IMG/VR virus record: IMGVR_UViG_2788500553_000001
Span: 1 to 60,996 of that record
DNA from: a virus
Strand: one strand, 5' to 3'
Length of the DNA: 60,996 nucleotides
Shown: piece after piece, positions 1 to 60,996 of the stretch
Numbering within the stretch: the first letter of the stretch is position 1
Layout: the number at the start of each line of letters is the position of its first letter
Made by a program: the position numbers and the translations under genes
The notes under the pieces: model-generated
Seen by the model: only the letters and a program-made list of their open reading frames with translations
Databases searched by the model: none
What the model was told of the DNA's origin: nothing

Positions 1-543
1 TCATCGGCTTTCCTGATCGCCGCCGCGCTCGTCCTCGTCTTGGGGGTCCAGTGACTTCGTCAGTTCCACGCGGTGGAGGCCGTAGCCGCGGTCCGCGTAG
101 AACGCACGGGCGCGGTCGTTGTCTGCCAGCGCCTCTAGCGCCACGCGCTCGGCGCCCGCCTCGACGAGCGCGCGCTCGGCCGCGTCGAGCAGCGCCGCAC
201 CGACCCCCTCGCCGCGCCGGTCCGGTCGCACGAAGAGGTTGCTGACGGTTCCGCGGACGGCGTCGCGGTCGTAGTCACCGCGTTCGAGCGAGAAGCCGAC
301 GAACCCGACGGGGTCCGGATCGCCGGCGTCCGCTTCGGCCGCGGCTTCAGGGTCGCGAGCGACCAGCAGGTCGCCGGTAACCACCGACTGCGCGACCCAC
401 TCGCGGACGGTCGCGCGGTTCGCCTCGCCGCGGAGCGTGGCGCCGTACTCGCGCTGCCCCGCGGCGAGCGTCACCCACATGTCGGTGACCGGGTCGACGT
501 CGTCGGCGGTCGCCGGCTCGATCCGGGCGTCCGTCTCGGCCAT
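1..543 (-). CDS. GNAT family N-acetyltransferase (host)
   Basis: Acetyl-CoA motif A: LFVRPDRRGEGVGAALL; C-terminal NDRARAFYADRGY; acidic haloarchaeal composition. Confidence 0.9.
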   Translation of the reverse strand: MAETDARIEPATADDVDPVTDMWVTLAAGQREYGATLRGEANRATVREWVAQSVVTGDLLVARDPEAAAEADAGDPDPVGFVGFSLERGDYDRDAVRGTVSNLFVRPDRRGEGVGAALLDAAERALVEAGAERVALEALADNDRARAFYADRGYGLHRVELTKSLDPQDEDERGGDQESR

Positions 544-629
544 ACGTTCGCGTTCGGCTCGCGACGTGTTGAGACTGCCGGCCGATGACTCGGCCTCGCC
601 GTTGGCGCATCGAACGGCGGCCCAGCGAC

Positions 630-1352
630 TCAGACCTCGCGGCAGTTCGGGCAGACGGCCTGCCCGTTCGCGGTGACGAGGTCGGGGACGAGCGCGCCGC
701 AGCTCTCGCAGACCCCTTGCGTCGAGCCCTCGCTCGGCGCACCCGTCACCGGGTCGACGTCGTCTTCGCTTCCGGAGGGGCCGTCTCCCGAGGCGGCCGC
801 GGCGGGCTCCGATGCCGTGGCCGGGTCCATCGTCGCCGCGGCGCTCCGCTCCGCGTCGGAGTCCGCCGCGGCCGCGGTCGACAGCACGGTCTCCTCCGGG
901 TGGGGGTCGCCCGTCGCGGGTTCGTCACCGAAGCCGTCGGCGCCGGCGCCCGTCCGCGGCGCCCCCGCGGCGAGCGCGTCGCCGTCCGTGACGACGCCGA
1001 CCGCCTCCCCGTCGTCGACGGCGACGACTCGGTCCGTCCCCTCGGCGACGAGCCGCTCTTCGAGCGCGGCGAGCGAGTCGTCCGGCGAGACCGTCGGCAG
1101 CGGCGGACTCATGGCCGCGCCGACCGTGGACGGCGGCCCCTCGGGCGACTCCCCGCCGTCGCCCGCCTCCAGCAGCACCTCGAGCGCGTCGCGGGCCTCC
1201 AGCCGTCCCACCGGCTCGCCGCCGCGCACGACCACCAGACAGTTGGTCTCCTCTTCAACCAAGAGCGCGGCCGCCTCCGGCAGCGCGTCCGACTCGCTGA
1301 CGCCGAGGAACTCGCGGTGCATCACGTCATAAACCGTGGTGTCTGTTCGCAT
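630..1352 (-). CDS. CBS-domain pair protein with C-terminal zinc ribbon (host)
   Basis: Two CBS repeats (VYDVMHREFLGVSESDAL; VGAAMSPPLPTVSPDDSL...VGVVTDGD) and C-terminal CESCG...CPNC. Confidence 0.85.
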   Translation of the reverse strand: MRTDTTVYDVMHREFLGVSESDALPEAAALLVEEETNCLVVVRGGEPVGRLEARDALEVLLEAGDGGESPEGPPSTVGAAMSPPLPTVSPDDSLAALEERLVAEGTDRVVAVDDGEAVGVVTDGDALAAGAPRTGAGADGFGDEPATGDPHPEETVLSTAAAADSDAERSAAATMDPATASEPAAAASGDGPSGSEDDVDPVTGAPSEGSTQGVCESCGALVPDLVTANGQAVCPNCREV

Positions 1353-1442
1353 ACGTTCCGGATCCGCTCCGACCGGCTAAAAGGTGCCCCCGGTAGCGTT
1401 TTATCCGTGCCCGGCCTACGCTTGCGATCGGTTCGCATATCC

Positions 1443-1486
1443 GGCGGGGCGAGTCGCGTCCGGACGCCCTGCGGGCGCGCCCCGCC
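1443..1486. repeat. GC-rich nested inverted repeat in host intergenic region
   Basis: GGCGGGGCG (1443-1451) pairs with CGCCCCGCC (1478-1486) and encloses the palindrome GCGTCCGGACGC. Confidence 0.5.
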
Positions 1487-1567
1487 GACGAAAGGGAGCG
1501 TTCAAACCCTCCGACGTTCGAACTGGGACATGGCCATTCCCTCGATACTCACCGCGCGGATCAGGCC

Positions 1568-1576
1568 AATATTTTT
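1568..1576 (+). promoter_or_regulatory. Putative TATA box of leaderless integrase transcript
   Basis: AATATTTTT about 26-34 nt upstream of ATG 1602, typical haloarchaeal spacing. Confidence 0.45.
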
Positions 1577-1601
1577 CTCCACCGCCGACTGATCGCCGCC
1601 T

Positions 1602-2918
1602 ATGGCGCTCACCCCACGCGAACAACTCGCGTCGGAACGCCACCGGATCGAGGACGCCGTCGGCGATTTTCTCACCGCCGACGAGGCCAATCGCATCCTT
1701 ACGTTCGCCGACGCACTCGACGACAGCACCGTCAGCGAAAAATACCGCGACCCCGACGGCGAACTCCAAACCCACGCCCCGAAGACGATCAAGAGTTACA
1801 TCAGCGGCATCCGCCTCACCGCCCGCGAGGGCGTCGACCTCACCGACACGACGGCCGATGAGGTCAACGAGCAGATGAACTGCTTTCACGACGACGACGG
1901 CCTCTCGAAGTCGACACTCGGCGTCCGGCAGTCGGCGCTGAAGGCGTTTTACAACCATCACGACGACCTCGGCGTCGACCCTAACGACATCGTCCGCTTC
2001 AAACCCGACAAGTCGAGTAGCGTCGACGAGACGGATATGTTCACGGCCGACGAAGTCGAGGCCCTCCGTCGCGCGGTCGGCGAGACGCAACTCCCGCTCC
2101 GCAACCGCGCGTTTCTCGAACTGTGTATCTTTACCGGCCAGCGCAAACTCGCTCTTCTCACACTCCGCCTCCGCGATGTCGATGTCGAGAACGGCTACAT
2201 CTACCTCAACGACGAGTTCGAGGCCGAAAACGCCGGCCTGAAGGGCGCCCTCGAACGCGGCCGGAAGCGTCCCATGTTCGGCGCGACCAAGTACGTCCGT
2301 GACTGGCTCAACCATCATCCGCACCGCGACGATGACGACGCGTGGCTGTTCATCCCCGACCCGAGCAACGCCCAGTCGAGTACCGGCGACTACTGGTCGG
2401 AGCCGTCCGTCGAACGCCTCTTCTCGCGCGTCGCCGACACGGCCGGCATCGACGACAAGCCGGTCAAGCCCCACAACTTCCGGCACTTCTGCGCGACGGT
2501 CCTGTATCGCGACTACGATGTCGATACCGACACGATCCGGATGCTCCTCGGGCACTCCGATACGAGTCGCACGCTCGAGAAGACGTATAGCCACGTTTTC
2601 GACGAGGACTATGTGCGGAAGGCCGAGGAGGCGATGGGGTTCCGCGATGCCGACGAGGACGACCGAAAGGCGCTCACGCCCGAGACGTGTCCGACGTGCG
2701 GCACGCTGATCGAGCCGGACTGGCGCTCGTGTCCGAACTGTAACGCGGTGTTCGGACCAGAAGAGGAGGTGAAGGTTGCGGCGGATGAAGTCGAGGACGA
2801 GGCAACGGACGCTGCCCTTTCCCGCGATTTGAGCGAAGACGAACGCGAGGGGCTACGAACGCTGCTGTCTCTCGTCGACGATCCGGCCGCGCTCGCGAAG
2901 AAGCTCGACGACGTGTAA
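1602..2918 (+). CDS. int: Tyrosine integrase with C-terminal zinc ribbon
   Basis: Catalytic motifs TGQR, HNFRH, LLGH and YSH; CPTC...CPNC zinc ribbon. Confidence 0.93.
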   Translation: MALTPREQLASERHRIEDAVGDFLTADEANRILTFADALDDSTVSEKYRDPDGELQTHAPKTIKSYISGIRLTAREGVDLTDTTADEVNEQMNCFHDDDGLSKSTLGVRQSALKAFYNHHDDLGVDPNDIVRFKPDKSSSVDETDMFTADEVEALRRAVGETQLPLRNRAFLELCIFTGQRKLALLTLRLRDVDVENGYIYLNDEFEAENAGLKGALERGRKRPMFGATKYVRDWLNHHPHRDDDDAWLFIPDPSNAQSSTGDYWSEPSVERLFSRVADTAGIDDKPVKPHNFRHFCATVLYRDYDVDTDTIRMLLGHSDTSRTLEKTYSHVFDEDYVRKAEEAMGFRDADEDDRKALTPETCPTCGTLIEPDWRSCPNCNAVFGPEEEVKVAADEVEDEATDAALSRDLSEDEREGLRTLLSLVDDPAALAKKLDDV

Positions 2919-2920
2919 CG

Positions 2921-3154
2921 TTATCTCTCGTCGTTCAGGAGGCGTGCGTGTTCATCGAGGCCCGCATCGATTAAATCCGCTGTCTCCGGCGTCTCGTCGT
3001 TCGCAAGGGCCAGCAACGTTCGGGCCATCGCCCCGACTTGCCCATCCCAGTCGGCGAGCGTCTCCAAGTCGGACTCCCCATCAGCCAGCTCGGCCTCGTA
3101 CTCTGCGACTCGTTTGTCGCGGCTTCGATCGTTATCTCCCTCTGCGTGGGCCAT
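2921..3154 (-). CDS. Small acidic hypothetical protein
   Basis: Acidic 77-aa ORF convergent with the integrase. Confidence 0.55.
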   Translation of the reverse strand: MAHAEGDNDRSRDKRVAEYEAELADGESDLETLADWDGQVGAMARTLLALANDETPETADLIDAGLDEHARLLNDER

Positions 3155-3278
3155 CGGTACTCACCCGGTGAAAGCGGCGCATCCCGTCGCAGCCGTCGCA
3201 CCAGTTCCACGTCCCGACGCCGAACGCGTTGGGGATCGCGGTCGCGGCGCCGCACTCCGAACAGCGATACTCACCCAT
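3132..3278 (-). CDS. 48-aa zinc-finger microprotein (not in ORF track)
   Basis: Manual translation MGEYRCSECGAATAIPNAFGVGTWNWCDGCDGMRRFHRV...; two CxxC; overlaps neighbouring stop/start codons. Confidence 0.6.
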   Translation of the reverse strand: MGEYRCSECGAATAIPNAFGVGTWNWCDGCDGMRRFHRVSTDGPRRGR

Positions 3279-3522
3279 CGACGATCACCTCGAACTCCGT
3301 TTCACCGATTCTCGTTCTCTGTTTTCGATCCAGTACCTCGTCCGCCGACGTGCCGCATTCTTGGCAGTAGAACCGCGGTGGCTCCGCCGTGGTGAAGCCC
3401 GACTGTGACCGCTCGACGACGTTAACCGAGCCGCAGTCGATACACGCGAACCGCCACGGAAACCCGTACTTGTCGCCGATCGGCGTTCGAGCCCTACCCC
3501 TCGGGCGTTCAAGACCCGGCAT
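3271..3522 (-). CDS. Small zinc-finger protein
   Basis: CIDC and CQEC; start reassigned to MPGLERP (3522). Confidence 0.6.
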   Translation of the reverse strand: MPGLERPRGRARTPIGDKYGFPWRFACIDCGSVNVVERSQSGFTTAEPPRFYCQECGTSADEVLDRKQRTRIGETEFEVIVDG

Positions 3523-3979
3523 CGTCACCCCGCTCTGGGAAGTCATCGCGGTCGCGGTCCGAACACTCCGCACAGACGCGTTCGCCGTCGGGGCGGCCGG
3601 CTGCCACTTTCGTCGCAACGCCATCGGGGACGCGGTCGCACTCACTTTTTCGCAGGACGTGCCACTCGCCGTAGTAGATATCAGCTCCACACTCGACACA
3701 CTCACCGGCAACGGCGGGTTTGTCCTGCCGCTCGATCACCTCGTCATCTATCGACAGCCCGTAGTCGAGGTCGGCGTCGATCGAGTCGTAGTTCGCGTCG
3801 AGTACCTCCACGATGTCGGCGATGTGATCGAGGACCGGTTCGATATCCTCGTGCGCCTGCTCGTGATACTCGTCGCCGATGTCGTCGAACGCCGCCGCGT
3901 CGAGTTTCGCCGCGTGTCGGCATAGGCGTCGATACTTCGCTTCGGTCGGGTGTTCTCGGGCATGATCGCCGTCAGTCAT
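3509..3979 (-). CDS. Hypothetical protein with C-terminal zinc finger
   Basis: Acidic; CVEC and CAEC; start reassigned to MTDGDH (3979). Confidence 0.65.
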   Translation of the reverse strand: MTDGDHAREHPTEAKYRRLCRHAAKLDAAAFDDIGDEYHEQAHEDIEPVLDHIADIVEVLDANYDSIDADLDYGLSIDDEVIERQDKPAVAGECVECGADIYYGEWHVLRKSECDRVPDGVATKVAAGRPDGERVCAECSDRDRDDFPERGDDAGS

Positions 3980-4142
3980 GTGTTTCACCTCGGCTGTCGC
4001 TTCCGTCGATGAGTCGTTGCCTGACTTCACGATACACGGCCCAGACCGGCGGGTAGAAAACGAAGCCGAGCAAAACGAGGAGGACACCGAAACACACCGC
4101 CGCGATCGCCGCCGCGAGTGTCGCCGCCGGACTACCGATCAT
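3972..4142 (-). CDS. 56-aa single-pass membrane protein (not in ORF track)
   Basis: Manual translation MIGSPAATLAAAIAAVCFGVLLVLLGFVFYPPVWAVYREVRQR...; hydrophobic helix followed by a charged tail. Confidence 0.55.
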   Translation of the reverse strand: MIGSPAATLAAAIAAVCFGVLLVLLGFVFYPPVWAVYREVRQRLIDGSDSRGETHD

Positions 4143-4308
4143 CGGCAGTCACCTCCGTCTCGACGACCTCGACGATCGGATCGCCGTACTCCGCCCGGAA
4201 CGTCGTCGGACACTCTTCACATACGTAGGTCTCGACGATCGTGTTTCGATGCCGTTGCGTGGCGACGATTTCAGTCGCCATCGAGTCGCACTCTGGACAT
4301 CGCGGCAT
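4132..4308 (-). CDS. CPxCG-like zinc-finger microprotein
   Basis: MPRCPECDS...YVCEECP. Confidence 0.65.
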   Translation of the reverse strand: MPRCPECDSMATEIVATQRHRNTIVETYVCEECPTTFRAEYGDPIVEVVETEVTADDR

Positions 4309-4775
4309 CAGAAAAACACCTCCGTCGGTCTGAACTCCGCTCCGATGTGGTCGGGCGTGCCGTCGTCGACCCAATCAGGCGATATCGAGAACTGCTTCAC
4401 GTCGCGTTCGAGGTCGATCGCCCGAGCGTCGATATGGAAGTGATCGGCGCCGGGCGACCACTCGCGCCGGGTCGACCATCGAACCGACAGGACCGGCATC
4501 GCGCCGATCGCCTCCGCGAACGCGACAAACGCCTCCGTCTTCGCGACGCTGATGTCGATGTACTTGTCGGTCTCCGACGAGTTGTATTTCTCCTCGATCG
4601 CATACAACCGGCACAGGTCGGCCGGGAAAGCGTCGGAGGTCGGCTCCCCGACGAGGATGTCGCCGGCGTCGTGTGCGTGATGATAGCCGCCACCGCCCGT
4701 TTTGTCGACCTTCAGGCCGGTGTATCCCTGTTCCTCCAACGCGTTGAGGAGCTTTCGCTCGGTTCTACTTCCCAT
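4308..4775 (-). CDS. hjc: Archaeal-type Holliday junction resolvase (PD-(D/E)XK)
   Basis: N-terminal G.R.ERKL..AL...GY, GDIL, IEEK motifs; 155 aa, as in the Hjc family. Confidence 0.75.
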   Translation of the reverse strand: MGSRTERKLLNALEEQGYTGLKVDKTGGGGYHHAHDAGDILVGEPTSDAFPADLCRLYAIEEKYNSSETDKYIDISVAKTEAFVAFAEAIGAMPVLSVRWSTRREWSPGADHFHIDARAIDLERDVKQFSISPDWVDDGTPDHIGAEFRPTEVFF

Positions 4776-4938
4776 AGTCGATCACCTCTTTCTGCGCGTC
4801 GCGGAGCGCGGCGACGAACTGCGCGCCACACCCCCGGCACGAAAACGTCAGGTCGATGCCGTGGCTGAGGTAGTCAGTATTTTCGAGGTCGACCTCCGTC
4901 TGGTGACACTCCGGGCACTCATGAAGGTCACTCGTCAT
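4765..4938 (-). CDS. 57-aa zinc-finger microprotein (not in ORF track)
   Basis: Manual translation MTSDLHECPECHQTEV...FSCRGCGAQFV... Confidence 0.6.
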   Translation of the reverse strand: MTSDLHECPECHQTEVDLENTDYLSHGIDLTFSCRGCGAQFVAALRDAQKEVIDYGK

Positions 4939-5134
4939 ACTCGACCACCTCGTGATTCTCCGCGTTCAGTTTCGCACCGTTGAACGCCGACCGGATCACG
5001 CCGTCGCCGCCGACGTACGCGTCGAGAAAGTCCAGCGTGTTCGTCTCTTGAACGGTGACCTCGGTGCCGGCCTGACGGTCAGACGCCGTCAAAAACCGCG
5101 CTACGCGATCGTCGGCGTCATCTGCGTCAGACAT
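4928..5134 (-). CDS. Hypothetical protein
   Basis: Acidic 68-aa ORF in a tightly packed operon. Confidence 0.55.
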   Translation of the reverse strand: MSDADDADDRVARFLTASDRQAGTEVTVQETNTLDFLDAYVGGDGVIRSAFNGAKLNAENHEVVEYDE

Positions 5135-5706
5135 CAGGCCTCACCCCCGAACACGCTGTCTTCGACCATCTCTGCCGTCTCGACGACCTCTGCCGCTTCC
5201 GGGTCATCCGCGATCGCGTAGTACTTCGCCACGTCGCGGAGCCAGCCGACCAGCGACTCGGCCCGCTCGGCGCTCATCTCGAACTCGACACGTTCGATCA
5301 GGTCGACCGTTTCCGTCCGGCCATCCCGCGACCGATCCGCCCCCGACTCGTGCGCGCTGGAGGGCTTGTTTCGGTCCTCCATCTTGATCGCCTCGTGCGC
5401 CGCCGGGTGATGCCGGTTCAGCGTCTTGTTCGCGTAGTTGCGATGCCGATGCGGCACGACTTCACGACTGAGGGCACACAGCGAGTCCCAGTCGCGGCTC
5501 GGATCGATCGCGGCCTCGATGACCGCGATCTGGTCGTCGTTAAGGTCGTCGCGATCGGTGGCCGCATCGGGCCACGTCTCAGTTGTCTCGACGCCCTCCG
5601 CGTCCTCGCCCGGCACCTCGACTTCGCCTTCTTCCGGCACCTCGATCTCCGACAGATACGTCATCGTCGCGTCGATCGCAGATCCTTCGTAGTCGCGATC
5701 CATCAC
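5134..5706 (-). CDS. Hypothetical protein, possible HTH DNA-binding region
   Basis: Acidic; LNDDQIAVIEAA...SLCALSREV...NYANKTL resembles haloarchaeal HTH segments. Confidence 0.55.
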   Translation of the reverse strand: MMDRDYEGSAIDATMTYLSEIEVPEEGEVEVPGEDAEGVETTETWPDAATDRDDLNDDQIAVIEAAIDPSRDWDSLCALSREVVPHRHRNYANKTLNRHHPAAHEAIKMEDRNKPSSAHESGADRSRDGRTETVDLIERVEFEMSAERAESLVGWLRDVAKYYAIADDPEAAEVVETAEMVEDSVFGGEA

Positions 5707-5948
5707 CGATCACCTCCGAGCAGTTCGGCCGGGTCCGGGCGGCAGTCGGTACACACCGGTTTCGTGGTCGGCACGCCCATCGCCGTCCGCACCTTCACTT
5801 CGTTCGTCTGCGCTCGATACACCTCGCGCCCGCACTCGAAACAGTCGACCGTCGCCGCCGAGCGCGGGTTCCAGTTACACGTTTGGCAAACTGTACCGTT
5901 CAGGGGAGCGCCACAGCGCGGGCACTCCTCGGGTTCGATTTTACTCAT
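5703..5948 (-). CDS. Double zinc-ribbon protein
   Basis: CPRCG..CQTC and CFECG..CTDC; TACCCCGGT motif immediately before the ATG. Confidence 0.7.
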   Translation of the reverse strand: MSKIEPEECPRCGAPLNGTVCQTCNWNPRSAATVDCFECGREVYRAQTNEVKVRTAMGVPTTKPVCTDCRPDPAELLGGDR

Positions 5949-5966
5949 AACCGGGGTAACAGGCCG

Positions 5967-6455
5967 CTAAACCGAATCGTTCAAACAGCCGATGCTACAG
6001 AAAACGACGCCGTCGTACCGCTCGACCGGGTCGTCTATCTGCCCGCCACACTCCGGACAGGACCCACCGGACGAGGGATCGACGCGGACGGCTTCCTGAA
6101 GCCACAGTTTCGACGCCGGCCAACTGTACGGCTCGCCATCCCACGCATCCGCCCCGACGAGAAACACGTCATCAACCGGCGTAACATCCGAATCGTCCCA
6201 GTAACTGGTGATCGACTCCTCGGTGCCGTCGCCAGTCGTGATCGTGTGTTCGCCGGCAGGACGCGCCGACGGCTCCACTATCGATCCGTTGACGGTCCGG
6301 TCCGTCTTCGTTTGGGCGAAGACATCCGCGTCAACTAACGGGCGGCGAGAGACCTCACCGACCTTTCGCAACTCCGCTTCTAACGACGTGTCCCACGTCA
6401 AATCGAGTCCAGTCGGGTCCCTTTTGCCAATCCCCTCAAGCTTCGGCATCCTCAC
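5967..6455 (-). CDS. Hypothetical protein with C-terminal TRASH-like zinc finger
   Basis: CPECGG...FCSIGC. Confidence 0.6.
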   Translation of the reverse strand: MRMPKLEGIGKRDPTGLDLTWDTSLEAELRKVGEVSRRPLVDADVFAQTKTDRTVNGSIVEPSARPAGEHTITTGDGTEESITSYWDDSDVTPVDDVFLVGADAWDGEPYSWPASKLWLQEAVRVDPSSGGSCPECGGQIDDPVERYDGVVFCSIGCLNDSV

Positions 6456-7113
6456 CTCCCGACAGCGCCGTCAGAATCGACGCCGCCGTTTCCTCGCCGA
6501 TACCGTCGACACGCTGAAGCGCCTCCCAGTCGACATCCGAGACGAACGCCGTCATCGACGGCCACCGCTCGGCCAACGCCGCCGCCGTTTTCGGGCCGAC
6601 GCCGGGGAGACACGCGTACATCTGCGTCGTCACATCGGCGTCTCTGCCGGTGATGTCCGGGGAGGGCACGTACGACCGGCTCGGGTCCTCGACGTGCTTA
6701 CGCGCCAATCTCACGCCGAGATCGACGAGTAATTCGGTCGAGGAACACGGGATCACCGCCTCGATCCCGTTTTCCCGCGCCGTCGTCGACGCGATATGCC
6801 CGCGAACCGACGCCGGCGACATCCCCGACTGCCATAACTGCTCGGACTCGACGAGGTCGCCGTCGATCAGGATGTACGCCGTCTCGAACGCGTCGGCGAG
6901 CTTCTCGATCTGCTCGGTAATCCGCCCGTCCTCGATTGAAGCGACGTAGTCGTCGATCGTCTTCCGCTCGACGCCGACCGTGCCGAAGACGATGTCCGCC
7001 GCGGCCAACTCCTCACGCTCGACGCCGTCGACCTCCTCGTGTTCGGCGACCAACGCCGCCACCTCGACCGGCTCGCGCGTGTCGACGACGGCCGGCACCG
7101 ACTCCTTACTCAT
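6436..7113 (-). CDS. ERCC4 (XPF/Mus81/Hef-family) nuclease with tandem HhH
   Basis: VVDTRE, ADI...VERKT..D, R..EQ motifs; HhH motifs LPGVGPKTA and VDGIGEETA. Confidence 0.88.
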   Translation of the reverse strand: MSKESVPAVVDTREPVEVAALVAEHEEVDGVEREELAAADIVFGTVGVERKTIDDYVASIEDGRITEQIEKLADAFETAYILIDGDLVESEQLWQSGMSPASVRGHIASTTARENGIEAVIPCSSTELLVDLGVRLARKHVEDPSRSYVPSPDITGRDADVTTQMYACLPGVGPKTAAALAERWPSMTAFVSDVDWEALQRVDGIGEETAASILTALSGGEDAEA

Positions 7114-7373
7114 CGCCCATCCTCCTCCGTGTACCGCCACATCCGACGCCACCGCGAGTTACCCGACCGCTCCCGCTCCTCGAACCGCGAGTCCTCCTCT
7201 AACATCCAGACGACGCGGAGTTGATTGTGCGTTATTGTCTCTTCGTCGTACAGCTTGAGGATCTCGCGGGCCGTCACGTTCGTTTTCACATCGCCGTGAT
7301 CGACGACGAACCGTTCGAGGAGACGCTCCGCATCGTCGATGGTGAGTTTTTCAGGATTCTGGTAAAATGCCAT
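7110..7373 (-). CDS. Hypothetical protein (possible winged helix)
   Basis: Start reassigned to MAFYQN; ends in WRRMWRY. Confidence 0.5.
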   Translation of the reverse strand: MAFYQNPEKLTIDDAERLLERFVVDHGDVKTNVTAREILKLYDEETITHNQLRVVWMLEEDSRFEERERSGNSRWRRMWRYTEEDGR

Positions 7374-7716
7374 GTTCGACGACCTCCAGCGTCGCGGGGA
7401 TCGTTTGCTCGCCATTGCTCCGTTCGACAGCGAGTCTGTCGATATGCCGACCGACGTACACCCGCGTCCGGGGCGTTCCTTCACGTTCGATGTGAAGCCG
7501 CTGCTCGTACGGCTTCGTCTGATACCACTCCGCCGTCGGCATCCGCAGGACGATGTTATCCCGGTCGGATGCGACCGCGATTTGAAACTCATGGCCAATG
7601 CCCTGACACGTCACGAACTGCTCTTCTGGCGTCAGATGCCGCTCGACATATCGAATCGGCAAGCGCACGAACGACCGCGACGCATCGATAACGGAGAGTT
7701 CCACGTCAGTCGGCAC
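7351..7716 (-). CDS. Hypothetical protein
   Basis: 121-aa ORF with plausible composition, overlapping both neighbours. Confidence 0.5.
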   Translation of the reverse strand: MPTDVELSVIDASRSFVRLPIRYVERHLTPEEQFVTCQGIGHEFQIAVASDRDNIVLRMPTAEWYQTKPYEQRLHIEREGTPRTRVYVGRHIDRLAVERSNGEQTIPATLEVVEHGILPES

Positions 7717-8125
7717 CGGCAGTCACCTCCGACAGTTTTTGCTGAATTGAACACTTCACTTCATTTTGGTGTTCCTTCTCAGTGTGTCGGAAGTAACTCG
7801 GATAGGGGTGATACTCACCTGTGCCTTGGTCGAACACCAACACCTCGGCTTCGAGGATCGTCTCCGGCAGCAGCGCCGCCATGAACCCCCACGCCCCGGA
7901 CACCTGAAACGGCACGATGTACCGGTCGTTGAGCAGGTCGTCGGCCTGCGCCGCCAACTGCTCTCGATCGAGTTCGTGGTTATTGAAGTTCCAAATCGTC
8001 ATCCCGGCGACGCGGCGCGGACTCAACGCCCGCCGCCTGACGAACGATACCACCTCGTCGGGCGTCGTGCCGTTCTCGACCAGCAGCGCGTCGTCGAGAT
8101 ACGGCGTCCCGAAGCTCTGACTCAT
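7706..8125 (-). CDS. Hypothetical protein
   Basis: Start reassigned to MSQSFG (8125), preceded by GGTGA and the 24-nt repeat. Confidence 0.65.
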   Translation of the reverse strand: MSQSFGTPYLDDALLVENGTTPDEVVSFVRRRALSPRRVAGMTIWNFNNHELDREQLAAQADDLLNDRYIVPFQVSGAWGFMAALLPETILEAEVLVFDQGTGEYHPYPSYFRHTEKEHQNEVKCSIQQKLSEVTAGAD

Positions 8126-8133
8126 CGTCGTTT

Positions 8134-8157
8134 CACCGGCGGTCGGTCGCCACCCAA
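8134..8157 (-). repeat. 24-nt direct repeat, copy following the 59-nt tRNA-like element
   Basis: TTGGGTGGCGACCgACCGCcGGTG; 22/24 identical to 8445-8468. Confidence 0.9.
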
Positions 8158-8215
8158 ACAACCGCGGGGAATTGAACCCCGCCACGGAGAGTAACTCCGT
8201 TACGCCAGCGGTTGC
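8157..8215 (-). ncRNA. 59-nt D-armless tRNA-like element
   Basis: Acceptor GCAACCG/CGGTTGT, linker CTGGCGTA, hairpin ACGGAG-TTACT-CTCCGT, T-arm CGGGG-TTCAATT-CCCCG, discriminator T. Confidence 0.65.
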
Positions 8216-8439
8216 TGCCCGGTTTCGAGGTCTTCTAACTCGATTCGGGCGTCGTCGTTGTCTGTCTCAAGACACGCTGCGAACAGCTCCAACGCTTCTT
8301 GGGGCGAATCACCCCGCACCGGCCTGTCAAGCTCCTCGTTTTCAACTTGCCAGCCCGTTCGCTCTTCATCGGTAATCCGATCGCGGAGCCGTACCTCTCG
8401 CAACGTCAATTCTACCTCGGTTAGCTCGGTTTTCGGCAT
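8200..8439 (-). CDS. Small acidic protein (possible HicB-like fold)
   Basis: MPKTEL...WQVENEELDRPVRGDSPQEAL; G-x-S/T-x-x-EAL resembles the HicB N-terminus; start at 8439. Confidence 0.55.
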   Translation of the reverse strand: MPKTELTEVELTLREVRLRDRITDEERTGWQVENEELDRPVRGDSPQEALELFAACLETDNDDARIELEDLETGQQPLA

Positions 8440-8444
8440 ACTGA

Positions 8445-8468
8445 CACCAGCGGTAGGTCGCCACCCAA
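8445..8468 (-). repeat. 24-nt direct repeat, copy following the 167-nt tRNA-like element
   Basis: TTGGGTGGCGACCtACCGCtGGTG. Confidence 0.9.
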
Positions 8469-8635
8469 GCGGGTGGAGGGACTCGAACCCTCGATTCAGC
8501 CGCCCCCAGTCGAACACGAGAAGCGTCGCGTCCCGGTGGCAGGATTACTCATGGCCTCGACAGCCAACTCCGGAGGAATACGCGGAGCGAATACTGGAGG
8601 ATGGGCCTCGACTGATACCTTCACAGCACACCCGC
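8468..8635 (-). ncRNA. 167-nt tRNA-like RNA with a large insert in place of the anticodon loop
   Basis: Perfect acceptor GCGGGTG/CACCCGC, T-arm GAGGG-TTCGAGT-CCCTC, helix CAGTCG/CGGCTG, variable loop AATC, D-region containing GG. Confidence 0.7.
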
Positions 8636-8654
8636 AAAAATGAGAGTTAGCGCA

Positions 8655-9002
8655 CTACGCCTGATCCGCCACGTCGTCGCGGGCATCGAGGATCGCGCCG
8701 ATGAGACTCGCCTTCGACAGCCGCATCGGGTTCTCGATGCCGAGCCGCTCCGCCTTCGACTCCAGTACGTCGACCGACTGATCGGCGAGGCGGCGACGTA
8801 CGACCATCCGGTCGAGGTCGCCCTCGTTGTCCTCACCCGCTGCCGTCGATGGAGCGGGCGCATCGCCGTCGCGCTCGATCCGCACCGTTCCGTCGTCGTA
8901 GACGACGGTGTACGCGTCGAGCGCGGTCGCGATGTAGTCGAGGTCGTCCTCGGTCGTCGCGGCCCGCGTTTCGCCGTACAGGACCGTCTCGCGCTCGCTC
9001 AT
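8655..9002 (-). CDS. Hypothetical protein with C-terminal Rho-N/SAP-like helical motif
   Basis: LADQSVDVLESKAERLGIENPMRLSKASLIGAI resembles the Rho N-terminal domain. Confidence 0.6.
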   Translation of the reverse strand: MSERETVLYGETRAATTEDDLDYIATALDAYTVVYDDGTVRIERDGDAPAPSTAAGEDNEGDLDRMVVRRRLADQSVDVLESKAERLGIENPMRLSKASLIGAILDARDDVADQA

Positions 9003-9004
9003 CG

Positions 9005-9301
9005 TCAGTTGAAGCCGATCGTCGCCGCGTCGTCGTCGAGGCTGTCCTGGCGCACCTGTTCGGCCAGTTCCTGCCCGTCGTAGCCGTCGATGTCAACGTC
9101 GGCCTTCTCACAGATCTCGATCGCCCCGGCGGCGAGCTTCGAGAAGTTCTCCGGCGTGAACACGTAGGCGTCGCCGTTGATCTCGACGTGAATCATCTCG
9201 TCGTCCGCGACGTACTCGGCGCCAAGCGCGACGACGAACGACGGGTCAGGCATTTCTGCGGCTCCACCACTCAGCATCGCCTCAAGCGGGTTTCCACTCA
9301 T
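9005..9301 (-). CDS. Hypothetical protein
   Basis: Start reassigned to MSGNPL; acidic. Confidence 0.6.
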   Translation of the reverse strand: MSGNPLEAMLSGGAAEMPDPSFVVALGAEYVADDEMIHVEINGDAYVFTPENFSKLAAGAIEICEKADVDIDGYDGQELAEQVRQDSLDDDAATIGFN

Positions 9302-9475
9302 CGTTTGAACACCGCCCTCTTGACTTCCGGCTCGCGCCTCGCTGTCCGGGCCGGACAGGCACACCCGACCGGGGTTCGGCAGGGCGTGATAACAGAGAGA
9401 TGGACGAGACACGCGCGTCTCTCGACCGCGACATCGTCGCAGGTGGAACGCGACGCGCCTCATCCGAAACCGCGT

Positions 9476-9766
9476 CTACTCGCGTCTGGGGCGGAGATAT
9501 TCGATGTGGGGATCAGGGAGCGTCATACCGTCGATATGCCAGCGAGCGTACTGCGCGCGGGCCGTCGTCGCCCCCTCAAGCCACGGTTGCTCGACTAACA
9601 GCTCAACCTCACCCTCGACCTCGCGAGTAAACACCGGCACCTCCATCGTCCAGTAGCCGAACTTGCCCGCGTACTTATTCGACGCCGTCGCCGAAAACAC
9701 GCGGAACCCGAGTCGATACTGTTCACCCGGTTCGACCTCGTCGGGGATGTCGCGCTCGTCGGACAT
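9476..9766 (-). CDS. Hypothetical protein
   Basis: 96-aa acidic ORF downstream of the vWA gene. Confidence 0.6.
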   Translation of the reverse strand: MSDERDIPDEVEPGEQYRLGFRVFSATASNKYAGKFGYWTMEVPVFTREVEGEVELLVEQPWLEGATTARAQYARWHIDGMTLPDPHIEYLRPRRE

Positions 9767-9770
9767 GGGC

Positions 9771-11609
9771 TTAAAACAGGATGTCCTTCACGAGAGACCG
9801 GGCGCCGGCCAGCGCCTCGTCGGCCGGGCGGTGTTCGAGTTTGTGGAAGTACTGACTCGCGTTGATTGACTGCTGGTCGAAGTCCTCGTCATCCTCGCGG
9901 ATGTAGATGCCGACCACGGGGAAGTCGCACATCGCCAACTGGTCGCGGTACAGCTCCCGGTGATCCGGCTTCCCGTCCGTCAGGACGATGACGAACGGAT
10001 GTCCGCCCTGCTGATCCAACCGCTCACGAGCCAGCGCGAGCGTATCCGACAGCGGCGTGCCGCCGTCGGCCCGGCCGTTGAACATCTTCTCCTTCGCGTC
10101 CGCGACGGACTCGGGGAAGTCCTTTTCCAACCGGGTCAGGTCATCGAACATCGACATCACCGCGGTCTCGACTTCGACCTCCTCCAACGCCATCGCCAGC
10201 GCGCCGGCGGCCTCCTCGGTCGGCGTCATGAGGCTGTTTCCGAAGTTCGACATCGACCCCGACCGGTCGACCGCGATGACCGCCGAGTAATCCTTCGCGT
10301 CGGGCTTGGACGTGTTCTGGAACACGTTGGTCTTGCCCTTCGACACGTTCTTCATCTGCGACGTGTCGACCTTGCCGGTCGACTTCTTCTTCTGTTTTTG
10401 CGACGCACGCTGCTTCTGGAGGCGCTGCTCCAGCTCGCGGGCGAGCGGCTTCTTCATCCGCTTCGCCTCCTCGAACGCGTCCTGATCGAACGTGCCGGGC
10501 GCCGACGTAACGACTTCCATCTCCGGATCGATGTCATCGTCATAGTCGGTCTGGATCACCCGGACCCACTCCTCCGCTGACTTGACCGACGCCTCGGTGC
10601 CAACCTCCTGCCGCTGCCGGTCGACCTCGTCGGAGTAGTCGATCCGGGCGTCCTGCTTGACCGGCGCCATCTCGAAACTGTCACTCAACTCGGCCGGCTC
10701 GCCGCCGTCGCCATCGTCGTCATCGTCCGGTGCGGCCGCCGGGGCTTCCTCGCCTTCCGAGCCGTCGTTCGCCGTTGTATCCGGTGAGATGGCCTCCATG
10801 TCGAACGTCGGCGTCGTCGTGTCGCCCGACTTCACGGTGCCCTTGATGTCGGCGGCGTGGTCGTCGACGAACTCCCGCAGGATCGCCGGCCGCTCCTCGG
10901 CGTCCGTCTCCGCGAGGTACGCCTCGATCGTGTCTTCCAACGCCGGGAGGATCGTATCGACGTACGTCTCTCGATCGTCGTCGGTCAGGAACTCGATGTC
11001 CGCGTCGGCCGGGTCGACGAGCTTCTCGTGCCACCCGAGCGGGTGCTTCTCCTCCCACAGCCGGTAGACGATCGCGTTCAGGATGGAAACCGTCTCCTCG
11101 TCGTTCTGCTTGAGGAGGTTCTCGTTGGTGATCCGGAACTCGTTTTCCATCCCGAACCGGTCGGCCGCCCGCGGCTCGATGAACGCGTCCTCGAACGCGT
11201 CGAACAGTTTCTTGAACAGCGCCTGATCCGGGTCATCGACGACCACCATCTCGGCCTCGACTGCGGGCCAGTCCGTCCACTTCAGGTGACCGATTTCGTG
11301 ATACAAGTCGGTCTCCTGAACCATCAGGTCCCACTCACCCTCGGGGACCGACGTTTCCGTCTGCTCCGGCACATCGGCCCGCACGTTGATGATCTTCCGG
11401 TCGGTGTATCCGAACTCGGTATCCGCGTCCGCGAGGTCAGCGTACGCCCGATCGCCGCTGACCTGAACGAACACCTCCTGATTCGTCGACATAATCGCCC
11501 GCTTCTCGAGGTGTTCGCGACGGGCCTTTGATTCGCGCAGTTTTTCTCGGCCGCCCTCACCGAAGCGGCGCTCGACCGTTTCGACCTTCGTGTTTGTATC
11601 GAGGAACAT
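9771..11609 (-). CDS. CobT-like vWA-domain protein with N-terminal metallopeptidase-like motif
   Basis: MIDAS DRSGS, GGTPL, LTDGKPD; N-terminal HEIGH...FED..IE; start reassigned to MFLDTN. Confidence 0.85.
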   Translation of the reverse strand: MFLDTNTKVETVERRFGEGGREKLRESKARREHLEKRAIMSTNQEVFVQVSGDRAYADLADADTEFGYTDRKIINVRADVPEQTETSVPEGEWDLMVQETDLYHEIGHLKWTDWPAVEAEMVVVDDPDQALFKKLFDAFEDAFIEPRAADRFGMENEFRITNENLLKQNDEETVSILNAIVYRLWEEKHPLGWHEKLVDPADADIEFLTDDDRETYVDTILPALEDTIEAYLAETDAEERPAILREFVDDHAADIKGTVKSGDTTTPTFDMEAISPDTTANDGSEGEEAPAAAPDDDDDGDGGEPAELSDSFEMAPVKQDARIDYSDEVDRQRQEVGTEASVKSAEEWVRVIQTDYDDDIDPEMEVVTSAPGTFDQDAFEEAKRMKKPLARELEQRLQKQRASQKQKKKSTGKVDTSQMKNVSKGKTNVFQNTSKPDAKDYSAVIAVDRSGSMSNFGNSLMTPTEEAAGALAMALEEVEVETAVMSMFDDLTRLEKDFPESVADAKEKMFNGRADGGTPLSDTLALARERLDQQGGHPFVIVLTDGKPDHRELYRDQLAMCDFPVVGIYIREDDEDFDQQSINASQYFHKLEHRPADEALAGARSLVKDILF

Positions 11610-11611
11610 GG

Positions 11612-12787
11612 TTACCAGTTCTGACTGCTGATGTGTTGTTTGATGTCCTGTCGATCCTCCGGGTCGGCGCGGCCGACAAGCACCATCTCGGCCGCCGCCT
11701 CGAAGCTGCCGAGGCGGTCGGCCATCCGCGCCACCTGAACCACGTCGCGGGTACTGATCCACGTCGACGTTTTGCCCATCCGTTTCAGTGACCGAATACC
11801 GGTGACGACGCCGCCATCGTCGCGCAACAGCGTGTCGATCGCCGGGTCGTCTCGATCGAACGGCGTCTCCATCTCGATGACGCGGCGCTCCGCGTCCTCC
11901 GACAGCGGCGGGAGCCGGACCGGGTAGAACCGGCTCGATGTCGCCGCGTCGAGCATCTCGCGGCCACCGTACCCGACCTCGTTGGGGTTCATCGTGGCCG
12001 CGAAGATGAACTCGTCGTGCGGCTCGATGACCTGGTTCGTCTCGGGGATGACAATCTCCGACGAGTCCGCGTCTTCGAGGATTTTGTTCAACATCGTCTG
12101 GACTTTGCCGCTGAGGGCGTTGAACTCGTCCAGAACGAACATATAGCCGTGCCGCAGCGCCGTCGTCAACAGCCCTTCCTCGTACTCGAACCCGCCGTCC
12201 TCCGTCGGCTGATACGTGCCGACGAGGAGGTCGACGAAGTCCGGATCGTCGTTCGCGACGAGCCGAACCATCGGCCGGTTCGTCCGCGCCGCGATGTGTT
12301 CGAGGAGCGCGTCCTTCCCGATGCCGTGCTTGCCGATCAACAGCGTCGAGAAGTCGTCGTCGGCGAGCGCCGCCGTCACGACATCCACGTCCGTCTTCTT
12401 GTGTAGCTCACTCTCGTCGTCCTGACTCATCCGGCGCCGGATGTAGCCGGTGTTCGCGTGCCGGGGGACCTCCGGGTGACCCGTATCCTCTAACACGGGG
12501 AGCGACCCGAACGTCTCCGTCGTCGCCGCACCGGCATCTTCGGCGACCAACTCGTCGCTGTCGCCGTCGAACGCGTCCGCGAGGTGGTCGCTCGGCACGA
12601 CCATGTCGTCGGCGCCGGCGCGCTTCTCCTTCTCCGCGACCATGCTGTCGGCGACGTACTGCTTCGCCGTCGACTCCGCGATGTCGATCTCGGCGACCAA
12701 CTCGTCGACCGCACGATCGTACGGGACTTCGCCGTCGTTTTCGTGGAGTAACCGCTTCAACTGGGCCTCGGATTTCTGGGTTGCCAT
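11612..12787 (-). CDS. MoxR/CbbQ/CobS-like AAA+ ATPase
   Basis: Walker A GKHGIGKD, Walker B VLDEFN, FAATMNP, LDAATSSRF. Confidence 0.88.
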   Translation of the reverse strand: MATQKSEAQLKRLLHENDGEVPYDRAVDELVAEIDIAESTAKQYVADSMVAEKEKRAGADDMVVPSDHLADAFDGDSDELVAEDAGAATTETFGSLPVLEDTGHPEVPRHANTGYIRRRMSQDDESELHKKTDVDVVTAALADDDFSTLLIGKHGIGKDALLEHIAARTNRPMVRLVANDDPDFVDLLVGTYQPTEDGGFEYEEGLLTTALRHGYMFVLDEFNALSGKVQTMLNKILEDADSSEIVIPETNQVIEPHDEFIFAATMNPNEVGYGGREMLDAATSSRFYPVRLPPLSEDAERRVIEMETPFDRDDPAIDTLLRDDGGVVTGIRSLKRMGKTSTWISTRDVVQVARMADRLGSFEAAAEMVLVGRADPEDRQDIKQHISSQNW

Positions 12788-12913
12788 ATCGTTCGCACAC
12801 CTCCGTTATCGCCCGCTTAGCGACCCGACCGGGGATTTTTGGTGGGTTCGGGCCGGTCTACCACGTCACGGTGGGGCGACGCAGACCGGTAAAGGAGGAG
12901 CGGTGTGCCGGCG

Positions 12914-14038
12914 TTACGCCTCAACCGGCTCCGCTTCGTCGTCGTCGGCCTCGAAGTCGTCGAGGTTGGCCTGTGCGATCACGTCGTCGACGATCTCCGT
13001 CTTCTCGTCATCGCTGAGCTGCTCCTTCTGCCGTTCGAGCGCGTCCTCAATACTGATCTCCGCATCGAGGAGGCCGTTGTATATCTCGGCCGTCTCGCTC
13101 GCCTCGGCGTTGATGTCCGCCTTGATCGCGTCGACCGCCTCCGCCGCGGCCTCGCCCTCGTCGAACGCGTCGAGCGCCTCCTCGACGATGTCGTCGACCG
13201 CCTTCTCCAGCGTCTGCGTGACAGCCGCCTCGACCCACGCCTGCTTGTCCGGCGTATCGAGGATCTCGAACGTCCGAATCGCCATCGGCTCACCGCGCTC
13301 CTTGTACGACTCGTTGATGCGGTCGAACAGCTCGGCGAGGTCCTCGACGAAGTCGATCATCGCCGCCGGGAAGAGGTACACCGACCGCTGAAGCTTGATG
13401 ACGTTCTGTGTGTACCGCCGAACCACCCGGTAAATCATGTCCCGCATATCCGTCGCGGTGTGAGTGTGCTGGAACTCTTTGTGAAGGTTCCGCGCACCCT
13501 CCGACACGTCCTTCCAAACCGGCGCGAGGTAGTCGTCTTCGCTCAGGTCGTCGTCGGCGCGGGCGATGAGCCGGTTCGACTCGTCATCGTAGAAAATATC
13601 GCCGAGGTGGAACTGCCGCCACTCGCCGCCCTCGGTGCCGGACTCCTCCTCGTCGAAGAACACCTCACCGCGGACGTGATGCCAGCGGCGGCCTTCACCC
13701 TCTTTGATGTCGACGGTGACCCGATGCTCCTCCTCGACGCCATTATCGGCCCGCGGCGCCTCGACGAAGTAATCGTCGAGCCAATGCTTCGTCATGTGCT
13801 CGATCGTCCGGCTGTACGCCTTCCGCGGCGTCGGCTGCGGCGGCGCGATGTCGTCAGGGAGGCCGATGTCCTCCATCTGATCCATCAGCCAGTCGCGGGG
13901 CGTCAGCGCCGACCACTCGGCGCCGACCACGTACGTCACGCCGTATCCGATGACCTCATGGTCCTGATCGCCGGTGAGGTCGGCGAGTTTCGCTTTTTCG
14001 GCGTCGATGCCACTATCGAGTTGGGTTTTCCCAGACAT
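12914..14038 (-). CDS. Hypothetical protein, possibly DUF3150-like, linked to the MoxR/vWA pair
   Basis: Acidic, helical C-terminus; SVYLFP segment; gene position. Confidence 0.6.
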   Translation of the reverse strand: MSGKTQLDSGIDAEKAKLADLTGDQDHEVIGYGVTYVVGAEWSALTPRDWLMDQMEDIGLPDDIAPPQPTPRKAYSRTIEHMTKHWLDDYFVEAPRADNGVEEEHRVTVDIKEGEGRRWHHVRGEVFFDEEESGTEGGEWRQFHLGDIFYDDESNRLIARADDDLSEDDYLAPVWKDVSEGARNLHKEFQHTHTATDMRDMIYRVVRRYTQNVIKLQRSVYLFPAAMIDFVEDLAELFDRINESYKERGEPMAIRTFEILDTPDKQAWVEAAVTQTLEKAVDDIVEEALDAFDEGEAAAEAVDAIKADINAEASETAEIYNGLLDAEISIEDALERQKEQLSDDEKTEIVDDVIAQANLDDFEADDDEAEPVEA

Positions 14039-14164
14039 AGTTCACACACCTCGAACCCGGTGACTTCCGCTCGGGCCGCCGCTCGGCCGTCATCGCTCGC
14101 TGATGGGCGGTCAGGCATGGCCGCGAGGCCATGATAACGACGAGACGGCGCGTGCTTGCCGTCT

Positions 14165-14293
14165 CTACGCGTCGAGGGCGGCGGTGCTGGCTGTCACCCT
14201 CGCGCCGCATAACGACGCTGTCTCGGCAAGTTCGGCGTCCGTCGTGTCGGACACCGCGCCGCTCGGGTATTCGATGCGGTATATCGTCGTCAT
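14165..14293 (-). CDS. 42-aa microprotein (not in ORF track)
   Basis: MTTIYRIEYPSGAVSDTTDAELAETASLCGARVTASTAALDA; ATG overlaps the upstream TGA. Confidence 0.55.
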   Translation of the reverse strand: MTTIYRIEYPSGAVSDTTDAELAETASLCGARVTASTAALDA

Positions 14294-14544
14294 ATTTGAA
14301 CCACCACCTTCCAAACGTCGGTGTACCGCGGATCGTTGACCTCCTCCGCGGCGATGAGCGCCCCGAGCGCGATGTTTGTATCGAACTCACGCTCCGCGCG
14401 ACGCTTCGCGACGTTTTTCGCGACCTGCTCGGGCGACGACGACACACCCTCCGCGAAGCCGTACTCGCTGAGGTTGATTTCGTACGTCACGGTCGCCTGA
14501 AGGTTATCGCGTTTCACGTCAATCTCGTCGGGGATATCGGCCAT
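14290..14544 (-). CDS. Hypothetical protein
   Basis: Start reassigned to MADIPD. Confidence 0.6.
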   Translation of the reverse strand: MADIPDEIDVKRDNLQATVTYEINLSEYGFAEGVSSSPEQVAKNVAKRRAEREFDTNIALGALIAAEEVNDPRYTDVWKVVVQI

Positions 14545-14810
14545 TACGCCATCACCTCGACGAACTCGCCGTTCTCGTCGACCTCGGCGATCGCGGCGTC
14601 GCTCGCGGGCTGTTCGACTCCGACCGGGGTAACGCGTTCTTCGCACATATCGCAAAACACTCCGTTTCGCCGTCGTACGGCTCATCAGGCCGGCTTCAGC
14701 CGGCGACGGATTGATGCGCCCCGTCGAGTGTTACTCGCGGGGGACTCACTTGCGCGACGCCCCCTCGTTTCCATGTCCGCTACTCGCGCGTCTGGCCTAA
14801 CCGCGCTTTG

Positions 14811-15355
14811 AAAAACGCCGCCGGAAGCTCACGCTGTACCGTCGACGGGATGACTACCTCGGTGTACGCTGTACGCCGTGTCGGCGCACGCGGTCGACTG
14901 GGCGGGGAACTCGGGGTCGCTGGCTCTCGCCTCGCCGTATCCCACGTCTAAGCCCCGTTTCCACGGACTGCCACTCAGGGCACGTCGGCGTCGGTCTGTG
15001 TCGTGACTTTACTCACACGGGCTCCGACGCTTTATCGCTCGACGCTGTCCGGCTCGCCAGCACCGCCGCTCACCGGACGAGATCGAACGCCCGCTGATCC
15101 ACACCCGAGGTTCCAGAGGCTCTCTGCGGCCGGCACCGCGCCGCGTCGAACGTGGGGATCCTCGCCCGACCGGGGTAGCGCCTTGCGCCCGCTTCCACTC
15201 GGGCACTCCGAACCGGCGCTGGTTCATGGACCTCCTCTCGGAACGTGCTTGACCGGGCAACCCCGGTCACGACCTGACCCCGCTTGGCGAGGGGCGTCGG
15301 CCGCTGTCGTCGCGTGGGTTCGCACACCGCAACTGCCTTCGCCTTCTTCTCACCC
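14811..15355 (-). ncRNA. Candidate large structured ncRNA (~545 nt)
   Basis: No acidic ORF; TATA-like TTTTATTAT upstream, TTTTT at the end, at least nine local hairpins. Confidence 0.5.
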
Positions 15356-15373
15356 GTACATACGTTCCGGGGG

Positions 15374-15382
15374 ATAATAAAA
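15374..15382 (-). promoter_or_regulatory. TATA box for leftward transcript (candidate ncRNA)
   Basis: TTTTATTAT on the minus strand within very GC-rich context. Confidence 0.55.
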
Positions 15383-15502
15383 CTTTACCTGTTCAAGCGA
15401 GGTTTGCCTATAAACATCCCCTCGACCTCCGGGGACTCCGGGGCTAACTCACCCCCAAACACCCCGTCAGACGAGGCGCAGATACTCGCGCGCGCTCCGC
15501 GC

Positions 15503-17128
15503 CTACCACGAGGTCGAGGAGGCCGAGTCCGAAGCCGGCACGATCGTCCGCCCGCCGCTGCTATTCCACAGGACACGATACCGCCGATTCGCCGCGTCGA
15601 GGCCGTCGTCGAACGCCGTCGCCACGTATTCGAGCGCGGTATGGAGGTCGCGGAGTGTCTTTTCGTCGAAGAACGAGTCGAGAAGGCGCCAAAATTCCGT
15701 GCCGACCGGCTCTCCGCCGATCGTCACGTTCGACTCATCCTCGCGGAGCATCGCGTCGAACGTCCGATTCATGTCGAGGATCTGCTGGAGGTTGTGAAGG
15801 ACGATCGGCGTCGAGTCGAGCGAGGTCTCGCCTGAGGCAATCGCGTCGAAGCCGCGATCGCGTTGCGTCCGTGTACACACCGGACATCGGCACGGGAAGA
15901 AGTCGAGTTCCGTCGGCGACAGGTATTCGTTCTCCTCTTCATCGCGCGTCGACAGGACCGTGAACCGGCGCCGCGCCGTGCGCGGCAACTCGAACCGCCG
16001 TGCCTTCGCGCCGTACGTGTGCGCGGTCGAGTCGGACGTAACCATCTGGTCGGTCCGACTGGCGTAGTACATCAGGAGCGGGAGCTGTTGCTCGCCCGAC
16101 ACCTGAAGGACGTGAATATACTCAGCGTCGTCGAGGTACTCGGCCGCGAACGCGAGATGATACGCCACCTGCCCGATCGACGTGGCCGGCTTCGGCGACA
16201 GCGTCCACGCACGGGGCTTTTGGAGGCCGGCGTCGGCCGCCCCATCGACCGCCCGCTTCCACCACTCGCGGGCGAGCTTGTGCGAGTCGTCGGCGCGGGG
16301 ATGCGGCCGGGCTTGGATCACCGGCGCGAACAGGTACCCCGCCGCGCCGTCGGCGCCGTCGTCGCGCAACTCCTGAAGTCGATGGCCCATCCGTTCGACC
16401 ATCTCGCGGTGCCGGACGGCGTGGTCGTAGAACTGCGACTCCCACTCACGGGTGAACTCGTCTTGCGCGGCGAAGTTTTGCGTCCCTTCGGTGTTACCGT
16501 ACGGCGGGAAGTCGATGGTCGAGCCGGCGTCGGCGTTCCGCACCTGCCACTCAACGAGCCGCTCCGGGTTGATCCGGTACTCGTTGAAGTCGTGGTCGGC
16601 CGGGTCATCGACCATTTCCGCGTCGTCGATCGTCACGAGTTGGAACCCGCCCGAGTCGGCGAAGATGAACTGCTCACCGCGCTCGAACCGAAACACGTCG
16701 CGGAAATCGTGTTCACTCAGGTCGACGCCGCCGATCCCCCCGGCCGGATTGACGAGCGCGAACGGATGCGCCGGCATCACGGAGTCGGACTCCCACCAAC
16801 TCATCTCATGGCCGTCGAGCAGGTAGTCGTGGTCGGCCTCGGTCGACGGCAGCCCGGTATCGATGTCGCGCCGGCTCCCGTATCGCTGCGCCGCGATCCG
16901 GGCGATCGAAAAGCCGAACACAGGCATGAACGTGTACCGTCCGCGCCGGAGGACCGACTCGACCGACCCCGCGCTCGTCACGGCGTCATCTGTTGACGAG
17001 ACACCGTCGTCTTCGGTGCCGTCCGCGCTCCATGTAGTATCGGACGCGGGGCTCCGGTTGACCATCTCGCCGCCGTCTGACCGCGTCTCTGGCGTCGGCC
17101 CCCACGCCGAGGGATCAGGCCCCGACAT
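15503..17128 (-). CDS. dpdA: DpdA / TGT-fold 7-deazaguanine transglycosylase, probably DNA-targeting
   Basis: TGT motifs FADSGGFQ, IDFPP, PVIQ, TSDS and Zn site CRCPVC...HN; no PUA domain; next to queF and yhhQ. Confidence 0.82.
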   Translation of the reverse strand: MSGPDPSAWGPTPETRSDGGEMVNRSPASDTTWSADGTEDDGVSSTDDAVTSAGSVESVLRRGRYTFMPVFGFSIARIAAQRYGSRRDIDTGLPSTEADHDYLLDGHEMSWWESDSVMPAHPFALVNPAGGIGGVDLSEHDFRDVFRFERGEQFIFADSGGFQLVTIDDAEMVDDPADHDFNEYRINPERLVEWQVRNADAGSTIDFPPYGNTEGTQNFAAQDEFTREWESQFYDHAVRHREMVERMGHRLQELRDDGADGAAGYLFAPVIQARPHPRADDSHKLAREWWKRAVDGAADAGLQKPRAWTLSPKPATSIGQVAYHLAFAAEYLDDAEYIHVLQVSGEQQLPLLMYYASRTDQMVTSDSTAHTYGAKARRFELPRTARRRFTVLSTRDEEENEYLSPTELDFFPCRCPVCTRTQRDRGFDAIASGETSLDSTPIVLHNLQQILDMNRTFDAMLREDESNVTIGGEPVGTEFWRLLDSFFDEKTLRDLHTALEYVATAFDDGLDAANRRYRVLWNSSGGRTIVPASDSASSTSW

Positions 17129-17684
17129 CCGCGCTCACCTCCAGCAACGCCTGATTCACTTCGATGAGGCGATGCGCGCGGTGATGCGGCACGTCGACAT
17201 CGCGGTTATACGGCTGGTCGTAGACGACGACCGTGCCGGGGGCATCCCGCTCCGCGACCGCGGCGGGGAGCCGTGGATCGTCGTCGACGTACACATCGTA
17301 ATCGAGGGCGGCTTTCGACCCGTCGACGCGGACGAACTCATCGAACTCGATGCCGTGGTCATCGAGCCACCGACGCCGATACTGTTCAGCGCCTTTGTGG
17401 TCGGGGTACTTCGAGACGATGTCGAGCGTGTCGACCTCCGGATGCGTCTTGATACTGTACGTCTGGAAGCTCGGCGCCGGCTCCATCGGCTCGATCTCCT
17501 GATGCCGGAGCGTCCACGCGTGCCACAGCGCAGACAGGTACCGGGCCTCACCGAACTCCTCTAACCCCCACTCCCACGACTCGATATCGGCGTACGAGTA
17601 GTCGTGGTCGGGGCCGCAGATGAGGTCGAACGCGACGCGACACGTCGCCGCGATCGTCGAGTCGAGGTCGAGGGCCACTCTCAT
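17115..17684 (-). CDS. HAD-superfamily 5'(3')-deoxyribonucleotidase (NT5C-like)
   Basis: Motif I ALDLDST and motif IV YVDDDP. Confidence 0.8.
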   Translation of the reverse strand: MRVALDLDSTIAATCRVAFDLICGPDHDYSYADIESWEWGLEEFGEARYLSALWHAWTLRHQEIEPMEPAPSFQTYSIKTHPEVDTLDIVSKYPDHKGAEQYRRRWLDDHGIEFDEFVRVDGSKAALDYDVYVDDDPRLPAAVAERDAPGTVVVYDQPYNRDVDVPHHRAHRLIEVNQALLEVSADVGA

Positions 17685-18127
17685 CGGTGTTCACCGTAGT
17701 CGCCGACCGTCAGGTCGTCAGGGTCCGTCTCACCACGCTTTACCTGACACGCCGCGGCGATGCCGGCGTACCCCGCCACATCGCGCGGATGGTCGATATC
17801 GTACTCGCCGACCGCGTTACGGCTCATCTTCAGGATCGCCATCATGTACGCGACATCGAGGCCGGTGAGTTCCTCGTGCGACGCGAGGATGCCTTGGCCA
17901 CGGAGATACCACGTCCAACCGTCGGCGATGTGCTCTTGATTTTCGACGGCGTCGCCGTGCGTGTCCCGGTCCGAGTCGACGAGCCGGCCAACGTCTTCCA
18001 ACACGTCGCGCGCCAGTTCGTCGCCGGTCGATCCGGGCGCCGGCTCCGGCTGGCCGTGCGCCACGTCCTCAACGCCAGTCGGGTCGCCATTAGTCATCGC
18101 TCGGCACCCCTGCGAACGACGACTCAT
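17681..18127 (-). CDS. DUF6378-like nucleotide-modification-associated protein
   Basis: DRDTHGDAVEN...IADGWTWYL...DVAYMMAILKMSR...DVAGYA pattern. Confidence 0.7.
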   Translation of the reverse strand: MSRRSQGCRAMTNGDPTGVEDVAHGQPEPAPGSTGDELARDVLEDVGRLVDSDRDTHGDAVENQEHIADGWTWYLRGQGILASHEELTGLDVAYMMAILKMSRNAVGEYDIDHPRDVAGYAGIAAACQVKRGETDPDDLTVGDYGEHR

Positions 18128-18818
18128 CGATCAGACCGGCCCGCTCCGCGAGGCCCGACGCGGCGTAGAACACCGCGGTATCGCCGGCCGCGAACACCAT
18201 CTTAATGATGTACTCCGTCGTGATGATGGAGATCGTCACGGCGAACGGCACGGTCGTTCCGCCAAACACCGGCGGCAGGATGATGAACGCGAGCCACGTC
18301 CAGACGGCCGTATCGACAAGTTGGGAGGTGCCGGTGCTGATCATGTTCCGCGCCCACTTGTGCCGGAAGCCGGTAACGCGGCGGACCGCGTGAAACACCG
18401 AAACATCGATGTTCTGCGACAGGATCAGCGACAGGACCGATGCGGTGACGATCGAGTACGACCCGCTCAGCACGGCGGCAAACTCCGATGCGAGGGAGTA
18501 ATCGGCCGCGGCGGGCATCCACACCGCGAACGAAACCATCGCGAACGTCGCCGCCAACGCGATGATCGTCGCGTTCACGACTCGCCGCGCCGTCTTCTTG
18601 CCGTACACCTCACTCAGCAGGTCGGTCATCAGGAACGACACGCCGATCATGAACGCGCCGACCGATCCCGTCATCTCCCCGAGGATCGGGAAGTCGTACA
18701 CCGCGAGTTTCGTCGCGGTGATGTTGGCCGTGACGAGCGACGCCACGAACAGCGCCACGATCGTCATCTTTACGAACGATGCGTCAAACGTCGTCGACAG
18801 CTTGGATTTCACAGACAT
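18090..18818 (-). CDS. yhhQ: Queuosine-precursor (preQ0/preQ1) transporter, YhhQ/VUT family
   Basis: ANITATK, TDLLSEVYGKKTAR, SQNIDV, RN.IST..SQLVDT; multiple TM helices; start reassigned to MSVKSK, directly after the motif. Confidence 0.9.
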   Translation of the reverse strand: MSVKSKLSTTFDASFVKMTIVALFVASLVTANITATKLAVYDFPILGEMTGSVGAFMIGVSFLMTDLLSEVYGKKTARRVVNATIIALAATFAMVSFAVWMPAAADYSLASEFAAVLSGSYSIVTASVLSLILSQNIDVSVFHAVRRVTGFRHKWARNMISTGTSQLVDTAVWTWLAFIILPPVFGGTTVPFAVTISIITTEYIIKMVFAAGDTAVFYAASGLAERAGLIDESSFAGVPSDD

Positions 18819-18838
18819 GACCGGGGTAACGATGGGAT

Positions 18839-19255
18839 TCAATTCGCGGACGATTCGCCTCGGGCGCCGGACCGCAGGATCTCGCGGTCGATCGCGCCGA
18901 ACTCGACTGTCTCCTCGATGCCGCCACGTCGCGCCTGTTCGAGACGAACGTAACAGTCGACGAGGTCGGCCGTCTCGGTGATGTCGCGGTATATCTCAGC
19001 CCCGAGGTTCTCGGCGCTGATTTCCGCCTCGCGCCACGACTCGACGTATTGTTTCAGCGACTTCGACTCGATGCCGGACTCACCGGGGATGTACCGGATG
19101 ACGAGCCGGTAAAAGTCTGGGCCGCCGAAGTCGAACGGGCAAAACGCCGTCAACTCCTCCGTATCAAACGACACAACACGGCCAGCGTCGATCGACGGCG
19201 CCGCGATTTCTTCGAGTAGTGCGCCACGTTCGTTCTTGACTTCGTGTTCATACAT
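18839..19255 (-). CDS. queF: QueF-type preQ0 nitrile reductase (unimodular T-fold)
   Basis: Catalytic C...PDF (CPFDFGGPDF), QueF motif ESKSLKQY, C-terminal RGGI. Confidence 0.85.
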   Translation of the reverse strand: MYEHEVKNERGALLEEIAAPSIDAGRVVSFDTEELTAFCPFDFGGPDFYRLVIRYIPGESGIESKSLKQYVESWREAEISAENLGAEIYRDITETADLVDCYVRLEQARRGGIEETVEFGAIDREILRSGARGESSAN

Positions 19256-19288
19256 GAGTGACCGGGGTAACGGTGTCTCTCACTCAAT

Positions 19289-19639
19289 TCACGACATCTC
19301 GCCGCGTCGAACCGTTTTCGCCGTGGCCGGGCGCCGCTCGTCGCTCAGTGGTCCGTCGCCCGACTGCCGCCGGACAACCGTGAACACCGAATCACGGCCG
19401 AGCGACGCGGTGACATCGGCGAAGATGCGATCAACGACGGCCTCAACACTCTCTGCGTCATCGACATCCAACTCGCGGATGTACTCCTCGAACGCGCCGG
19501 CCCCGATCGACTCGCCATCGGGCGTAAACTCCACCTCGATCGTGAGTCGACCGAGTTTCGTCCCCTTCTCGCGTTCAAGCAGGACACGCCGGTCGGAATC
19601 GTCTATCTCGTACGTTTCGAGCGTGGTTTCTTGGGTCAT
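19289..19639 (-). CDS. Degenerate QueF-like T-fold paralog lacking the catalytic Cys
   Basis: IEVEFTPDGESIGAGAFEEYIRELD...SVEAVVDRIFADV aligns by eye with the QueF segment LVIRYIPGESGIESKSLKQYVESW...SAENLGAEIYRDI. Confidence 0.55.
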   Translation of the reverse strand: MTQETTLETYEIDDSDRRVLLEREKGTKLGRLTIEVEFTPDGESIGAGAFEEYIRELDVDDAESVEAVVDRIFADVTASLGRDSVFTVVRRQSGDGPLSDERRPATAKTVRRGEMS

Positions 19640-19714
19640 ACCACACCGGTATATTACACACGGGGAGGGTTACCTCACCCGCGTTACACACTTGGCAGTT
19701 CGTAAATCACCACG

Positions 19715-20974
19715 CTACCACGATGTCCCGGCCGCGGACTCCGCGAGCTGTGGCTCCTCGTCTTGGTCGATGTCTTCGTCAGCCCACGCCTCCATATCGT
19801 CGGTATCGATGCCCAACGCCTCGATCGCATCTTTCGAGAGGTCGTGGTCAAGCGCCAACTCCATGCGCTCGTCTTCATCGAGGCCACGGAGGATCGGGTA
19901 CACCCGCCGCTTGAACTCGTAATACGAGCCGGCGAACGTGAAACCGCGCTCGTCTTTCAACTCCTGATACACCGCCGCCTCGGGACTCGACCCGTCCGGC
20001 CCGTCCGTCGTCGACCGGAACCACGAGGGAAAGTTGACGTTGATGTAGCCGCCGTACGGCTCCGTCAACCGCGTCTCGGGCAACATCTCGACGAACGCAT
20101 AGGCGTAACGTTGGAACCGGAACTCCTGCCGCTCCCACGCTCGACCCGCCCACTCGTCGGCCGCCGCGAGCGCCTGATACGCGACGCCCTGCTCCAGTCC
20201 GCGAAACTCCGTCGTGATGTTCTCATCTGCCCAGAGAATCGCGTCGTCTGGCCGAGAGAACGTGTCGTCATCCGCGGCCAGGGCATCACGCCACGTCTCG
20301 GCATCGCCGCTCAGCAACGCGTCTATCGCCGAGAACTCGCCCTCGTCCCACGTCCGGCCATCGGCGCCGGCCGACCCACCGCCGGCGACGTGCTGGAGGT
20401 CGTTGATCGCCGAGCGGAGGTCGGGCCGCTCCGCGAGCCGCTTCAGCTCCGACGGCGCGAGGTCGATCCCTTCCGCTTCGGCGATCTCTTTGAGCTTCGC
20501 CTTCCGCGACCGCACGCCAAGCGAAAACTCCCGCACTTCGGCCGCCGATGTGATCGGGTCCGGCACCTCATACTTGTCGTTGGCCGTCAGGATGACCGGG
20601 TTCGACGGGTCGCGCAACTCCTCGTACAACGGCGAGAGATCGACCGCCGAGTGTTGCGAGTCCACCTCGTCGACGAGGACGAGTTGGTGGTCGGCCGTCG
20701 TCGGCGTCGACCGCATCGTCCGCGTGAACTGCGCGATATCGTCGCTCGTCCGCGCCGCCGACGCGTTGATCTCATGAAGCGGCCAGTCAAACGTGTCGGC
20801 CGTGACGTACGCCGTCGACGTCTTGCCCGTTCCGGGCGGGCCGACCAACAGTTGCGGCGGGTCGCCGGGCGACCAGTTGGCCGCCCAGTCACGGATCGCA
20901 TCGAGATCCTGATTGTTGCCCTGAAGTTCGTCGAACGTCTCGGGCCGGTACTTCTCGACGAGCTGCTCACTCAT
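19715..20974 (-). CDS. rfcL: Replication factor C large subunit
   Basis: LVEKYRP, GPPGTGKT, EINASAART, VLVDEVD, ILTAND, DLRSAINDLQ; start MSEQLV. Confidence 0.88.
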   Translation of the reverse strand: MSEQLVEKYRPETFDELQGNNQDLDAIRDWAANWSPGDPPQLLVGPPGTGKTSTAYVTADTFDWPLHEINASAARTSDDIAQFTRTMRSTPTTADHQLVLVDEVDSQHSAVDLSPLYEELRDPSNPVILTANDKYEVPDPITSAAEVREFSLGVRSRKAKLKEIAEAEGIDLAPSELKRLAERPDLRSAINDLQHVAGGGSAGADGRTWDEGEFSAIDALLSGDAETWRDALAADDDTFSRPDDAILWADENITTEFRGLEQGVAYQALAAADEWAGRAWERQEFRFQRYAYAFVEMLPETRLTEPYGGYINVNFPSWFRSTTDGPDGSSPEAAVYQELKDERGFTFAGSYYEFKRRVYPILRGLDEDERMELALDHDLSKDAIEALGIDTDDMEAWADEDIDQDEEPQLAESAAGTSW

Positions 20975-21080
20975 CGTTCGACCCCTCCGGCTCACCGCCA
21001 TCGGTCTGCGCCGCCCCCTCGACGCTCCGCAAGTACGCGACCCACGGCACGCGGTCGTTGAGGTCGTCGGCATCAGGCAT
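20967..21080 (-). CDS. 37-aa acidic microprotein (not in ORF track)
   Basis: MPDADDLNDRVPWVAYLRSVEGAAQTDGGEPEGSNDE; fills the gap with overlapping start/stop codons. Confidence 0.45.
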   Translation of the reverse strand: MPDADDLNDRVPWVAYLRSVEGAAQTDGGEPEGSNDE

Positions 21081-21243
21081 CGCCTCCCACCTCAAGCTCG
21101 AGTTGCCGCTTCTTTTGAACGACCGTCCCGCAGGACCGCGAACAGGTCACGGTGTTTCGTCGCTGTGCGGCGGTGAACTCATCGCCGCAGACGACGCACG
21201 TTCGCTGCTCGTACTTCTCGCTGTCTACCGCTTGGGCTGACAT
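21073..21243 (-). CDS. Zinc-finger microprotein
   Basis: CVVCG...TCSRSC; start MSAQ, 3 nt after the TTACCCCGGTC motif. Confidence 0.65.
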   Translation of the reverse strand: MSAQAVDSEKYEQRTCVVCGDEFTAAQRRNTVTCSRSCGTVVQKKRQLELEVGGDA

Positions 21244-21271
21244 TTTGACCGGGGTAACGTGGATCGGTATT

Positions 21272-24013
21272 TTACCAGCCCCAATCCGAGGCCGTATCTT
21301 CGTCGGCATCCGCAACGGCGCCCTGATCGTCGGTGTTCCACTCACCCGACCAGTCGCCGCCCGCGGCGCTCGTCGTCTGTGCGCCTTGCTTGAGTTCGGT
21401 CCACCGCCATCCGACCTCGTCGAGAATCGGTTCGAGCGGACTTTCTAACGCTCGTTCGAGGTGTTTGTCGATATCGAGGTCGAAGCCGTCAGGCACGTCA
21501 TCTGTCCAGTCAAGCGCCAAAACGTCGGTGCCGGGCGCCATCGTCGGCGTCGACTCTACGAAATACATCCACGGGTCGTCTCCAACACGCCAGTCAGCAT
21601 CGAGCGTCTGATTCGCGTACCGACAGGCACGGGCGACCTGCGTATTCCCGTAGTCGTCGAGCGGCTGCCCGAGCGACGACGGTAACGCGATCTCGTACGG
21701 CTCGATGTCGCCCGCCTCGATGTCGTCGATCAGGCCGCGGATGTACGCCGAAACCTCGTCGAACGACTCTCCAGCAAGGATGCGGTTGATCACCTCGGGC
21801 TGTGCGCGTTCAGTCAACTCCGGCGCGTCGGACCGCTGCGCCTCGAACCCCGTCGTATCGATATCACCGTCGACACGCTTGCCTTCCGTCCAGACGATCC
21901 GGCCGGCATACCGCTTTTTACTGCCGGCTTGGATGAACCGCCGGTAAAGCTTCTCGAACTCGTACACCAGCGCGTGCCGATCGGTGCCGTGTAACTCTCC
22001 GTCCGCGTCGAGGTATGGATGGGTGCCGGTGAGGTTCGAGGCGGCGACGCATCGATCCATGCCCTCGTTGATGTGTGCCTCTAACTCGTGTCCGCGGTCG
22101 AGGGCGGTTTCGATGTCTTCGTCCGGCTCCGCGAGCGATACGAGGACCGAGTCCGTATCTCCGTAAATCGTCTCGTAACCGCGTTTTTCGGCGATTTCCT
22201 TGCCCATCCACAGCGCATATCGCGCGGCGGACGTGACGGCGTCACCGAGGCCGTACTGCCCGAGGCGCCAGTAGTTATTCGACATCACCCCGTAGAACGA
22301 GTTCATCACGACCTTGATCGCCGCCTGTTTCCGGTCGTACACGCCGTACAACTCGTCTTCCGGGTCGTTCTCGTCGCGAAGCCGCTTGAACTTCGCTCGG
22401 CGCGGGAAGAGCCGGCGCAGATACTTCGGGATGAGCCCCTCGGTCGACAGGTCCGACCACATCGTATCGAAGCCGATCGCGTCATGGCCGAACTCCCCGC
22501 CGTCGGCCTCGTCGGCGTTCGGGAGCCACGGGATATCGATCGTCTGCGGCACCGGGCCGGGTTCCATGTCGTCGTAGAAGTGCGTTGTCTCGGGGCTGAT
22601 ATTCCACGTAATAATGACCGAGGGATACAGCGACTTGAGGTCGACCACACCGACCCACTCCTCGATGCCGTCGGCCGGCGTCAGCACCAGTCCGCCGTCG
22701 TTCGGCGGGATGTCCGACTCCTCCATCGACGGCAGAATCTCGGCGTCGCTCGACTGCGACATGAGGTAACCGTCGACGAGCCGCATCGTCTGCGACGTAT
22801 CCGACAGCTCCACCTGACACAACTCGGCGAGTTCGAGGTGAAACTCGTGGATCGCCTCGTGGCGATCGAGCGCGACCGTCAGCGCCACGTCGATAATATT
22901 GTACGCGAGCAGGTCAGACGGCCGGTTCTCGAACGCGTCGGTGATATCGACGTTCGGCATCTTCCCCACGTCCAACTTCCGCTTGGCGACGTAGTCGAGG
23001 CCTTTTGAGCGCCACTCGCCGAACGACATCGTCTCGGTGAAGCCGTCCATCATGTCGAACGCGGGGAGGCCGTCGACCATCCGCGGCAGCTTCCGCCGGC
23101 GCGACGCGTAGCCCGTATCAGACAGTTCGTGGCGAGTCACGTCGCCGAGGTCCAACTCCGCCATCCGACCGAGCAGGTAGTCCCAGTCAAACTCCACCCA
23201 GTTCCACCCGCTCGTCACATCCGGCCGCCGTTTCTCGACGAGCCGGATAAACCCGCGTAACAACGCGCTCTCGTCGTCAAACCGACGGAGGGTAATGGGC
23301 CGGTCGACTTCCTCGGCTACCGCGTCTGCGTCGAGATGCGCGTTTAACGCGTCGCTGACCGCGTCGGGTTCGACCGCGCCGTCGGGATCGAGGTACAACG
23401 CGATGTACTCGTCTTCGTACGAGTCCCACGCCGTGATATGGCTAATTGGCTGGCTATACTCATCGAGGAGTTCGGGGATCGTCAGCCCCGCGTCGAACTG
23501 TAACACCTCGATATCTGCGATCAGGAGACGGGGTTCAATCGGGTCCGACGGCATCGCCGGGTCCGTCTCAATCGCGTCGATCGAGCAGCGACGCGTCTCC
23601 GGCACGCGGATGTACCCGGAGAGGTCGTAGTCGATCGTACACCGGCGGTAGTACGGGATGTCCGCCTCATGGTCGTCATCGACTGCGTCGGCCAACTCGC
23701 CGGCGTGTTGCGGCGTCAGCGTGTCGACGCGGGAGAGCGGTTTTCCGTCGTACGACTCGAAGCCACTCGTCACGTCACGAACGCGTTTGTCGTCAGAAAC
23801 AGCATCGACTTCGTCGTCAGGAACGTACAGGTACGGCACCGTGCCGTCAATTTGTATCGTCCGCCGATCTCCACACTCGTCGCGACCGGCGGCGGTCACT
23901 ACGATCGTCCCGTCGTCCTCGATGTCGTGGCTCAGCGACGTGACGCGCATCAGCACGTCACGCTCGTCAGCCACGGATGAGCCCGACCGGGGTTCTTGGG
24001 CCATCGTCGTCAT
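21272..24013 (-). CDS. polB: Family B DNA polymerase with 3'-5' exonuclease
   Basis: Exo I DIE, exo II GWN...FDWDYL, YNIID; polymerase motifs DLKSLYPS, KVVMNSFYG, YGDTDS. Confidence 0.97.
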   Translation of the reverse strand: MTTMAQEPRSGSSVADERDVLMRVTSLSHDIEDDGTIVVTAAGRDECGDRRTIQIDGTVPYLYVPDDEVDAVSDDKRVRDVTSGFESYDGKPLSRVDTLTPQHAGELADAVDDDHEADIPYYRRCTIDYDLSGYIRVPETRRCSIDAIETDPAMPSDPIEPRLLIADIEVLQFDAGLTIPELLDEYSQPISHITAWDSYEDEYIALYLDPDGAVEPDAVSDALNAHLDADAVAEEVDRPITLRRFDDESALLRGFIRLVEKRRPDVTSGWNWVEFDWDYLLGRMAELDLGDVTRHELSDTGYASRRRKLPRMVDGLPAFDMMDGFTETMSFGEWRSKGLDYVAKRKLDVGKMPNVDITDAFENRPSDLLAYNIIDVALTVALDRHEAIHEFHLELAELCQVELSDTSQTMRLVDGYLMSQSSDAEILPSMEESDIPPNDGGLVLTPADGIEEWVGVVDLKSLYPSVIITWNISPETTHFYDDMEPGPVPQTIDIPWLPNADEADGGEFGHDAIGFDTMWSDLSTEGLIPKYLRRLFPRRAKFKRLRDENDPEDELYGVYDRKQAAIKVVMNSFYGVMSNNYWRLGQYGLGDAVTSAARYALWMGKEIAEKRGYETIYGDTDSVLVSLAEPDEDIETALDRGHELEAHINEGMDRCVAASNLTGTHPYLDADGELHGTDRHALVYEFEKLYRRFIQAGSKKRYAGRIVWTEGKRVDGDIDTTGFEAQRSDAPELTERAQPEVINRILAGESFDEVSAYIRGLIDDIEAGDIEPYEIALPSSLGQPLDDYGNTQVARACRYANQTLDADWRVGDDPWMYFVESTPTMAPGTDVLALDWTDDVPDGFDLDIDKHLERALESPLEPILDEVGWRWTELKQGAQTTSAAGGDWSGEWNTDDQGAVADADEDTASDWGW

Positions 24014-24075
24014 TATCTGGGACAATTGAATTTTAACCTCGCGTGTTACCTAATGGCTGATTCGTATATTACCGG

Positions 24076-24912
24076 TCAATATTGCTCGTACGGCACGGTG
24101 CCGGCGCCGGCGTCTGCCGCCGGACAGTACACCTCGTACGGGCAGACCGACCGACAGTAACTTCCCGTCGATGCCGGGAACTGCCCGGACTCTTCGGCCT
24201 CGACGAGTCGACGGGCGTAGTCGGTCATGTACTCCCACACCTCATCGCTCGGCTCAACCGACCGAACCCGCTCTTCTTTGAGGTACACGAACCGCACCGA
24301 CTCGGGCGGCTCCCCGTACTCGGCGAGGTACGCGCCCATATACACCGCCCCCTGTATCTTCTCTTGGTGCGAGGTGTAGTCACGGATTGAGCCCGTCTTC
24401 CAATCGATCAGGCCGTCATCGGTCACGAGGTCCATGATCGCGGTGGTCGGTACCGGGTCGGGAATGTCGATCCCGAACTCGACCCGCTGCTCGACGCCGC
24501 GAACGCTGGGCTGATCGTTGGCGATGAACCGCGCGGCGGTCCGCATACAGTCGGCACCGGTCGACAACTTCTCGTCTGGCACGCTATACTGTGTTTTCGA
24601 TTCGAACGCCGCGAGGAGCTCCGATTCGAGGATGTCCTGCCGGTCGAGCGGCGCCCGGTCCTCGGCGATCACATCCTCGATCGCCTCGTGAACACGACTA
24701 CCAAACCGGAGCGGAACGCCCGGCGGCTCGACATCCTCATGATCGGAGATGTACTTGAACCAGTACGACAGCGGACACCTCGCGAACGTCTTGATACGCG
24801 ACGCTGATAACTTCGTATCCCGGTCGGGCGTGTCTGAAGTCACGTCCGACTGGAAATCAAGCGTCCACGTATTTGGGTCGAGCGTCGCCGGCACGTCCGA
24901 ATCTTCGGGCAT
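24076..24912 (-). CDS. Cas4/RecB-like PD-(D/E)XK exonuclease with Fe-S cysteines
   Basis: LSASRI..F..CP, GSRVH, MDL...IDWKTG, Q..VY, C..VCPY...C. Confidence 0.85.
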   Translation of the reverse strand: MPEDSDVPATLDPNTWTLDFQSDVTSDTPDRDTKLSASRIKTFARCPLSYWFKYISDHEDVEPPGVPLRFGSRVHEAIEDVIAEDRAPLDRQDILESELLAAFESKTQYSVPDEKLSTGADCMRTAARFIANDQPSVRGVEQRVEFGIDIPDPVPTTAIMDLVTDDGLIDWKTGSIRDYTSHQEKIQGAVYMGAYLAEYGEPPESVRFVYLKEERVRSVEPSDEVWEYMTDYARRLVEAEESGQFPASTGSYCRSVCPYEVYCPAADAGAGTVPYEQY

Positions 24913-25499
24913 TACCATGTCACCTCCGCGGCGGAGTTGAGGTCGTGGCCGTCGACCGCGAGCCACAGCTCACCGAACGACGACAGCGCGGCGAGGTAGT
25001 CATCGGGCAGGGCGTCGACGCCCCAGACGACGATCGCCGAATCAAACGTGGCGGTAAACTCCGTATTGTAGAACGATATCGCCGACTTCACCTCGCACTT
25101 CAGGTCCGCCTGCGCGTAATGTGACTGAAACCACTCCGTCTCGGCGTTATTCGGCACGAGCGCGGTAATGGAGTCGACCGCGTCGCGGTTCGCTTCCTCC
25201 CACGCCTTTCGCGCCCATCGCTCGTTAATACCGCGGCCGTACGGCGGATTCATCCAGACGTGGCCGAACCACGACTGCTTTAGCCCGTCGTCTTCCTCCG
25301 TATATCGCGTCTCGGCGTACGGCCGCGGCTCAGCTCCGCTCGCCGGATCGAGGTCGTACAACTCCTGATCGAGGGCGTCGAGCAACGGCTCAACGAGCCA
25401 CGTCGGCGTTCCAAACTCGTCGCCCGAGTTAGAGTCTCCGAAGAACTCACCTCCCCGGAAGTGTTCATGTCCGTCGACTTGATCTTCAGAGTCACTCAT
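24912..25499 (-). CDS. Phage-type DNA N6-adenine methyltransferase
   Basis: DEFGTP, LDPAS, VWMNPPYG (PF05869-like). Confidence 0.85.
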   Translation of the reverse strand: MSDSEDQVDGHEHFRGGEFFGDSNSGDEFGTPTWLVEPLLDALDQELYDLDPASGAEPRPYAETRYTEEDDGLKQSWFGHVWMNPPYGRGINERWARKAWEEANRDAVDSITALVPNNAETEWFQSHYAQADLKCEVKSAISFYNTEFTATFDSAIVVWGVDALPDDYLAALSSFGELWLAVDGHDLNSAAEVTW

Positions 25500-26496
25500 A
25501 ATTCTCTTCGGTCGGGTAACTGTCGCCGAGCGTGAGGTGACGAGCGACTCGCACGTCGGCGAGGAAACTGTGGAACTGTACCGACGGGTTCGACGCCCGG
25601 CGCACGCGCCACTCCACGTCCGCTAATTTCTCTAACAGCTTCATCTTCGCCGGCGCCGGGATGTCGTCGCGACCTTTGATCACCCGCAGGAACGACTCCG
25701 CGAGGAGTTCGACGTTGGCGCCCTCCTTCAGTAGCTTATCATCGAGGAGGTACATCGCCGTATCGACATCGCCCTCCATCGCCTTCTGGAGAATCGTTCC
25801 GACGAGGTCGTCGTCGACGATGCCGACGATACTCGACACGACATCCTCGGTCACCTCACCCTCGATCGCGGCCGACTGAAGCGCGTTGATCGCCGACCGC
25901 ATATCGCCGCGGGCATCGCGGGCCAACGCCTCGATCGCGTCTGGCTCGTAGTCGACGCCCTCGGCCTCCGCGATCTCGATTAGCGTGGCGGTGACCTGCT
26001 CGTCGGTGAGCCGACTGAACCTGAACATCGAACACCGACTCTGAATCGGGCTGATCACCTGCGACGGGTAGTTGACCGACAGGGCGAAGCGCGTCACATC
26101 ATGGAAGTCCTCGAATATCCGACGTAACGCTGGCTGCGCGTCTCGGCTCAACTGATCGGCTTCATCGAGGAAGATGATTTTGTGGTCTGCGCCGCCCGTC
26201 GTCCCTTGCCGCGCGATACCTTTCACTTTGTCTCGGATGGTATCGATCCCACGCTCATCCGACGCGTTCAACTCCGTGAAGTGGTTTTTCCAGTTGTCAC
26301 CGTACTTCTCACGGGCGAGCGCGGTGATCGAGGCGGTTTTGCCGACGCCCGGCGGACCCGCGAGGATGAGGTGCGGCATCCCCGGATCGTCGACGTAATT
26401 CTTGAGCCGCTCAACGGCATCCTCGTTACCGACGATATCGTCGAGCGTCTGGGGTCTGAATTTTTCCGTCCACATCACTTCTCCTATTTTTGTCAT
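25492..26496 (-). CDS. rfcS: Replication factor C small subunit
   Basis: WTEKFRP, GPPGVGKT, ELNASDERGID, FLDEAD, IQSRC, GDMRSAIN. Confidence 0.95.
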   Translation of the reverse strand: MTKIGEVMWTEKFRPQTLDDIVGNEDAVERLKNYVDDPGMPHLILAGPPGVGKTASITALAREKYGDNWKNHFTELNASDERGIDTIRDKVKGIARQGTTGGADHKIIFLDEADQLSRDAQPALRRIFEDFHDVTRFALSVNYPSQVISPIQSRCSMFRFSRLTDEQVTATLIEIAEAEGVDYEPDAIEALARDARGDMRSAINALQSAAIEGEVTEDVVSSIVGIVDDDLVGTILQKAMEGDVDTAMYLLDDKLLKEGANVELLAESFLRVIKGRDDIPAPAKMKLLEKLADVEWRVRRASNPSVQFHSFLADVRVARHLTLGDSYPTEENYE

Positions 26497-26636
26497 GTAT
26501 CGTCACCTCGGGGTTCGAGTCGGTAGGTGGTCGGCAGGGCGGTACTCTCGATGTCGCTCTTAAGCACGACAGCCTCACCGTCGGCTAACCGCTCGATCGC
26601 GGTTTCGGGAATTTGGAGTGTTGTGTCGATTTCCAT
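26493..26636 (-). CDS. 47-aa microprotein (not in ORF track)
   Basis: MEIDTTLQIPETAIERLADGEAVVLKSD...; its stop overlaps the rfcS start. Confidence 0.5.
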   Translation of the reverse strand: MEIDTTLQIPETAIERLADGEAVVLKSDIESTALPTTYRLEPRGDDT

Positions 26637-26638
26637 GT

Positions 26639-27208
26639 TTACCAGTCGGCTGATGCGGCGGACGTGGTCGTCTCGATAGTCTCTACCTCCGTCTCGACTT
26701 CGTGCTCGATGCGGGGCGGCGTCTCAACGACATAAAACTCCTTCACGTCGCGTAATGGATTCGTGCTGATGTTCAGTTGCGGAGACGTCTGCGCCAACGT
26801 TTCGACCGCGGCATACACCGCGTTCTTCCGCGAGTCGGTGATCATCGAGGCGATCGCGGCCAGCCCACGGACGAAACCGCGGGTTCGGGCGGCTCGATAC
26901 TCGCCGTCTTCGACGACCGGCACCGGCGCGTTTACCATCCGGCTCCCGACCGCCTCGCTGATCGCGTCCCCGCTATGACTCGTCGCCCCGCGGATCGTCT
27001 CGAACGTCGACCGTGGATCGTCGATGCCGGCGACGACGATGTTCGCCGCGCAGATATCGATCGTCTGCGCCGTCTCGCCGAGAGACACGGTCATCGTCGT
27101 GTCGTCGGCGTCGGCCACCGCATCCAACTCCGACGGAGAGACGACCGTGTCTGCGTCGTCTAACAGGGCCTCGCCGACGCGGGCCGCGGCGTTTGGCGAG
27201 AAGCTCAT
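26639..27208 (-). CDS. Hypothetical protein
   Basis: Acidic 189-aa ORF within the replication operon. Confidence 0.65.
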   Translation of the reverse strand: MSFSPNAAARVGEALLDDADTVVSPSELDAVADADDTTMTVSLGETAQTIDICAANIVVAGIDDPRSTFETIRGATSHSGDAISEAVGSRMVNAPVPVVEDGEYRAARTRGFVRGLAAIASMITDSRKNAVYAAVETLAQTSPQLNISTNPLRDVKEFYVVETPPRIEHEVETEVETIETTTSAASADW

Positions 27209-28428
27209 CGCGACTCACCTCGAGGAGTATCTCCACCGGGGTAACCGTACATCGGGCAGGATTCGGGATCATCAGCCCGAGTACAGAGACCTTTATTCAT
27301 AAGCGTCGAACAGCTCCATGTTCCGGTATTGTTCTCATACAGGCTCTCTAACTGGTATTCCGTCACGTCACGGTCGTAGTCCGCCCAGCCCAACTGCGCG
27401 ATCAACTCGCCCGCCTCCGCCGGTGTCATGCCCGACGCCAACAGCAGCGTGCCGAGTTGAACACGCACGTCGTTCGGCGGATTCCGACCGAGCGCCCGCT
27501 CGTAGACGCACGGCATCTCGGTCATCTCGCGGATCACCCGCTCGGCGACCTCGTTATCGACCGCCGTGACCTCCGGCACTTCTCGCATCTGCTCTTGGCC
27601 GAACTCGTCCGCGTCCGGCCCCTTGTACGCCTCTCGCACCGTCAACTCCGGCCGTTCCTCCGCCCCGATCGACAGCGACGGCCGCGGCGAGTCCGCGAGG
27701 TCGAGCAGCTCCTCGGGCGTGATGTCCGCCAACTCCTCGCCCGTCAACGGCACCTGAACCGCCGCCGTCGGGATCGACGTGCCGCCGCTGTGATCGACAC
27801 GCCGGAGGTTCGGCACGCGGAGGATCCGGTACTCACGGCCCGTCGCCCGCGAGTCGACCGTCGGCAACTCCAACTCGCTCACCCACCGCCGGGCGTTGGT
27901 CTGAACCTTCAGCCCCGGCCGGGAGGCGGTCGACTCGTACAACTGGTGTACGTGGAGGCCGAGGCCAGAGAACACGCCACACACGGGGATGTCGGCGTCC
28001 CGTGAGGCGCGGGCCAACTGCCGGGCATCATCGCACACGTCGCCCAGCACGGCGTCTCGCACGTCTGCGTCGGTCCGCATCCGTTCGATGATGTCGCCAT
28101 CGCGAGCGTCGTCGGGGATGAGCGGATGCGCCCAGCGCCGATCGGCGTCCGGCGCCGCTTTCGCCGCTGAGTCGAGGTCGAACGACACCTTATCGATCGC
28201 GACGGCGTTGCCGACATATTCGCCGCCGTCGACAAGCGGCTGATACGACGCGACCGAGGCGTAGAGGTTCCGTTCGTTACGGACCTGCTCGATGACGCCT
28301 TTCATTTCTGACGCTGAGTTCACGAGGTACTGGCGAAGGCCGCCGTCACCGTACGGGTCAGACACCCCCACGGCCCGCGGAAATTCGCCGAACAGCGTTC
28401 GGGTCGGCGCGGTAAGCGCATCCATCAC
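27205..28428 (-). CDS. Archaeo-eukaryotic primase, PriS catalytic domain fused to a PriL-type Fe-S C-terminal domain
   Basis: FDLD, FSGLGLHVH, RILRVPN; C-terminal MPC...R...DYDRDVTEYQL...SC.TL...GLC...C. Confidence 0.8.
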   Translation of the reverse strand: MMDALTAPTRTLFGEFPRAVGVSDPYGDGGLRQYLVNSASEMKGVIEQVRNERNLYASVASYQPLVDGGEYVGNAVAIDKVSFDLDSAAKAAPDADRRWAHPLIPDDARDGDIIERMRTDADVRDAVLGDVCDDARQLARASRDADIPVCGVFSGLGLHVHQLYESTASRPGLKVQTNARRWVSELELPTVDSRATGREYRILRVPNLRRVDHSGGTSIPTAAVQVPLTGEELADITPEELLDLADSPRPSLSIGAEERPELTVREAYKGPDADEFGQEQMREVPEVTAVDNEVAERVIREMTEMPCVYERALGRNPPNDVRVQLGTLLLASGMTPAEAGELIAQLGWADYDRDVTEYQLESLYENNTGTWSCSTLMNKGLCTRADDPESCPMYGYPGGDTPRGESR

Positions 28429-28436
28429 CGATCACC

Positions 28437-29309
28437 TCACGCCGAGACGGAGCCGACGATGTGGCGGATCGTATGGTCCTCGCGGTCAGCGACGAACGCG
28501 AGCGGGTTATTCCCCGGCGCCGTCTGGAGTTCGACTTGCCCAGACAGCACGTTCAACACCTCCTCGAAGCCGTCGTGATAGGTGTTCTCGACATCGGGGC
28601 CGCTCACGCTCCGCGTCGGCAGCGTCCCGCGAGCGCCGGAGCCGGACTCGTCGCCAACGTCGACGCGAAGCTCGCCGTCTTCGACGACGATCGGGTAGAA
28701 CTCCGCCTGCGCGTCTTCTTCGACGAGGTCGACGATGCGGTCGAGCGTCTCGGCTTTCAACTCAACCTGCGTCGGCGCCGGATCGCCGGCCGGGTTCGTG
28801 TACTGCTCCTCATCGTTGAATCGGTCGGCCAGCCAGAACGGCACGTCTTCGAGGGCCGCCTCCGAACCGGGCAGTTTCGTCCAGGTGTTGAGCGACGGGC
28901 CGACCGCCCGGATGTGCGACGCGAGCCGCGTGTCCGAACTGCCCGTCAACTCGACCTCGACCGTATCGCCCGCATCGCCGGCGAAGTCGAGGTACGTCAG
29001 GGTATCGGCCACGTTCCAGATGGCCTCGGCACCCGTCTCGAACTCGAACTCGTCGCCGCTCGTGTCGATCGCCGTCTGCGTGGTCGCGTCGGCCGCGACT
29101 TCCAACTCCGTGAAGTAGTCCTCACGGAAGGTCGCGTACGTCAGCACGACTTCACCGGGAGCCGCCTGAAACACGTCGAGCCGATCCTCATGTACGTCGA
29201 TGTAGAGGTCGGAATGTTCGGTTTCGCCGCTGAGCGACGTTTTCTCGATAATCTGTGCGATTTCGCTAAGCGTAGCTCGCAGGGTCGCGAGCGTCTCGTT
29301 CTGACTCAT
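28437..29309 (-). CDS. Divergent PCNA-like sliding clamp (putative)
   Basis: 290 aa, beta-rich; YIDVHEDRLDVFQAAPGEVVLTYATFREDYF parallels the PCNA N-terminal pattern; both RFC subunits are encoded nearby. Confidence 0.5.
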   Translation of the reverse strand: MSQNETLATLRATLSEIAQIIEKTSLSGETEHSDLYIDVHEDRLDVFQAAPGEVVLTYATFREDYFTELEVAADATTQTAIDTSGDEFEFETGAEAIWNVADTLTYLDFAGDAGDTVEVELTGSSDTRLASHIRAVGPSLNTWTKLPGSEAALEDVPFWLADRFNDEEQYTNPAGDPAPTQVELKAETLDRIVDLVEEDAQAEFYPIVVEDGELRVDVGDESGSGARGTLPTRSVSGPDVENTYHDGFEEVLNVLSGQVELQTAPGNNPLAFVADREDHTIRHIVGSVSA

Positions 29310-29330
29310 GTGTGACCGGGGTATGTCGGG

Positions 29331-29741
29331 TTACTCGTCGTCGCTGTGCGCCTCGTCGATCGCGTCGATGTCGTCGTCGCTCGGCTGGTGTTTGAACACC
29401 CACCACGGCGTCTCACCGCCCTGCTGTTGGATGAATTGCGCCGCGAACGTGAGAATCGCCCGTCGCTGACTCACGCCGCGGCCCGTCACTTGTTCGACGC
29501 GTTGTTTCGCCCGATTCGAACGGACATACAACCGCGTCCGCTCTTCCGGGGGCAACTCTAACGGCTCCGCGTCTTCGGGGATAATCGTGCGGAGTAGCTC
29601 GTCAAACGACAGCTCTCCGCTGTGCGTCTCGTCGATAATCCCCAACTCCACCGCCCGCTGTTTGACCGCCGGAAGGCGTTTCATCGCCTCCAACAGGCGT
29701 TTATCGGAGTCGTAGACGCGAATCGACGATTCATGGCTCAT
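29331..29741 (-). CDS. Hypothetical protein, possible ribbon-helix-helix regulator
   Basis: SIRVYDSDKRLLEAMK beta-helix start, partly repeated at TRLYVRSNRAKQRVE. Confidence 0.5.
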   Translation of the reverse strand: MSHESSIRVYDSDKRLLEAMKRLPAVKQRAVELGIIDETHSGELSFDELLRTIIPEDAEPLELPPEERTRLYVRSNRAKQRVEQVTGRGVSQRRAILTFAAQFIQQQGGETPWWVFKHQPSDDDIDAIDEAHSDDE

Positions 29742-31126
29742 TCTTGGACGTAGACCTGTGGGTCATGGTCGATTATTGTTTCGGCTTCGATCGCGTCGGC
29801 CAATTCATCGACTGCGACTGGCTCGTCTGACGACTCGGCTTCCTCGATTCGGTTGACGGCGTCCCGAACCTTCGGGAACGTCGGCTTTTCCATGCCGACA
29901 AACACGTTATCCGTGAAGTTGGAACCGACGAGGTCACCGACCTTCCCGCTATCGTCGTCTTTCCGAGCGCGGAGAATCGTGTCCGCCTTGTACGGGTTAT
30001 TCTTCTCGCCTTTTGGCTCGTAATACTGCCGGTCCTGCTCATCCTCGAACGTCTCCTCGAAGTCGACGCGTTCCATCGCCGTCCAGTAGAAGTGATACGG
30101 CGAATCGACGATGCGGCCGCGGAACTCGCCGTTGTGATACTCCTTGATCACCTGCCAATCGGACTCCTGCGACGAGTTGAAGTTGGCCGACAACTCCACT
30201 TCCTCGGGGTCTTTCAGCTTGTAGTTTTCGAGGATGTGGTGCGTCTGCGCCCACTCCCACATCAGCGACATCGAGTCGACGACGATCGACCCGGTGACCC
30301 CGCGCTTCTCACGGTGCCAGTCGAGCCACTCTAACGCTTCATCGAGGGCCTTGCGGGTGCGCCGGAACTTCGTATCCGGTTCGGCCGTCATCGACTTCGG
30401 CTGCCAAATTTGGACCTCGCGATTCGTGAACTTGTGCGCGATATCGTCGGCCTTTCCCTCCAAGTCGAGGAACGCCACCGGCTCGGGCATGGTAAAGCCC
30501 ATATGCGTCTTGAACAGTTTTGGCGGTCCCCACGCCATTATCTTCCACCGGCGATCCCGCTCGGCGGCCTGCTCGACGCTGATCGCACTTGATGGCGTCG
30601 GAGGTTCGGGCGCACCGTCCGCTGTCTCGCCAGAGACGCCGTCGTCTGCGCCGTTCGACTCGTCGTCGGGGGTATCGGTCATGTCGACCGCGCTCGTCAC
30701 AGACGGCGTCATCTCGTCCGTCTCTTCGCCGCCATCGCCGCCGTCGTCATCGGCATCGGCCGGCGCCACATCATCGCCGTCGTCGTCATCGGGCGCCGTC
30801 GCGTTCTCCGGCTCGGGCGCCCCCTCCGCATCGGGGAGGTCACCCGTCTCGTCGATGTCGAGTTCGTCGCCGTCGTCGTTGAGCGTCTGCTGCTTCTCGA
30901 TGTCCTCCGCACGGCTGTTACCGTCGTCGTCGCTCGCCGGCTCGTCCGTGTCGTCGGACTCGTCGACCGGGGAGCCGCCCCAGCCGCCGGCACTCTCGTC
31001 GCCGTCGCCGCCGTCGGAGGTGCTTGTTCCGCCCCAGCCGCTCGCGCCACCGTCGTCGTCGGTGGTCGAGCCGCCGTCGGCTTTCGGTTCGTCCGCGTCG
31101 TCGCTGACTTCGTCTTTCCAGCCCAT
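29738..31126 (-). CDS. Sak4/AAA_24-like RecA-fold ATPase with long acidic disordered N-terminus
   Basis: WGPPKLFKT (deviant Walker A), FLDLEG, IVVDSMS. Confidence 0.7.
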   Translation of the reverse strand: MGWKDEVSDDADEPKADGGSTTDDDGGASGWGGTSTSDGGDGDESAGGWGGSPVDESDDTDEPASDDDGNSRAEDIEKQQTLNDDGDELDIDETGDLPDAEGAPEPENATAPDDDDGDDVAPADADDDGGDGGEETDEMTPSVTSAVDMTDTPDDESNGADDGVSGETADGAPEPPTPSSAISVEQAAERDRRWKIMAWGPPKLFKTHMGFTMPEPVAFLDLEGKADDIAHKFTNREVQIWQPKSMTAEPDTKFRRTRKALDEALEWLDWHREKRGVTGSIVVDSMSLMWEWAQTHHILENYKLKDPEEVELSANFNSSQESDWQVIKEYHNGEFRGRIVDSPYHFYWTAMERVDFEETFEDEQDRQYYEPKGEKNNPYKADTILRARKDDDSGKVGDLVGSNFTDNVFVGMEKPTFPKVRDAVNRIEEAESSDEPVAVDELADAIEAETIIDHDPQVYVQE

Positions 31127-31128
31127 CG

Positions 31129-32169
31129 TTAGATGGTGTCTTCCTCGATGGCTTCGTCATCGGCGCCATCGGAGCCGGCGTCTTCGTAGCGATCCCCGTC
31201 GTAGGGGAACTCGACGATCGGGATCGCCCCGAACGCCATCATGCGATACTGGCCGTCGTCGCGTTGGATGAGATAGCCGTACACGTCGAGAACCGACCCC
31301 TCGCCGTACATCAACTCGTTTACCATGTCGACTTGAAGGCCGGGCGTCCGCATCTGGTCGGAGACCAGCTCGTCTGGCACGTCGGCCTCGGTCATGATCG
31401 TGTCGTCGGACAGCGTCAACAGCCCACTCTCCTCGAACTGAACGCCGTCGACGACGTTGCCCCGGAACCGCTTGATGTCGACCCCGAGGCCCGCCGCCCA
31501 GCCGTTCGCGTTTTCCGTCGCGACATGGTCCGCGAAGTTTTGGAGGGTGACGGCGTCGGCCTCCGTAATGAAGTTCTGATGGATCATCTCCCGCTTCGGC
31601 TCTCGATCGGCCGGGAGGTCAGCGATCGGGTCGCCCGCCCCGGCATCGGCCGGATCGACCTGCTCTAACACCGTATCCTCAGTCGACTCCATCACGTAGG
31701 CCGGGGCGCCGCCTTTCTTGATCGTCGGCGTATTATCGTACGTCCCGCACCGCCGGACATCGGCCGCTACACGGCACGTCTCAAGCGGCCGCATCGACCG
31801 TTTCGCGTGGTCGATGTCGACGCCATCGTCACCGTCGATCAGAAAAGTGGCGACGCCAGCCGGCCCGTCGTCGGGGTTGATGACTCCGGCGGCCCGGATC
31901 CCGTAGTCGGCCAACCCCGTCTCCATGCGATAGCCAAGCGCCAACATCGGCACCGTTTCGGTATCAGCCGACCCGCCGCCCGAGAGGTTGATGTCGGACT
32001 TGACGACGTTAAACGCCTGCTGCCGCATCTCGTCGGCCGGCTCCTCCGACACGACGAGCCCTTCATCGTTCCACTCGGCGAGCTTCGCCTCAATCGCGTC
32101 GCTGATTTCGGCTTCTGTTTTCTCGCTCGATTCTGCCAACGCCGCGATTTGTTCCGCTAAGTCACTCAC
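31129..32169 (-). CDS. Putative ssDNA-binding (RPA/OB-fold) protein
   Basis: GTG start; N-terminal helical bundle then OB-like strands (LTLSDDT; VLDVYGYL...YRMMAFG); next to recombinases. Confidence 0.45.
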   Translation of the reverse strand: MSDLAEQIAALAESSEKTEAEISDAIEAKLAEWNDEGLVVSEEPADEMRQQAFNVVKSDINLSGGGSADTETVPMLALGYRMETGLADYGIRAAGVINPDDGPAGVATFLIDGDDGVDIDHAKRSMRPLETCRVAADVRRCGTYDNTPTIKKGGAPAYVMESTEDTVLEQVDPADAGAGDPIADLPADREPKREMIHQNFITEADAVTLQNFADHVATENANGWAAGLGVDIKRFRGNVVDGVQFEESGLLTLSDDTIMTEADVPDELVSDQMRTPGLQVDMVNELMYGEGSVLDVYGYLIQRDDGQYRMMAFGAIPIVEFPYDGDRYEDAGSDGADDEAIEEDTI

Positions 32170-32311
32170 ACTTGACCTGCCGCCCGACCGGGGTAGGTAG
32201 GCGACACCCGACCATACACGGTGGGTAGGGAAATAACACCCCCTGAACGTCTCGGGCCAGACGTAACACGGGAGGGCAAACCCTCGCCGGCCTTTACACA
32301 TCGACGGACCG

Positions 32312-33358
32312 ATGTCCGACCTTCAATCCCTATCCGGCGTCGGGCCGGGCAAGGAGTCGAAGTTGCGAGATGCCGGTATCGAGTCAGTCAACGAGCTGGC
32401 GAACGCCGACCTCGACACGCTCGAGAACGCCGGTATCCGACAAGCCGAAACGATCCTCGACCGCGCTCAGCGTCAGGGAGTCCAGATACAGAGTGGCGTG
32501 GCGGTCGAAGAAGAGCAACAGGAAGCCGCGAAAGTGACGACTTCGCTTCCCGAGGTTGACGCCATGATGGGCGGCGGCCTCCGCGGCGGGTTCATCGTCG
32601 GCGTGAGCGGAGAGTCGAAAGCCGGCAAGACGCAGTTCGCCTTACAGTCGCTTGTCGCTGCCGCTCAGTATCATGTCGGTGAAGCGGTGTATATCGAAAC
32701 TGAGCCAAACCGTTTTCAAACTGAGCGGCTTCGCTCTCTCATCCGTGACGATGGGGAAATGGGGGAAAACATACGAAAGGGGGTAAATGGGGAAGACGGT
32801 CTAGACGGTCTAGATGATCAAGACGATCGAGACGATCGTCATGAAGAATATCTCGACGATCCTCGAACCGATCCACGAGACGTATTGAGTCATATCCATA
32901 AGATCGAGGCATATGAGCCAGACGACGATGTCGACAACCTTCGTGTTCAACGCAACTCATACGATGCGGTTCGAGAGACGTTCGATGAAGTATCGATCGT
33001 CGTCGTTGACTCGTTCATCGCGAACTTCCGACTAAGTGGAGAGTTTACCGATCGATCAGACCTCCCCGATCGTAACGCAGTTATCGCCGATCACCTCGAA
33101 GCGATACAATCACTCTCCAACGACTTCGATTGTCCTGTTCTACTCACACTTCAGGTTCAGGGTGACCCCGATGCGTACTCCGGTTCGGACTTCAGCTTAT
33201 GGGGACCGGTCCTGATGGATCATACGATCACTCATCTGCTCCACCTGACGCACGGTAAAGGCGACAAGAAACAGGTAGAACTGAAGGGACATCCGTCTCA
33301 GCCCGACGACGAGGTAACTTTACATATACCGGAAGACGAACCGCTTATCTCGGCATAA
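32312..33358 (+). CDS. radA: RadA-like recombinase
   Basis: N-terminal HhH (LSGVGPG), VDAMMGGG, Walker A GESKAGKT, YIETE, VVVDSFIANFR. Confidence 0.85.
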   Translation: MSDLQSLSGVGPGKESKLRDAGIESVNELANADLDTLENAGIRQAETILDRAQRQGVQIQSGVAVEEEQQEAAKVTTSLPEVDAMMGGGLRGGFIVGVSGESKAGKTQFALQSLVAAAQYHVGEAVYIETEPNRFQTERLRSLIRDDGEMGENIRKGVNGEDGLDGLDDQDDRDDRHEEYLDDPRTDPRDVLSHIHKIEAYEPDDDVDNLRVQRNSYDAVRETFDEVSIVVVDSFIANFRLSGEFTDRSDLPDRNAVIADHLEAIQSLSNDFDCPVLLTLQVQGDPDAYSGSDFSLWGPVLMDHTITHLLHLTHGKGDKKQVELKGHPSQPDDEVTLHIPEDEPLISA

Positions 33359-33414
33359 GTTAAACAACTCGACGTTCGTGTGCCAAGCGATAGACATCTG
33401 TCCGATTTTCTCTG

Positions 33415-33499
33415 AAAAAGTTTTATTAGGCCGGCCGGTTAATGGTCGGATGAGACGGTTTCCACCGTCTCGTCAGGCACTCAGCCCGACCGGGGTAAC
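33415..33499 (-). ncRNA. Candidate ~85-nt small RNA convergent with radA
   Basis: Begins at the TTACCCCGGTC motif; hairpins TCGGGC-TGAGT-GCCTGA and GAGACGGT-GGAA-ACCGTCTC; ends in TTTTT. Confidence 0.4.
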
Positions 33500-33656
33500 G
33501 ATTGGGCCTTGGAGGGGAGGTGTGTCTTCCACACTTCGCACCTTCCCCGCCTGTCTTTCTACGGAGTGACTTCAGTAATTCCACCCGCCATCGATGTGGT
33601 GCCACTATTCATAGGTGTTAAGGTGTAATTATCAGATGCCCCACGCGGCCCTTCCC

Positions 33657-33736
33657 TTACCCCGGTCGGGCGACTGCGTGGGCTGCCCAACACGACGGGG
33701 AGAGTGTAGCATAAGTCCCCGGACAGCCCCCACGCC
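33657..33736 (+). promoter_or_regulatory. Motif plus structured 5' leader of the late operon
   Basis: TAATTAT ~30 nt upstream, TTACCCCGGTC, then GCGTGGG/CCCACGC and CGGGGA/TCCCCG helices closing 1 nt before ATG 33737. Confidence 0.5.
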
Positions 33737-34270
33737 ATGTCAATCTTCAAGGACATCCAACGCGACCCGGATGTGTGTAACAACTGTTTCAGACGGACCC
33801 ACACCCGGTATTCGCGGGAGTACGCAGTTGACTGGGTGTACGACCCATCAGAGCGGGACTACGACTTCTGGCCTCGCCTCGTCGACCACGGCGAAGAGGT
33901 ACGGCGACGGCGTGGGGAGACGACAAAGGTGCCTGACGAGACGCCCGCCGGTGGCATGACAACGACGTGTAAGTGTGGCGTCCAGTACGTGCCGCCGGAG
34001 GACCTCGCCGACGATGAGACGTGGAAGATTCGCCCGATGCCGAAACGGCTGTTTTTCGAGGCGGCCGAGCGGCTGGCGGATCGAGTGAGCGAACATGATG
34101 CCGTCGCGTCGTTGGATCGCGACGACTTTCTGGCCCTGCTCGACGAGTGGAAGTCAGACCCGGATGAACAGTTTCGCGACGATCGCCTGTTTGAGCGGGC
34201 GGTCGAGCGAACCGTAACGAAACACGCCGCCGACGATGGGAGTCAAGATGCCGCTCGAAACGTGCCCTAA
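33737..34270 (+). CDS. Hypothetical protein with zinc-binding cysteines
   Basis: CNNC and CKC; first gene of the rightward operon. Confidence 0.7.
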   Translation: MSIFKDIQRDPDVCNNCFRRTHTRYSREYAVDWVYDPSERDYDFWPRLVDHGEEVRRRRGETTKVPDETPAGGMTTTCKCGVQYVPPEDLADDETWKIRPMPKRLFFEAAERLADRVSEHDAVASLDRDDFLALLDEWKSDPDEQFRDDRLFERAVERTVTKHAADDGSQDAARNVP

Positions 34271-34340
34271 CTGCGATTGGCCGGTTTCGGAGTATCACGA
34301 AACCTGCCCGCGATGCGATACCCCGGTCGAGCATGAGTAA
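34248..34340 (+). CDS. 30-aa double-CxxC microprotein (not in ORF track)
   Basis: MPLETCPNCDWPVSEYHETCPRCDTPVEHE. Confidence 0.6.
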   Translation: MPLETCPNCDWPVSEYHETCPRCDTPVEHE

Positions 34341-35607
34341 TTTATCGAACCTCCTTACCGACGCACAGCTCGAACTCCTGAGTGAGTTGCCCGAAACGCC
34401 GTCGGAACTCGCTGACGAACTCGGCCTCAGTCGGTCGGGCGTTCAGAGTCGGGTGACCCGTATCCGCGACCGTCTTGCGGAGTCCGACGCCGACGCCGCC
34501 GTGAAACATGATGGCGAGGCGTACTACCTGACCGGCGAGGATACCGAGAACGTCCGCCGGCTGTCGACGCAGGCGAAATCGACCATCACACGCCGCGCTA
34601 ACGAGTTCCGCACCGAACAGGAAGCGGCGGTCCTTCGACGCCTCAAACGCCGAGAGCCGTTGCGTGCGACGCCAGACGCCGACCCAGACGCCGAGTCCCT
34701 CGTCGTCGCATTCGGCGATGTTCACATGGGCGACCTCATCACGGCCGGCGGTCGGGAGGTGTATAATCCCCGGATCGCCTACGGCTCCGTCCTCGAAATC
34801 ACTCGCCGGACGCTCGAAATCAAGGACATGATGGAGTCGATGACCGACATCGACACGGTTCATGTCCTCTGGCTTGGCGACATGGTCACCGGCGAGCGCG
34901 TCTACGACGGGCAGGAGTACAATATCACCCTCCTGCTCGCCGACCAACTCGCGATGTCGGTCGAGGTGTTGACCCACCAAATCGAGACGTTCAGCGAGCA
35001 CTTCGATACGGTCACCGTGACGGCCGTGCCGGGCAATCACGGCCTCGATAAAGCGTCGGCGAAGTCACAGCAGGCGAATCAGGACCTCAACTGTTACCGC
35101 TGGACGGTCGATCGGCTCCATGAGGCCGGCGTCGATAATGTCGACTTCCGTATCTCGAACGGCGGGCACTACGCGAACCGCGAGATACGCGGTCATAACT
35201 ACCATATCCGACACGGACAGGACGAGCAGATTCACGCCGATGCGACCGCTCGATCGGAAGCCGATCAACGCGGTCTCCTGTACGCTCACGACTACGACGT
35301 ACAGGTCCGCGGGCACTTCCACACGAGCCGGCAAGAGGAGGTTCTGAATACGGCGGATGTCGTGACGCTGCCCTCGCCGAAACCCGGCGACGACTTCGCG
35401 GAGCGGATTGGCCGGCCGGATGTCCATGAGTTCCGGGCGCTCGGCAAACTGTGGCGCGTCTCGGATCGACGGCCGATGGCCGGAGTTCACAAGATCGACG
35501 ATATCGACATGGACCTCGACGCGCTCGATGTGCCGTCGATCGACGATATCCGGCAGCGGTATAACAAGGCGAAGGCGGCCGGTCCGCACGTTCACCCTGT
35601 CAGTTGA
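34333..35607 (+). CDS. HTH-fused calcineurin-like metallophosphoesterase
   Basis: N-terminal HTH (SELADELGLSRSGVQSRV); GDVHMG, GD, GNHG, HG, GHFH. Confidence 0.85.
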   Translation: MSNLSNLLTDAQLELLSELPETPSELADELGLSRSGVQSRVTRIRDRLAESDADAAVKHDGEAYYLTGEDTENVRRLSTQAKSTITRRANEFRTEQEAAVLRRLKRREPLRATPDADPDAESLVVAFGDVHMGDLITAGGREVYNPRIAYGSVLEITRRTLEIKDMMESMTDIDTVHVLWLGDMVTGERVYDGQEYNITLLLADQLAMSVEVLTHQIETFSEHFDTVTVTAVPGNHGLDKASAKSQQANQDLNCYRWTVDRLHEAGVDNVDFRISNGGHYANREIRGHNYHIRHGQDEQIHADATARSEADQRGLLYAHDYDVQVRGHFHTSRQEEVLNTADVVTLPSPKPGDDFAERIGRPDVHEFRALGKLWRVSDRRPMAGVHKIDDIDMDLDALDVPSIDDIRQRYNKAKAAGPHVHPVS

Positions 35608-35609
35608 CG

Positions 35610-35780
35610 ATGAGCGCGGTTGACAAGTACACGCGTATCGGTGACATCGAGAACCCTGAGCGGCGCGATGTGTTGGTTCAGGCGATCGCCGAGCGTCGGG
35701 GGTGTGATGTCGCCGAAGTGAGCGAAGAAGTCGAGTCGATACTGTCGAACTTCGATGTTGATGCGGTTTACGTTGAGTAA
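35610..35780 (+). CDS. 56-aa hypothetical protein (not in ORF track)
   Basis: MSAVDKYTRIGDIENPERRDVLVQAIAERRG... Confidence 0.5.
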   Translation: MSAVDKYTRIGDIENPERRDVLVQAIAERRGCDVAEVSEEVESILSNFDVDAVYVE

Positions 35781-35794
35781 GGAAGTGATCAGAC

Positions 35795-36139
35795 GTGGTC
35801 GTTGGAACGTCGATAGGGTTGTTTCAGGCAGTCGTCGGCGATTACATCGCGTGGGTTCTTGGTTCACTCACACTCACAATCGCCGCGTTGGGGCGTGAAC
35901 TGTACCGCGACCGCCAGCGAGTGAACGAGCTGTGGGATGAGTTGGAGATGAGCGCAAACAAGAGTCGGCTGGAGTATCACGAGGAACGCCTCGACCAACT
36001 GGAGGAGTCGCAGGCGCGTCTCGAACGGTACTTCGAGGGCGACCCGAAGGATCCCGGTGATGCCGGTCTCCTTCAGGACGTACACGACATCAAAGACGAG
36101 GTTCACAAAATAAGCGACGGTGAGTCAGACGATGAGTAG
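35795..36139 (+). CDS. Membrane-anchored coiled-coil protein (possible lysis function)
   Basis: N-terminal TM (YIAWVLGSLTLTIAALG) followed by a heptad-rich acidic region. Confidence 0.55.
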   Translation: MVVGTSIGLFQAVVGDYIAWVLGSLTLTIAALGRELYRDRQRVNELWDELEMSANKSRLEYHEERLDQLEESQARLERYFEGDPKDPGDAGLLQDVHDIKDEVHKISDGESDDE

Positions 36140-36671
36140 CGACGCAACTGAGCTAACCGACCTCCAACGTGTCGGCCCGAGCATCGCTGAGTCACTTCGC
36201 GAGGCTGGGTACGAGACGGTCGACGAGGTTCTCGACGCTGATCCTGATACGCTCGCCGACGAAGTCGACGGTATCGGCGAAACGTCGGCCCGCATCATTC
36301 AGGGCGACGAGGAGGACACCAGCGGCCGGCCCGACAAGTTGGAACAGTATCGCGACTCGATCCTCGATGCGGCCGAACGTGGCCTGACATACGAGGGAAT
36401 CGCCCGTGTCGCCGGGATTGGGAAGTCGACGTTATACGAGTGGTTCGAGCGATATCCCGAATTCTCGGACGAAGTCAAACGCGCACGAGCAAGAGCAGAG
36501 CGTGAGCTGATTCGCGACTGCTCGCCCGAGTTCGTGTTACAGACCTCGTACGGCTACACCAAGACCGAGGAGAAGCAGGTCAGCATGGACGCGGACGTGT
36601 CGGTCGATGCCGAGGAAAACGTGACGGCCGATTTCGTGACCTACGATTCGGAGGACGAAACCGATGAGTGA
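36132..36671 (+). CDS. terS: Terminase small subunit with extra N-terminal HhH domain
   Basis: GRP.K, HTH (IARVAGIGKSTLYEW...YPEFSD); upstream of terL. Confidence 0.75.
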   Translation: MSSDATELTDLQRVGPSIAESLREAGYETVDEVLDADPDTLADEVDGIGETSARIIQGDEEDTSGRPDKLEQYRDSILDAAERGLTYEGIARVAGIGKSTLYEWFERYPEFSDEVKRARARAERELIRDCSPEFVLQTSYGYTKTEEKQVSMDADVSVDAEENVTADFVTYDSEDETDE

Positions 36672-36933
36672 CGACGACCTCGTTCCGGTTCGGCTTCAGG
36701 CGTACGAAGACGAGGCGGACCTCGATATCGGCGATAATGGCACAGTCCAGAACCACGACGAACTCGTCAACTCCGGGCAGACGTACACCGAGGTTCGGGC
36801 GTTGACTCGGGCGTCGGCTGTTCGTCACGACCTGATGGTCGTCGAGCCGGGCGATTCGTTGTGGGACGATCGACTGGCCGACCTTGATGTCGGAGACGCG
36901 TGGCGTGCGGAGGAGCTACGCGGAGATGATTGA
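36664..36933 (+). CDS. Hypothetical protein
   Basis: Acidic 89 aa, overlapping start/stop codons. Confidence 0.55.
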   Translation: MSDDDLVPVRLQAYEDEADLDIGDNGTVQNHDELVNSGQTYTEVRALTRASAVRHDLMVVEPGDSLWDDRLADLDVGDAWRAEELRGDD

Positions 36934-37090
36934 AGCGGAAGACCCATCGACCGCGTACACCTTCGACACGCCAGACGTCCGCGTCTTCGCCGTCTCTGGC
37001 GACCCGGACAAACTCGCGTTCTACGAACCGCCGGGGCGGGAGACGTACCTCGCGATGGAAGAGCCGATCGACCTTCACGAGTACCGATGA
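36926..37090 (+). CDS. Hypothetical microprotein
   Basis: MIEAEDPSTAYTFDTPDVRVFAV... Confidence 0.5.
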   Translation: MIEAEDPSTAYTFDTPDVRVFAVSGDPDKLAFYEPPGRETYLAMEEPIDLHEYR

Positions 37091-37244
37091 ACGAAATCGA
37101 AGCCCTACTGCTCGGTTTTGCGCTCGGCTCGATCCCGTCGTTGGAGTCGGCGCGGATCATGGTCGCAACGCTCGGTAAGCGTCTCGGCGTCAAACCGGCT
37201 GAAATACAGGAGTACAACTCGACGACCAACGACCCCGACGACGG

Positions 37245-37457
37245 ATGACTGACAAGACGCTCAAGCTCACGACTGACGAACAGCGCGCGGCGTTCGACGA
37301 TGTTCTTGAACTCCTCGACGCGGACATCGAGGCCGGCATCGTCGATGGCGAACAGGCGAGCCGCGGGCGTCGTGCCGGTGAGGTGACGTACGGCGAGGCG
37401 GTGCGGATCCTCGCCGAGGCGTATCGCGGGACTCTCGATATTGACCCGGCCTCGTAA
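37245..37457 (+). CDS. Small protein, possible RHH-type DNA binder
   Basis: KTLKLTTDEQRAAF...TYGEAVRILAE. Confidence 0.55.
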   Translation: MTDKTLKLTTDEQRAAFDDVLELLDADIEAGIVDGEQASRGRRAGEVTYGEAVRILAEAYRGTLDIDPAS

Positions 37458-37459
37458 CG

Positions 37460-38749
37460 ATGAGTGCCGCCACGGCAAATCGACAGCCCCTCACGCCAGC
37501 TCCGGCGTTCGAGACGCACGAGAAACAGCAAGAACTCGTGGCGTCGCCCGAGCGGTTCCGTGTTGCCTCGTGGGGCCGCCGGGCAGGCAAGAACATCTCG
37601 GCGGTAATCGACCTCGTCGAGCACGTTCGGTATCCGTGGCGGTTTGAGTGGGGGACCGACGATCCTGATGACTACCTCATCTGGTGGCTCGGCCCGTCGT
37701 ACGACCAAGCGAATAAGTACGGGTTCCAGACGTTCATCGCTGCGATCCCCGACTCATGGATCGACGATGTCAACCGGACAAAGCCGTACGTCGTTGTGCT
37801 GTCGAACGGCGTTACAGTCGAGTTCCGGACGTACGACCGCCCCGACTCGCTTCAGGGCGCCGGCGTCGACCACATGATCGTCGACGAGGCATACCAGATG
37901 CCCGAGGAGGTGTGGTATTCGGACCTCGACCCCATGCTCCTCGACACGCGGGGTTCGGTCCTGTTCATCTCGAAACCCAAATCCCGGTTTTTCAAGAAGC
38001 TGTATGAACGGGGAGAATCCCCGGACTTCGAGGAGTGGGCGTCGTTCCACGCGACGAGCGCAGATAACCCGTTCATCGACGAAAATCCGGAGGATAAACG
38101 GGGCGAAGTCCCCGACATGGTGTTTCGGCAGGAGTATCTCGCCGAGTTTGTCGACGACGAGGGCGATGTATTCGGGGCAATCGACGATCTCCTGTTCACG
38201 CTCGACGGGCCGCCGGACGAGCCGACCCCGCCGTTCGTTCATGGCTGGGACCTCGCCCGCCACGACGACTACACCGTCGGCGTCGTCTTGGACGCAGACG
38301 GGCGTCTTGTCGAGTTCGAGCGGATGCGGGATAAGTCGTGGCCGCAAATCGAGGACGCCATTAGAACGGCGGCACGGCGCAGAGACGGCATCGTGGCGAT
38401 GGACGCGACCCGCGATAACAAGCTCGTCGCGGACATCGGCGCCGACCACGCCGTCGAACCGATCAAGTTCACGCGGCAGACGAAAACGGACCTCGTCGAG
38501 AACCTCGCGACCCGAGTAGAGAACGGCGAGTTGTCGGCGTACGATGTGCCGCAACTCCGGCACGAGATGACGGTGTTCACGTACGAGGTGACGCCGTCGG
38601 GCAACGTCCACTACGCGGCGCCGGAGGGGTACAAAGACGACTGTGTCGACGCGCTGGCGATGGCGGCCGATCAGTTGTCGCAGGTACAGGCGATGAAGCG
38701 GCGCAAGGATAACCGCGACGACGATCGCGGTGGAGTGACCTACATATGA
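37460..38749 (+). CDS. terL: Terminase large subunit
   Basis: Walker A GRRAGKN, Walker B IVDEA, nuclease GWDLA and DDCVDALA. Confidence 0.95.
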   Translation: MSAATANRQPLTPAPAFETHEKQQELVASPERFRVASWGRRAGKNISAVIDLVEHVRYPWRFEWGTDDPDDYLIWWLGPSYDQANKYGFQTFIAAIPDSWIDDVNRTKPYVVVLSNGVTVEFRTYDRPDSLQGAGVDHMIVDEAYQMPEEVWYSDLDPMLLDTRGSVLFISKPKSRFFKKLYERGESPDFEEWASFHATSADNPFIDENPEDKRGEVPDMVFRQEYLAEFVDDEGDVFGAIDDLLFTLDGPPDEPTPPFVHGWDLARHDDYTVGVVLDADGRLVEFERMRDKSWPQIEDAIRTAARRRDGIVAMDATRDNKLVADIGADHAVEPIKFTRQTKTDLVENLATRVENGELSAYDVPQLRHEMTVFTYEVTPSGNVHYAAPEGYKDDCVDALAMAADQLSQVQAMKRRKDNRDDDRGGVTYI

Positions 38750-38975
38750 GTGACGACGGCATCGAACGCCGGAAGTTCGGCATCGACGGCGGCGCATCGG
38801 TTGTGAACAAACTCGACGCTGACGACGACGGAGACGATGAGGCGGACGGAGACGGATAGCGACGTGTTCGAGAAGTCGGTGCGCGAACTCGCACAGGAGA
38901 ACCTCGTTTCTTGCGGGATTTGCGGGCGACCCTTCCCGTCGGAGCGAGCGATGAAAATCCATAAAAACGACCAGC

Positions 38976-40499
38976 ATGAGCGCGAGTGACGATTCAGCCG
39001 GACAGGCAGACCTCAACGTCTACTATCCCGGCGCCGACGGAACACTCGAAAAAGCCGCCGAGTCGCAGCAGCTCGACGAGCGGCACGTCGGCCGAACGAT
39101 CGGCGGCGGCATCAGTCCGCCGTATCCGCCGGCGAAGCTCGCGACGTTACAGGAGATTAACGGCACCCACGCCGTCGCGATTAAGAAGAAGTCCGTTCGC
39201 GAGGTCGGCTTCGGCTTCGACATCGTGCCTCATCCCGAGGCCGAGGATCCGAGCGAGGACGAGAAAGAGGTCCTACAGGAGTTCTGGCACGGTCGGGAAT
39301 CGATTTGGAAAACCGGGCCGCAGGGCACGCCCGCTTCGACGCCGACTGAGGTATTCGAGGTGAGCCGGCGTGACTGGCACGGCGTTGGCTGGCAGGCGAT
39401 CGAGGTGATGTATTCGGCCGACGATCAGCCGGTCGGCCTCGCGGCGGTGCCTGCCGAGGAGATTCGGGTTCGGAAAGGCAGTTCCTCTCCCGTTTCGGTC
39501 GGCCACGGCTACGTTCAGGAAGATGACGGCCTTACGGTGTATTACGGCGAGGCCGGGGATCGGGGGCAGCGCGTTCAAATGGAGTCTGACGAATCCCCCA
39601 CGTACGTCGATCGGAAGACGGGCGAGACGGCGGAGGATCCGAACGACCTGAAAAACGAGCCCGCCAACGAACTCCTGTTTATCCCGAACCAGCACCCGTT
39701 AACGAAGTACTACGGCATCCCTGATTGGGTCGCGGAGGTCGAGACCATGATGGCCGACCAGTCGGCCAAGGAGTTCAACCGTCGGTTTTTCGATTACGAC
39801 GCGATGCCGCAGTACGCGGTTATCGTTGAGGACGGCCGGCTGACGGAGCAGTCTCGTAAGAGCCTCCGTGAGTTGGTGGATCGGCTTCGGAAAAGCGAGG
39901 ATCGTCGCATGGTCGTTCTTGAGGCGGAGGAACTCGCCGACTACGACATCGACACGGCAGACGGTGGGACGCCGAAAATCCGCATCGAACCGCTTAGTTC
40001 GCAGGGAGAGGAGGATATGGCGTTTACCGAGTTCCGCCGGATGAACGAGCATGACATAGCGAAGGTTCACGAGGTGCCGCACGTCCTGATCAACCGGTTG
40101 GAGTCATCCAATAAGGCCAACTCGCGCCAGCAAATCCGCGATTTCACCGAGGAAGTCATTAAGCCTCAACAGAAGCGGTTTGCGGAGCGTATCTACCGTG
40201 TCATCCACCAAGAGGTTCTTGGCGTCGACGACTGGACAATCGAGTTCCATACAAAAGGGACGGATCAACTCACCGAAGCGGAGTTAGCACAGACCCGGAT
40301 CGCGGCGTCCAACGGGTCGATGTACGTCAACGAAGCCCGTGAGGAACTCGGCCTCGAACCGAAAGACGAGTTGGAGGGCCTGTTGCTCGCAGAGTTAAAC
40401 AATCCGAAAATCGGCGATGGGGCGCCGACCAACGCCCCGGTTCAACAGCCGCCGGCCGGAGAGGGCGGTAACGGCTCCTCGTCTCCGTTCGGAGAATGA
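38976..40499 (+). CDS. Portal protein
   Basis: 507 aa after terL; YYGIPDW, NRRFF, FTEFRR.NEHDIAKVHEVP, YVNEAREELGLEP. Confidence 0.9.
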   Translation: MSASDDSAGQADLNVYYPGADGTLEKAAESQQLDERHVGRTIGGGISPPYPPAKLATLQEINGTHAVAIKKKSVREVGFGFDIVPHPEAEDPSEDEKEVLQEFWHGRESIWKTGPQGTPASTPTEVFEVSRRDWHGVGWQAIEVMYSADDQPVGLAAVPAEEIRVRKGSSSPVSVGHGYVQEDDGLTVYYGEAGDRGQRVQMESDESPTYVDRKTGETAEDPNDLKNEPANELLFIPNQHPLTKYYGIPDWVAEVETMMADQSAKEFNRRFFDYDAMPQYAVIVEDGRLTEQSRKSLRELVDRLRKSEDRRMVVLEAEELADYDIDTADGGTPKIRIEPLSSQGEEDMAFTEFRRMNEHDIAKVHEVPHVLINRLESSNKANSRQQIRDFTEEVIKPQQKRFAERIYRVIHQEVLGVDDWTIEFHTKGTDQLTEAELAQTRIAASNGSMYVNEAREELGLEPKDELEGLLLAELNNPKIGDGAPTNAPVQQPPAGEGGNGSSSPFGE

Positions 40500-41320
40500 T
40501 CAAACGCTCGTCGACGGGCAAGCCGGTCGTCGTTCATAAAGTCGAGGACGCGCCGGAAGTGGAGTCGGTGATGCGGTCGTTCCGTCGGCAACTCCGCGAC
40601 GTGTTCGACGACCTCCGTTCAGAGATCGAGCAGACGGTGCGAGACGCCGTTGCTGACCCGGAGGGTGACTGGCAGGCGGTAGTCGACAAACTCGCCAGAG
40701 CCTACCGAGACGCGATTCTCTCGACGTTTCTCTCCGGCATCGGCGATGGCCTTACGGCCGGGCGACGGGCGACGGCCCGGCGCTACGGCATGGCGATCGA
40801 CTTCGACATCACTCCAGAGTCGGCGATCGAGAACGTCGACGAGTATGTTGAGAGAGTCACCGACGAAGTCATCGACACGATCGGCGGTCGCCTCGGGCCG
40901 CGGCTCCGTGATTGGTTCGAGAACGGACTAAGTTATGACGAGGTCGCCGAGCGCATCCAGCAGGAGTCTCGCGACGTGCTTGGCGAGTACGCGCTCGAAC
41001 GCCACGCCCGGACTCTCGTTCATGGCGCAGCGGAGCGCGGCAATCAGTCGGCAATCGAGGATAGTTCGGCGATCGGCAAAGAGTGGATCGCGACAGACGA
41101 CAACCGGACGCGGCTTACACATCGACGCGCCGACGGTCAAATCGTGCCGGTCGAAGGCCAGTTCGATGTCGGTCAAACGGACCTGTTTCATCCCGGCGAT
41201 CCGACGGGGCCGCCCGGAGAAATCGTGAATTGTCGCTGTACCTGTGTTCCCGTATTTGAAAGCGATTTGACCGAAGAACAGGCGCGACGGCTCAAACGGG
41301 GCGAGCGGCTGTACCTCTAA
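40496..41320 (+). CDS. MuF / SPP1 gp7-like head morphogenesis protein
   Basis: KEWIATDDNRTR.TH...DGQ, PGD...GEIVNCRC. Confidence 0.9.
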   Translation: MIKRSSTGKPVVVHKVEDAPEVESVMRSFRRQLRDVFDDLRSEIEQTVRDAVADPEGDWQAVVDKLARAYRDAILSTFLSGIGDGLTAGRRATARRYGMAIDFDITPESAIENVDEYVERVTDEVIDTIGGRLGPRLRDWFENGLSYDEVAERIQQESRDVLGEYALERHARTLVHGAAERGNQSAIEDSSAIGKEWIATDDNRTRLTHRRADGQIVPVEGQFDVGQTDLFHPGDPTGPPGEIVNCRCTCVPVFESDLTEEQARRLKRGERLYL

Positions 41321-41544
41321 CTCGCGGCGGTGTTCGACTTGTCTTCGTCGCCGTTGAGCGCGTTACGGATCGCCTCGTCTGGCGCGGTGCGAAGTGTAGC
41401 AATCGGCCAAGCGTACGGAAGCGCTCGCATACCGAACGGGAAGCCGACGATTGAGGCCATGAGCGCGATCGACATCACAGCCCAGACGAGTCCGAATACC
41501 CAGCCGAGCGTGAGGAACCATACGAGCCGTTTCACGAGGGCCAT
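41317..41544 (-). CDS. YccF-domain small membrane protein, inverted inside the head module
   Basis: LVWFLTLGWVFGLVW...SIVGFPFG...AWP. Confidence 0.75.
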   Translation of the reverse strand: MALVKRLVWFLTLGWVFGLVWAVMSIALMASIVGFPFGMRALPYAWPIATLRTAPDEAIRNALNGDEDKSNTAAS

Positions 41545-41615
41545 ATGCGCGAATACTCGGACAGTTGACTAAAAAGTGACGGCAAAACGACTGATTCGGT
41601 TATCAAAGTGAAGAT

Positions 41616-44600
41616 ATGACGGACACACTACAGAAGTCGGTTAAAATCGAGAAGGTCGACACCGAGGCCCGAACAGCGACCGGGGCGGTCATGATCCCGA
41701 ACGAGGTCGACCGCCAGCGCGACTTCGCTCGGCCCGATGCGATTCGTCGCATGGTCGAGCCGAACCCCGACGACGGCGTCCTTCACGTCGCCTTCCCTGA
41801 CGACGCGGCGGAGTTGACTCGCTACGAAGTCGTCGACGAGCCGACGACGATCGGCGAGACGGAGTTTCCCGCGGGGACGCTAATCGCGACGCGGAAGTAC
41901 CACGACGACGCGCTTTGGCAGCTCGTTCGCGACGGTATCCTCGACGGCTTTTCGATCGGCGGTGCCGTGTTCGACGAGCGTGAGTACGGCTCCGCGGCGG
42001 AGGTGCCGCGCGATGTGCGCTTCCCCCCGGCGATCGAAGAGGGGCCGGCGACGGAGATCGTCGACGGTCGGATCAGCGAAGTGTCGGATGTCGACGTGCC
42101 GGCGGTGCCGCGGGCGACGTTCCGCGAGTTGGGGAAGCTTGGAAAGAGTGTCATCGACGACATTAGCGGGAAGTCGGAGTTCGTCGACGTGTTCACCGAG
42201 CGGGGACATGACCCCGACGATGCGCGGCGTCTCTGGCGGTATTTGGACGAACAGACCGACGCGAACGTTTCCCCCTCCGGCGTCCCTGAACCCGCAGAGA
42301 CGGCAGAGACGCGCGAGCAATCGCCTGTCAATCGCGCCGCGGGCATGATCCTCGACGCGCTCCGGACGCTGACCCGCGCCGCCGATGGCGACGGCGGGCA
42401 GTCGGACATCGACGCCCTCGCCGAGCAGGTCGACGTCTTGCCGCCGGGCCTCGATTCGATCAGCACGGCGTGGCTCAACCGTTGGGCGGAATGGATTGCC
42501 GCCGGCCGCCCGGAAATCACCGAGACGGCGACCGAAGCCACGAAGGTCGAGAAAGACTTCAACCCCGCGCTTCATCCGCGCGACCCGGATACCGGCCAGT
42601 TCGTCGAGCGTCGGTTCGACCTGCCCGACGACGCTCCTAACTTCGGTGAGATGTCGACCAAAGAGACGCTCGCGTACATCGAGGAGAACGGCGGGCCGGT
42701 CGATCCGATATTCGACCCCGATGCGAACGTCACCGTTGACGGTGTGCCGAATAACGCTACGTCGGTCGAGGAGATACCCGAAGAAGCGGACGAGGCCGAC
42801 CCCGGCCGCCTCCTCGATGTCGACGCGTTGAGTGGCGGCGACGAAGTCGTGATCGACACCGAGCAGGGCGTGACGATGCGCGGCACCGTCGAAGGTAGTA
42901 CCGACGACGGCTGGATCGACCTCGATCAAGGTGACGACGGAATCAACATGGTTCAGGTCGGCGATGTCGCCGAGGTCCGCGCCGACGGCGAGGTGTCGGA
43001 TGAGGCGGTCGTTGATGCGTCGACGGTGGACACGGACGAGTTCGAGGAGTTCGATCCCCACGTCATCGACGATATCGAGGAGGGCATGACCGTCGAGGCT
43101 GATGTGCCGTCGAAACCGGAAAACCCGACCGGTGAGGTGACCGACACGGGAGACGGCTGGATCGAAATCGACGGCGAGGAGGCCGTGTTCGAGTACCAGT
43201 CCGAAGGCGTCCGTGTTTCGCCCGACGACCTCGATGACCTCGACCCGTCGATTAACTTCGACGAGTACGACGACATCACGGAGCTGCCGGACGATGCGAG
43301 TGTTTCCCTCTACTCGCCCGAGGAAGGCCTCATCGACGATGCCGAAGTTGCGTACGCCGGTGACTTCTCCGTCGCTGTTGAAAACGAGAACGGCTATTAC
43401 ACGTTCAACGCCGAGGATGTCGACGGGTTCGGCGATCCCGACGAGTTCGACCCGACGATCGACGAGCAGCTCACCGAGCAAGTGAGTCAGGGCCAAGTAG
43501 TGCGCGTCGATACCGCGACAACTGGATCAATTGAAGGGTCCGTCGTCGCTGTTGGCTCCTCAACGGTCGGCGTCGACCTCGGACCGGGAGACGGTGTTCA
43601 CACAGTCGATGACCTCGATGTCGTCGATTACGATGTCGTCGATTCCGGCGACGATGAGGACGAGATCGATACCGGCGATATCCCTCCAGTCGTTCCGGAC
43701 TCCGCAACGCCTGTTGAACCTGCGGATGTCTCCACCGGCGATCGTGTCGGTTTGTTCACCGCCGAGGGGGCGTTCGACTACGAGGAAGACGAATATCACG
43801 AAGGCGAAGTTGTGAATACGTTGGACGGCGGCGGCCTCGTACTTGACGAAGGCGGCGAGGACACCAATCACTTCTCTCCGTTTGAAATCGATGAGGCATA
43901 CGACCTCGGCGATACCGATGACGAACAGGACCTCGTGTTTGACACGGTGGTCGAGCCTCAGGATGTCGATGAAGGCGATCGCGTCGAGATCGATATTTCC
44001 GAGGGCGTGATGGAGCCCGGCGTCGAGCCGGGCGATACGATCCGGGGTGAAGTGACGAATCAAGGCGGAACTAATCTCGACATCGAAACTGACGACGGCC
44101 AGTCATACTCGCTGGTCGGATTCGAGCAGGAGGAGATACGCCTCGGAACGCCCGAAGATGATGGAGACACCAGCGATACCGGTGAAACCGCAGAGACGGC
44201 CACAGATGCGGCGGTGTTCGGCCCTGGTGAGGAAATCGACGACCCCGCATCCCTCGATGTCGGTGACACCGCGTATATCGACGCCGATTGGATGGATGAG
44301 CCAAAGCAGGTCGAGGTGACGTGGAGCCCCGACTATACGGACGGGATGGAAGTCGACACGGAACTCGGCGGTGAATTGACGGTCAGCGATGAAGAGTACA
44401 CGTTTTACGAGGACTCGTCGAGCGGGTTCGTCGGCGGCTACACGATCCCGTCGACCGAAACGCTGGACACGAACGTCGACCACGACGAAGCGGTCGCGTT
44501 CAACGAGGAACTCGCCGAACGCGTCGATAGCGGTGATCCGACCGACATCAACGCGACGACGTACAACACCTACGCCGGGTCGATTCAGGACCCGAACCTC

Positions 44601-46010
44601 GTCGAAGACGCGTACGAGCAGGTCGTCGAGAACAACGGCGCGAAGACGACCCGGAAACGCCTCGAACAGCGGCTCCGTGGGATGCCTGAGGCGAGCGATC
44701 CCGAGGATATCCGCGATGTCGACTTTGATGAGGTTCCGGAAACGCGGCAGAATACGGTTTGGAGTGACTTTGACCGTGAAACGGCCGTCGAAGTCGCGGC
44801 GCACGTCGAGGCGCGAAACGGCGACTTCAACGAGTGGGGCGCGTGGAACGACTTTCTCGATAACCTCACCGACGACGAGATCCGCGACGCGTTGGAGAAG
44901 GCGGTGTTCGAGAAAGACGAGCGCAACTTCAACTCGTTCGATGACCCGCATGACTACGTCGACGGCGTCGACCACGACGAGGACAGCGTCAACCCCGGCG
45001 AGTTGAATAACGGCGCCGCGGCGTTGCTGTCGCGGGCGCCAGAAGGGACGGCCGACGACCTCATCGAGCAGCTCGACGAACGAGCGATCGGGCAGCAGCG
45101 CGAATACTCGGTGTATCGGATGGGCGCGTCGTTCCTGTCCGACCCCGAGGATCGCCGGCGGATGTACGAAGAGGGAAACGTCGACCACAAAGCGGCGAAC
45201 CTCCAGTTCGACGAAACGATGACGCCGATGGATCGGATGCGAGCCATTGGTAAAATCCACACCCGAACGACCTCCTCGAAAAACTCCTACGCGGTGCGAG
45301 CAATGATGGCGGGCATCGAAGACGGGCCGCACGTCAACTACTACAACGACAAAAAGCCGATCGCCCCGATCGAACCGCCGGACTCAGTCAAAAACGCGCT
45401 GGGGGATCATCAGGACCGCATCGCCGACCAGATCGAGGCGGCTAACGAGGGCGGCTCGCCGATGATGAACTCAAACATCGCTGATGAGGTCAACCCCGAC
45501 GGCACGATCACCATCTACCGCGGCGCGTCGTCGAAGTACACGGGGATGTCGTCGGTTCAGTCGTGGTCGACCGACTACACGACGGCCAGCAGCGGGATGT
45601 TCAACGGGCAGGGCGTTATGGAGTATGACGCCGACCCCGAGGAAATCGTCGCGGTTCAGGGCCTGACCCACGATCAGCACCCGACCGAGGAGGAAGTCAC
45701 GATGCTCGGCGGTGCGATTGACCCCGAGGACATCCGCGTCGCAGAGGGTGACCCGATCGACGAGGACGAGCTGCTGGAGAAGCTCTTCAAAGTCGACCCG
45801 TCGACGCCGCGGTTCGGGGTGCTTGGCCCCGAAGGCGTCCATGCGGCGGCCAGCGACGGCACGCTCGATCCGGGGATGTTCGAGCGGTATCGAATCACCG
45901 AGAACGGCTACATCTTCGACGCCGAAACCGAGGACTACGTCGGTATTTGGAACGACGACGGCGGGCAGGCGGACTTGACTGAGTCGGCGGCCGCAGAGGT
46001 CGCGGGGTGA
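41616..46010 (+). CDS. XkdF-like prohead protease fused to a shared HPRD domain, SH3-like repeats and a C-terminal ADP-ribosyltransferase
   Basis: N-terminal ATGAVMIPNEVDRQRD...LDGFSIGG...EVSDVDVPA; C-terminal YRG...SWS...EEE. Confidence 0.75.
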   Translation: MTDTLQKSVKIEKVDTEARTATGAVMIPNEVDRQRDFARPDAIRRMVEPNPDDGVLHVAFPDDAAELTRYEVVDEPTTIGETEFPAGTLIATRKYHDDALWQLVRDGILDGFSIGGAVFDEREYGSAAEVPRDVRFPPAIEEGPATEIVDGRISEVSDVDVPAVPRATFRELGKLGKSVIDDISGKSEFVDVFTERGHDPDDARRLWRYLDEQTDANVSPSGVPEPAETAETREQSPVNRAAGMILDALRTLTRAADGDGGQSDIDALAEQVDVLPPGLDSISTAWLNRWAEWIAAGRPEITETATEATKVEKDFNPALHPRDPDTGQFVERRFDLPDDAPNFGEMSTKETLAYIEENGGPVDPIFDPDANVTVDGVPNNATSVEEIPEEADEADPGRLLDVDALSGGDEVVIDTEQGVTMRGTVEGSTDDGWIDLDQGDDGINMVQVGDVAEVRADGEVSDEAVVDASTVDTDEFEEFDPHVIDDIEEGMTVEADVPSKPENPTGEVTDTGDGWIEIDGEEAVFEYQSEGVRVSPDDLDDLDPSINFDEYDDITELPDDASVSLYSPEEGLIDDAEVAYAGDFSVAVENENGYYTFNAEDVDGFGDPDEFDPTIDEQLTEQVSQGQVVRVDTATTGSIEGSVVAVGSSTVGVDLGPGDGVHTVDDLDVVDYDVVDSGDDEDEIDTGDIPPVVPDSATPVEPADVSTGDRVGLFTAEGAFDYEEDEYHEGEVVNTLDGGGLVLDEGGEDTNHFSPFEIDEAYDLGDTDDEQDLVFDTVVEPQDVDEGDRVEIDISEGVMEPGVEPGDTIRGEVTNQGGTNLDIETDDGQSYSLVGFEQEEIRLGTPEDDGDTSDTGETAETATDAAVFGPGEEIDDPASLDVGDTAYIDADWMDEPKQVEVTWSPDYTDGMEVDTELGGELTVSDEEYTFYEDSSSGFVGGYTIPSTETLDTNVDHDEAVAFNEELAERVDSGDPTDINATTYNTYAGSIQDPNLVEDAYEQVVENNGAKTTRKRLEQRLRGMPEASDPEDIRDVDFDEVPETRQNTVWSDFDRETAVEVAAHVEARNGDFNEWGAWNDFLDNLTDDEIRDALEKAVFEKDERNFNSFDDPHDYVDGVDHDEDSVNPGELNNGAAALLSRAPEGTADDLIEQLDERAIGQQREYSVYRMGASFLSDPEDRRRMYEEGNVDHKAANLQFDETMTPMDRMRAIGKIHTRTTSSKNSYAVRAMMAGIEDGPHVNYYNDKKPIAPIEPPDSVKNALGDHQDRIADQIEAANEGGSPMMNSNIADEVNPDGTITIYRGASSKYTGMSSVQSWSTDYTTASSGMFNGQGVMEYDADPEEIVAVQGLTHDQHPTEEEVTMLGGAIDPEDIRVAEGDPIDEDELLEKLFKVDPSTPRFGVLGPEGVHAAASDGTLDPGMFERYRITENGYIFDAETEDYVGIWNDDGGQADLTESAAAEVAG

Positions 46011-46016
46011 TCGACG

Positions 46017-47333
46017 ATGAGTGTGCCGGAGTCCGTATGGAAAGCGCGGAGCGCTGTCAAACAGCAGTCCCTCATCGATGCCGCGTCGAGCCGTGAGGAG
46101 TTGATCGAGGCGATTCCCGTCTGGCCGGACTCACTTGACCGCATCACGGAGGCGTGGCTGAACCGATGGGCCGAGTGGGTCGCGGCGGGGCGGCCGCTTG
46201 TCGAGAGTTACGATGGCGCCGAAGTCGAAAAGTTCGATCCGGCACTCCACCCGCGCGACCCCGAGACGGGGCAGTTCGTCGAGCGGCCGTTCGATGTGCC
46301 GAGTGATGCCCCGGACTTCGGCGGGATGTCGACGAAGGAGACGCTGACGTACCTCGACGAAAACGATGCCAACGTCTCGGCGGTGTTCGATCCGGAGTCA
46401 GAGGTAACCGTCGACGGGGTGCCGAACCGCGCGACGAGTATCGACGACGTGCCGGACGATCCGGAGGAGGCGAATCCGGAGCCGGTCGGTGATACGGCGC
46501 CCGATGACGCGCACTTTACTCGCGACGATCACGAAGAGTGGGAGTCGACGACGCTCGACGACATCACAAGCCGGCAGTCGATATACGACGCCGACGACGC
46601 GTCTACGGGCGTGACGGCCACGTCGATGGAAGTTGTCGAGTTGGAGGATGGAACGACCGGCTTCGTTACGCACTACGGAGACGACGCCGATCTGCCGGCA
46701 GACGCGGATGCCGTCGACGGGGCCGACCCCCGAACGGCCGACCGGCAGATGATCGCGTATGAGGGCAGTCGGCGCATCGGTGCCGAGTTAGACGACGAGT
46801 TGGCGGCGTTCATCGGAAATACGGTGCCGCCGCACACCCACATCGACGGCGACGGCTCCCACGAGGCGGTCATCGGCGAAGAGTTCGACGGCGATCGCGT
46901 GTGGGGCGCCGCCGGCCAGTCGGTCGACGAAGCGATGGCGATCGACGCCGCCGCGGTTCAGATGATCGTCGGAAACAACGACGCTCACGGCGATAACGTG
47001 ATGGTCGACGACGACGGCAACCTCGGGTTCATCGACATCGATCACTCGGCCGGACGGCTATCGAACGAGGATCCCGGCACCGGTTCGGGGAATAACGCCG
47101 ATCGCGCTCTTAATCGCGCCGCGAAGTCGTTAGAGGTCGTTACATCGCTAAGTCACAGCGAGTTGGAGCGGGACATCCTGAATCGGAGTCGGGCGTTGGC
47201 TCGTGAGTTGGATACGGAGGCGTTCAAGTCGGAGTTACGCGAGGAACTGTCGGCGTGGGACGATGAGTTGGTCGAGAACGTCGTCGTGAATATTGAGGAG
47301 CTTGCGGACCCAAACATGACGGTGACACGATAA
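46017..47333 (+). CDS. HPRD-domain protein with C-terminal PI3K/PI4K/HipA-like kinase domain
   Basis: N-terminus paralogous to part of 41616..46010; GNNDAHGDN catalytic loop and FIDIDH. Confidence 0.7.
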   Translation: MSVPESVWKARSAVKQQSLIDAASSREELIEAIPVWPDSLDRITEAWLNRWAEWVAAGRPLVESYDGAEVEKFDPALHPRDPETGQFVERPFDVPSDAPDFGGMSTKETLTYLDENDANVSAVFDPESEVTVDGVPNRATSIDDVPDDPEEANPEPVGDTAPDDAHFTRDDHEEWESTTLDDITSRQSIYDADDASTGVTATSMEVVELEDGTTGFVTHYGDDADLPADADAVDGADPRTADRQMIAYEGSRRIGAELDDELAAFIGNTVPPHTHIDGDGSHEAVIGEEFDGDRVWGAAGQSVDEAMAIDAAAVQMIVGNNDAHGDNVMVDDDGNLGFIDIDHSAGRLSNEDPGTGSGNNADRALNRAAKSLEVVTSLSHSELERDILNRSRALARELDTEAFKSELREELSAWDDELVENVVVNIEELADPNMTVTR

Positions 47334-47560
47334 TGCTGCTCATCAAACACCGAACGGACGGCGGCGAGTACGAGCCGACTGCGGTGTACGTCGACGGCGA
47401 GTTGCGTGGCGAGTCGGCGTTCGTCGACGCGATGGCGTTCATGGAAGGCGACGACGAAGACGCGGTCGCGGAGTCGTTGGCGGACGGATACACGAAGGTC
47501 GTGTCGCATCCGGACGGCGAACCGCTCCCGAGTGAGTGGCGTTCAGTTATCGTCGAGTGA
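47333..47560 (+). CDS. Small acidic protein coupled to the kinase gene
   Basis: TAATG overlap with the kinase stop; 75 aa. Confidence 0.65.
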   Translation: MLLIKHRTDGGEYEPTAVYVDGELRGESAFVDAMAFMEGDDEDAVAESLADGYTKVVSHPDGEPLPSEWRSVIVE

Positions 47561-47603
47561 GTTGGTGGCGTAGCGTTCGCGAAGTGATACTCATTAGTGA
47601 TAC

Positions 47604-48536
47604 ATGGATGCCGAGGACCTAGAAAAGCCGTTTACAGGGCCAGACGGACAGGAGTTCGATGATTTCGGCAGTTGTGTAATGACGCTGACGGAAGACGGCG
47701 ACATGAGCCGCGACGAAGCCGAGCAGATGTGCGGCTCGTGGATGGAAGGCAAGTCCGCCGATGACGCCGGTAATGCGGCCGAGGACACGGACAAGGGCGA
47801 CGACATGGATGGCGACGATGATGAGAGCCCGTATTACGACAACTGGATCGAACGCCTCGATGAGGGCGAGGATCCGTGTTGGGACGGGTATGAAATGGTC
47901 GGCCTGAAGCCGAACGGAAACCCGCGGTGTGTGCCGGTCGACGAGAAGGAGTCGGCCGTCGCGGAAAAGGTCGGGCAGACGCTGTCGAAGGAGAACGTTC
48001 GGCGGGCGAAGGCCACGCACGACATGGCCGAGAAGATGTTGAAAGCGCAGGGTGTGAGTTGCCATAAAGGCGACTCGCGGATGTACGACGAAGACAAGAG
48101 CGACGATTTCTCGCTCGGTGATGTCGCGAAGGCGATGACCGGAGTACCGGATAGCGCGTCAACTGACGCTGCGGATGTGTTCAAACAAATGGACGGAGAC
48201 GCACCTGAGTGGGCCACCGGCCTGCTCGACGACGTGGAACAGATCAGCAAGAGCATGGACGAGATCGAGGACCGCGTCGATGCGGTCGAGGCGGAAGTCG
48301 AAAAGGCCGACGCCGGCGACGGTGAGGAAACGCCGGAGTGGGCTGACGGCCTAACGGAGAAGGTCGAGTCGCTCCGCGAGGACGTGGAGGCGCTCGATGA
48401 CCGTGTCGATCGCGTGTCGAAGGCGACTGCCGGCACGCAGCAGGTCGGCGGTTCCGAGGAGTCGGGCGGCGAGGACGGCGACGATGAGCTGTCGGAGACG
48501 GAGAAGGCCAAGCGAAAGCTGTTCCTCGGCGCGTAA
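47604..48536 (+). CDS. Capsid scaffolding protein (putative)
   Basis: Immediately upstream of the capsid gene; acidic coiled coil; N-terminal Cys-containing motifs. Confidence 0.75.
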   Translation: MDAEDLEKPFTGPDGQEFDDFGSCVMTLTEDGDMSRDEAEQMCGSWMEGKSADDAGNAAEDTDKGDDMDGDDDESPYYDNWIERLDEGEDPCWDGYEMVGLKPNGNPRCVPVDEKESAVAEKVGQTLSKENVRRAKATHDMAEKMLKAQGVSCHKGDSRMYDEDKSDDFSLGDVAKAMTGVPDSASTDAADVFKQMDGDAPEWATGLLDDVEQISKSMDEIEDRVDAVEAEVEKADAGDGEETPEWADGLTEKVESLREDVEALDDRVDRVSKATAGTQQVGGSEESGGEDGDDELSETEKAKRKLFLGA

Positions 48537-48578
48537 CGCGGTAGCGGCGATCAACTGACGGTTTTCTCAACGATAACG

Positions 48579-49529
48579 ATGAGCGACGTGTCTCGTAGCG
48601 ACGCACGGAGTATCGACAAGCAGATCGACCTCGACGGCGAACTCGCCGGCGGCGTCCTGCCCGAGGACCTTTTCGATGAGTTCTACGAACTCGTTCAGAA
48701 CGAGTCCGTACTCCTCGACGAGGTCCGGACGGTGGACCTCCCTCGGCCGCAGATGAAGATCCCGCGGATCGGCGTCGGCGAGCGGATGATCCGCGAATCC
48801 GGCGAGCGGGTCGACAACTCGGAGACGGAAGACGTGACGACTGACACGGTGCCGATGTCGGTCACCAAGATCGACCTCAAGTGGTCGCTGCCGCAGGAGG
48901 CGGTCGAGGACACGATCGACGACGTGCCGGACATCGTCATGGAGCAGATGAGCCAGCAGTTCGCGGTCGACACCGAGGAGCTGGCCCTGAAGGGCGACGA
49001 GGCGGAGTCTGACCCGTTTATCGGCATCGAGGACGGGTGGTTCACTCTCGCGTCGGCTCGCGGGGCGCCCACCTACTCGCTGGCGGACTCGAACGGTAAC
49101 CCCCAGCCGGTCAGCCCGGAGAAGCTCAACGAGGCGATGCGGGCGCTGGAGCCGAAGTACCTGCGTGACGAGCCGGCTTTCCTCGTGAACACCCATCACG
49201 TTAACCAGTACTTCGGTGAACTGGTCGACCGCGAGGACGGCCTCGGCGTGGCAGTCATCCGCGGTGAGGAGGAACACAATCCGTTCGGTCACGACATCAT
49301 CGCCTCCCCGGTCTTCCCGCTCGATAAGGCGATGTTCACGACGACGGATAATCTCATCTACGGGCTCCACCGCGACGTGGAAGTCGACGTGCTCGACGAG
49401 TCCGACGAGGTCTTCGACAAGGACCTCTTCGCCAAGTACGCGATCCGCGCTCGCCTCGACTTCCAGATCGAGGACGAGAACGCGGCACTCGTGATGACCG
49501 ACATCGAGGACCCGACGATCAACGCCTAA
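48579..49529 (+). CDS. Major capsid protein (HK97 fold)
   Basis: 316 aa; GGVLPEDLFDEF...Q.ES.LL, ALEPKY, NLIYGLHRD, R.DFQIED. Confidence 0.9.
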   Translation: MSDVSRSDARSIDKQIDLDGELAGGVLPEDLFDEFYELVQNESVLLDEVRTVDLPRPQMKIPRIGVGERMIRESGERVDNSETEDVTTDTVPMSVTKIDLKWSLPQEAVEDTIDDVPDIVMEQMSQQFAVDTEELALKGDEAESDPFIGIEDGWFTLASARGAPTYSLADSNGNPQPVSPEKLNEAMRALEPKYLRDEPAFLVNTHHVNQYFGELVDREDGLGVAVIRGEEEHNPFGHDIIASPVFPLDKAMFTTTDNLIYGLHRDVEVDVLDESDEVFDKDLFAKYAIRARLDFQIEDENAALVMTDIEDPTINA

Positions 49530-49555
49530 CGGCGTAACACACCTCACGTCAAACC

Positions 49556-49771
49556 ATGAGTGATCGAGGTCACGGGTCGAGTACGGACGCACGGATTCGC
49601 GATTTATACGAGGACGGCCGGCCGCTTTCGATGGCGGTCGAGCGCCTCGCGTCGGATCCTGATCCGGCCGACCTGGACGGCGGTGAGCTGTGGTATAACA
49701 CGTCGGCCGACGAGTATCGCGGCTACGAAGCCGGCACCGGCATCGTCTCGATCGGAACGACGGCGGTGTAA
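49556..49771 (+). CDS. Small head decoration/fibre-like protein
   Basis: DP..LDGGELWYNT motif; position after the capsid gene. Confidence 0.6.
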   Translation: MSDRGHGSSTDARIRDLYEDGRPLSMAVERLASDPDPADLDGGELWYNTSADEYRGYEAGTGIVSIGTTAV

Positions 49772-49809
49772 CGCTTCGATAGCCGCGGGACGCCCTCAAC
49801 CCCGAATTT

Positions 49810-50418
49810 ATGGCGAACGACGTACTGACTGTTGAAGAACTCAAGCGCGAAGTACCGTACGATGCGGCGTCGCTCGGGATGACGGATGCCGAGTATCAAG
49901 CCGTCATCGAGAAGGCTGGCGACGCGGCGGTCGAGCGGGTGACCGAGTGGGTCGGGGGTGACTTGACGCGATCGACGACGACGGAAACCCTCGCTCGACC
50001 GCCGAACGTGCCGGCGACGGATCTGCCGTTGTCTAACGTCCCTGTCTCCGATGTCTCTGCGGTTTCGATCGATACGTGGCGTGTAGACGGTGCCGATGTT
50101 GAAATCGCAGAGACGGTCGTTACGCCGACGCATCTGGAGTTGACGCCTGACGCTGAGCGCGACGCATGGCCGACGAAGCGCCGGTCGATCGAGGTGACGT
50201 ATACACATGGCCTCGACGACGTGCCGGGGCCGGTGGAAGAGGCGATCGTTCGCCTCACGCGCCGGCGGCTCCATAACCAGTATGCCGACGGCGTCACCTC
50301 GGAGTCGATCGACGGCTCCACCTCTTACGAGTCGGATCAGGCGTTGTTGCGGGCGATCCGGAACGATGTAAAGCAGTTCGAGGTCGACTCGTACTACGAA
50401 GGCGCGATGCTGATATGA
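49810..50418 (+). CDS. Head-tail adaptor
   Basis: IEVTYTHG...PGPVEEA...VTSESIDG. Confidence 0.8.
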   Translation: MANDVLTVEELKREVPYDAASLGMTDAEYQAVIEKAGDAAVERVTEWVGGDLTRSTTTETLARPPNVPATDLPLSNVPVSDVSAVSIDTWRVDGADVEIAETVVTPTHLELTPDAERDAWPTKRRSIEVTYTHGLDDVPGPVEEAIVRLTRRRLHNQYADGVTSESIDGSTSYESDQALLRAIRNDVKQFEVDSYYEGAMLI

Positions 50419-50768
50419 CCCGGCATCGCCACACGCTGAATCGCCCGCACCGGGCGGTGATCAAGCGGCGGTCGCAGACCGGCACCAACGAGATCGGCGA
50501 GCCGCTGTACGAGACACAGGTCGTCGCCGAGGACGTGCCGTGTTCGTTCAAGTCGGAGTCGACCGAGTTCATCCGCGAGGACAGCGGCGAGGAGGTTCAA
50601 CGTCCGGCGTCGGCCCGCTTCGCCCCGGATGTCGACCTCCGTGAAGGCGACACAGTCGAGATTGATGCCGCGCCGACGGCGTTCGAGGTGCGTGGGATCG
50701 AGGAGAACCGGATGCCTCGGTTCGGCACGGTCGCGTCGATCCGCGCGACGTTAAACCCGGTTGACTGA
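50415..50768 (+). CDS. Head closure protein
   Basis: NEIGEP, DLREGD.VE, FEV.G; position. Confidence 0.75.
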   Translation: MTRHRHTLNRPHRAVIKRRSQTGTNEIGEPLYETQVVAEDVPCSFKSESTEFIREDSGEEVQRPASARFAPDVDLREGDTVEIDAAPTAFEVRGIEENRMPRFGTVASIRATLNPVD

Positions 50769-50770
50769 CG

Positions 50771-51271
50771 ATGGCTGAGTTTCGGATGGACCTCGGCGAC
50801 CTTTCGGTCGACGAGTTGGTGCGTGCCTTAGACCGCGCGCCGGACGCCTTAGCGGAGGAGATGGAACAGGCCGCGGTCGACATCGGCGAACGGATCGCCG
50901 GCGAAGCACGGCGGAACGCGCCGACGGGCGTCTCGAACGACCTCGAATCGAGTATCGAGGCCGCCGTCATCGAGACGGGGCAAGAGAAAGTCGGCATCGC
51001 GGTCGGGTCGAACCAAGACCACGCGGCGCCGCAGGAGTACGGCACCGATCCGGGCCACTTTCCCCCGCCGTCGGAACTCCGGCGGTGGGCTGAGGTCGTG
51101 TTAGACGCCGATGAGCCGGAGACGGCGGCGTTCCTCGTCGCACGGAGTATCTCGCGAACGGGGCTCGAAGCGCAGCCGTACCTTCGGCCGGCGTTCGAGG
51201 ATAACATCGACTGGGCGATTGACCGCATCGATCAGGCGATCGAGGACGCGCTTGACAGAGTCGGACTATGA
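50771..51271 (+). CDS. HK97 gp10-like tail completion protein
   Basis: [27 protein letters not shown]. Confidence 0.85.
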
Positions 51272-51693
51272 CCCTGCGCGCTGACGACGTACAAATCGAG
51301 GCGATCGGTCGGTTAGAGTCGGCGCTGTCGGTCCCGTCGGAGCATATCGTGCCGGTCGCGGTGGCGCAGAGGAACGACGACCTCGATCCCCGTGTCGCGG
51401 TCGGCGCCTCGCTCACCGGCACAGACCGAGAGAACTTGCGGCAGAGCGGGTCCGCGACGGTTCGCGTGGTAGTGGACGGCACCGAGGAGTACGTCGAGAA
51501 CAACGGCACGCTCGCGTTGACGCGGTTGCTCTCTGACGTGGTCGATGAGTTGACGCAGCACAGCGACGGCTGGCGCTCGACGGGCGTGAGCCGGCAAGAA
51601 GAGGTCGCGTGGTCGGACGCGATAAACCGCTACCTCGGCGTCGTCGAGATTGGCGTCGAGGCGAGCGGGCTTCATCCGACATATCAGAATTAA
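51268..51693 (+). CDS. Tail terminator (putative)
   Basis: Position between gp10-like and tail tube genes; 141 aa. Confidence 0.6.
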
Positions 51694-51699
51694 CGATCC

Positions 51700-52236
51700 A
51701 TGAGTACGACTGAAACTTCCAGCAGCAGCGAAGTTGAGGGGAGTATCGTTAATGTCATCCATGTCGATGACTCGGGAAGTGATCCGGTGCGGACGGTTCT
51801 CGCGTTGGCGACGAAGGATGACCTTTCCGTTTCCATCGACGAGGGAACGGACTCCTTCGACCCGGCGAACGCTCGCCGGACGCAGCGGTACAGGACGAAC
51901 AATCAGATCGACATCGAAGTGACGCAGGCGCTGTCGACGGATCAGTCGGCGCTGAACCTGCTCGGCATCGTCGACGACAGCGGGGCGCTCGACTTCTCGT
52001 CGGATGCGCGCGAACTCGGTTCGGACGCCTACCTCGAGATCGCGTACTCGAGTGATGAACTCGACTACTCCAACGATCCCGGCCCCTCCGAGTTCGAGTT
52101 AGTCCATCGTGCCAGCGATGTCGAGGTGCTGGTTAACGACATCGACCCGAGTACGACGCCGCCGACGATCGCGTTTACCGCGATGGTCGAGGGCGACTTC
52201 ATCGTCAACGCCGCTTCGATCGGCTCGACCGCCTAA
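51700..52236 (+). CDS. Major tail (tube) protein (putative)
   Basis: Position; beta-rich acidic 178 aa. Confidence 0.7.
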   Translation: MSTTETSSSSEVEGSIVNVIHVDDSGSDPVRTVLALATKDDLSVSIDEGTDSFDPANARRTQRYRTNNQIDIEVTQALSTDQSALNLLGIVDDSGALDFSSDARELGSDAYLEIAYSSDELDYSNDPGPSEFELVHRASDVEVLVNDIDPSTTPPTIAFTAMVEGDFIVNAASIGSTA

Positions 52237-52245
52237 CGCCATCCC

Positions 52246-52674
52246 ATGAGTATTGAAAACCCCGATTCTGCGACCGAGGCACTCGACACCCTCACCGACG
52301 AACAGGAGGCCGCCGAACAGCAGCGTGAGGAATACGCGACGACGAAGGCACGGCTCGAACAGAAGCGGTCGCAGCGCCGCCGCATGGTCGAAGTTCTCGA
52401 TGAGCCGGTCGAGTTCCGTCCCGTCGGCGTCGGCGTTGCCCGCCGCGCGATGCGGCTGCGAAGTCGTGCGATGGACGGCTCGGCCGACGCGGAAGAAGCG
52501 CTGATCGATCTCGTGTTCGAGACGCTGGCCGATCATGCGGTTGATGACGAGATGGATGAGGAGTTCTGGGAAGGCTTCTCGATGTCGACGGTTCAGTCGG
52601 CGTTCGAGGAGCTTGTAATGGCCGAGTTGGACATCGAGGATCAGGAAGCGATCGAGGACTTTCGCGAGGTCTGA
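52246..52674 (+). CDS. Tail assembly chaperone (short form)
   Basis: Upstream of the tape measure gene; ends DFREV with TTT-CGC. Confidence 0.8.
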   Translation: MSIENPDSATEALDTLTDEQEAAEQQREEYATTKARLEQKRSQRRRMVEVLDEPVEFRPVGVGVARRAMRLRSRAMDGSADAEEALIDLVFETLADHAVDDEMDEEFWEGFSMSTVQSAFEELVMAELDIEDQEAIEDFREV

Positions 52675-52852
52675 TCACGGCGTCGGCTACGCGCAGATGC
52701 TCCAGTCGTACGGCAAAACAGCCGACGAGTGGGGCGACCTGCCGCCGGAAGTTCGCTATTTCCACGAGCAGGCGTGGATCGAACAGGGCGAACGAAACCA
52801 GTCGAACGGCCAAGCCAGCGGCGATTTTTCGGAAGGTGAACTGACATGGTAG
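52660..52852 (+). CDS. +1 frameshift extension of the tail assembly chaperone
   Basis: Slippery TTT-CGC at 52660-52665; the +1 frame stays open (ARSDHGVGYAQMLQSYGK...W) to TAG 52852. Confidence 0.7.
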
Positions 52853-55800
52853 ACCGCGATGCGTTCGATTTAGAGGGCTTTCTGTCGCTCAGTTCTCGTG
52901 AGTTCGTCCGCGGAGCGAATCGCGCGGGCGACGCAGCCGAGGAGATGGGCGACGAGTTCGATAGTGCCCGCCGCGAGACGGAGACGCTTCAGCGTCGGAT
53001 CGGTCGGGCGGCGAACTCGATGCTCACCTTCCGGAACGCCTCGATCGCGGCGTTCATCACGACGCCGATCAGCGGGGCGATTCAGTCGATGGCCGCTGGC
53101 CTTGCGGGCATCGCCGGGGCGTCGACGGCGGTAGTTGGCTCCGGACTCGCCGCGTACACCGAGGAACTCACGAAAAAGAACGAGAAGCGGCTGAAACAGA
53201 CCCGAGCGAAAATCCGTCAGCTCGAACAGTTAGAGGACAAACAGGGTGAGCTGACGAAACAGCAGCGTGAGCGTCTAAAAACCCTCGAAGAGCAGGAGAA
53301 GAAGCTCGAAGACGGGACGGAAATGGCTGGGGCGCTCGCGATGGCCTTTCAGCCGGTGACGAAAGCTGCGAAAGAGACCGTTACTGCGTTCGGTGAGCAA
53401 TTTATTCCGTTGATCAAGGATGGCATCGGGGCGCTGCCGCCACTCATCCGATCGTTCGGCGATACGCTGGAGTCGATTAACTTCGACCCGATGGTTCAGT
53501 TCCTCCGAACGAGCGGGTCGGGCCTCGTTGACTACCTCGAAAACACGGGCTTCCCCCTCATCAAGGACTTCCTTCAGTTTGGTATCCGGTCGGGACAGCG
53601 GCTTCTGGACGTGCTGGGGCGCGATCAGTATCAGCAGAACATGGCTGCTCTCGGCACGTTGGTCGACCGGGTGGTTTCCGGATTTAACCGCTTGACGACG
53701 GCTCTCTCGGCGTGGGTTGAGACGTTCCTCGCGGAGTTTTCCGAAATCGGTCCGATGCTCGGATCGTTCACTCGGTTGCTGTTGGGTGCGGCCGCGGCGG
53801 TCGTCGAGGCGCTTAACCCGGCGATCGGGAAGCTCATCGAGTTGGGTGGCGAGCTGTCTGCGTGGTTCAACGACCTCAGTACTGTCGGAAAGGGTGCCAT
53901 CGCCGGCCTCGCTGCTGCCTTGTACGTTTTAACAAGTCCAATCTCGACTGTCGGGGCTGCGATTGCTGGCCTCGCCGCGCTCTGGACCTCGAACTTCGGT
54001 GGGATTCAGGAGAAGACTGAGGAAGTCGTCGAAGCTGCTGTTGGTGCGTTCGAGGACCTGCGTGCGGAGTACGGCGACGATGTCCGTGCCGTGTTCAAGG
54101 ATGTGACGGACTTCATCGCCTCGTACGCTCTGCCGATATACGAGGACCTGACGGCGTTTATCGAGCGAAGAGTCGTTCCGACGGCCCGGCGCCTCGCTCG
54201 CGTGTATAGCCAGCGTGTCGAGAAAGGTGTTCGTACGACGGCGCGGGCGTTCCAGCGTGAAGTTGTCCCGATACTTCGCGGCGCGGTCGACGTGATAGTA
54301 AATCGCGTCATACCTGCGGTGGTCGACCTCGGCGAGTGGTTCGTCAGTACGTTTGGCGGCCGGATTCTCTCGCTTTACGAGGAGTTTTATGAGACGTTCA
54401 TTACGGTCGTTCAGAACGCCATCGGTCTCTTGGGCGACCTGTCCGATGCGGTTACGGACTTCTCTACAACGCATGAAGCCGAGATAAGCGCGGTTCAGCG
54501 CGTCACACAGCGGGTTTTCGATCAGATCGTCCCTGTCGTTGAGTCCGCAGTAAAATCGATCATCGACGCCGTCTCGTTCGGTCTCTCGGTGATTCGTGGC
54601 GATTGGGACGCGGCGTTCTCCGATATCGAGTCGATCGCAACGCGAACGTGGAACGGCGTCGCTGATGTCGCCGGTTCTGCGCTCGATACGGTCGCCTCAA
54701 AGGTTCGTTCGGGTATCAACCGCGTCGTCTGGTTCGTAACTGGCGTCGGCAAGCGTGACGTTCATAACGCGTTCGAGGCGGTCGGAAGTGCGATCCGCTC
54801 GGTGTTCGTGATGCTGTTCGGCGTCGGAGGAAAACTGTTCACGATCATCGCCGGCTTCGTCGGCCGCCTCGTTCGCTACATCGGGAGCGGCGAGGCGTAC
54901 TCGGACGTGAAGGCGGTGTTCCGGTCCCTGATGAACGGGATTACCTCGGTCGTCAGGGCGACGCTCGGCATCGGCGGTGAGGTGTATCGGATCGTCCGGT
55001 CGTTGATCGGCGACATCGCTACCTACATCGGAAGCGGCGAGGCGTATCAGGATATCAAGGCCGCGTTTAACGCACTCGTTGGGGTCATCCTCTCGGCGTT
55101 CCAGGGTCTATACGATGGCCTCATCGGAAACTCCCTAATTCCGCAGCTAATTAGCGATATCGCCGAGTACCTGAGAACCACGGCGGCACAGGTGCTTGAG
55201 AACGCCGCGGAGGTTATCGTCGATAGTGTCGAGTCGGTGTTCACGGCAATCAGTTTCGATATCGACTGGCCGGAGCCGCCCGACATCGTCGAGGAGGCGT
55301 TTAACGGTAACCTCGATATCGACTGGCCGGACCCGCCTGACTTCATCAGCGACAATACGTCTGGTGGCGGATCGTCTGACGACTCATCTGACGGCTCCTC
55401 TGACGGTTCCTATGATGGCGGCGATGACGATGACGGGGGAAGCGTCGGCGGGCGTGATCCGAACGATCCGAGCGACGCCCCGAGTGCGACCCCTCCCGGT
55501 GATGTAGGCGATGACGATGACGACGATCCCTCCTACGATCCCGGTGATGGTCCAGTTGGCGGCATCGGAAATCCGGGGTACGGAACCGGGCTTGCGACCG
55601 GCGGGTTCGTCGAAGAGGAAGGCAGCGCCGTCCTTCACTCGGGCGAGCGTGTTCTTCCTGACGCGCAGGTCGACGATCGGGGGCGTGCGTCGTTCGATCC
55701 CGAGTCGGTCGCGGACGGCTTCGATACGTCCGACGCTGTTCGTGAGTTAGCCTCGAAGTTGGATCGTGTCATCGCGTTGCTGGATGAACTCAACGCCGGC

Positions 55801-55881
55801 GACGTATCGCAGAAAGAGGTGCTTCGTGCGCTCGACATCGCGGAAGACCGGCGCGCTGGCCGCGATCCGTATAACCAATAA
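52846..55881 (+). CDS. Tape measure protein
   Basis: 1011 aa, helical Ala/Gly-rich repeats; C-terminal ATGGFV...LHSGERVL. Confidence 0.93.
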   Translation: MVDRDAFDLEGFLSLSSREFVRGANRAGDAAEEMGDEFDSARRETETLQRRIGRAANSMLTFRNASIAAFITTPISGAIQSMAAGLAGIAGASTAVVGSGLAAYTEELTKKNEKRLKQTRAKIRQLEQLEDKQGELTKQQRERLKTLEEQEKKLEDGTEMAGALAMAFQPVTKAAKETVTAFGEQFIPLIKDGIGALPPLIRSFGDTLESINFDPMVQFLRTSGSGLVDYLENTGFPLIKDFLQFGIRSGQRLLDVLGRDQYQQNMAALGTLVDRVVSGFNRLTTALSAWVETFLAEFSEIGPMLGSFTRLLLGAAAAVVEALNPAIGKLIELGGELSAWFNDLSTVGKGAIAGLAAALYVLTSPISTVGAAIAGLAALWTSNFGGIQEKTEEVVEAAVGAFEDLRAEYGDDVRAVFKDVTDFIASYALPIYEDLTAFIERRVVPTARRLARVYSQRVEKGVRTTARAFQREVVPILRGAVDVIVNRVIPAVVDLGEWFVSTFGGRILSLYEEFYETFITVVQNAIGLLGDLSDAVTDFSTTHEAEISAVQRVTQRVFDQIVPVVESAVKSIIDAVSFGLSVIRGDWDAAFSDIESIATRTWNGVADVAGSALDTVASKVRSGINRVVWFVTGVGKRDVHNAFEAVGSAIRSVFVMLFGVGGKLFTIIAGFVGRLVRYIGSGEAYSDVKAVFRSLMNGITSVVRATLGIGGEVYRIVRSLIGDIATYIGSGEAYQDIKAAFNALVGVILSAFQGLYDGLIGNSLIPQLISDIAEYLRTTAAQVLENAAEVIVDSVESVFTAISFDIDWPEPPDIVEEAFNGNLDIDWPDPPDFISDNTSGGGSSDDSSDGSSDGSYDGGDDDDGGSVGGRDPNDPSDAPSATPPGDVGDDDDDDPSYDPGDGPVGGIGNPGYGTGLATGGFVEEEGSAVLHSGERVLPDAQVDDRGRASFDPESVADGFDTSDAVRELASKLDRVIALLDELNAGDVSQKEVLRALDIAEDRRAGRDPYNQ

Positions 55882-56939
55882 TGAGTTCCGTATCTGACCT
55901 CACCCTCCGCATCGAACACCAGTCCGGTGGGGTGTCGGAGCTTGTCGTGCCGACGCCCGTCGCGATCGACGAGGAACTCGTCACGCTTGCGAGTATCCGG
56001 ATTGAGCGGTCGTTAGACAAAGTGGAGCGGTGTACTGCGGTCGTTTTCCGCGATGAGTGGCTCAACGTCGTCGGCCGGCTCGATCGGAGAAATGACGAGT
56101 TGTATGTCGTCGATGCGGATGGAGCCGACATCTTCGGCGGTCGGCTCGACGACTGGCAGTTCCGGGGTGAAACGGTGGAGGTTCAGATCGACTCGTGGGA
56201 GCGCGATCCGCGAGAGATGGAACCGCCGCCGTCGTTCAGTCGGTCAGATGCGTCAGACGCGTCGATAGCGGCGGATCTCGTCGACGTAATGCCATCGACC
56301 ATCACCGCGGGGACAATCGAAGAGACGACCGCGTCTCTCGGATATTCGGCCGAGCATGTCGCTCCGGCCGTCATGTTGCGCCGCCTGTCGCGATCGACGG
56401 CGGCCGACATCCAGTATCACCCGGATGGAACGGTCGACTACCTCGAACGCCGGGGGACAGACCAAAACGAAACGCTGTCGCCGTCGTCAGGAGCGATCAT
56501 CGGGGAGCCGCGAATACGGCGGTCGGTCCGCGAAGACACGACACACGTTCGGGCGGTGTCTCAATCGGACCCGACGGTGTATGAGGAGGCCGAAGCGGTT
56601 TCCGTGGCGTCGGACGAGCGAGAAGTTTGGAAGGTCGATCGGATCAACTCGACGAACTCATCCCGACTTCAAGCACGGGCGACTCGGCTCGCCAACGAAG
56701 TCGCTGAAGCGCCCAAATACCTCGAAGTTGAGGTTCAAATCGACCCGTCAAAACTCTCGTCAAATCCGCAAATCGGTGATACATACCATCTCTCGATCCC
56801 CGCGTCAGGGATCGATGAAGAAGTTCGACTCATCGAGGTCGATCGAACAATTGACGATCGCGGCGACATCCTTGATCGCGTCATTCTGTCGAATCGGAAG
56901 CTAACCGTCCGGAGCAGAGTGCCGTACGCAGACGAGTGA
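55881..56939 (+). CDS. Tail tip / baseplate hub protein
   Basis: After the tape measure gene; IGDTYHL..PASGID...RLIEV. Confidence 0.7.
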   Translation: MSSVSDLTLRIEHQSGGVSELVVPTPVAIDEELVTLASIRIERSLDKVERCTAVVFRDEWLNVVGRLDRRNDELYVVDADGADIFGGRLDDWQFRGETVEVQIDSWERDPREMEPPPSFSRSDASDASIAADLVDVMPSTITAGTIEETTASLGYSAEHVAPAVMLRRLSRSTAADIQYHPDGTVDYLERRGTDQNETLSPSSGAIIGEPRIRRSVREDTTHVRAVSQSDPTVYEEAEAVSVASDEREVWKVDRINSTNSSRLQARATRLANEVAEAPKYLEVEVQIDPSKLSSNPQIGDTYHLSIPASGIDEEVRLIEVDRTIDDRGDILDRVILSNRKLTVRSRVPYADE

Positions 56940-56948
56940 ATCCAAACC

Positions 56949-57320
56949 ATGAGCGACTTCAACGCCGCTGGCTACGAAGACCTGCGCGAACACATCGTCT
57001 CGGCCTCGGGCTGGGCGTACATCGCGCTGATCGACGACGCCGGCAACGAGGAGACACGCATCGACATCCACAACGACGGCCGTGCGTCGTGGGGCGACCC
57101 GTCGACGAACCCCGTCACGCTGACGGTCGACATCTCGGGGGGCGACTCCGACATCTCGACGCCAGTCGAACTTTCGGAGTCGGAACTCCACACGGGAAGC
57201 GGAACGTCGTCGTCAGTCCACGACGACCAGCTCCGCGACGAGAGCGGCGACCCGGCGAACGCCATCGTGGGAAGCAGCGATGCGCTGACGATCGAGCACA
57301 CGGTCAACCTGCCGCAGTAA
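56949..57320 (+). CDS. Minor tail protein
   Basis: W.YIAL.DD.GNE..R pattern; position. Confidence 0.6.
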   Translation: MSDFNAAGYEDLREHIVSASGWAYIALIDDAGNEETRIDIHNDGRASWGDPSTNPVTLTVDISGGDSDISTPVELSESELHTGSGTSSSVHDDQLRDESGDPANAIVGSSDALTIEHTVNLPQ

Positions 57321-57324
57321 CACG

Positions 57325-57780
57325 ATGAGCGAATCAGCGCCGTCGGCAGAGGTGTCAGCCGTCACGACGTTGCCGCCGCCCGTGTCGGTCACGCCGCAGT
57401 ACCAGCCGGACGCGGGTGAGGTGGTCGTCACATGGACGCTTGCCGACGACGCGCCCGACGGGAGTATCGGGGTCGAGCGGTCCGACGATGGCGGTGCGAC
57501 GTGGACGACAGTCGCGACGGGCCTCGCACTCGCTGACACGGAGTTCGTCGATACGTCGATCTCGCCGGGCGACCCGATTTACTACCGCATCGTGCGGTCG
57601 ACAGCCCACGCGACCACGCGGAGCGACCCCGCGGAGCTGCTCGGGCCGGCGGTTGAGGTAGCGATCCAGTCGACGAACAGCCCGGTCGAGGCGGGCGAAC
57701 CGCTCGAGATCCCGGTCGAGGTCACGAACCTCGGCGGCGCAGGCACAGAGACGCTGACGCTCGAGATCACCGAACAGTAA
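57325..57780 (+). CDS. Fn3/Ig-like tail protein
   Basis: VVTW...VERS.D...F.DT...YYRI Fn3 pattern, then an Ig-like C-terminus. Confidence 0.75.
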   Translation: MSESAPSAEVSAVTTLPPPVSVTPQYQPDAGEVVVTWTLADDAPDGSIGVERSDDGGATWTTVATGLALADTEFVDTSISPGDPIYYRIVRSTAHATTRSDPAELLGPAVEVAIQSTNSPVEAGEPLEIPVEVTNLGGAGTETLTLEITEQ

Positions 57781-57790
57781 CCACCCATAC

Positions 57791-59692
57791 ATGACACTCA
57801 TCGATGACTTCGAAGAAGACGGCCTGTCGACCAAATCACCGTATTGGAGCGACTGGAACTCCTCGGATGTTTCTCATGTTCAGACGAATAATTTAGAGGG
57901 GTCGCAGGCTGGAGAGATTAGTGAATTTGGTTCGGCCTTCGCTCAGACGTTTAGAGACTCAGGTGGGTATCAGCCAGACACGTTCTCATTCTTAGTGCGG
58001 TTGTTTGAGTATGATATAGATGTTTATCTGAAAGAGGAAGGAACGGGTGCCCCTGAATTAGCGCAACTCCGAATCGGAGAAAGCGGTTTAAAGCTTCAGT
58101 CTACCGGCTTTTCGACGGTGACACCAAGTCTCTCATATGAAACGACATATGAAATCAAACTCACAAATATTGATTGGCAATCAGAAACGTACGACCTTCG
58201 GGTGAGGCGAATTTCCGACGATGCTGTCATATATGGACCAACTTCTCAGAATTTCTATAATAGCCCTAACGAACTTACAGAGGTTGGTCTTGGTGCTGGT
58301 GGCGGTAAGGTCCAATTTGATTACTTCAACGCTATCGAATATGTCGACGGATCGCCCTCGTCACTCGCTGTTTCGTCGACGACAGAGTCGACTGTCGATC
58401 TGACGTGGAGTGACGACGTGGCGAACGAGGACGGCTATCGCGTCTATCGCGATACCTCAGCTGGCGTCAATCGAACACAAGCGAACGAAGTTGCGGACCT
58501 CTCGGCGAATACGGAATCATACACCGATACTGGCCTCACCGACAGCACAGAGTATCATTACGTCATCGAGGCGTACACCGTCGATGACACGGCAACGACA
58601 GCGGAGGCATCCGCGACGACCATTCCCGCTGCGCCGAGCGGGACGGGCCTCGATACGTCCACTCGTGGAGAGGTCACTGTCTCGTGGACCGACAACTCGC
58701 AAAACGAAGACGGCTACCGCATGTACCGCTCGCAGTCCGATAGCGGTTATACGCAGGTGGCCGACCTCGGGGCGAACACCACTTCGTACACGGATACTGG
58801 CCTCGAAGACGGTGAGGAGTACTGGTACTACGTCGAGGCGTACGTGGGGTCAAAGACGGCAAGCGGGGCGTCCGTGTCGGCGGTTACGCCACTCCCGAGC
58901 GCGTCGTCGCTCGCGGCCGTCGAGAGTGCCCAGGATGAAGCGACGGCCTCGTGGTCGAACGAGGATAACTCATCGGACGGCTCGATCGCCGTCGAGCGGT
59001 CGACGGACGGGTTTAGCTCGGTGACGACCGTCGCGAGCGGCCTGTCGCCGTCGACGACGAGCTACGTTGATACCACGGTCGAGGGGACCGAGACCTACGC
59101 GTACCGGATCGAGCGCTCGACGGACCACGCGACCGCGACGAGCGGGACGGCCAGCGTCACGATCAACGGCCCGCCGTGGTTCACCGCCGACGCCGAGCAG
59201 CCCGCCAACGGCGCGACGGGTGTGTCGCGAAGTCCAACGCTCGCCGTCGAGGTGAACGATCCCGACGGCAACCCCGTCGACGTGACGTTCTACGACGCGA
59301 GCGACGACACGCAGATCGGGCAAACCCAGACCGACGTGCCGAGCGGCAGCTCGACGAGCGTCGAGTGGAGTGGGCTCGGGTTCGCGACGGTGTGCGAGTG
59401 GTACGCCGTCGCCGACGACGGGCTCGAAACGACGACCTCGCCGACGTTCTCGTTCACGACTGCCGACGGGGTGCCACAGAACGTTGCCGTGTCGGCGACC
59501 GCCGAGAACGAGCTGACCGTCGAGTGGGATCCCGTCGACGTTGCGGCGGGCTACTACGTGTATCGGGCCGAGTCGTCGGGCTCGACGGCGAGTGACTACA
59601 CGCAGGTCGCTGACGTGGCGAGTCCGCCGTTCGTGGATACCGATGTCGTGGACGGCGAGCGATACTACTACCGCGTTAGTTCACACGACTGA
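57791..59692 (+). CDS. Multi-Fn3 tail fibre / receptor-binding protein
   Basis: At least four Fn3 repeats (LTWSD..ANEDGYRVYR...YTDTGL...Y.Y.IEAY). Confidence 0.85.
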   Translation: MTLIDDFEEDGLSTKSPYWSDWNSSDVSHVQTNNLEGSQAGEISEFGSAFAQTFRDSGGYQPDTFSFLVRLFEYDIDVYLKEEGTGAPELAQLRIGESGLKLQSTGFSTVTPSLSYETTYEIKLTNIDWQSETYDLRVRRISDDAVIYGPTSQNFYNSPNELTEVGLGAGGGKVQFDYFNAIEYVDGSPSSLAVSSTTESTVDLTWSDDVANEDGYRVYRDTSAGVNRTQANEVADLSANTESYTDTGLTDSTEYHYVIEAYTVDDTATTAEASATTIPAAPSGTGLDTSTRGEVTVSWTDNSQNEDGYRMYRSQSDSGYTQVADLGANTTSYTDTGLEDGEEYWYYVEAYVGSKTASGASVSAVTPLPSASSLAAVESAQDEATASWSNEDNSSDGSIAVERSTDGFSSVTTVASGLSPSTTSYVDTTVEGTETYAYRIERSTDHATATSGTASVTINGPPWFTADAEQPANGATGVSRSPTLAVEVNDPDGNPVDVTFYDASDDTQIGQTQTDVPSGSSTSVEWSGLGFATVCEWYAVADDGLETTTSPTFSFTTADGVPQNVAVSATAENELTVEWDPVDVAAGYYVYRAESSGSTASDYTQVADVASPPFVDTDVVDGERYYYRVSSHD

Positions 59693-59694
59693 TC

Positions 59695-60996
59695 ATGGCT
59701 GAATCCAACCTGTCGACAGAAGTCGACGCAACGACAGTCCTGCCCGCGCCGACCGACCTGGAGGTCGTCGACGTTCGCGACCACGAGGCGGACATCCAGT
59801 TTCAGGACCACGCCGATAACAAGCAGGGGTATCGGGCGTACGTCGGGGAAGACGGGTATCTGGAGTTTGATAGTGGCGGGTTTGTCGAAGTCCCTAACGC
59901 AAATCTGACTGAAGATGGCGCTCTCTACGCTCGTGTATCGGCAGAACCGACGGGAGACTTTCAAATGATCATCGACAGATATGATGGTGAATATGGATAT
60001 GCGCTGTTTATGAAAAACGGAGAATTCTATCTGCGGTGGGGCGATTACAGCGCGGATGGCGTCGGTTCGGGGTTCAACGACGGAGAGGTCCACGACGTGA
60101 TCCTAAATGGAGCTGAAGGGGCGATTGCTCTATACGTTGATGGCTCCGAAGTTTTTAGAGAAGGTAACTTATCACTTGACCCTTCACTCCAAAATACTAT
60201 CACAACTATCGGCGCACGCGAGGGCAGAGGCCTACCACTTGGTGGGAGTGTATATCGTGTCGGAATAAGTAACTACACATATGGCCCCTCCGAACGAGAT
60301 GCGATTTCCCAAGGAAGATGTACATCATCAGAGGTGTGGTATGAGTTCAATCAGGGTTCGGGCGACACGCTCGTCGACTATTCGGGCAACGGCAACGACG
60401 GTACGCTTCAGAACAGCCCGACGTGGGTCGGCGGCGGCGACCTGACGCAGAACGGCGGTGATCTCGCGCCTGTGAGCTTCCCTCGATATTGGGATAAAAC
60501 AGGTTTTCAATCAGATGTGGAAAATGTTGGCCCGCAGGATGGATTTGAAATTGTAGGTCGTTTGGAACGGATTGATGGACGGTTTGACGACTTGTTCACG
60601 AATCATTTTACGACCGACGATTTTCCTGACTTTGAAGGTGAAGGGAACTACATCCACGTCGGCTTCTATGCGAAGTGGGACCAAGTTGTTGGTTGGGGCG
60701 TAGGGCAATTTGAAGGGGAATGGGTAGTGAAGCCTGATCCTGACCCGAATAAATATCAGTATTATGAAGCCCGTTCAGACGGTCAGAATGGCGACCCGGG
60801 CGAATACTTCAGAATGTACTACAGTACACAAACATCTGGGCCAGACATCTACGTGGCAGATCCTGACGTTTGGAAAGAGGGTGTTGACTCGCCATATCGG
60901 ACCATCAACCATACCCTCACGGGCCTCGAAAACGGCGAGTCGTACGTCACCCGCGCGAGCGTGTTCACCGACCACGAGGAGGTGTTTGATCGGTAA
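59695..60996 (+). CDS. Split-Fn3 protein with inserted LamG/concanavalin-like domain (receptor binding)
   Basis: Fn3 halves at both ends; DGEVHDV...ALYVDG...IGA..., WYEFNQGSG...DYSGNGNDGTL. Confidence 0.8.
   Translation: MAESNLSTEVDATTVLPAPTDLEVVDVRDHEADIQFQDHADNKQGYRAYVGEDGYLEFDSGGFVEVPNANLTEDGALYARVSAEPTGDFQMIIDRYDGEYGYALFMKNGEFYLRWGDYSADGVGSGFNDGEVHDVILNGAEGAIALYVDGSEVFREGNLSLDPSLQNTITTIGAREGRGLPLGGSVYRVGISNYTYGPSERDAISQGRCTSSEVWYEFNQGSGDTLVDYSGNGNDGTLQNSPTWVGGGDLTQNGGDLAPVSFPRYWDKTGFQSDVENVGPQDGFEIVGRLERIDGRFDDLFTNHFTTDDFPDFEGEGNYIHVGFYAKWDQVVGWGVGQFEGEWVVKPDPDPNKYQYYEARSDGQNGDPGEYFRMYYSTQTSGPDIYVADPDVWKEGVDSPYRTINHTLTGLENGESYVTRASVFTDHEEVFDR

Follow-up and report, generated by a model that had tools for sequence, protein, structure and literature searches.

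A putative effector cassette spliced into the capsid-protease gene of a provirus of a salt-loving archaeon

Why would two adjacent genes in the head module of a virus carry the same domain ahead of unrelated enzymes? The question is raised by IMG/VR record IMGVR_UViG_2788500553_000001, of which positions 1 to 60,996 were analysed here (the window). Its source is a provirus of a salt-loving archaeon, with an effector cassette spliced into its capsid-protease gene. The two genes with the shared domain (SD) are flanked by those for TerL, portal, MuF, scaffold, HK97-type major capsid protein (MCP) and adaptors.

37460-38749: TerL, in the head module neighbouring the SD genes
38976-40499, + strand: portal (Pfam Phage_portal, E 5e-26; 48% identity to its HRTV-DL1 counterpart)
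40496-41320, + strand: MuF/gpC head-morphogenesis protein (Pfam Phage_Mu_F, E 4.6e-10; 32% identity to its HRTV-DL1 counterpart)
41616-46010, + strand: P0001 gene (1464 aa), with prohead protease, SD, acidic repeats, middle region and ADP-ribosyltransferase (ART)-like domain
46017..47333, + strand: P0002 gene (438 aa; ORF and translation), with SD then kinase-like domain
47333..47560, + strand: 75-aa ORF, conserved companion of kinase genes, its ATG overlapping the P0002 stop
47604-48536, + strand: coiled-coil scaffold protein, matching the post-protease part of phiCh1/HRTV-DL1 gpB
48579-49529, + strand: HK97-type MCP (Pfam Phage_capsid, E 3e-12; phrog_1623, E 5e-68; 37% identity to phiCh1 gpE)

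BLASTP of P0001 against P0002 returned a single strong local match (58% identity over 141 columns, E 6e-47; aa 17-154 of P0002 aligned) and no significant similarity outside it. This bears out the original prediction that two adjacent head-module genes share a domain while their C-termini are unrelated. The predicted positions were close and the peptide strings quoted for them are present, but the domain spans ~135 aa rather than ~110 aa.

42399..42803, + strand: SD copy 1, P0001 aa 262-396
46065..46481, + strand: SD copy 2, P0002 aa 17-155
42558..42602, + strand: core leader motif FNPALHPRDPDTGQF, copy 1 (regex match at 42573)
46233..46277, + strand: core leader motif FDPALHPRDPETGQF, copy 2 (regex match)

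An SD profile recovered both copies (42417-42800, E 1.2e-60; 46098-46475, E 8.3e-60). Their DNA agrees at ~76% of positions, with numerous synonymous differences, and a dN of 0.30 against a dS of 1.46 (dN/dS 0.20) points to old paralogues under purifying selection rather than to a recent duplication or an assembly artefact. In the AF2 model of copy 2, aa 41-60 and 91-150 were predicted with pLDDT 85-95 and the HPRD loop with about 50-60. The model suggests a small folded module that would display an invariant loop, [WF][DN][PE]xxHPRDxxGxF, and the H-P-R-D..G.F residues were invariant in alignments A1 and A5.

The remainder of P0001 is organized as follows.

41616..42260, + strand: XkdF-type (Peptidase_S78_2) prohead protease domain, aa 1-215
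42804..44315, + strand: about seven (counted by eye) very acidic, small beta-barrel-like repeats, aa 397-900 (weak Pfam DUF6897 match)
44316..45287, + strand: middle region, aa 901-1224
45288..45800, + strand: R-S-E ART-like domain, aa 1225-1395
45519, 45561-45575 and 45687-45695: ART-like triad, R1302, SWSTD and E1358/E1360

The protease domain matched Pfam PF14550 (E 3e-11; 43.9 bits, the cut-off being 24) and was 52% identical to the N-terminus of HRTV-DL1 ORFS1B and 42% identical to the phiCh1 gpB prohead protease; VLH57 and GFS113 were kept in the pairwise alignments. One effector had been predicted to be fused to the maturation protease, and P0001 indeed starts with one. The repeats contain 31% D+E and 2% K+R. 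The middle region had no Pfam match and no homologue among 104 family proteins. The C-terminus, predicted to be an ART, is ART-like: its R / S-x-S-T / E-x-E triad occurs in 19 relatives, and in their alignment (A3) R, G and E were invariant and the first E near-invariant. The AF2 core had pLDDT 70-90, and about 45 of the top 50 rows of a wide VIA-align search were ART-superfamily chains, judged by titles, so that the fold search returned nearly ARTs alone. The fold match was modest (best Z 7.0, to diphtheria toxin; Foldseek E > 0.1), and the Atlas lead was DRAT. P0001 as a whole was a singleton in a 15-billion-protein collection.

In P0002, for which an alternative start gives a 410-aa form (P0004), SD is followed by a different enzyme.

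46584..47330, + strand: PI3K/PI4K/HipA-like kinase-like domain, aa 190-438
46971-46997 and 47028-47045: kinase-like motifs, catalytic loop GNNDAHGDN and FIDIDH

Only PI3K catalytic loops were matched in the PDB (phmmer E 0.6; profile E 0.057). Within the family alignment (A4), G, D, H, N and D were invariant and no invariant ATP-binding lysine was seen. Foldseek gave weak rows, mostly protein kinases; Atlas features pointed to PI3_PI4_kinase and HipA_2 clusters, and the Atlas structure comparison gave TM 0.6-0.72 to domains of phage proteins with MuF, NUDIX and ART. The model itself was poor (AF2 pLDDT 30-55), and neither this domain nor the ART-like one reached the Pfam threshold. The atypical kinase of the original prediction is thus moderately supported, by a PI3K/PI4K/HipA-like catalytic loop whose D, H, N and D do not vary. 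The downstream 75-aa ORF had no Pfam match and is homologous (E 7.8e-6) to the N-terminus of a 241-aa gene lying downstream of an SD-kinase-ART gene in loci L006 and L007.

Comparison with related haloviruses indicated how these genes may have arrived. The portal, MuF, gpB, MCP and adaptor genes of phiCh1, phiH and HRTV-DL1 are collinear with the window, and their gpB has an XkdF-like protease domain 42-52% identical to that of P0001. In those viruses gpB is a single protease-scaffold protein of 540-628 aa, whereas here 5.3 kb of effector genes separate its halves. Against HRTV-DL1 and phiCh1, the protease part of gpB matched P0001 aa 5-215 and the post-protease part matched the separate scaffold ORF. 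Scaffold aa 14-45 and 199-309 matched phiCh1 gpB 239-268 and 508-627, and aa 198-291 matched HRTV-DL1 ORFS1B 450-528 (E 3e-10 pairwise, 3.8e-9 by local BLAST); coiled-coil matches of the scaffold in Pfam were noise. An inserted cassette of ~5.3 kb (about 42261-47603) thus interrupts a phiCh1/HRTV-DL1-type gpB gene precisely where its protease and scaffold parts meet, and the scaffold ORF marks the right-hand edge of the cassette. As a result, the protease domain runs on into SD, the acidic repeats and the ART-like domain; a second gene, SD then kinase-like domain, and the 75-aa ORF follow; and the scaffold is now its own gene.

In a set of 1.84 billion proteins the SD profile found just 86 cluster representatives, and almost all of these were very acidic. 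A search with the SD HMM had been suggested as a check, and among 76 relatives from hypersaline viromes the C-terminal partners were diverse: a zincin HExxH domain in 49, an ART-like domain in 17 and a kinase-like domain in nine, with one relative joining SD to Pfam ADPrib_exo_Tox at 51 bits. SD is thus not bound to a single fixed C-terminus and is a mobile module. Some proteins contain two or three SDs, each preceding an enzyme. Kinase and ART co-occur in one chain in L006 and L007, and in two SD genes in L010 and the window; zincin, the commonest partner elsewhere, is absent from the window. In 12 of 12 IMG/VR loci, and in loci fetched around individual family proteins, SD genes lay between TerL/portal and MuF, either fused to the portal C-terminus or in the next genes. 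Most relatives place SD after the portal, itself already in the head, and the fusion to a protease was found in P0001 alone among SD family proteins. Behind a portal or protease already in the head, a tag that served for targeting alone would have nothing to add.

The invariant core of SD reached beyond archaeal viruses. In bacterial-phage proteins that have MuF, portal or prohead protease as fused carrier, between one and six copies of it stand before effector domains. A DNA pattern for the core (chance probability ~2^-42 per position) matched at least 120 IMG/VR stretches. Among 58 motif-bearing ORFs, MuF was present in eight, ART in eight, Peptidase_S78 prohead protease in two and portal in several. 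Stand-alone proteins have the motif at their very N-terminus, whereas polyproteins have it at each boundary between domains; in 72 complete ORFs it was ≤30 aa from the start in 15 and ≤60 aa from the C-terminus in one. Bacterial polyvalent proteins carry 2-5 copies between Pfam domains, and the domains of motif-bearing members include 2H/Acb1, TopoIB, ART-PolyVal, GNAT, NUDIX, InPase, Zeta toxin, Portal_Mu and MuF. A comparable arrangement is known from VENN in CdiA and DPxGL in Rhs, short invariant peptides that demarcate a constant delivery part from variable toxin modules. HPRD likewise precedes variable enzyme modules, but has another sequence, recurs ahead of each module instead of appearing a single time, and is conserved at the protein, not the DNA, level.

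Other capsid-borne enzymes offer further comparisons. T4 Alt, cited in PMC5512222 and PMC5576092, is an ART that rides in the capsid and enters the cell with the DNA, as the ART-like protein of the window may do. Loading of T4 capsids is controlled by a short N-terminal signal of ~10 residues together with prohead-protease processing, which removes it, whereas SD is a predicted folded domain. Bacteriophages are known to have capsid-borne multi-effector proteins and MuF toxins in which ARTs, kinases and zincin peptidases are joined to portal or MuF (PMC5512222, Iyer et al. 2017; PMC5576092, Jamet et al. 2017). The polyvalent proteins of phages and conjugative elements are large, multidomain proteins of portal-terminase head modules that combine ARTs, kinases, zincin metallopeptidases and nucleic-acid-binding domains, often on portal or MuF, and their packaging and injection have been proposed (PMC5512222). 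Bacterial members (P0103, P0105, P0106 and others) share the HPRD motif with the SD of the window, and the text of PMC5512222 does not mention this punctuating motif. The window differs in its archaeal host, in its XkdF-type prohead protease carrier, in splitting its effectors over two SD-headed genes, in lacking a zincin, and in SD itself (~135 aa), which is unmatched in Pfam. MuF polymorphic toxins of temperate phages likewise belong to the head module and vary in their C-terminal toxin domains, among which are ARTs (14%) and metallopeptidases (20%); delivery with the DNA has been proposed for them, and a small immunity-like gene often comes next (PMC5576092). The likeness lies in the variable C-terminal enzymes, ARTs included; the window's MuF (40496-41320) is separate and toxin-less, and the variable enzymes sit on SD. 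The searchable literature agrees with the original statement that no such system is described for archaeal viruses: a paucity of polyvalent proteins in archaea is noted (PMC5512222), and the ARTs of HVTV-1 and HCTV-5 are listed as metabolic genes only (PMC8651126).

On balance, we favour the reading that the window encodes an archaeal-virus equivalent of the polyvalent effector proteins that bacteriophages deliver from the capsid. Each enzyme would be an effector unit headed by SD as a common leader, which the head machinery would recognize and act on. The leader might serve to dock the unit within the procapsid, or it might mark a cut site at which the prohead protease or a zincin in cis frees the unit from its carrier. 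From gene position and the fusions we infer that the capsid would carry the ART and kinase to the next host cell, which they would enter together with the DNA and whose proteins they may then modify. A role for SD as packaging tag is plausible; a processing/release site or ejection signal fits about as well, because SD mostly follows a portal already in the head and its core punctuates multidomain head proteins of bacterial phages.

It is possible, if doubtful, that SD and its core are a proteolytic junction only, at which the prohead protease or a cis zincin cuts units from the carrier and from each other, head entry coming wholly from the carrier (portal, MuF, protease) or other signals. The motif does lie at polyprotein domain boundaries (flanking ART-PolyVal in P0103 and P0106, for example), SD follows carriers already in the head, and the cassette sits at a likely natural cleavage point of gpB. 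A zincin HExxH+E domain occurs in 49 of 76 SD proteins, and zincins have been proposed to process polyvalent proteins (PMC5512222). The residues just before W/F are uniform within each protein but not from one protein to the next (K, EA or D), the pattern to be expected if a protease co-evolves with them; however, residues upstream of the motif vary among haloviral SDs. Stand-alone proteins begin with the motif at a distance of 5-16 residues from their N-terminus, where a cut would separate nothing; P0100 and P0103 contain four motif copies apiece but no HExxH; and a ~135-aa folded module is larger than a cleavage site requires.

It seems unlikely that the ART-like and kinase-like proteins, instead of being cargo, act late in the producing cell, tethered by SD to the assembling head and modifying, for example, capsid, scaffold or host proteins. 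Both genes are late head-module genes, and fusion to the protease would put the ART at assembly sites; T4 Alt, however, is a packaged ART. Moreover, ART, kinase, 2H/Acb1, NUDIX and zincin on portal or MuF are the signature of injected early phage effectors (PMC5512222, PMC5576092).

Rather improbable, too, is a motif that serves only as a conserved boundary of the VENN or DPxGL sort, a joint for swapping effector cassettes by homologous recombination. It demarcates variable modules in many architectures, and the window's cassette is clearly an insertion. Yet the window's two copies encode an invariant peptide although most of their synonymous sites differ, which places conservation at the protein level, and the motif is kept across bacterial and archaeal viruses whose GC content and codon usage differ greatly. 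That SD is a self-cleaving module akin to the Nup98 autoproteolytic domain is highly improbable: the only PDB matches of the SD profile were eight distinct sequences of that domain (~50 residues, with the pattern KE..YLD.N...V.L...AEVT.DGV.P), but the E-value of 0.04 is borderline, AF2 predicts helices (pLDDT 88-95) where Nup98 has beta strands, similar segments come in permuted order, and the HFS-like nucleophile motif is not conserved in the SD alignment.

The effector cassette is not novel in kind; it is an archaeal variant of the known polyvalent-protein and MuF-toxin theme. What is new here is the HPRD core common to archaeal SD and bacterial-phage head proteins, and the cassette's placement exactly at the gpB protease/scaffold junction.

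The shared domain (SD, ~135 aa) is encoded by two neighboring genes within the head module of the window:

41616-46010, + strand, ORF of 1464 aa (P0001)
46017-47333, + strand, ORF of 438 aa (P0002), adjoining the P0001 gene

BLASTP returned one strong local match between the two proteins (P0001 aa 262-396 and P0002 aa 17-154; 58% identity, E 6e-47) and no further significant match outside SD, confirming the original prediction that two adjacent genes share a domain. As DNA the copies are ~76% identical, with mostly synonymous differences (dN/dS 0.20, dS 1.46). They are old paralogues kept by selection at the protein level. The surrounding head module is complete, comprising TerL, portal (PF04860), MuF, a coiled-coil scaffold, an HK97-type MCP, and adaptors. 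Proteins of the window are strongly acidic, like those of haloarchaeal viruses, and its IMG/VR provirus record has a completeness rating of 69%. GC content is 71% in positions 1-2000 versus ~62% for the remainder, and these first 2 kb possibly belong to host sequence flanking the provirus.

The N-terminus of P0001 is an XkdF-type prohead protease (Pfam PF14550, Peptidase_S78_2; 43.9 bits, cut-off 24). Its position is orthologous to that of gpB, the protease-scaffold protein, in phiCh1, phiH, and HRTV-DL1. Among isolated viruses, P0001 matched only gpB prohead proteases, from HRTV-DL1 (52% identity), phiCh1, phiH, CGphi46, BJ1, and psiM2/psiM100. Residues H57 (VLH) and S113 (GFS), candidates for the catalytic His and Ser of the XkdF-like protease, are kept in HRTV-DL1 and in a bacterial XkdF protease. 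No second protease candidate was recognized between portal and MCP in the window.

Portal, MuF, protease, MCP, and adaptors of the window are collinear with those of HRTV-DL1 and phiCh1, in which gpB is a single 540-628-aa protein combining protease and scaffold. The protease half of gpB matches P0001 aa 5-215. A separate ORF (47604-48536) resembles the rest, with aa 14-45 and 199-309 corresponding to phiCh1 gpB 239-268 and 508-627, and aa 198-291 to HRTV-DL1 gpB 450-528. Since the two halves of gpB match two separate genes, the stretch at ~42261-47603 is an insertion at the protease/scaffold junction. This ~5.3-kb cassette holds SD, acidic repeats, a middle region, an ART-like domain, the SD-kinase gene, and a 75-aa ORF. 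Most SD relatives lie in another type of head module (Phage_portal_3, Phage_capsid_4), and effector units have thus been transferred across head modules that are unrelated. In haloviral modules of the Phage_portal_3 type, a conserved family of 585-1214 aa fills the expected protease/scaffold slot between MuF and the cement/MCP genes (L003 14201-16381, L006 6573-10214, L004 11724-15161); it has no Pfam match and no detected XkdF domain.

The acidic repeats (42804-44315) consist of ~7 copies of a small beta-barrel-like unit with a weak DUF6897 match. They contain 31% D+E and 2% K+R, and may act as a spacer or a DNA mimic within the capsid. Weak Hva1_TUDOR matches were seen in SD relatives and in neighboring genes (P0026, L010 7253-7885, and L001 11178-12068).

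The C-terminal ~170 aa of P0001 were alignable with 18 relatives, and the conserved residues are those of an ADP-ribosyltransferase (ART). The R and G of IYRG (R1302), corresponding to the aromatic-R-G of the first NAD-binding strand, are invariant among the 19 aligned sequences. SWSTD (aa 1316-1320) provides the S-x-S/T motif of the second strand, which in relatives is mostly N-[YWF]-[ST]-[ST]-D. Within the E-x-E loop (E1358-E-E1360), the second Glu is invariant and the first nearly so. An AlphaFold2 model built from this alignment (core pLDDT 70-90) was compared with 48,161 chains using VIA-align, and 102 reached Z >= 2. Judged by chain titles, ~45 of the best 50 of these 102 were ADP-ribosyltransferases, including KptA, RhsP2 and other Rhs ART toxins, HopU1, ParT, SdeA, Scabin, PARPs, and C3larvin. 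The best match was diphtheria toxin (Z 7.0, rmsd 3.6, 93 aligned), and all Z-scores were below 8. Foldseek matches were not significant (E >= 0.1), with the weak rows enriched in ARTs.

In sequence searches with this region, Pfam relaxed to E 10 returned no match to P0001 aa 1201-1464, and the PDB yielded nothing relevant. Pfam families were reached by the SD relative P0037 (ADPrib_exo_Tox, 51 bits versus a threshold of 23.4) and, weakly, by P0058 (DRAT). The original prediction of an ART at the P0001 C-terminus thus agrees with the conserved Arg, SWSTD, and E-x-E as well as with the ART-dominated fold search, and we accept the domain as a predicted ART-like domain of the R-S-E type. The haloviral ART-like profile also matches aa ~1336-1482 of P0100, a bacterial NUDIX polyvalent protein (L011 8001-12467), and the family is therefore not limited to archaeal viruses.

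P0002 had been proposed to carry a kinase, which we grade as kinase-like. In PDB searches, aa 190-438 matched PI3K catalytic loops only (E 0.6 by sequence, 0.057 by profile). The family alignment has invariant D322, H324, and N327, which correspond to the PI3K G-D-R-H-x-x-N loop, while the invariant D340 (FIDID) aligns to PI3K HIDFG, at the DFG-equivalent metal-binding Asp. Across the family, the invariant pattern reads G..D.H..N ... D. In the N-lobe strands we saw no invariant Lys that could anchor ATP; the predicted alpha-C helix holds an invariant Arg instead. Pfam returned a single row at E <= 10, PI3_PI4_kinase, below threshold (E 0.48; 10.7 bits versus 27.1).

The AlphaFold2 model of the kinase-like part is poor (pLDDT 30-55), and Foldseek gave a best E of 0.047, its weak rows being mostly protein kinases or PI3Ks. 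The Atlas pointed to PI3_PI4_kinase and HipA_2 clusters for the domain. The Atlas model reached TM 0.6-0.72 to domains in phage MuF, NUDIX, and ART proteins and to a cluster with PI3_PI4_kinase in 11% of its members. VIA-align rows for the whole P0002 model were dominated by its helical C-terminus and thus uninformative. We regard the domain as a predicted kinase-like domain of PI3K/PI4K/HipA type with moderate support.

A 75-aa acidic ORF follows (47333-47560), its ATG overlapping the SD-kinase stop codon. Its sole homologue found is the N-terminus of a 241-aa gene located after the SD-kinase-ART gene in loci L006 and L007 (E 7.8e-6). Pfam gave nothing useful for this ORF or for neighboring small genes of related loci. 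One candidate role of its product is that of an immunity or chaperone partner.

To delineate the SD family, we combined a word-indexed search (34 proteins) with an exhaustive profile search of 1.84 billion representatives (86 proteins). Nearly all of the 86 are acidic (D+E 0.19-0.26), and SD therefore looks restricted, by composition, to viruses of halophilic archaea. Among isolated phages in INPHARED, none carried SD: P0002 (tblastn) and the 12-kb head region (megablast) had no match, and P0001 matched through its protease domain alone. A pattern scan of GTDB representative genomes using the SD profile yielded no relative; as the patterns were narrow, this is weak evidence of absence. SD genes sit between TerL/portal and MuF in every related locus. 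The domain occurs near the N-terminus of 300-1200-aa proteins, behind a 450-780-aa portal, or in 2-3 copies per chain (P0003, P0005, and a 1504-aa protein of L022). The last of these (L022 6824-11335, on a 66-kb haloviral contig) adjoins the portal, combines 3 SD copies with 2 HExxH, and shows the highest degree of leader repetition among the examined archaeal viruses.

SD proved modular, as originally predicted, rather than tied to a single fixed C-terminus. In 76 proteins with a near-complete SD, we counted HExxH (49/76), ART-like (17/76), and kinase-like (9/76) partners downstream of it, with nothing recognized in 8/76. In the HExxH partner this motif and a Glu are invariant, and weak profile matches to the protease domain of FtsH (E 0.012) and to anthrax lethal factor (E 0.05) identify it as a zincin. 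In one relative, SD is coupled to Pfam ADPrib_exo_Tox. Kinase and ART co-occur within one chain in L006/L007 (SD-kinase-HhH-ART), and as two genes both in the window and in L010, which encodes SD-X-ART and a 946-aa SD-kinase located where the portal would be, in which no portal domain was detected.

The invariant part of SD reads N-P-x-L-H-P-R-D-P-x-T-G-x-F-V-E-R. The weakest matches to the SD profile were two non-acidic bacterial proteins, P0103 and P0100, each with four copies of [KE]x[WF][DN][EP]xxHPRDxxGxF, all located between Pfam domains; P0100, which carries NUDIX, has an additional degenerate fifth copy. P0103 contains 2H/Acb1, TopoIB, ART-PolyVal, and MuF, and sits between portal and XkdF protease on a 67-kb phage contig. 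This contig (L009) encodes the 1972-aa P0103 at 4134-10052, a portal related to that of the window (E 1.7e-19), and at 12881-13459 a stand-alone XkdF-type protease of the same family as the window's protease. A profile of the motif retrieved more MuF-type polyvalent proteins with 2-5 copies each, whose domains include GNAT, ART-PolyVal, ADPrib_exo_Tox, InPase, Zeta toxin, and Portal_Mu. For example, motifs at 534 and 685 of P0106 flank its ART-PolyVal domain (538-682).

We then searched IMG/VR with a DNA pattern back-translated from W-D-E-x-x-H-P-R-D-x-x-G-x-F (chance probability ~2^-42 per position), which matched at least 120 stretches. Among the matches listed, 143 ORFs carry the motif (median length 585 aa), and 33 of these have 2-6 copies at a median spacing of 225 aa. 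Of the 72 complete ORFs among these listed matches, 15 have their first motif no more than 30 aa from the earliest start and 23 no more than 60 aa, but just 1 has it 60 aa or less from the C-terminus. This distribution indicates that the motif precedes a domain. Pfam analysis of 58 ORFs sampled from the same listed matches identified MuF (8), ARTs (8), 2H (3), Portal_Mu (2), and Peptidase_S78 prohead protease (2), as well as other portals, NUDIX, RelA_SpoT, and Zeta toxin. The motif thus marks effector units associated with the head, as a hallmark of this group.

In archaeal viruses, SD is a folded elaboration of this HPRD motif. In the AlphaFold2 model its flanking helix and C-terminal sub-domain have pLDDT 85-95 and the HPRD loop ~50-60, as expected if the loop is displayed. 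A 'VEK' cleavage code suggested earlier did not hold up: VEK stands before the motif in both copies of the window, but in none of the 8 aligned relatives. We found no mention of the motif strings in a full-text literature search, nor of the motif in PMC5512222 and PMC5576092. Against isolated phages, tblastn with a 45-aa motif segment and a bacterial polyvalent protein gave only MuF-domain or sub-threshold matches, and identified no well-studied phage with the motif.

Our data suggest a model, held with moderate confidence, in which the ART-like and kinase-like enzymes would be capsid cargo delivered together with the DNA, and the leader would be the element through which the head machinery handles each effector unit. 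The leader could serve as a docking or packaging (or ejection) signal, which is favored by its N-terminal location in stand-alone proteins and its folded display module. Alternatively, it could be a processing site that releases units from their carriers. This role is favored by motifs at polyprotein boundaries, by the frequent zincin partner of SD, by the uniformity of residues before W/F within each protein, and by insertion of the cassette at a likely protease cleavage junction. We give the two roles about equal weight, and they can coexist: recognition as well as clipping of one T4-like signal would satisfy both.

Other explanations fare less well. That the enzymes act solely in the producing cell seems unlikely. 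It is more doubtful still that the motif is a recombination joint; the dS of the SD copies contradicts this, and we rejected it as their DNA is not conserved. Least credible is SD as a Nup98-like self-cleaving domain. Self-cleavage would suit the junction role, and the sole PDB matches to SD profile positions 73-121 (window 46300-46450) were Nup98 autoproteolytic domains (E 0.04), but this is probably a chance resemblance, being at odds with the predicted secondary structure of SD.

To our knowledge, the selection, loading, and release of proteins injected by tailed viruses have been worked out in depth in just a few model phages, among them T4 (capsid targeting sequence) and P1 (Dar proteins). 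The literature searched contained no description of these processes for archaeal viruses. The cassette belongs to the polyvalent-protein and MuF-toxin theme of bacteriophages (PMC5512222, PMC5576092). As in polyvalent proteins (PMC5512222), P0001 joins a protease and an ART-like domain in one chain among head genes, and SD relatives combine kinase, HhH, and ART, or SD-ART-SD-zincin. Unlike polyvalent proteins, the window lacks their typical zincin, with no HExxH in P0001 or P0002, though 49/76 SD relatives have one. The cassette is also not a MuF toxin (PMC5576092), because the window encodes MuF on its own, as a 274-aa protein (40496-41320) with no extension; P0001 and P0002 had no MuF match. 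A paucity of polyvalent proteins in archaea has been noted (PMC5512222), and the ARTs of HVTV-1 and HCTV-5 were listed solely as metabolic genes (PMC8651126). New here are the archaeal setting, the SD domain, the prohead-protease carrier, and the cross-domain leader motif.

The locus provides an archaeal example of an ART and kinase effector pair, both predicted enzymes, encoded with head genes. Head modules with the cassette (window) and without it (phiCh1, HRTV-DL1) constitute a natural experiment. A short invariant motif ahead of effector domains is common to bacterial and archaeal viruses, and if it is a handling signal, it would allow virion-delivered effectors to be recognized in viromes by a sequence rule. 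More tentatively, the HPRD leader, with SD as its archaeal elaboration, could possibly be a universal, transferable capsid-cargo signal of tailed viruses of bacteria and archaea, in which a short peptide would suffice for loading, processing, or ejecting any downstream domain. If true, such a universal leader would be usable to program phage protein delivery.

Follow-up and report, generated by a model that had tools for sequence, protein, structure and literature searches.

A gene in the head module of an integrated tailed virus (a provirus) of a haloarchaeon may code for a kinase which is carried as cargo by the virus particle. The product of this gene, P0001, has two parts: an N-terminal module which is also found in a neighbouring protein, and a C-terminal domain (aa ~169–438) which, according to its structural model, is an atypical kinase from the protein-kinase-like (PKL) superfamily, in its PI3/PI4-kinase-like branch, closest to type II PI4-kinase and Fam20. 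Our preferred reading, which we consider to have about an even chance of being correct, is that P0001 is a modular head-module kinase cargo and that the small ORF which follows, P0002, is a carrier or assembly part and no dedicated immunity protein. The features of the locus are collected in Table 1, where the window is the whole stretch of DNA analyzed (60,996 nt).

Table 1. Position of the features discussed in the window.
Feature	Position	Strand	Basis or remark
TerL	starts 37460		head module of window
Portal	starts 38976		head module of window
MuF-family minor head protein gene, separate from P0001	40496..41320	+	Pfam Phage_Mu_F, E 4.6e-10
P0003, protease polyprotein, 1464 aa	41616..46010	+	upstream of P0001
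Paralogous module copy in P0003 (aa 262–396), directly after the protease domain	42399..42803	+	alignment
P0001, two-part head-module protein, 438 aa	46017..47333	+	ORF list and translation
N-terminal module of P0001 (aa 17–157), common to P0003; candidate capsid-incorporation module	46065..46487	+	paralogue alignment
Conserved short motif FDPALHPRDPETGQFVERP inside the shared module	46233..46289	+	recurrence in P0003, P0009, P0029
Predicted protein-kinase-like domain of P0001, PI4KII/Fam20-like, aa ~169–438	46521..47330	+	AF2 model, VIA-align, Foldseek
Catalytic loop D322-A-H324-G-D-N327 and metal-binding I-D340-I-D342	46965..47045	+	family alignment
CCCAAAC, which has the form of a -1 slippery heptamer (X XXY YYZ) when read in the P0001 frame; no stop in the -1 frame before P0002	47309..47315	+	
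P0002, 75 aa ORF, free-standing copy of a ~65 aa N-terminal domain	47333..47560	+	homology
Coiled-coil scaffold-like gene	starts 47604		directly after P0002
Capsid	starts 48579		head module of window

The AF2 model of the C-terminal 279 residues of P0001 (pLDDT 91.3, pTM 0.91) presents the bilobal PKL fold, with a beta-rich N-lobe which includes one regulatory helix, and a helical C-lobe. Comparison with the PDB by VIA-align gives 168 cluster representatives at Z>=8, and the top 50 rows are all kinases. The best structural match is PI4KII-alpha (Z 14.4, 225/279 residues aligned, rmsd 4.0), followed by Fam20 (Z 11.9–12.5), actin-fragmin kinase, VPS34 (about 10.5), HipA (9.4–9.8) and CotH; scores for VPS34, PI4KIII-beta, ATM and SMG1 are in the range 9.8–10.9. 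Foldseek gives a probability of 1.0 to kinases, the top match being VPS34 (E 5e-5). A kinase fold had been claimed in an earlier note on this DNA, made from the sequence alone, and the model agrees with it: The domain is protein-kinase-like, PI4KII-alpha is nearest, and HipA and CotH are also matched.

The active site lies in the segment IVGNNDAHGDNVMVDDDGNLGFIDIDH, residues 317–343 of P0001. The D-x-H-x-x-N loop and the metal motif pointed out in the same note are present there, as is the change of Arg to Ala in the catalytic loop; relatives have Leu at this position. The complete signature, G-N-N-D-A-H-G-D-N ... I-D-I-D, has the same spacing as G-x-x-D-R-H-x-x-N ... D-F-G in PI3K/PI4K, with I-D in place of F-G. 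An exhaustive phmmer search found 50 homologues of the kinase domain in a representative library, proteins with only 20–40% identity; the family includes at least 50 clusters at 50% identity. Since D322, H324, N327 and D340 are each invariant (50/50) and D342 is found in 49/50, the motif is not a chance match. Three of these residues (D322, N327 and D340) supply the Asp and Asn of the PKL catalytic loop and the downstream metal-binding Asp. When the PDB is searched, this segment is placed on the PI3K catalytic loop and its DFG region with E values of 0.06–0.6, not significant alone.

Family databases do not recognize this protein. P0001 has no family matches in Pfam (to E<=1), PHROGs, NCBIfam or PADLOC, and a word-indexed protein search with the kinase domain only retrieves the domain itself. 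The gathering score of PF00454 (27.1) is passed by one of the 50 relatives, P0015, with 29.5 bits in a second kinase-like region; a protein from the virus HSTV-2, gp16, reaches 25.5 bits, under the cutoff. The ATG at 46017 is backed as the start of P0001 by the paralogue alignment, which begins at residue 17. The earlier note had its feature starting at 46520, which is about residue 169 of P0001, where the kinase domain begins.

The PI3K/PI4K group, including PI4KII-alpha (PDB 4PLA/4HND), is similar to P0001 in its fold and in having D-x-H-x-x-N followed by a hydrophobic residue and Asp. The differences are also clear: identity is ~10%, P0001 does not match PF00454, Ala or Leu replaces Arg, and the Lys which canonically anchors ATP is not conserved. 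At T218, in beta3, 37/50 relatives have Thr and 4/50 have Lys, while the beta2 position, M204, is Met in P0001 and 37/50 relatives and Lys in 12/50. Among the basic residues of the N-lobe only R243 is conserved (41/50), and it occupies the helix instead of Glu. The PKL pair formed by Lys and an acidic residue of the C-helix is absent from P0001 in the alignment of the 50 sequences; the roles of T218, M204 and R243 were placed by means of the spacing to the Gly-rich loop, the alignment and a secondary structure prediction, and not by coordinates. Because this Lys is not conserved, the mode of nucleotide binding, and even the chemistry, could be unusual. The model and the catalytic residues suggest that the domain is enzymatically active.

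The activity might not be that of a protein kinase. The domain could phosphorylate lipids, small molecules or nucleic acids, it could be some other nucleotide-transfer enzyme on a kinase fold or it could be a dead structural domain. The nearest solved fold is that of a lipid kinase, PI4KII-alpha, the matches also include two lipid kinases of Legionella, MavQ and LepB, and the missing Lys/Glu pair points in the same direction. In one relative, P0010, the fusion partner of the kinase domain is a CCA-adding enzyme which includes an HD domain, although this says little about the substrate, because polyvalent fusions join unrelated activities. We find this explanation improbable. Protein kinases such as Fam20, actin-fragmin kinase, CtkA and Rio have nearly the same scores, and the invariant D, H, N and D in all 50 homologues argue against a dead domain. 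Phosphoinositides are not known to be major lipids in haloarchaea, which does not favor a lipid kinase. Unlike PI4KII, P0001 is encoded in the head module of an archaeal virus and gives no sign of a lipid substrate.

The gene order in the window is terminase, portal, MuF, protease polyprotein, P0001, P0002, scaffold and capsid. P0001 is located between the protease polyprotein and the scaffold genes, in the late operon, so the placement of the kinase in the head module given in the earlier note was right. Related proteins carry the kinase domain at their end and have very different sizes, from 214 to 1611 aa. The domain is found in no fewer than six distinct carrier or effector contexts, and fusions with ADP-ribosyltransferase (ART)-like, HhH and CCA-adding-enzyme modules occur: It is shuffled among large head-module proteins. 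Its structural neighbours in BFVD include giant phage proteins with portal, ART, Nudix and 2H fusions.

Close relatives of the locus are scarce. Megablast of 9 kb of the window finds no match among phage records, and tblastn against 50,697 phage records finds a single one, in HHTV-1; two other family members used in the same way added nothing useful. The gene for HHTV-1 gp13, a 1100 aa "hypothetical protein", is situated between those for terminase and MuF, and residues 512–735 of the protein clearly belong to the kinase family (E 1e-32 to the family HMM; E 5e-10 and TMq 0.62 in Foldseek). A more distant relative, by structure, is HSTV-2 gp16 (UniProt L7TJZ0, "PI3K/PI4K catalytic domain-containing protein"), whose gene lies between those for the capsid and the tail sheath. 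The carrier architectures of these two proteins differ from that of P0001, and both are found in head or structural modules. A scan of metagenomes gave 3 loci; scans of viral contig and genome contig collections detected no relatives. The genomic context could be seen for three independent lineages (L004, L005/L006 and L007); in L005, for example, the order is TerL, portal, kinase protein and a protein with a P0002-like domain.

The window locus points to an uncatalogued kinase family, with no Pfam model matching P0001 and a single cultured member, HHTV-1 gp13. This family rides on modular halovirus head proteins, beside an ART-like module. In the literature we came across no publication dealing with PI4K-like kinases of archaeal viruses and no proteomic data on members of the family, and these kinases go unmentioned in a large survey of archaeal tailed viruses from 2021.

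The first part of P0001 suggests how the kinase might reach the particle. Its N-terminal module is 58% identical over 141 aa to residues 262–396 of P0003 (E 5e-47). P0003 begins with an XkdF-type prohead protease (Pfam Peptidase_S78_2, E 3e-11, aa 9–117, with matches to PHROG protease families). After the protease come the shared module, repeats of acidic character and a C-terminal region which bears the signature R..S..ExE. P0009 and P0029 also have the module ahead of their kinase domain, as do, in part, P0007 and HHTV-1 gp13; the latter has an HPR-type motif near aa 114–155. Other family proteins contain RW.NT.TGEYRYQ, possibly a related variant of FDPALHPRDPETGQFVERP. Together, the motif and its variant match 11 of 61 proteins, against 0.25 expected from shuffles. 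A second, independent case of a shared module is found in L004, where the kinase protein and its downstream neighbour are 57% identical over 169 aa. The module of P0001 has no family or fold match, and the ESM Atlas was uninformative. It may direct both P0001 and P0003 into the assembling capsid.

Proteins with several modules encoded among virion genes have been described as polyvalent proteins in phages and conjugative elements, and it has been proposed that they are injected with the DNA (Iyer et al. 2017, PMC5512222). P0001 is similar to them in its modular structure, its position among late virion genes, the shuffling of effectors between carriers and the co-occurrence of ART and MuF. An architecture of this type is found here, with genes which lie in head modules (those of the window, L005 and HHTV-1) and effector modules which are shuffled. 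Such proteins are reported to be scarce in archaea, and their kinases form a distinct Ser/Thr/Tyr-type clade without the C-terminal subdomain, found in Verrucomicrobia/Chlamydia and Bacteroidetes prophages (PMC5512222). P0001, in contrast, keeps the helical C-lobe and is PI4KII/Fam20-like.

MuF-effector fusions are likewise encoded in the company of virion proteins, and injection has been proposed for them too (PMC5512222, PMC5576092). P0001 shares several features with the MuF polymorphic toxins: a head module near portal and MuF genes, a variable C-terminal enzyme and a small ORF immediately downstream. It differs from them in its archaeal setting and in having no MuF domain, since MuF is a separate gene in the window. 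The paper on MuF polymorphic toxins does not mention a kinase toxin domain (PMC5576092).

By analogy with these systems, P0001 would be made late in infection and packed into the head, with the shared module (aa 17–157) directing its entry into the capsid. It would then be released with the DNA into the next host cell, where the kinase would phosphorylate a host target, as proposed for MuF-effector fusions and polyvalent proteins. Virion-delivered enzymes have been well documented in a small number of bacterial phages, among them T4 with its Alt protein, and many more are predicted (polyvalent and MuF-effector proteins). T4 Alt, an enzyme with an N-terminal targeting element which is packed with the assistance of the prohead protease and injected with the DNA (cited in PMC5512222), may be taken as a tested precedent for this delivery. 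The resemblance of P0001 to Alt and to internal proteins with capsid-targeting sequences is a functional analogy only, with no relation in sequence or fold. Haloarcula hispanica and HHTV-1 allow a direct test of whether archaeal viruses inject host-modifying enzymes, and of the role of a kinase-fold enzyme without the canonical lysine.

The kinase could instead remain in the producing cell and act there on the scaffold, the portal, the protease polyprotein or the capsid, setting the time of assembly or maturation. The location of the gene in the late operon, with the protease gene before it and the scaffold gene after it, the module in common with the protease polyprotein and the distant HSTV-2 relative among head-tail connector genes would all fit such a role. 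Nevertheless, many unrelated carriers have received the domain by shuffling and it co-occurs with ART-like, HhH and CCA-adding-enzyme modules, which is expected of accessory effectors. It is also absent from most isolated haloarchaeal tailed viruses (HHTV-1 was the only match in the tblastn search), and this narrow spread counts against a morphogenetic role because an essential assembly enzyme is expected to be more widespread. We give this explanation little credit, and favor the kinase as cargo.

The ORF which follows the kinase is real. As the earlier note had seen, it overlaps the kinase stop through TAATG: The ATG of P0002 shares one base with the TAA of P0001, and the junction reads CGATAATGCTG. 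Start-stop overlaps of 1–4 nt are common in this genome (portal/MuF at 40496–40499, or a pair which meets at 55881), so the overlap alone does not mark a special gene pair. Unrelated small ORFs also overlap the stop of the kinase gene in HHTV-1 (gp14, 95 aa) and HSTV-2 (gp17, 76 aa). We considered HSTV-2 gp17 and HHTV-1 gp14 as remote homologues of P0002 and discarded them, as the hhalign values (E 0.15 and 0.24) are not significant.

The earlier note had proposed that P0001 and P0002 form an effector-immunity pair, the small acidic protein shielding the lysogen or the producing cell. P0002 is indeed acidic (24% D+E, pI 4.15), but acidity does not mark an immunity protein here: All tested window proteins are alike (19–29% D+E, pI 4.05–4.9). 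Its homologues, searched for in a database of 5.8 billion sequences, are the first ~65 residues of head-module proteins of 300–790 aa (E 1e-15 to 3e-29). Ten longer proteins begin with a domain of this type. Five of the nine which were scanned are MuF-like in their later part (~300 aa MuF-only proteins), and ART-like later parts also occur. In a single case, P0024, the P0002-like N-terminus (E 1.3e-5) is followed by the kinase itself. In this respect P0002 differs from the small downstream ORFs of MuF toxins, since its homologues stand at the N-terminus of larger proteins and some of these have MuF themselves. The MuF protein of the window itself does not have a P0002-like N-terminal domain, as judged by sequence comparison.

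P0002 is 35–38% identical to the first ~65 aa of the gene after the kinase in L004, L005/L006 and L007. All the invariant residues of the domain are kept in the window ORF, where the remainder of the downstream protein is missing. P0002 is therefore best read, from these homologies, as a detached carrier or assembly-apparatus domain of neighbouring head proteins and not as a dedicated immunity protein. It is a free copy of the domain which, in related viruses, heads the next head protein, ahead of MuF, ART-like or kinase cargo. The position of a small downstream ORF is not a sufficient ground for labelling it an immunity gene.

Other searches with P0002 agree in finding no antitoxin. It has no matches in Pfam, PHROGs, NCBIfam or PADLOC, its profile has no hits in the PDB, the ESM Atlas was uninformative and a word-indexed search among proteins of similar length finds only P0002 itself. 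The AF2 model is weak (pLDDT 68) and matches no fold (best VIA Z 3.8, best Foldseek E 0.49). No similarity to antitoxins, HipS, HipA-N or HTH proteins is detected by sequence or with this model, and a Z of 2.9 to HipA residues 8–113 is within noise. HipA and HipBST resemble P0001 in the kinase-like fold and the D-x-H-x-x-N loop, and HipS is a small partner which regulates its kinase. However, HipA scores below PI4KII (Z 9.4–9.8 against 14.4) and neither P0001 nor P0002 has a HipA or HipS family match. Family searches do not find a HipB-type HTH antitoxin in P0002 or its immediate neighbours, which are head-assembly genes.

The proposed immunity pair is thus not supported: Homologues of P0002 are parts of larger proteins, the HHTV-1 kinase has no such domain and antitoxin signals are absent. 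Shielding of the lysogen is also unlikely, because P0002 has no evident promoter of its own. The expected co-occurrence of the two genes was found in part, as a P0002-like domain comes directly after the kinase domain in all three lineages (3/3). It is missing from the whole genomes of HHTV-1 and HSTV-2, and no free small homologues were found.

This co-occurrence might still indicate a partnership, in which P0002 or the P0002-like domain binds the newly made kinase in the producing cell, as an inhibitor, a cap or a chaperone. In the window, L004, L005/L006 and L007 the P0002-like domain begins 1–4 nt from the kinase stop, and in L004 and L005 there are SD-like GGAGGT(G) motifs inside the 3' end of the kinase. 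The kinase and P0002 domains are both conserved across lineages (34–38% identity each), while the flanking modules are swapped, and in the window P0002 has been kept as an intact ORF with all its invariant residues although the downstream remainder is absent. There are also parallels in HipS with HipT and in MuF polymorphic toxins, which often have a small ORF downstream (Jamet et al. 2017, PMC5576092). Even so, we regard a partnership as doubtful, if a real possibility. Homologues of P0002 also head ~300 aa proteins with nothing more than MuF, and in L004 the P0002-type domain is followed by the same module that opens the kinase protein itself, which looks like the architecture of a carrier. 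HHTV-1 has the kinase and no P0002-like domain anywhere, there is no likeness to HipS, HipA-N, antitoxins or HTH proteins (with the weak model mentioned above), and head-module synteny alone can account for the adjacency.

The heptamer CCCAAAC near the end of P0001 is probably due to chance, which we roughly estimate at about 3–5% for a window of 12 codons. It is not found at the equivalent junctions of L004, L005, L007, HHTV-1 and HSTV-2. A conserved programmed -1 frameshift fusing the kinase and P0002 can be discarded as a family trait, as the heptamer is present in the window only.

The C-terminal region of P0003 provides another link with P0002. Residues 942–1368 are homologous to ~760 aa proteins headed by a P0002 domain, and R1302, S1316, E1358 and E1360 are invariant in 7 sequences. 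This region is not a MuF domain, as it has no HMM similarity to MuF-matching proteins, and its profile gives only spurious capsid matches in the PDB. A bolder explanation is that haloarchaeal viruses have a capsid-cargo system of their own, in which the P0002-type domain and carriers with HPR/TGE motifs would load swappable enzymes for injection, the free P0002 being a dedicated cap or regulator of the kinase. The swappable enzymes would be a PI4KII-like kinase without the canonical lysine and an ADP-ribosyltransferase with the R-S-ExE signature. We consider this proposal unlikely; if true, no effector cassette made up of a kinase and its partner would be known earlier from the particle of an archaeal virus.

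The C-terminal domain of P0001, the 438 aa protein encoded in the head module of this provirus, is predicted to adopt a protein-kinase-like fold, of the atypical type seen in PI3/4K-like kinases. Its AlphaFold2 model, built on an alignment of homologues, is confident (pLDDT 91.3, pTM 0.91). Type II PI4-kinase alpha is the top match in an all-against-representatives structural search (Z 14.4, 225 of 279 residues, rmsd 4.0). Fam20 (11.9), actin-fragmin kinase (11.8), CtkA (11.5), Rio2 (11.3), ATM (10.9), MavQ (10.5), HipA (9.4–9.8) and CotH (9.4) are found at lower ranks. The top Foldseek match is VPS34 (E 5e-5); when Foldseek matches are rescored, Fam20C reaches 12.5, LepB and VPS34 about 10.7. 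The earlier note had suggested a PI3K/HipA-like kinase. Its list of look-alikes was sound, PI3/4K, HipA and CotH are all among the structural matches, and the kinase-like fold holds, but the domain is closer to PI4KII than to HipA. In sequence, similarity to the PI3K catalytic loop is sub-significant (E 0.6 with a single sequence, 0.06 with a profile).

No model in Pfam, PHROG, NCBIfam or PADLOC matches P0001, and a word-indexed protein search only finds the protein itself. Relatives of the kinase domain were detected by exhaustive phmmer against 1.84 billion representatives, with residues 160–438 as query: 50 proteins at E<=1e-3, 14 of them at E<=1e-10. Members of this family share only 20–40% identity. 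The catalytic motif quoted in the earlier note is indeed present, and four of its residues (D322, H324, N327 and D340) are found in all 50 aligned sequences, D342 in 49, G319 and N320 in 47 each. Such invariance despite the low identity argues for a working catalytic centre. On the other hand, a conserved N-lobe lysine, a defining kinase feature, was not found in this alignment. Spacing after the Gly-rich loop would put it at Thr218, which is Thr in 37 of 50; Met204, one strand earlier, is replaced by Lys in only 12 of 50, and the C-helix has a conserved Arg243 (41 of 50) where Glu is usual. These positions were placed with the help of the alignment and a secondary-structure prediction. Since the lysine is missing, we can only infer catalytic activity and the mode of nucleotide binding. 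A rival reading is a kinase-fold domain which has a non-protein substrate or is inactive.

The window is recorded in IMG/VR as a provirus, and its + strand contains a classical head module, with genes in the order terminase, portal, MuF, P0003, P0001, P0002, scaffold-like protein and capsid. Residues 17–157 of P0001 are also found in P0003, the protease polyprotein (residues 262–396, 58% identity, E 5e-47), directly behind the protease domain. This module also precedes the kinase in P0009 and P0029, two relatives of P0001; P0009 is 41% identical to P0001 across nearly the entire length of P0001. The HPR-type motif of the module also appears in P0007 and in gp13 of the cultured halovirus HHTV-1. 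Two short and possibly homologous motif variants, HPR[DSG]P.TGQF[VI]ER and RW.NT.TGEYRYQ..KPG, are found in 11 of 61 proteins, within their carrier parts, 0.25 being expected from shuffles. The independent metagenomic virus L004 is a second case: Its kinase protein and the downstream neighbour share another N-terminal module (57% identity over 169 aa) with EWV.DPS...W.NTETGEYRYQ and GTKT.R.RIRRRLRGLG elements. With these two cases it is a recurring pattern that adjacent genes of the head module begin alike but end in different enzymes.

Features of the head module in the window, motif sites and related loci in other viruses
Feature	Position	Strand	Remarks
Large terminase	37460–38749	+	
Portal	38976–40499	+	
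MuF minor head protein	40496–41320	+	
P0003	41616–46010	+	1464 aa polyprotein; N-terminal prohead protease of the XkdF type (Pfam S78_2, E 3e-11)
R-S-ExE signature	45516–45695	+	P0003 aa ~1300–1360, end of the polyprotein
P0001	46017–47333	+	438 aa
Catalytic motif	46965–47045		P0001 residues 317–343
P0002	47333–47560	+	75 aa
Scaffold-like coiled-coil protein	47604–48536	+	
HK97-type capsid protein	48579–49529	+	
HPR/RW motif variants			P0001 aa 73–91; P0003 aa 315–333; also in P0008, P0022, P0024, P0040, P0057, P0058
L004 kinase protein	L004:2265–3527		Shared module at aa 3–155
L004 downstream neighbour	L004:3524–4714		Shared module at aa 44–199
HHTV-1 gp14	9599–9886		95 aa
HSTV-2 gp17	12109–12339		76 aa

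The end of P0003 is probably ADP-ribosyltransferase-like. All of 7 homologues with about 30% identity keep R1302 (in YRG), S1316 (in SWS) and E1358/E1360 (in EEEV), an R-S-ExE pattern typical of these enzymes; the region has no match in Pfam and no sequence match in the PDB.

Most members of the family, which range from 214 to 1611 aa, have the kinase domain at the C-terminal end. In P0020 and P0049 it is joined to the region known from P0003 as ART-like, in P0006 and P0009 to HhH domains. In the metagenomic protein P0010 (883 aa) a bacterial-type CCA-adding enzyme (aa 139–561, with PolyA_pol head, RNA-binding and HD domains) precedes the kinase (aa 609–857). Structural neighbours in BFVD include giant phage proteins with fused portal, ADP-ribosyltransferase, Nudix or 2H domains. 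Another metagenomic protein, P0015 (712 aa), has two kinase-like catalytic motifs (aa 263 and 606); the first one scores 29.5 bits with Pfam PI3_PI4_kinase, above the gathering cutoff, and has a weak match to the model for RisK1, a T4SS effector PI3-kinase.

Among cultured viruses, only HHTV-1 has a clear family member, gp13 (1100 aa, annotated as hypothetical), which matches the family HMM (E 1e-32) and the kinase model (Foldseek E 5e-10); its gene is flanked by those for terminase and MuF. A distant structural relative, gp16 of HSTV-2, is encoded between capsid and tail-sheath genes and labelled in UniProt as a PI3K/PI4K catalytic-domain protein. Genomic context was recovered for only three independent lineages (L004, L005/L006 and L007), and scans of sequence collections added none; in L005 the order is terminase, portal, kinase protein, P0002-domain protein. 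Downstream of the kinase/P0002-domain pair of L007 lies a gene (L007:4857–9380) for a protein that exceeds 1500 aa, starts with a DUF192 domain (Pfam E 2.6e-23) and is otherwise unannotated.

The TAATG stop-start overlap between P0001 and P0002 is real. P0002 itself is a genuine coding domain, 35–38% identical to the first 65 or so residues of the gene immediately following the kinase gene in all three lineages, and every alignment begins at Met1. The earlier note took this acidic 75 aa ORF for a candidate immunity gene, an interpretation which is not supported: Its homologues are N-terminal domains of larger proteins with varied cargo. A profile search of 5.8 billion sequences, counting longer proteins only, gave ten that start with this domain (301–790 aa, E 1e-15 to 3e-29). 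Five of nine scanned match MuF towards their C-terminal end (E 3e-6 to 5e-4, slightly under the Pfam cutoff), those of about 760 aa contain a region homologous to P0003 residues 942–1368, and a richer HMM places the P0002 domain at the start of P0024, a kinase-bearing protein (E 1.3e-5). It thus heads three kinds of cargo: MuF, ART-like and kinase. In L004 the module behind it is the one with which the kinase protein begins.

The P0002 domain is found nowhere in the entire HHTV-1 and HSTV-2 genomes; HHTV-1 has the kinase without it. Small ORFs also overlap the stop of the kinase gene in both viruses (gp14 and gp17), with no detectable relation to P0002. The structure model of P0002 is mediocre (pLDDT 68), and neither model nor profile gives a match, HipS and HipA-N included. 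Acidity does not mark an immunity protein here, the whole proteome is equally acidic. For these reasons, P0002 looks to us like a carrier or assembly domain that has become detached. That it is a cognate partner, regulator or immunity protein of the kinase seems rather unlikely to us, given the three kinds of cargo and the two cultured viruses, although the unit conserved in the three lineages is exactly kinase domain plus P0002 domain, with different flanks, the window retains an intact P0002 without the remainder of the downstream protein, and small downstream ORFs have a precedent in MuF toxins (PMC5576092). A formal -1 slippery heptamer, CCCAAAC, is found in the kinase frame 16 nt ahead of the stop (47309–47315). 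From there the -1 frame runs open into P0002, and a shift would yield a kinase–P0002 fusion; the heptamer is absent from the equivalent junctions of L004, L005, L007, HHTV-1 and HSTV-2.

P0001 has a kinase-like fold, invariant catalytic residues, a position in the head module and a front part shared with P0003, and its family is shuffled with ART-like and MuF modules. We propose that it is a virion-cargo effector protein: P0001 and P0003 would enter the procapsid by way of the shared module, their enzymatic ends may be freed by the protease, and the kinase would be ejected with the DNA and phosphorylate a host target early in infection. A morphogenetic kinase is a rival reading. Polyvalent proteins and MuF-effector fusions are also encoded among virion genes and have been proposed to be packed and injected (PMC5512222, PMC5576092); the P0001 family resembles them in location and modular fusions, but the kinases described there fall into another clade, and polyvalent proteins were noted to be scarce in archaea (PMC5512222). 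The theme is known; what is new is that the kinases form an uncatalogued PI4KII-like family and come from archaeal viruses. A common segment is also found in two adjacent ORFs of the tail region, 57325–57780 and 57791–59692 (aa 2–105 and 354–456, 43% identity over 104 aa).
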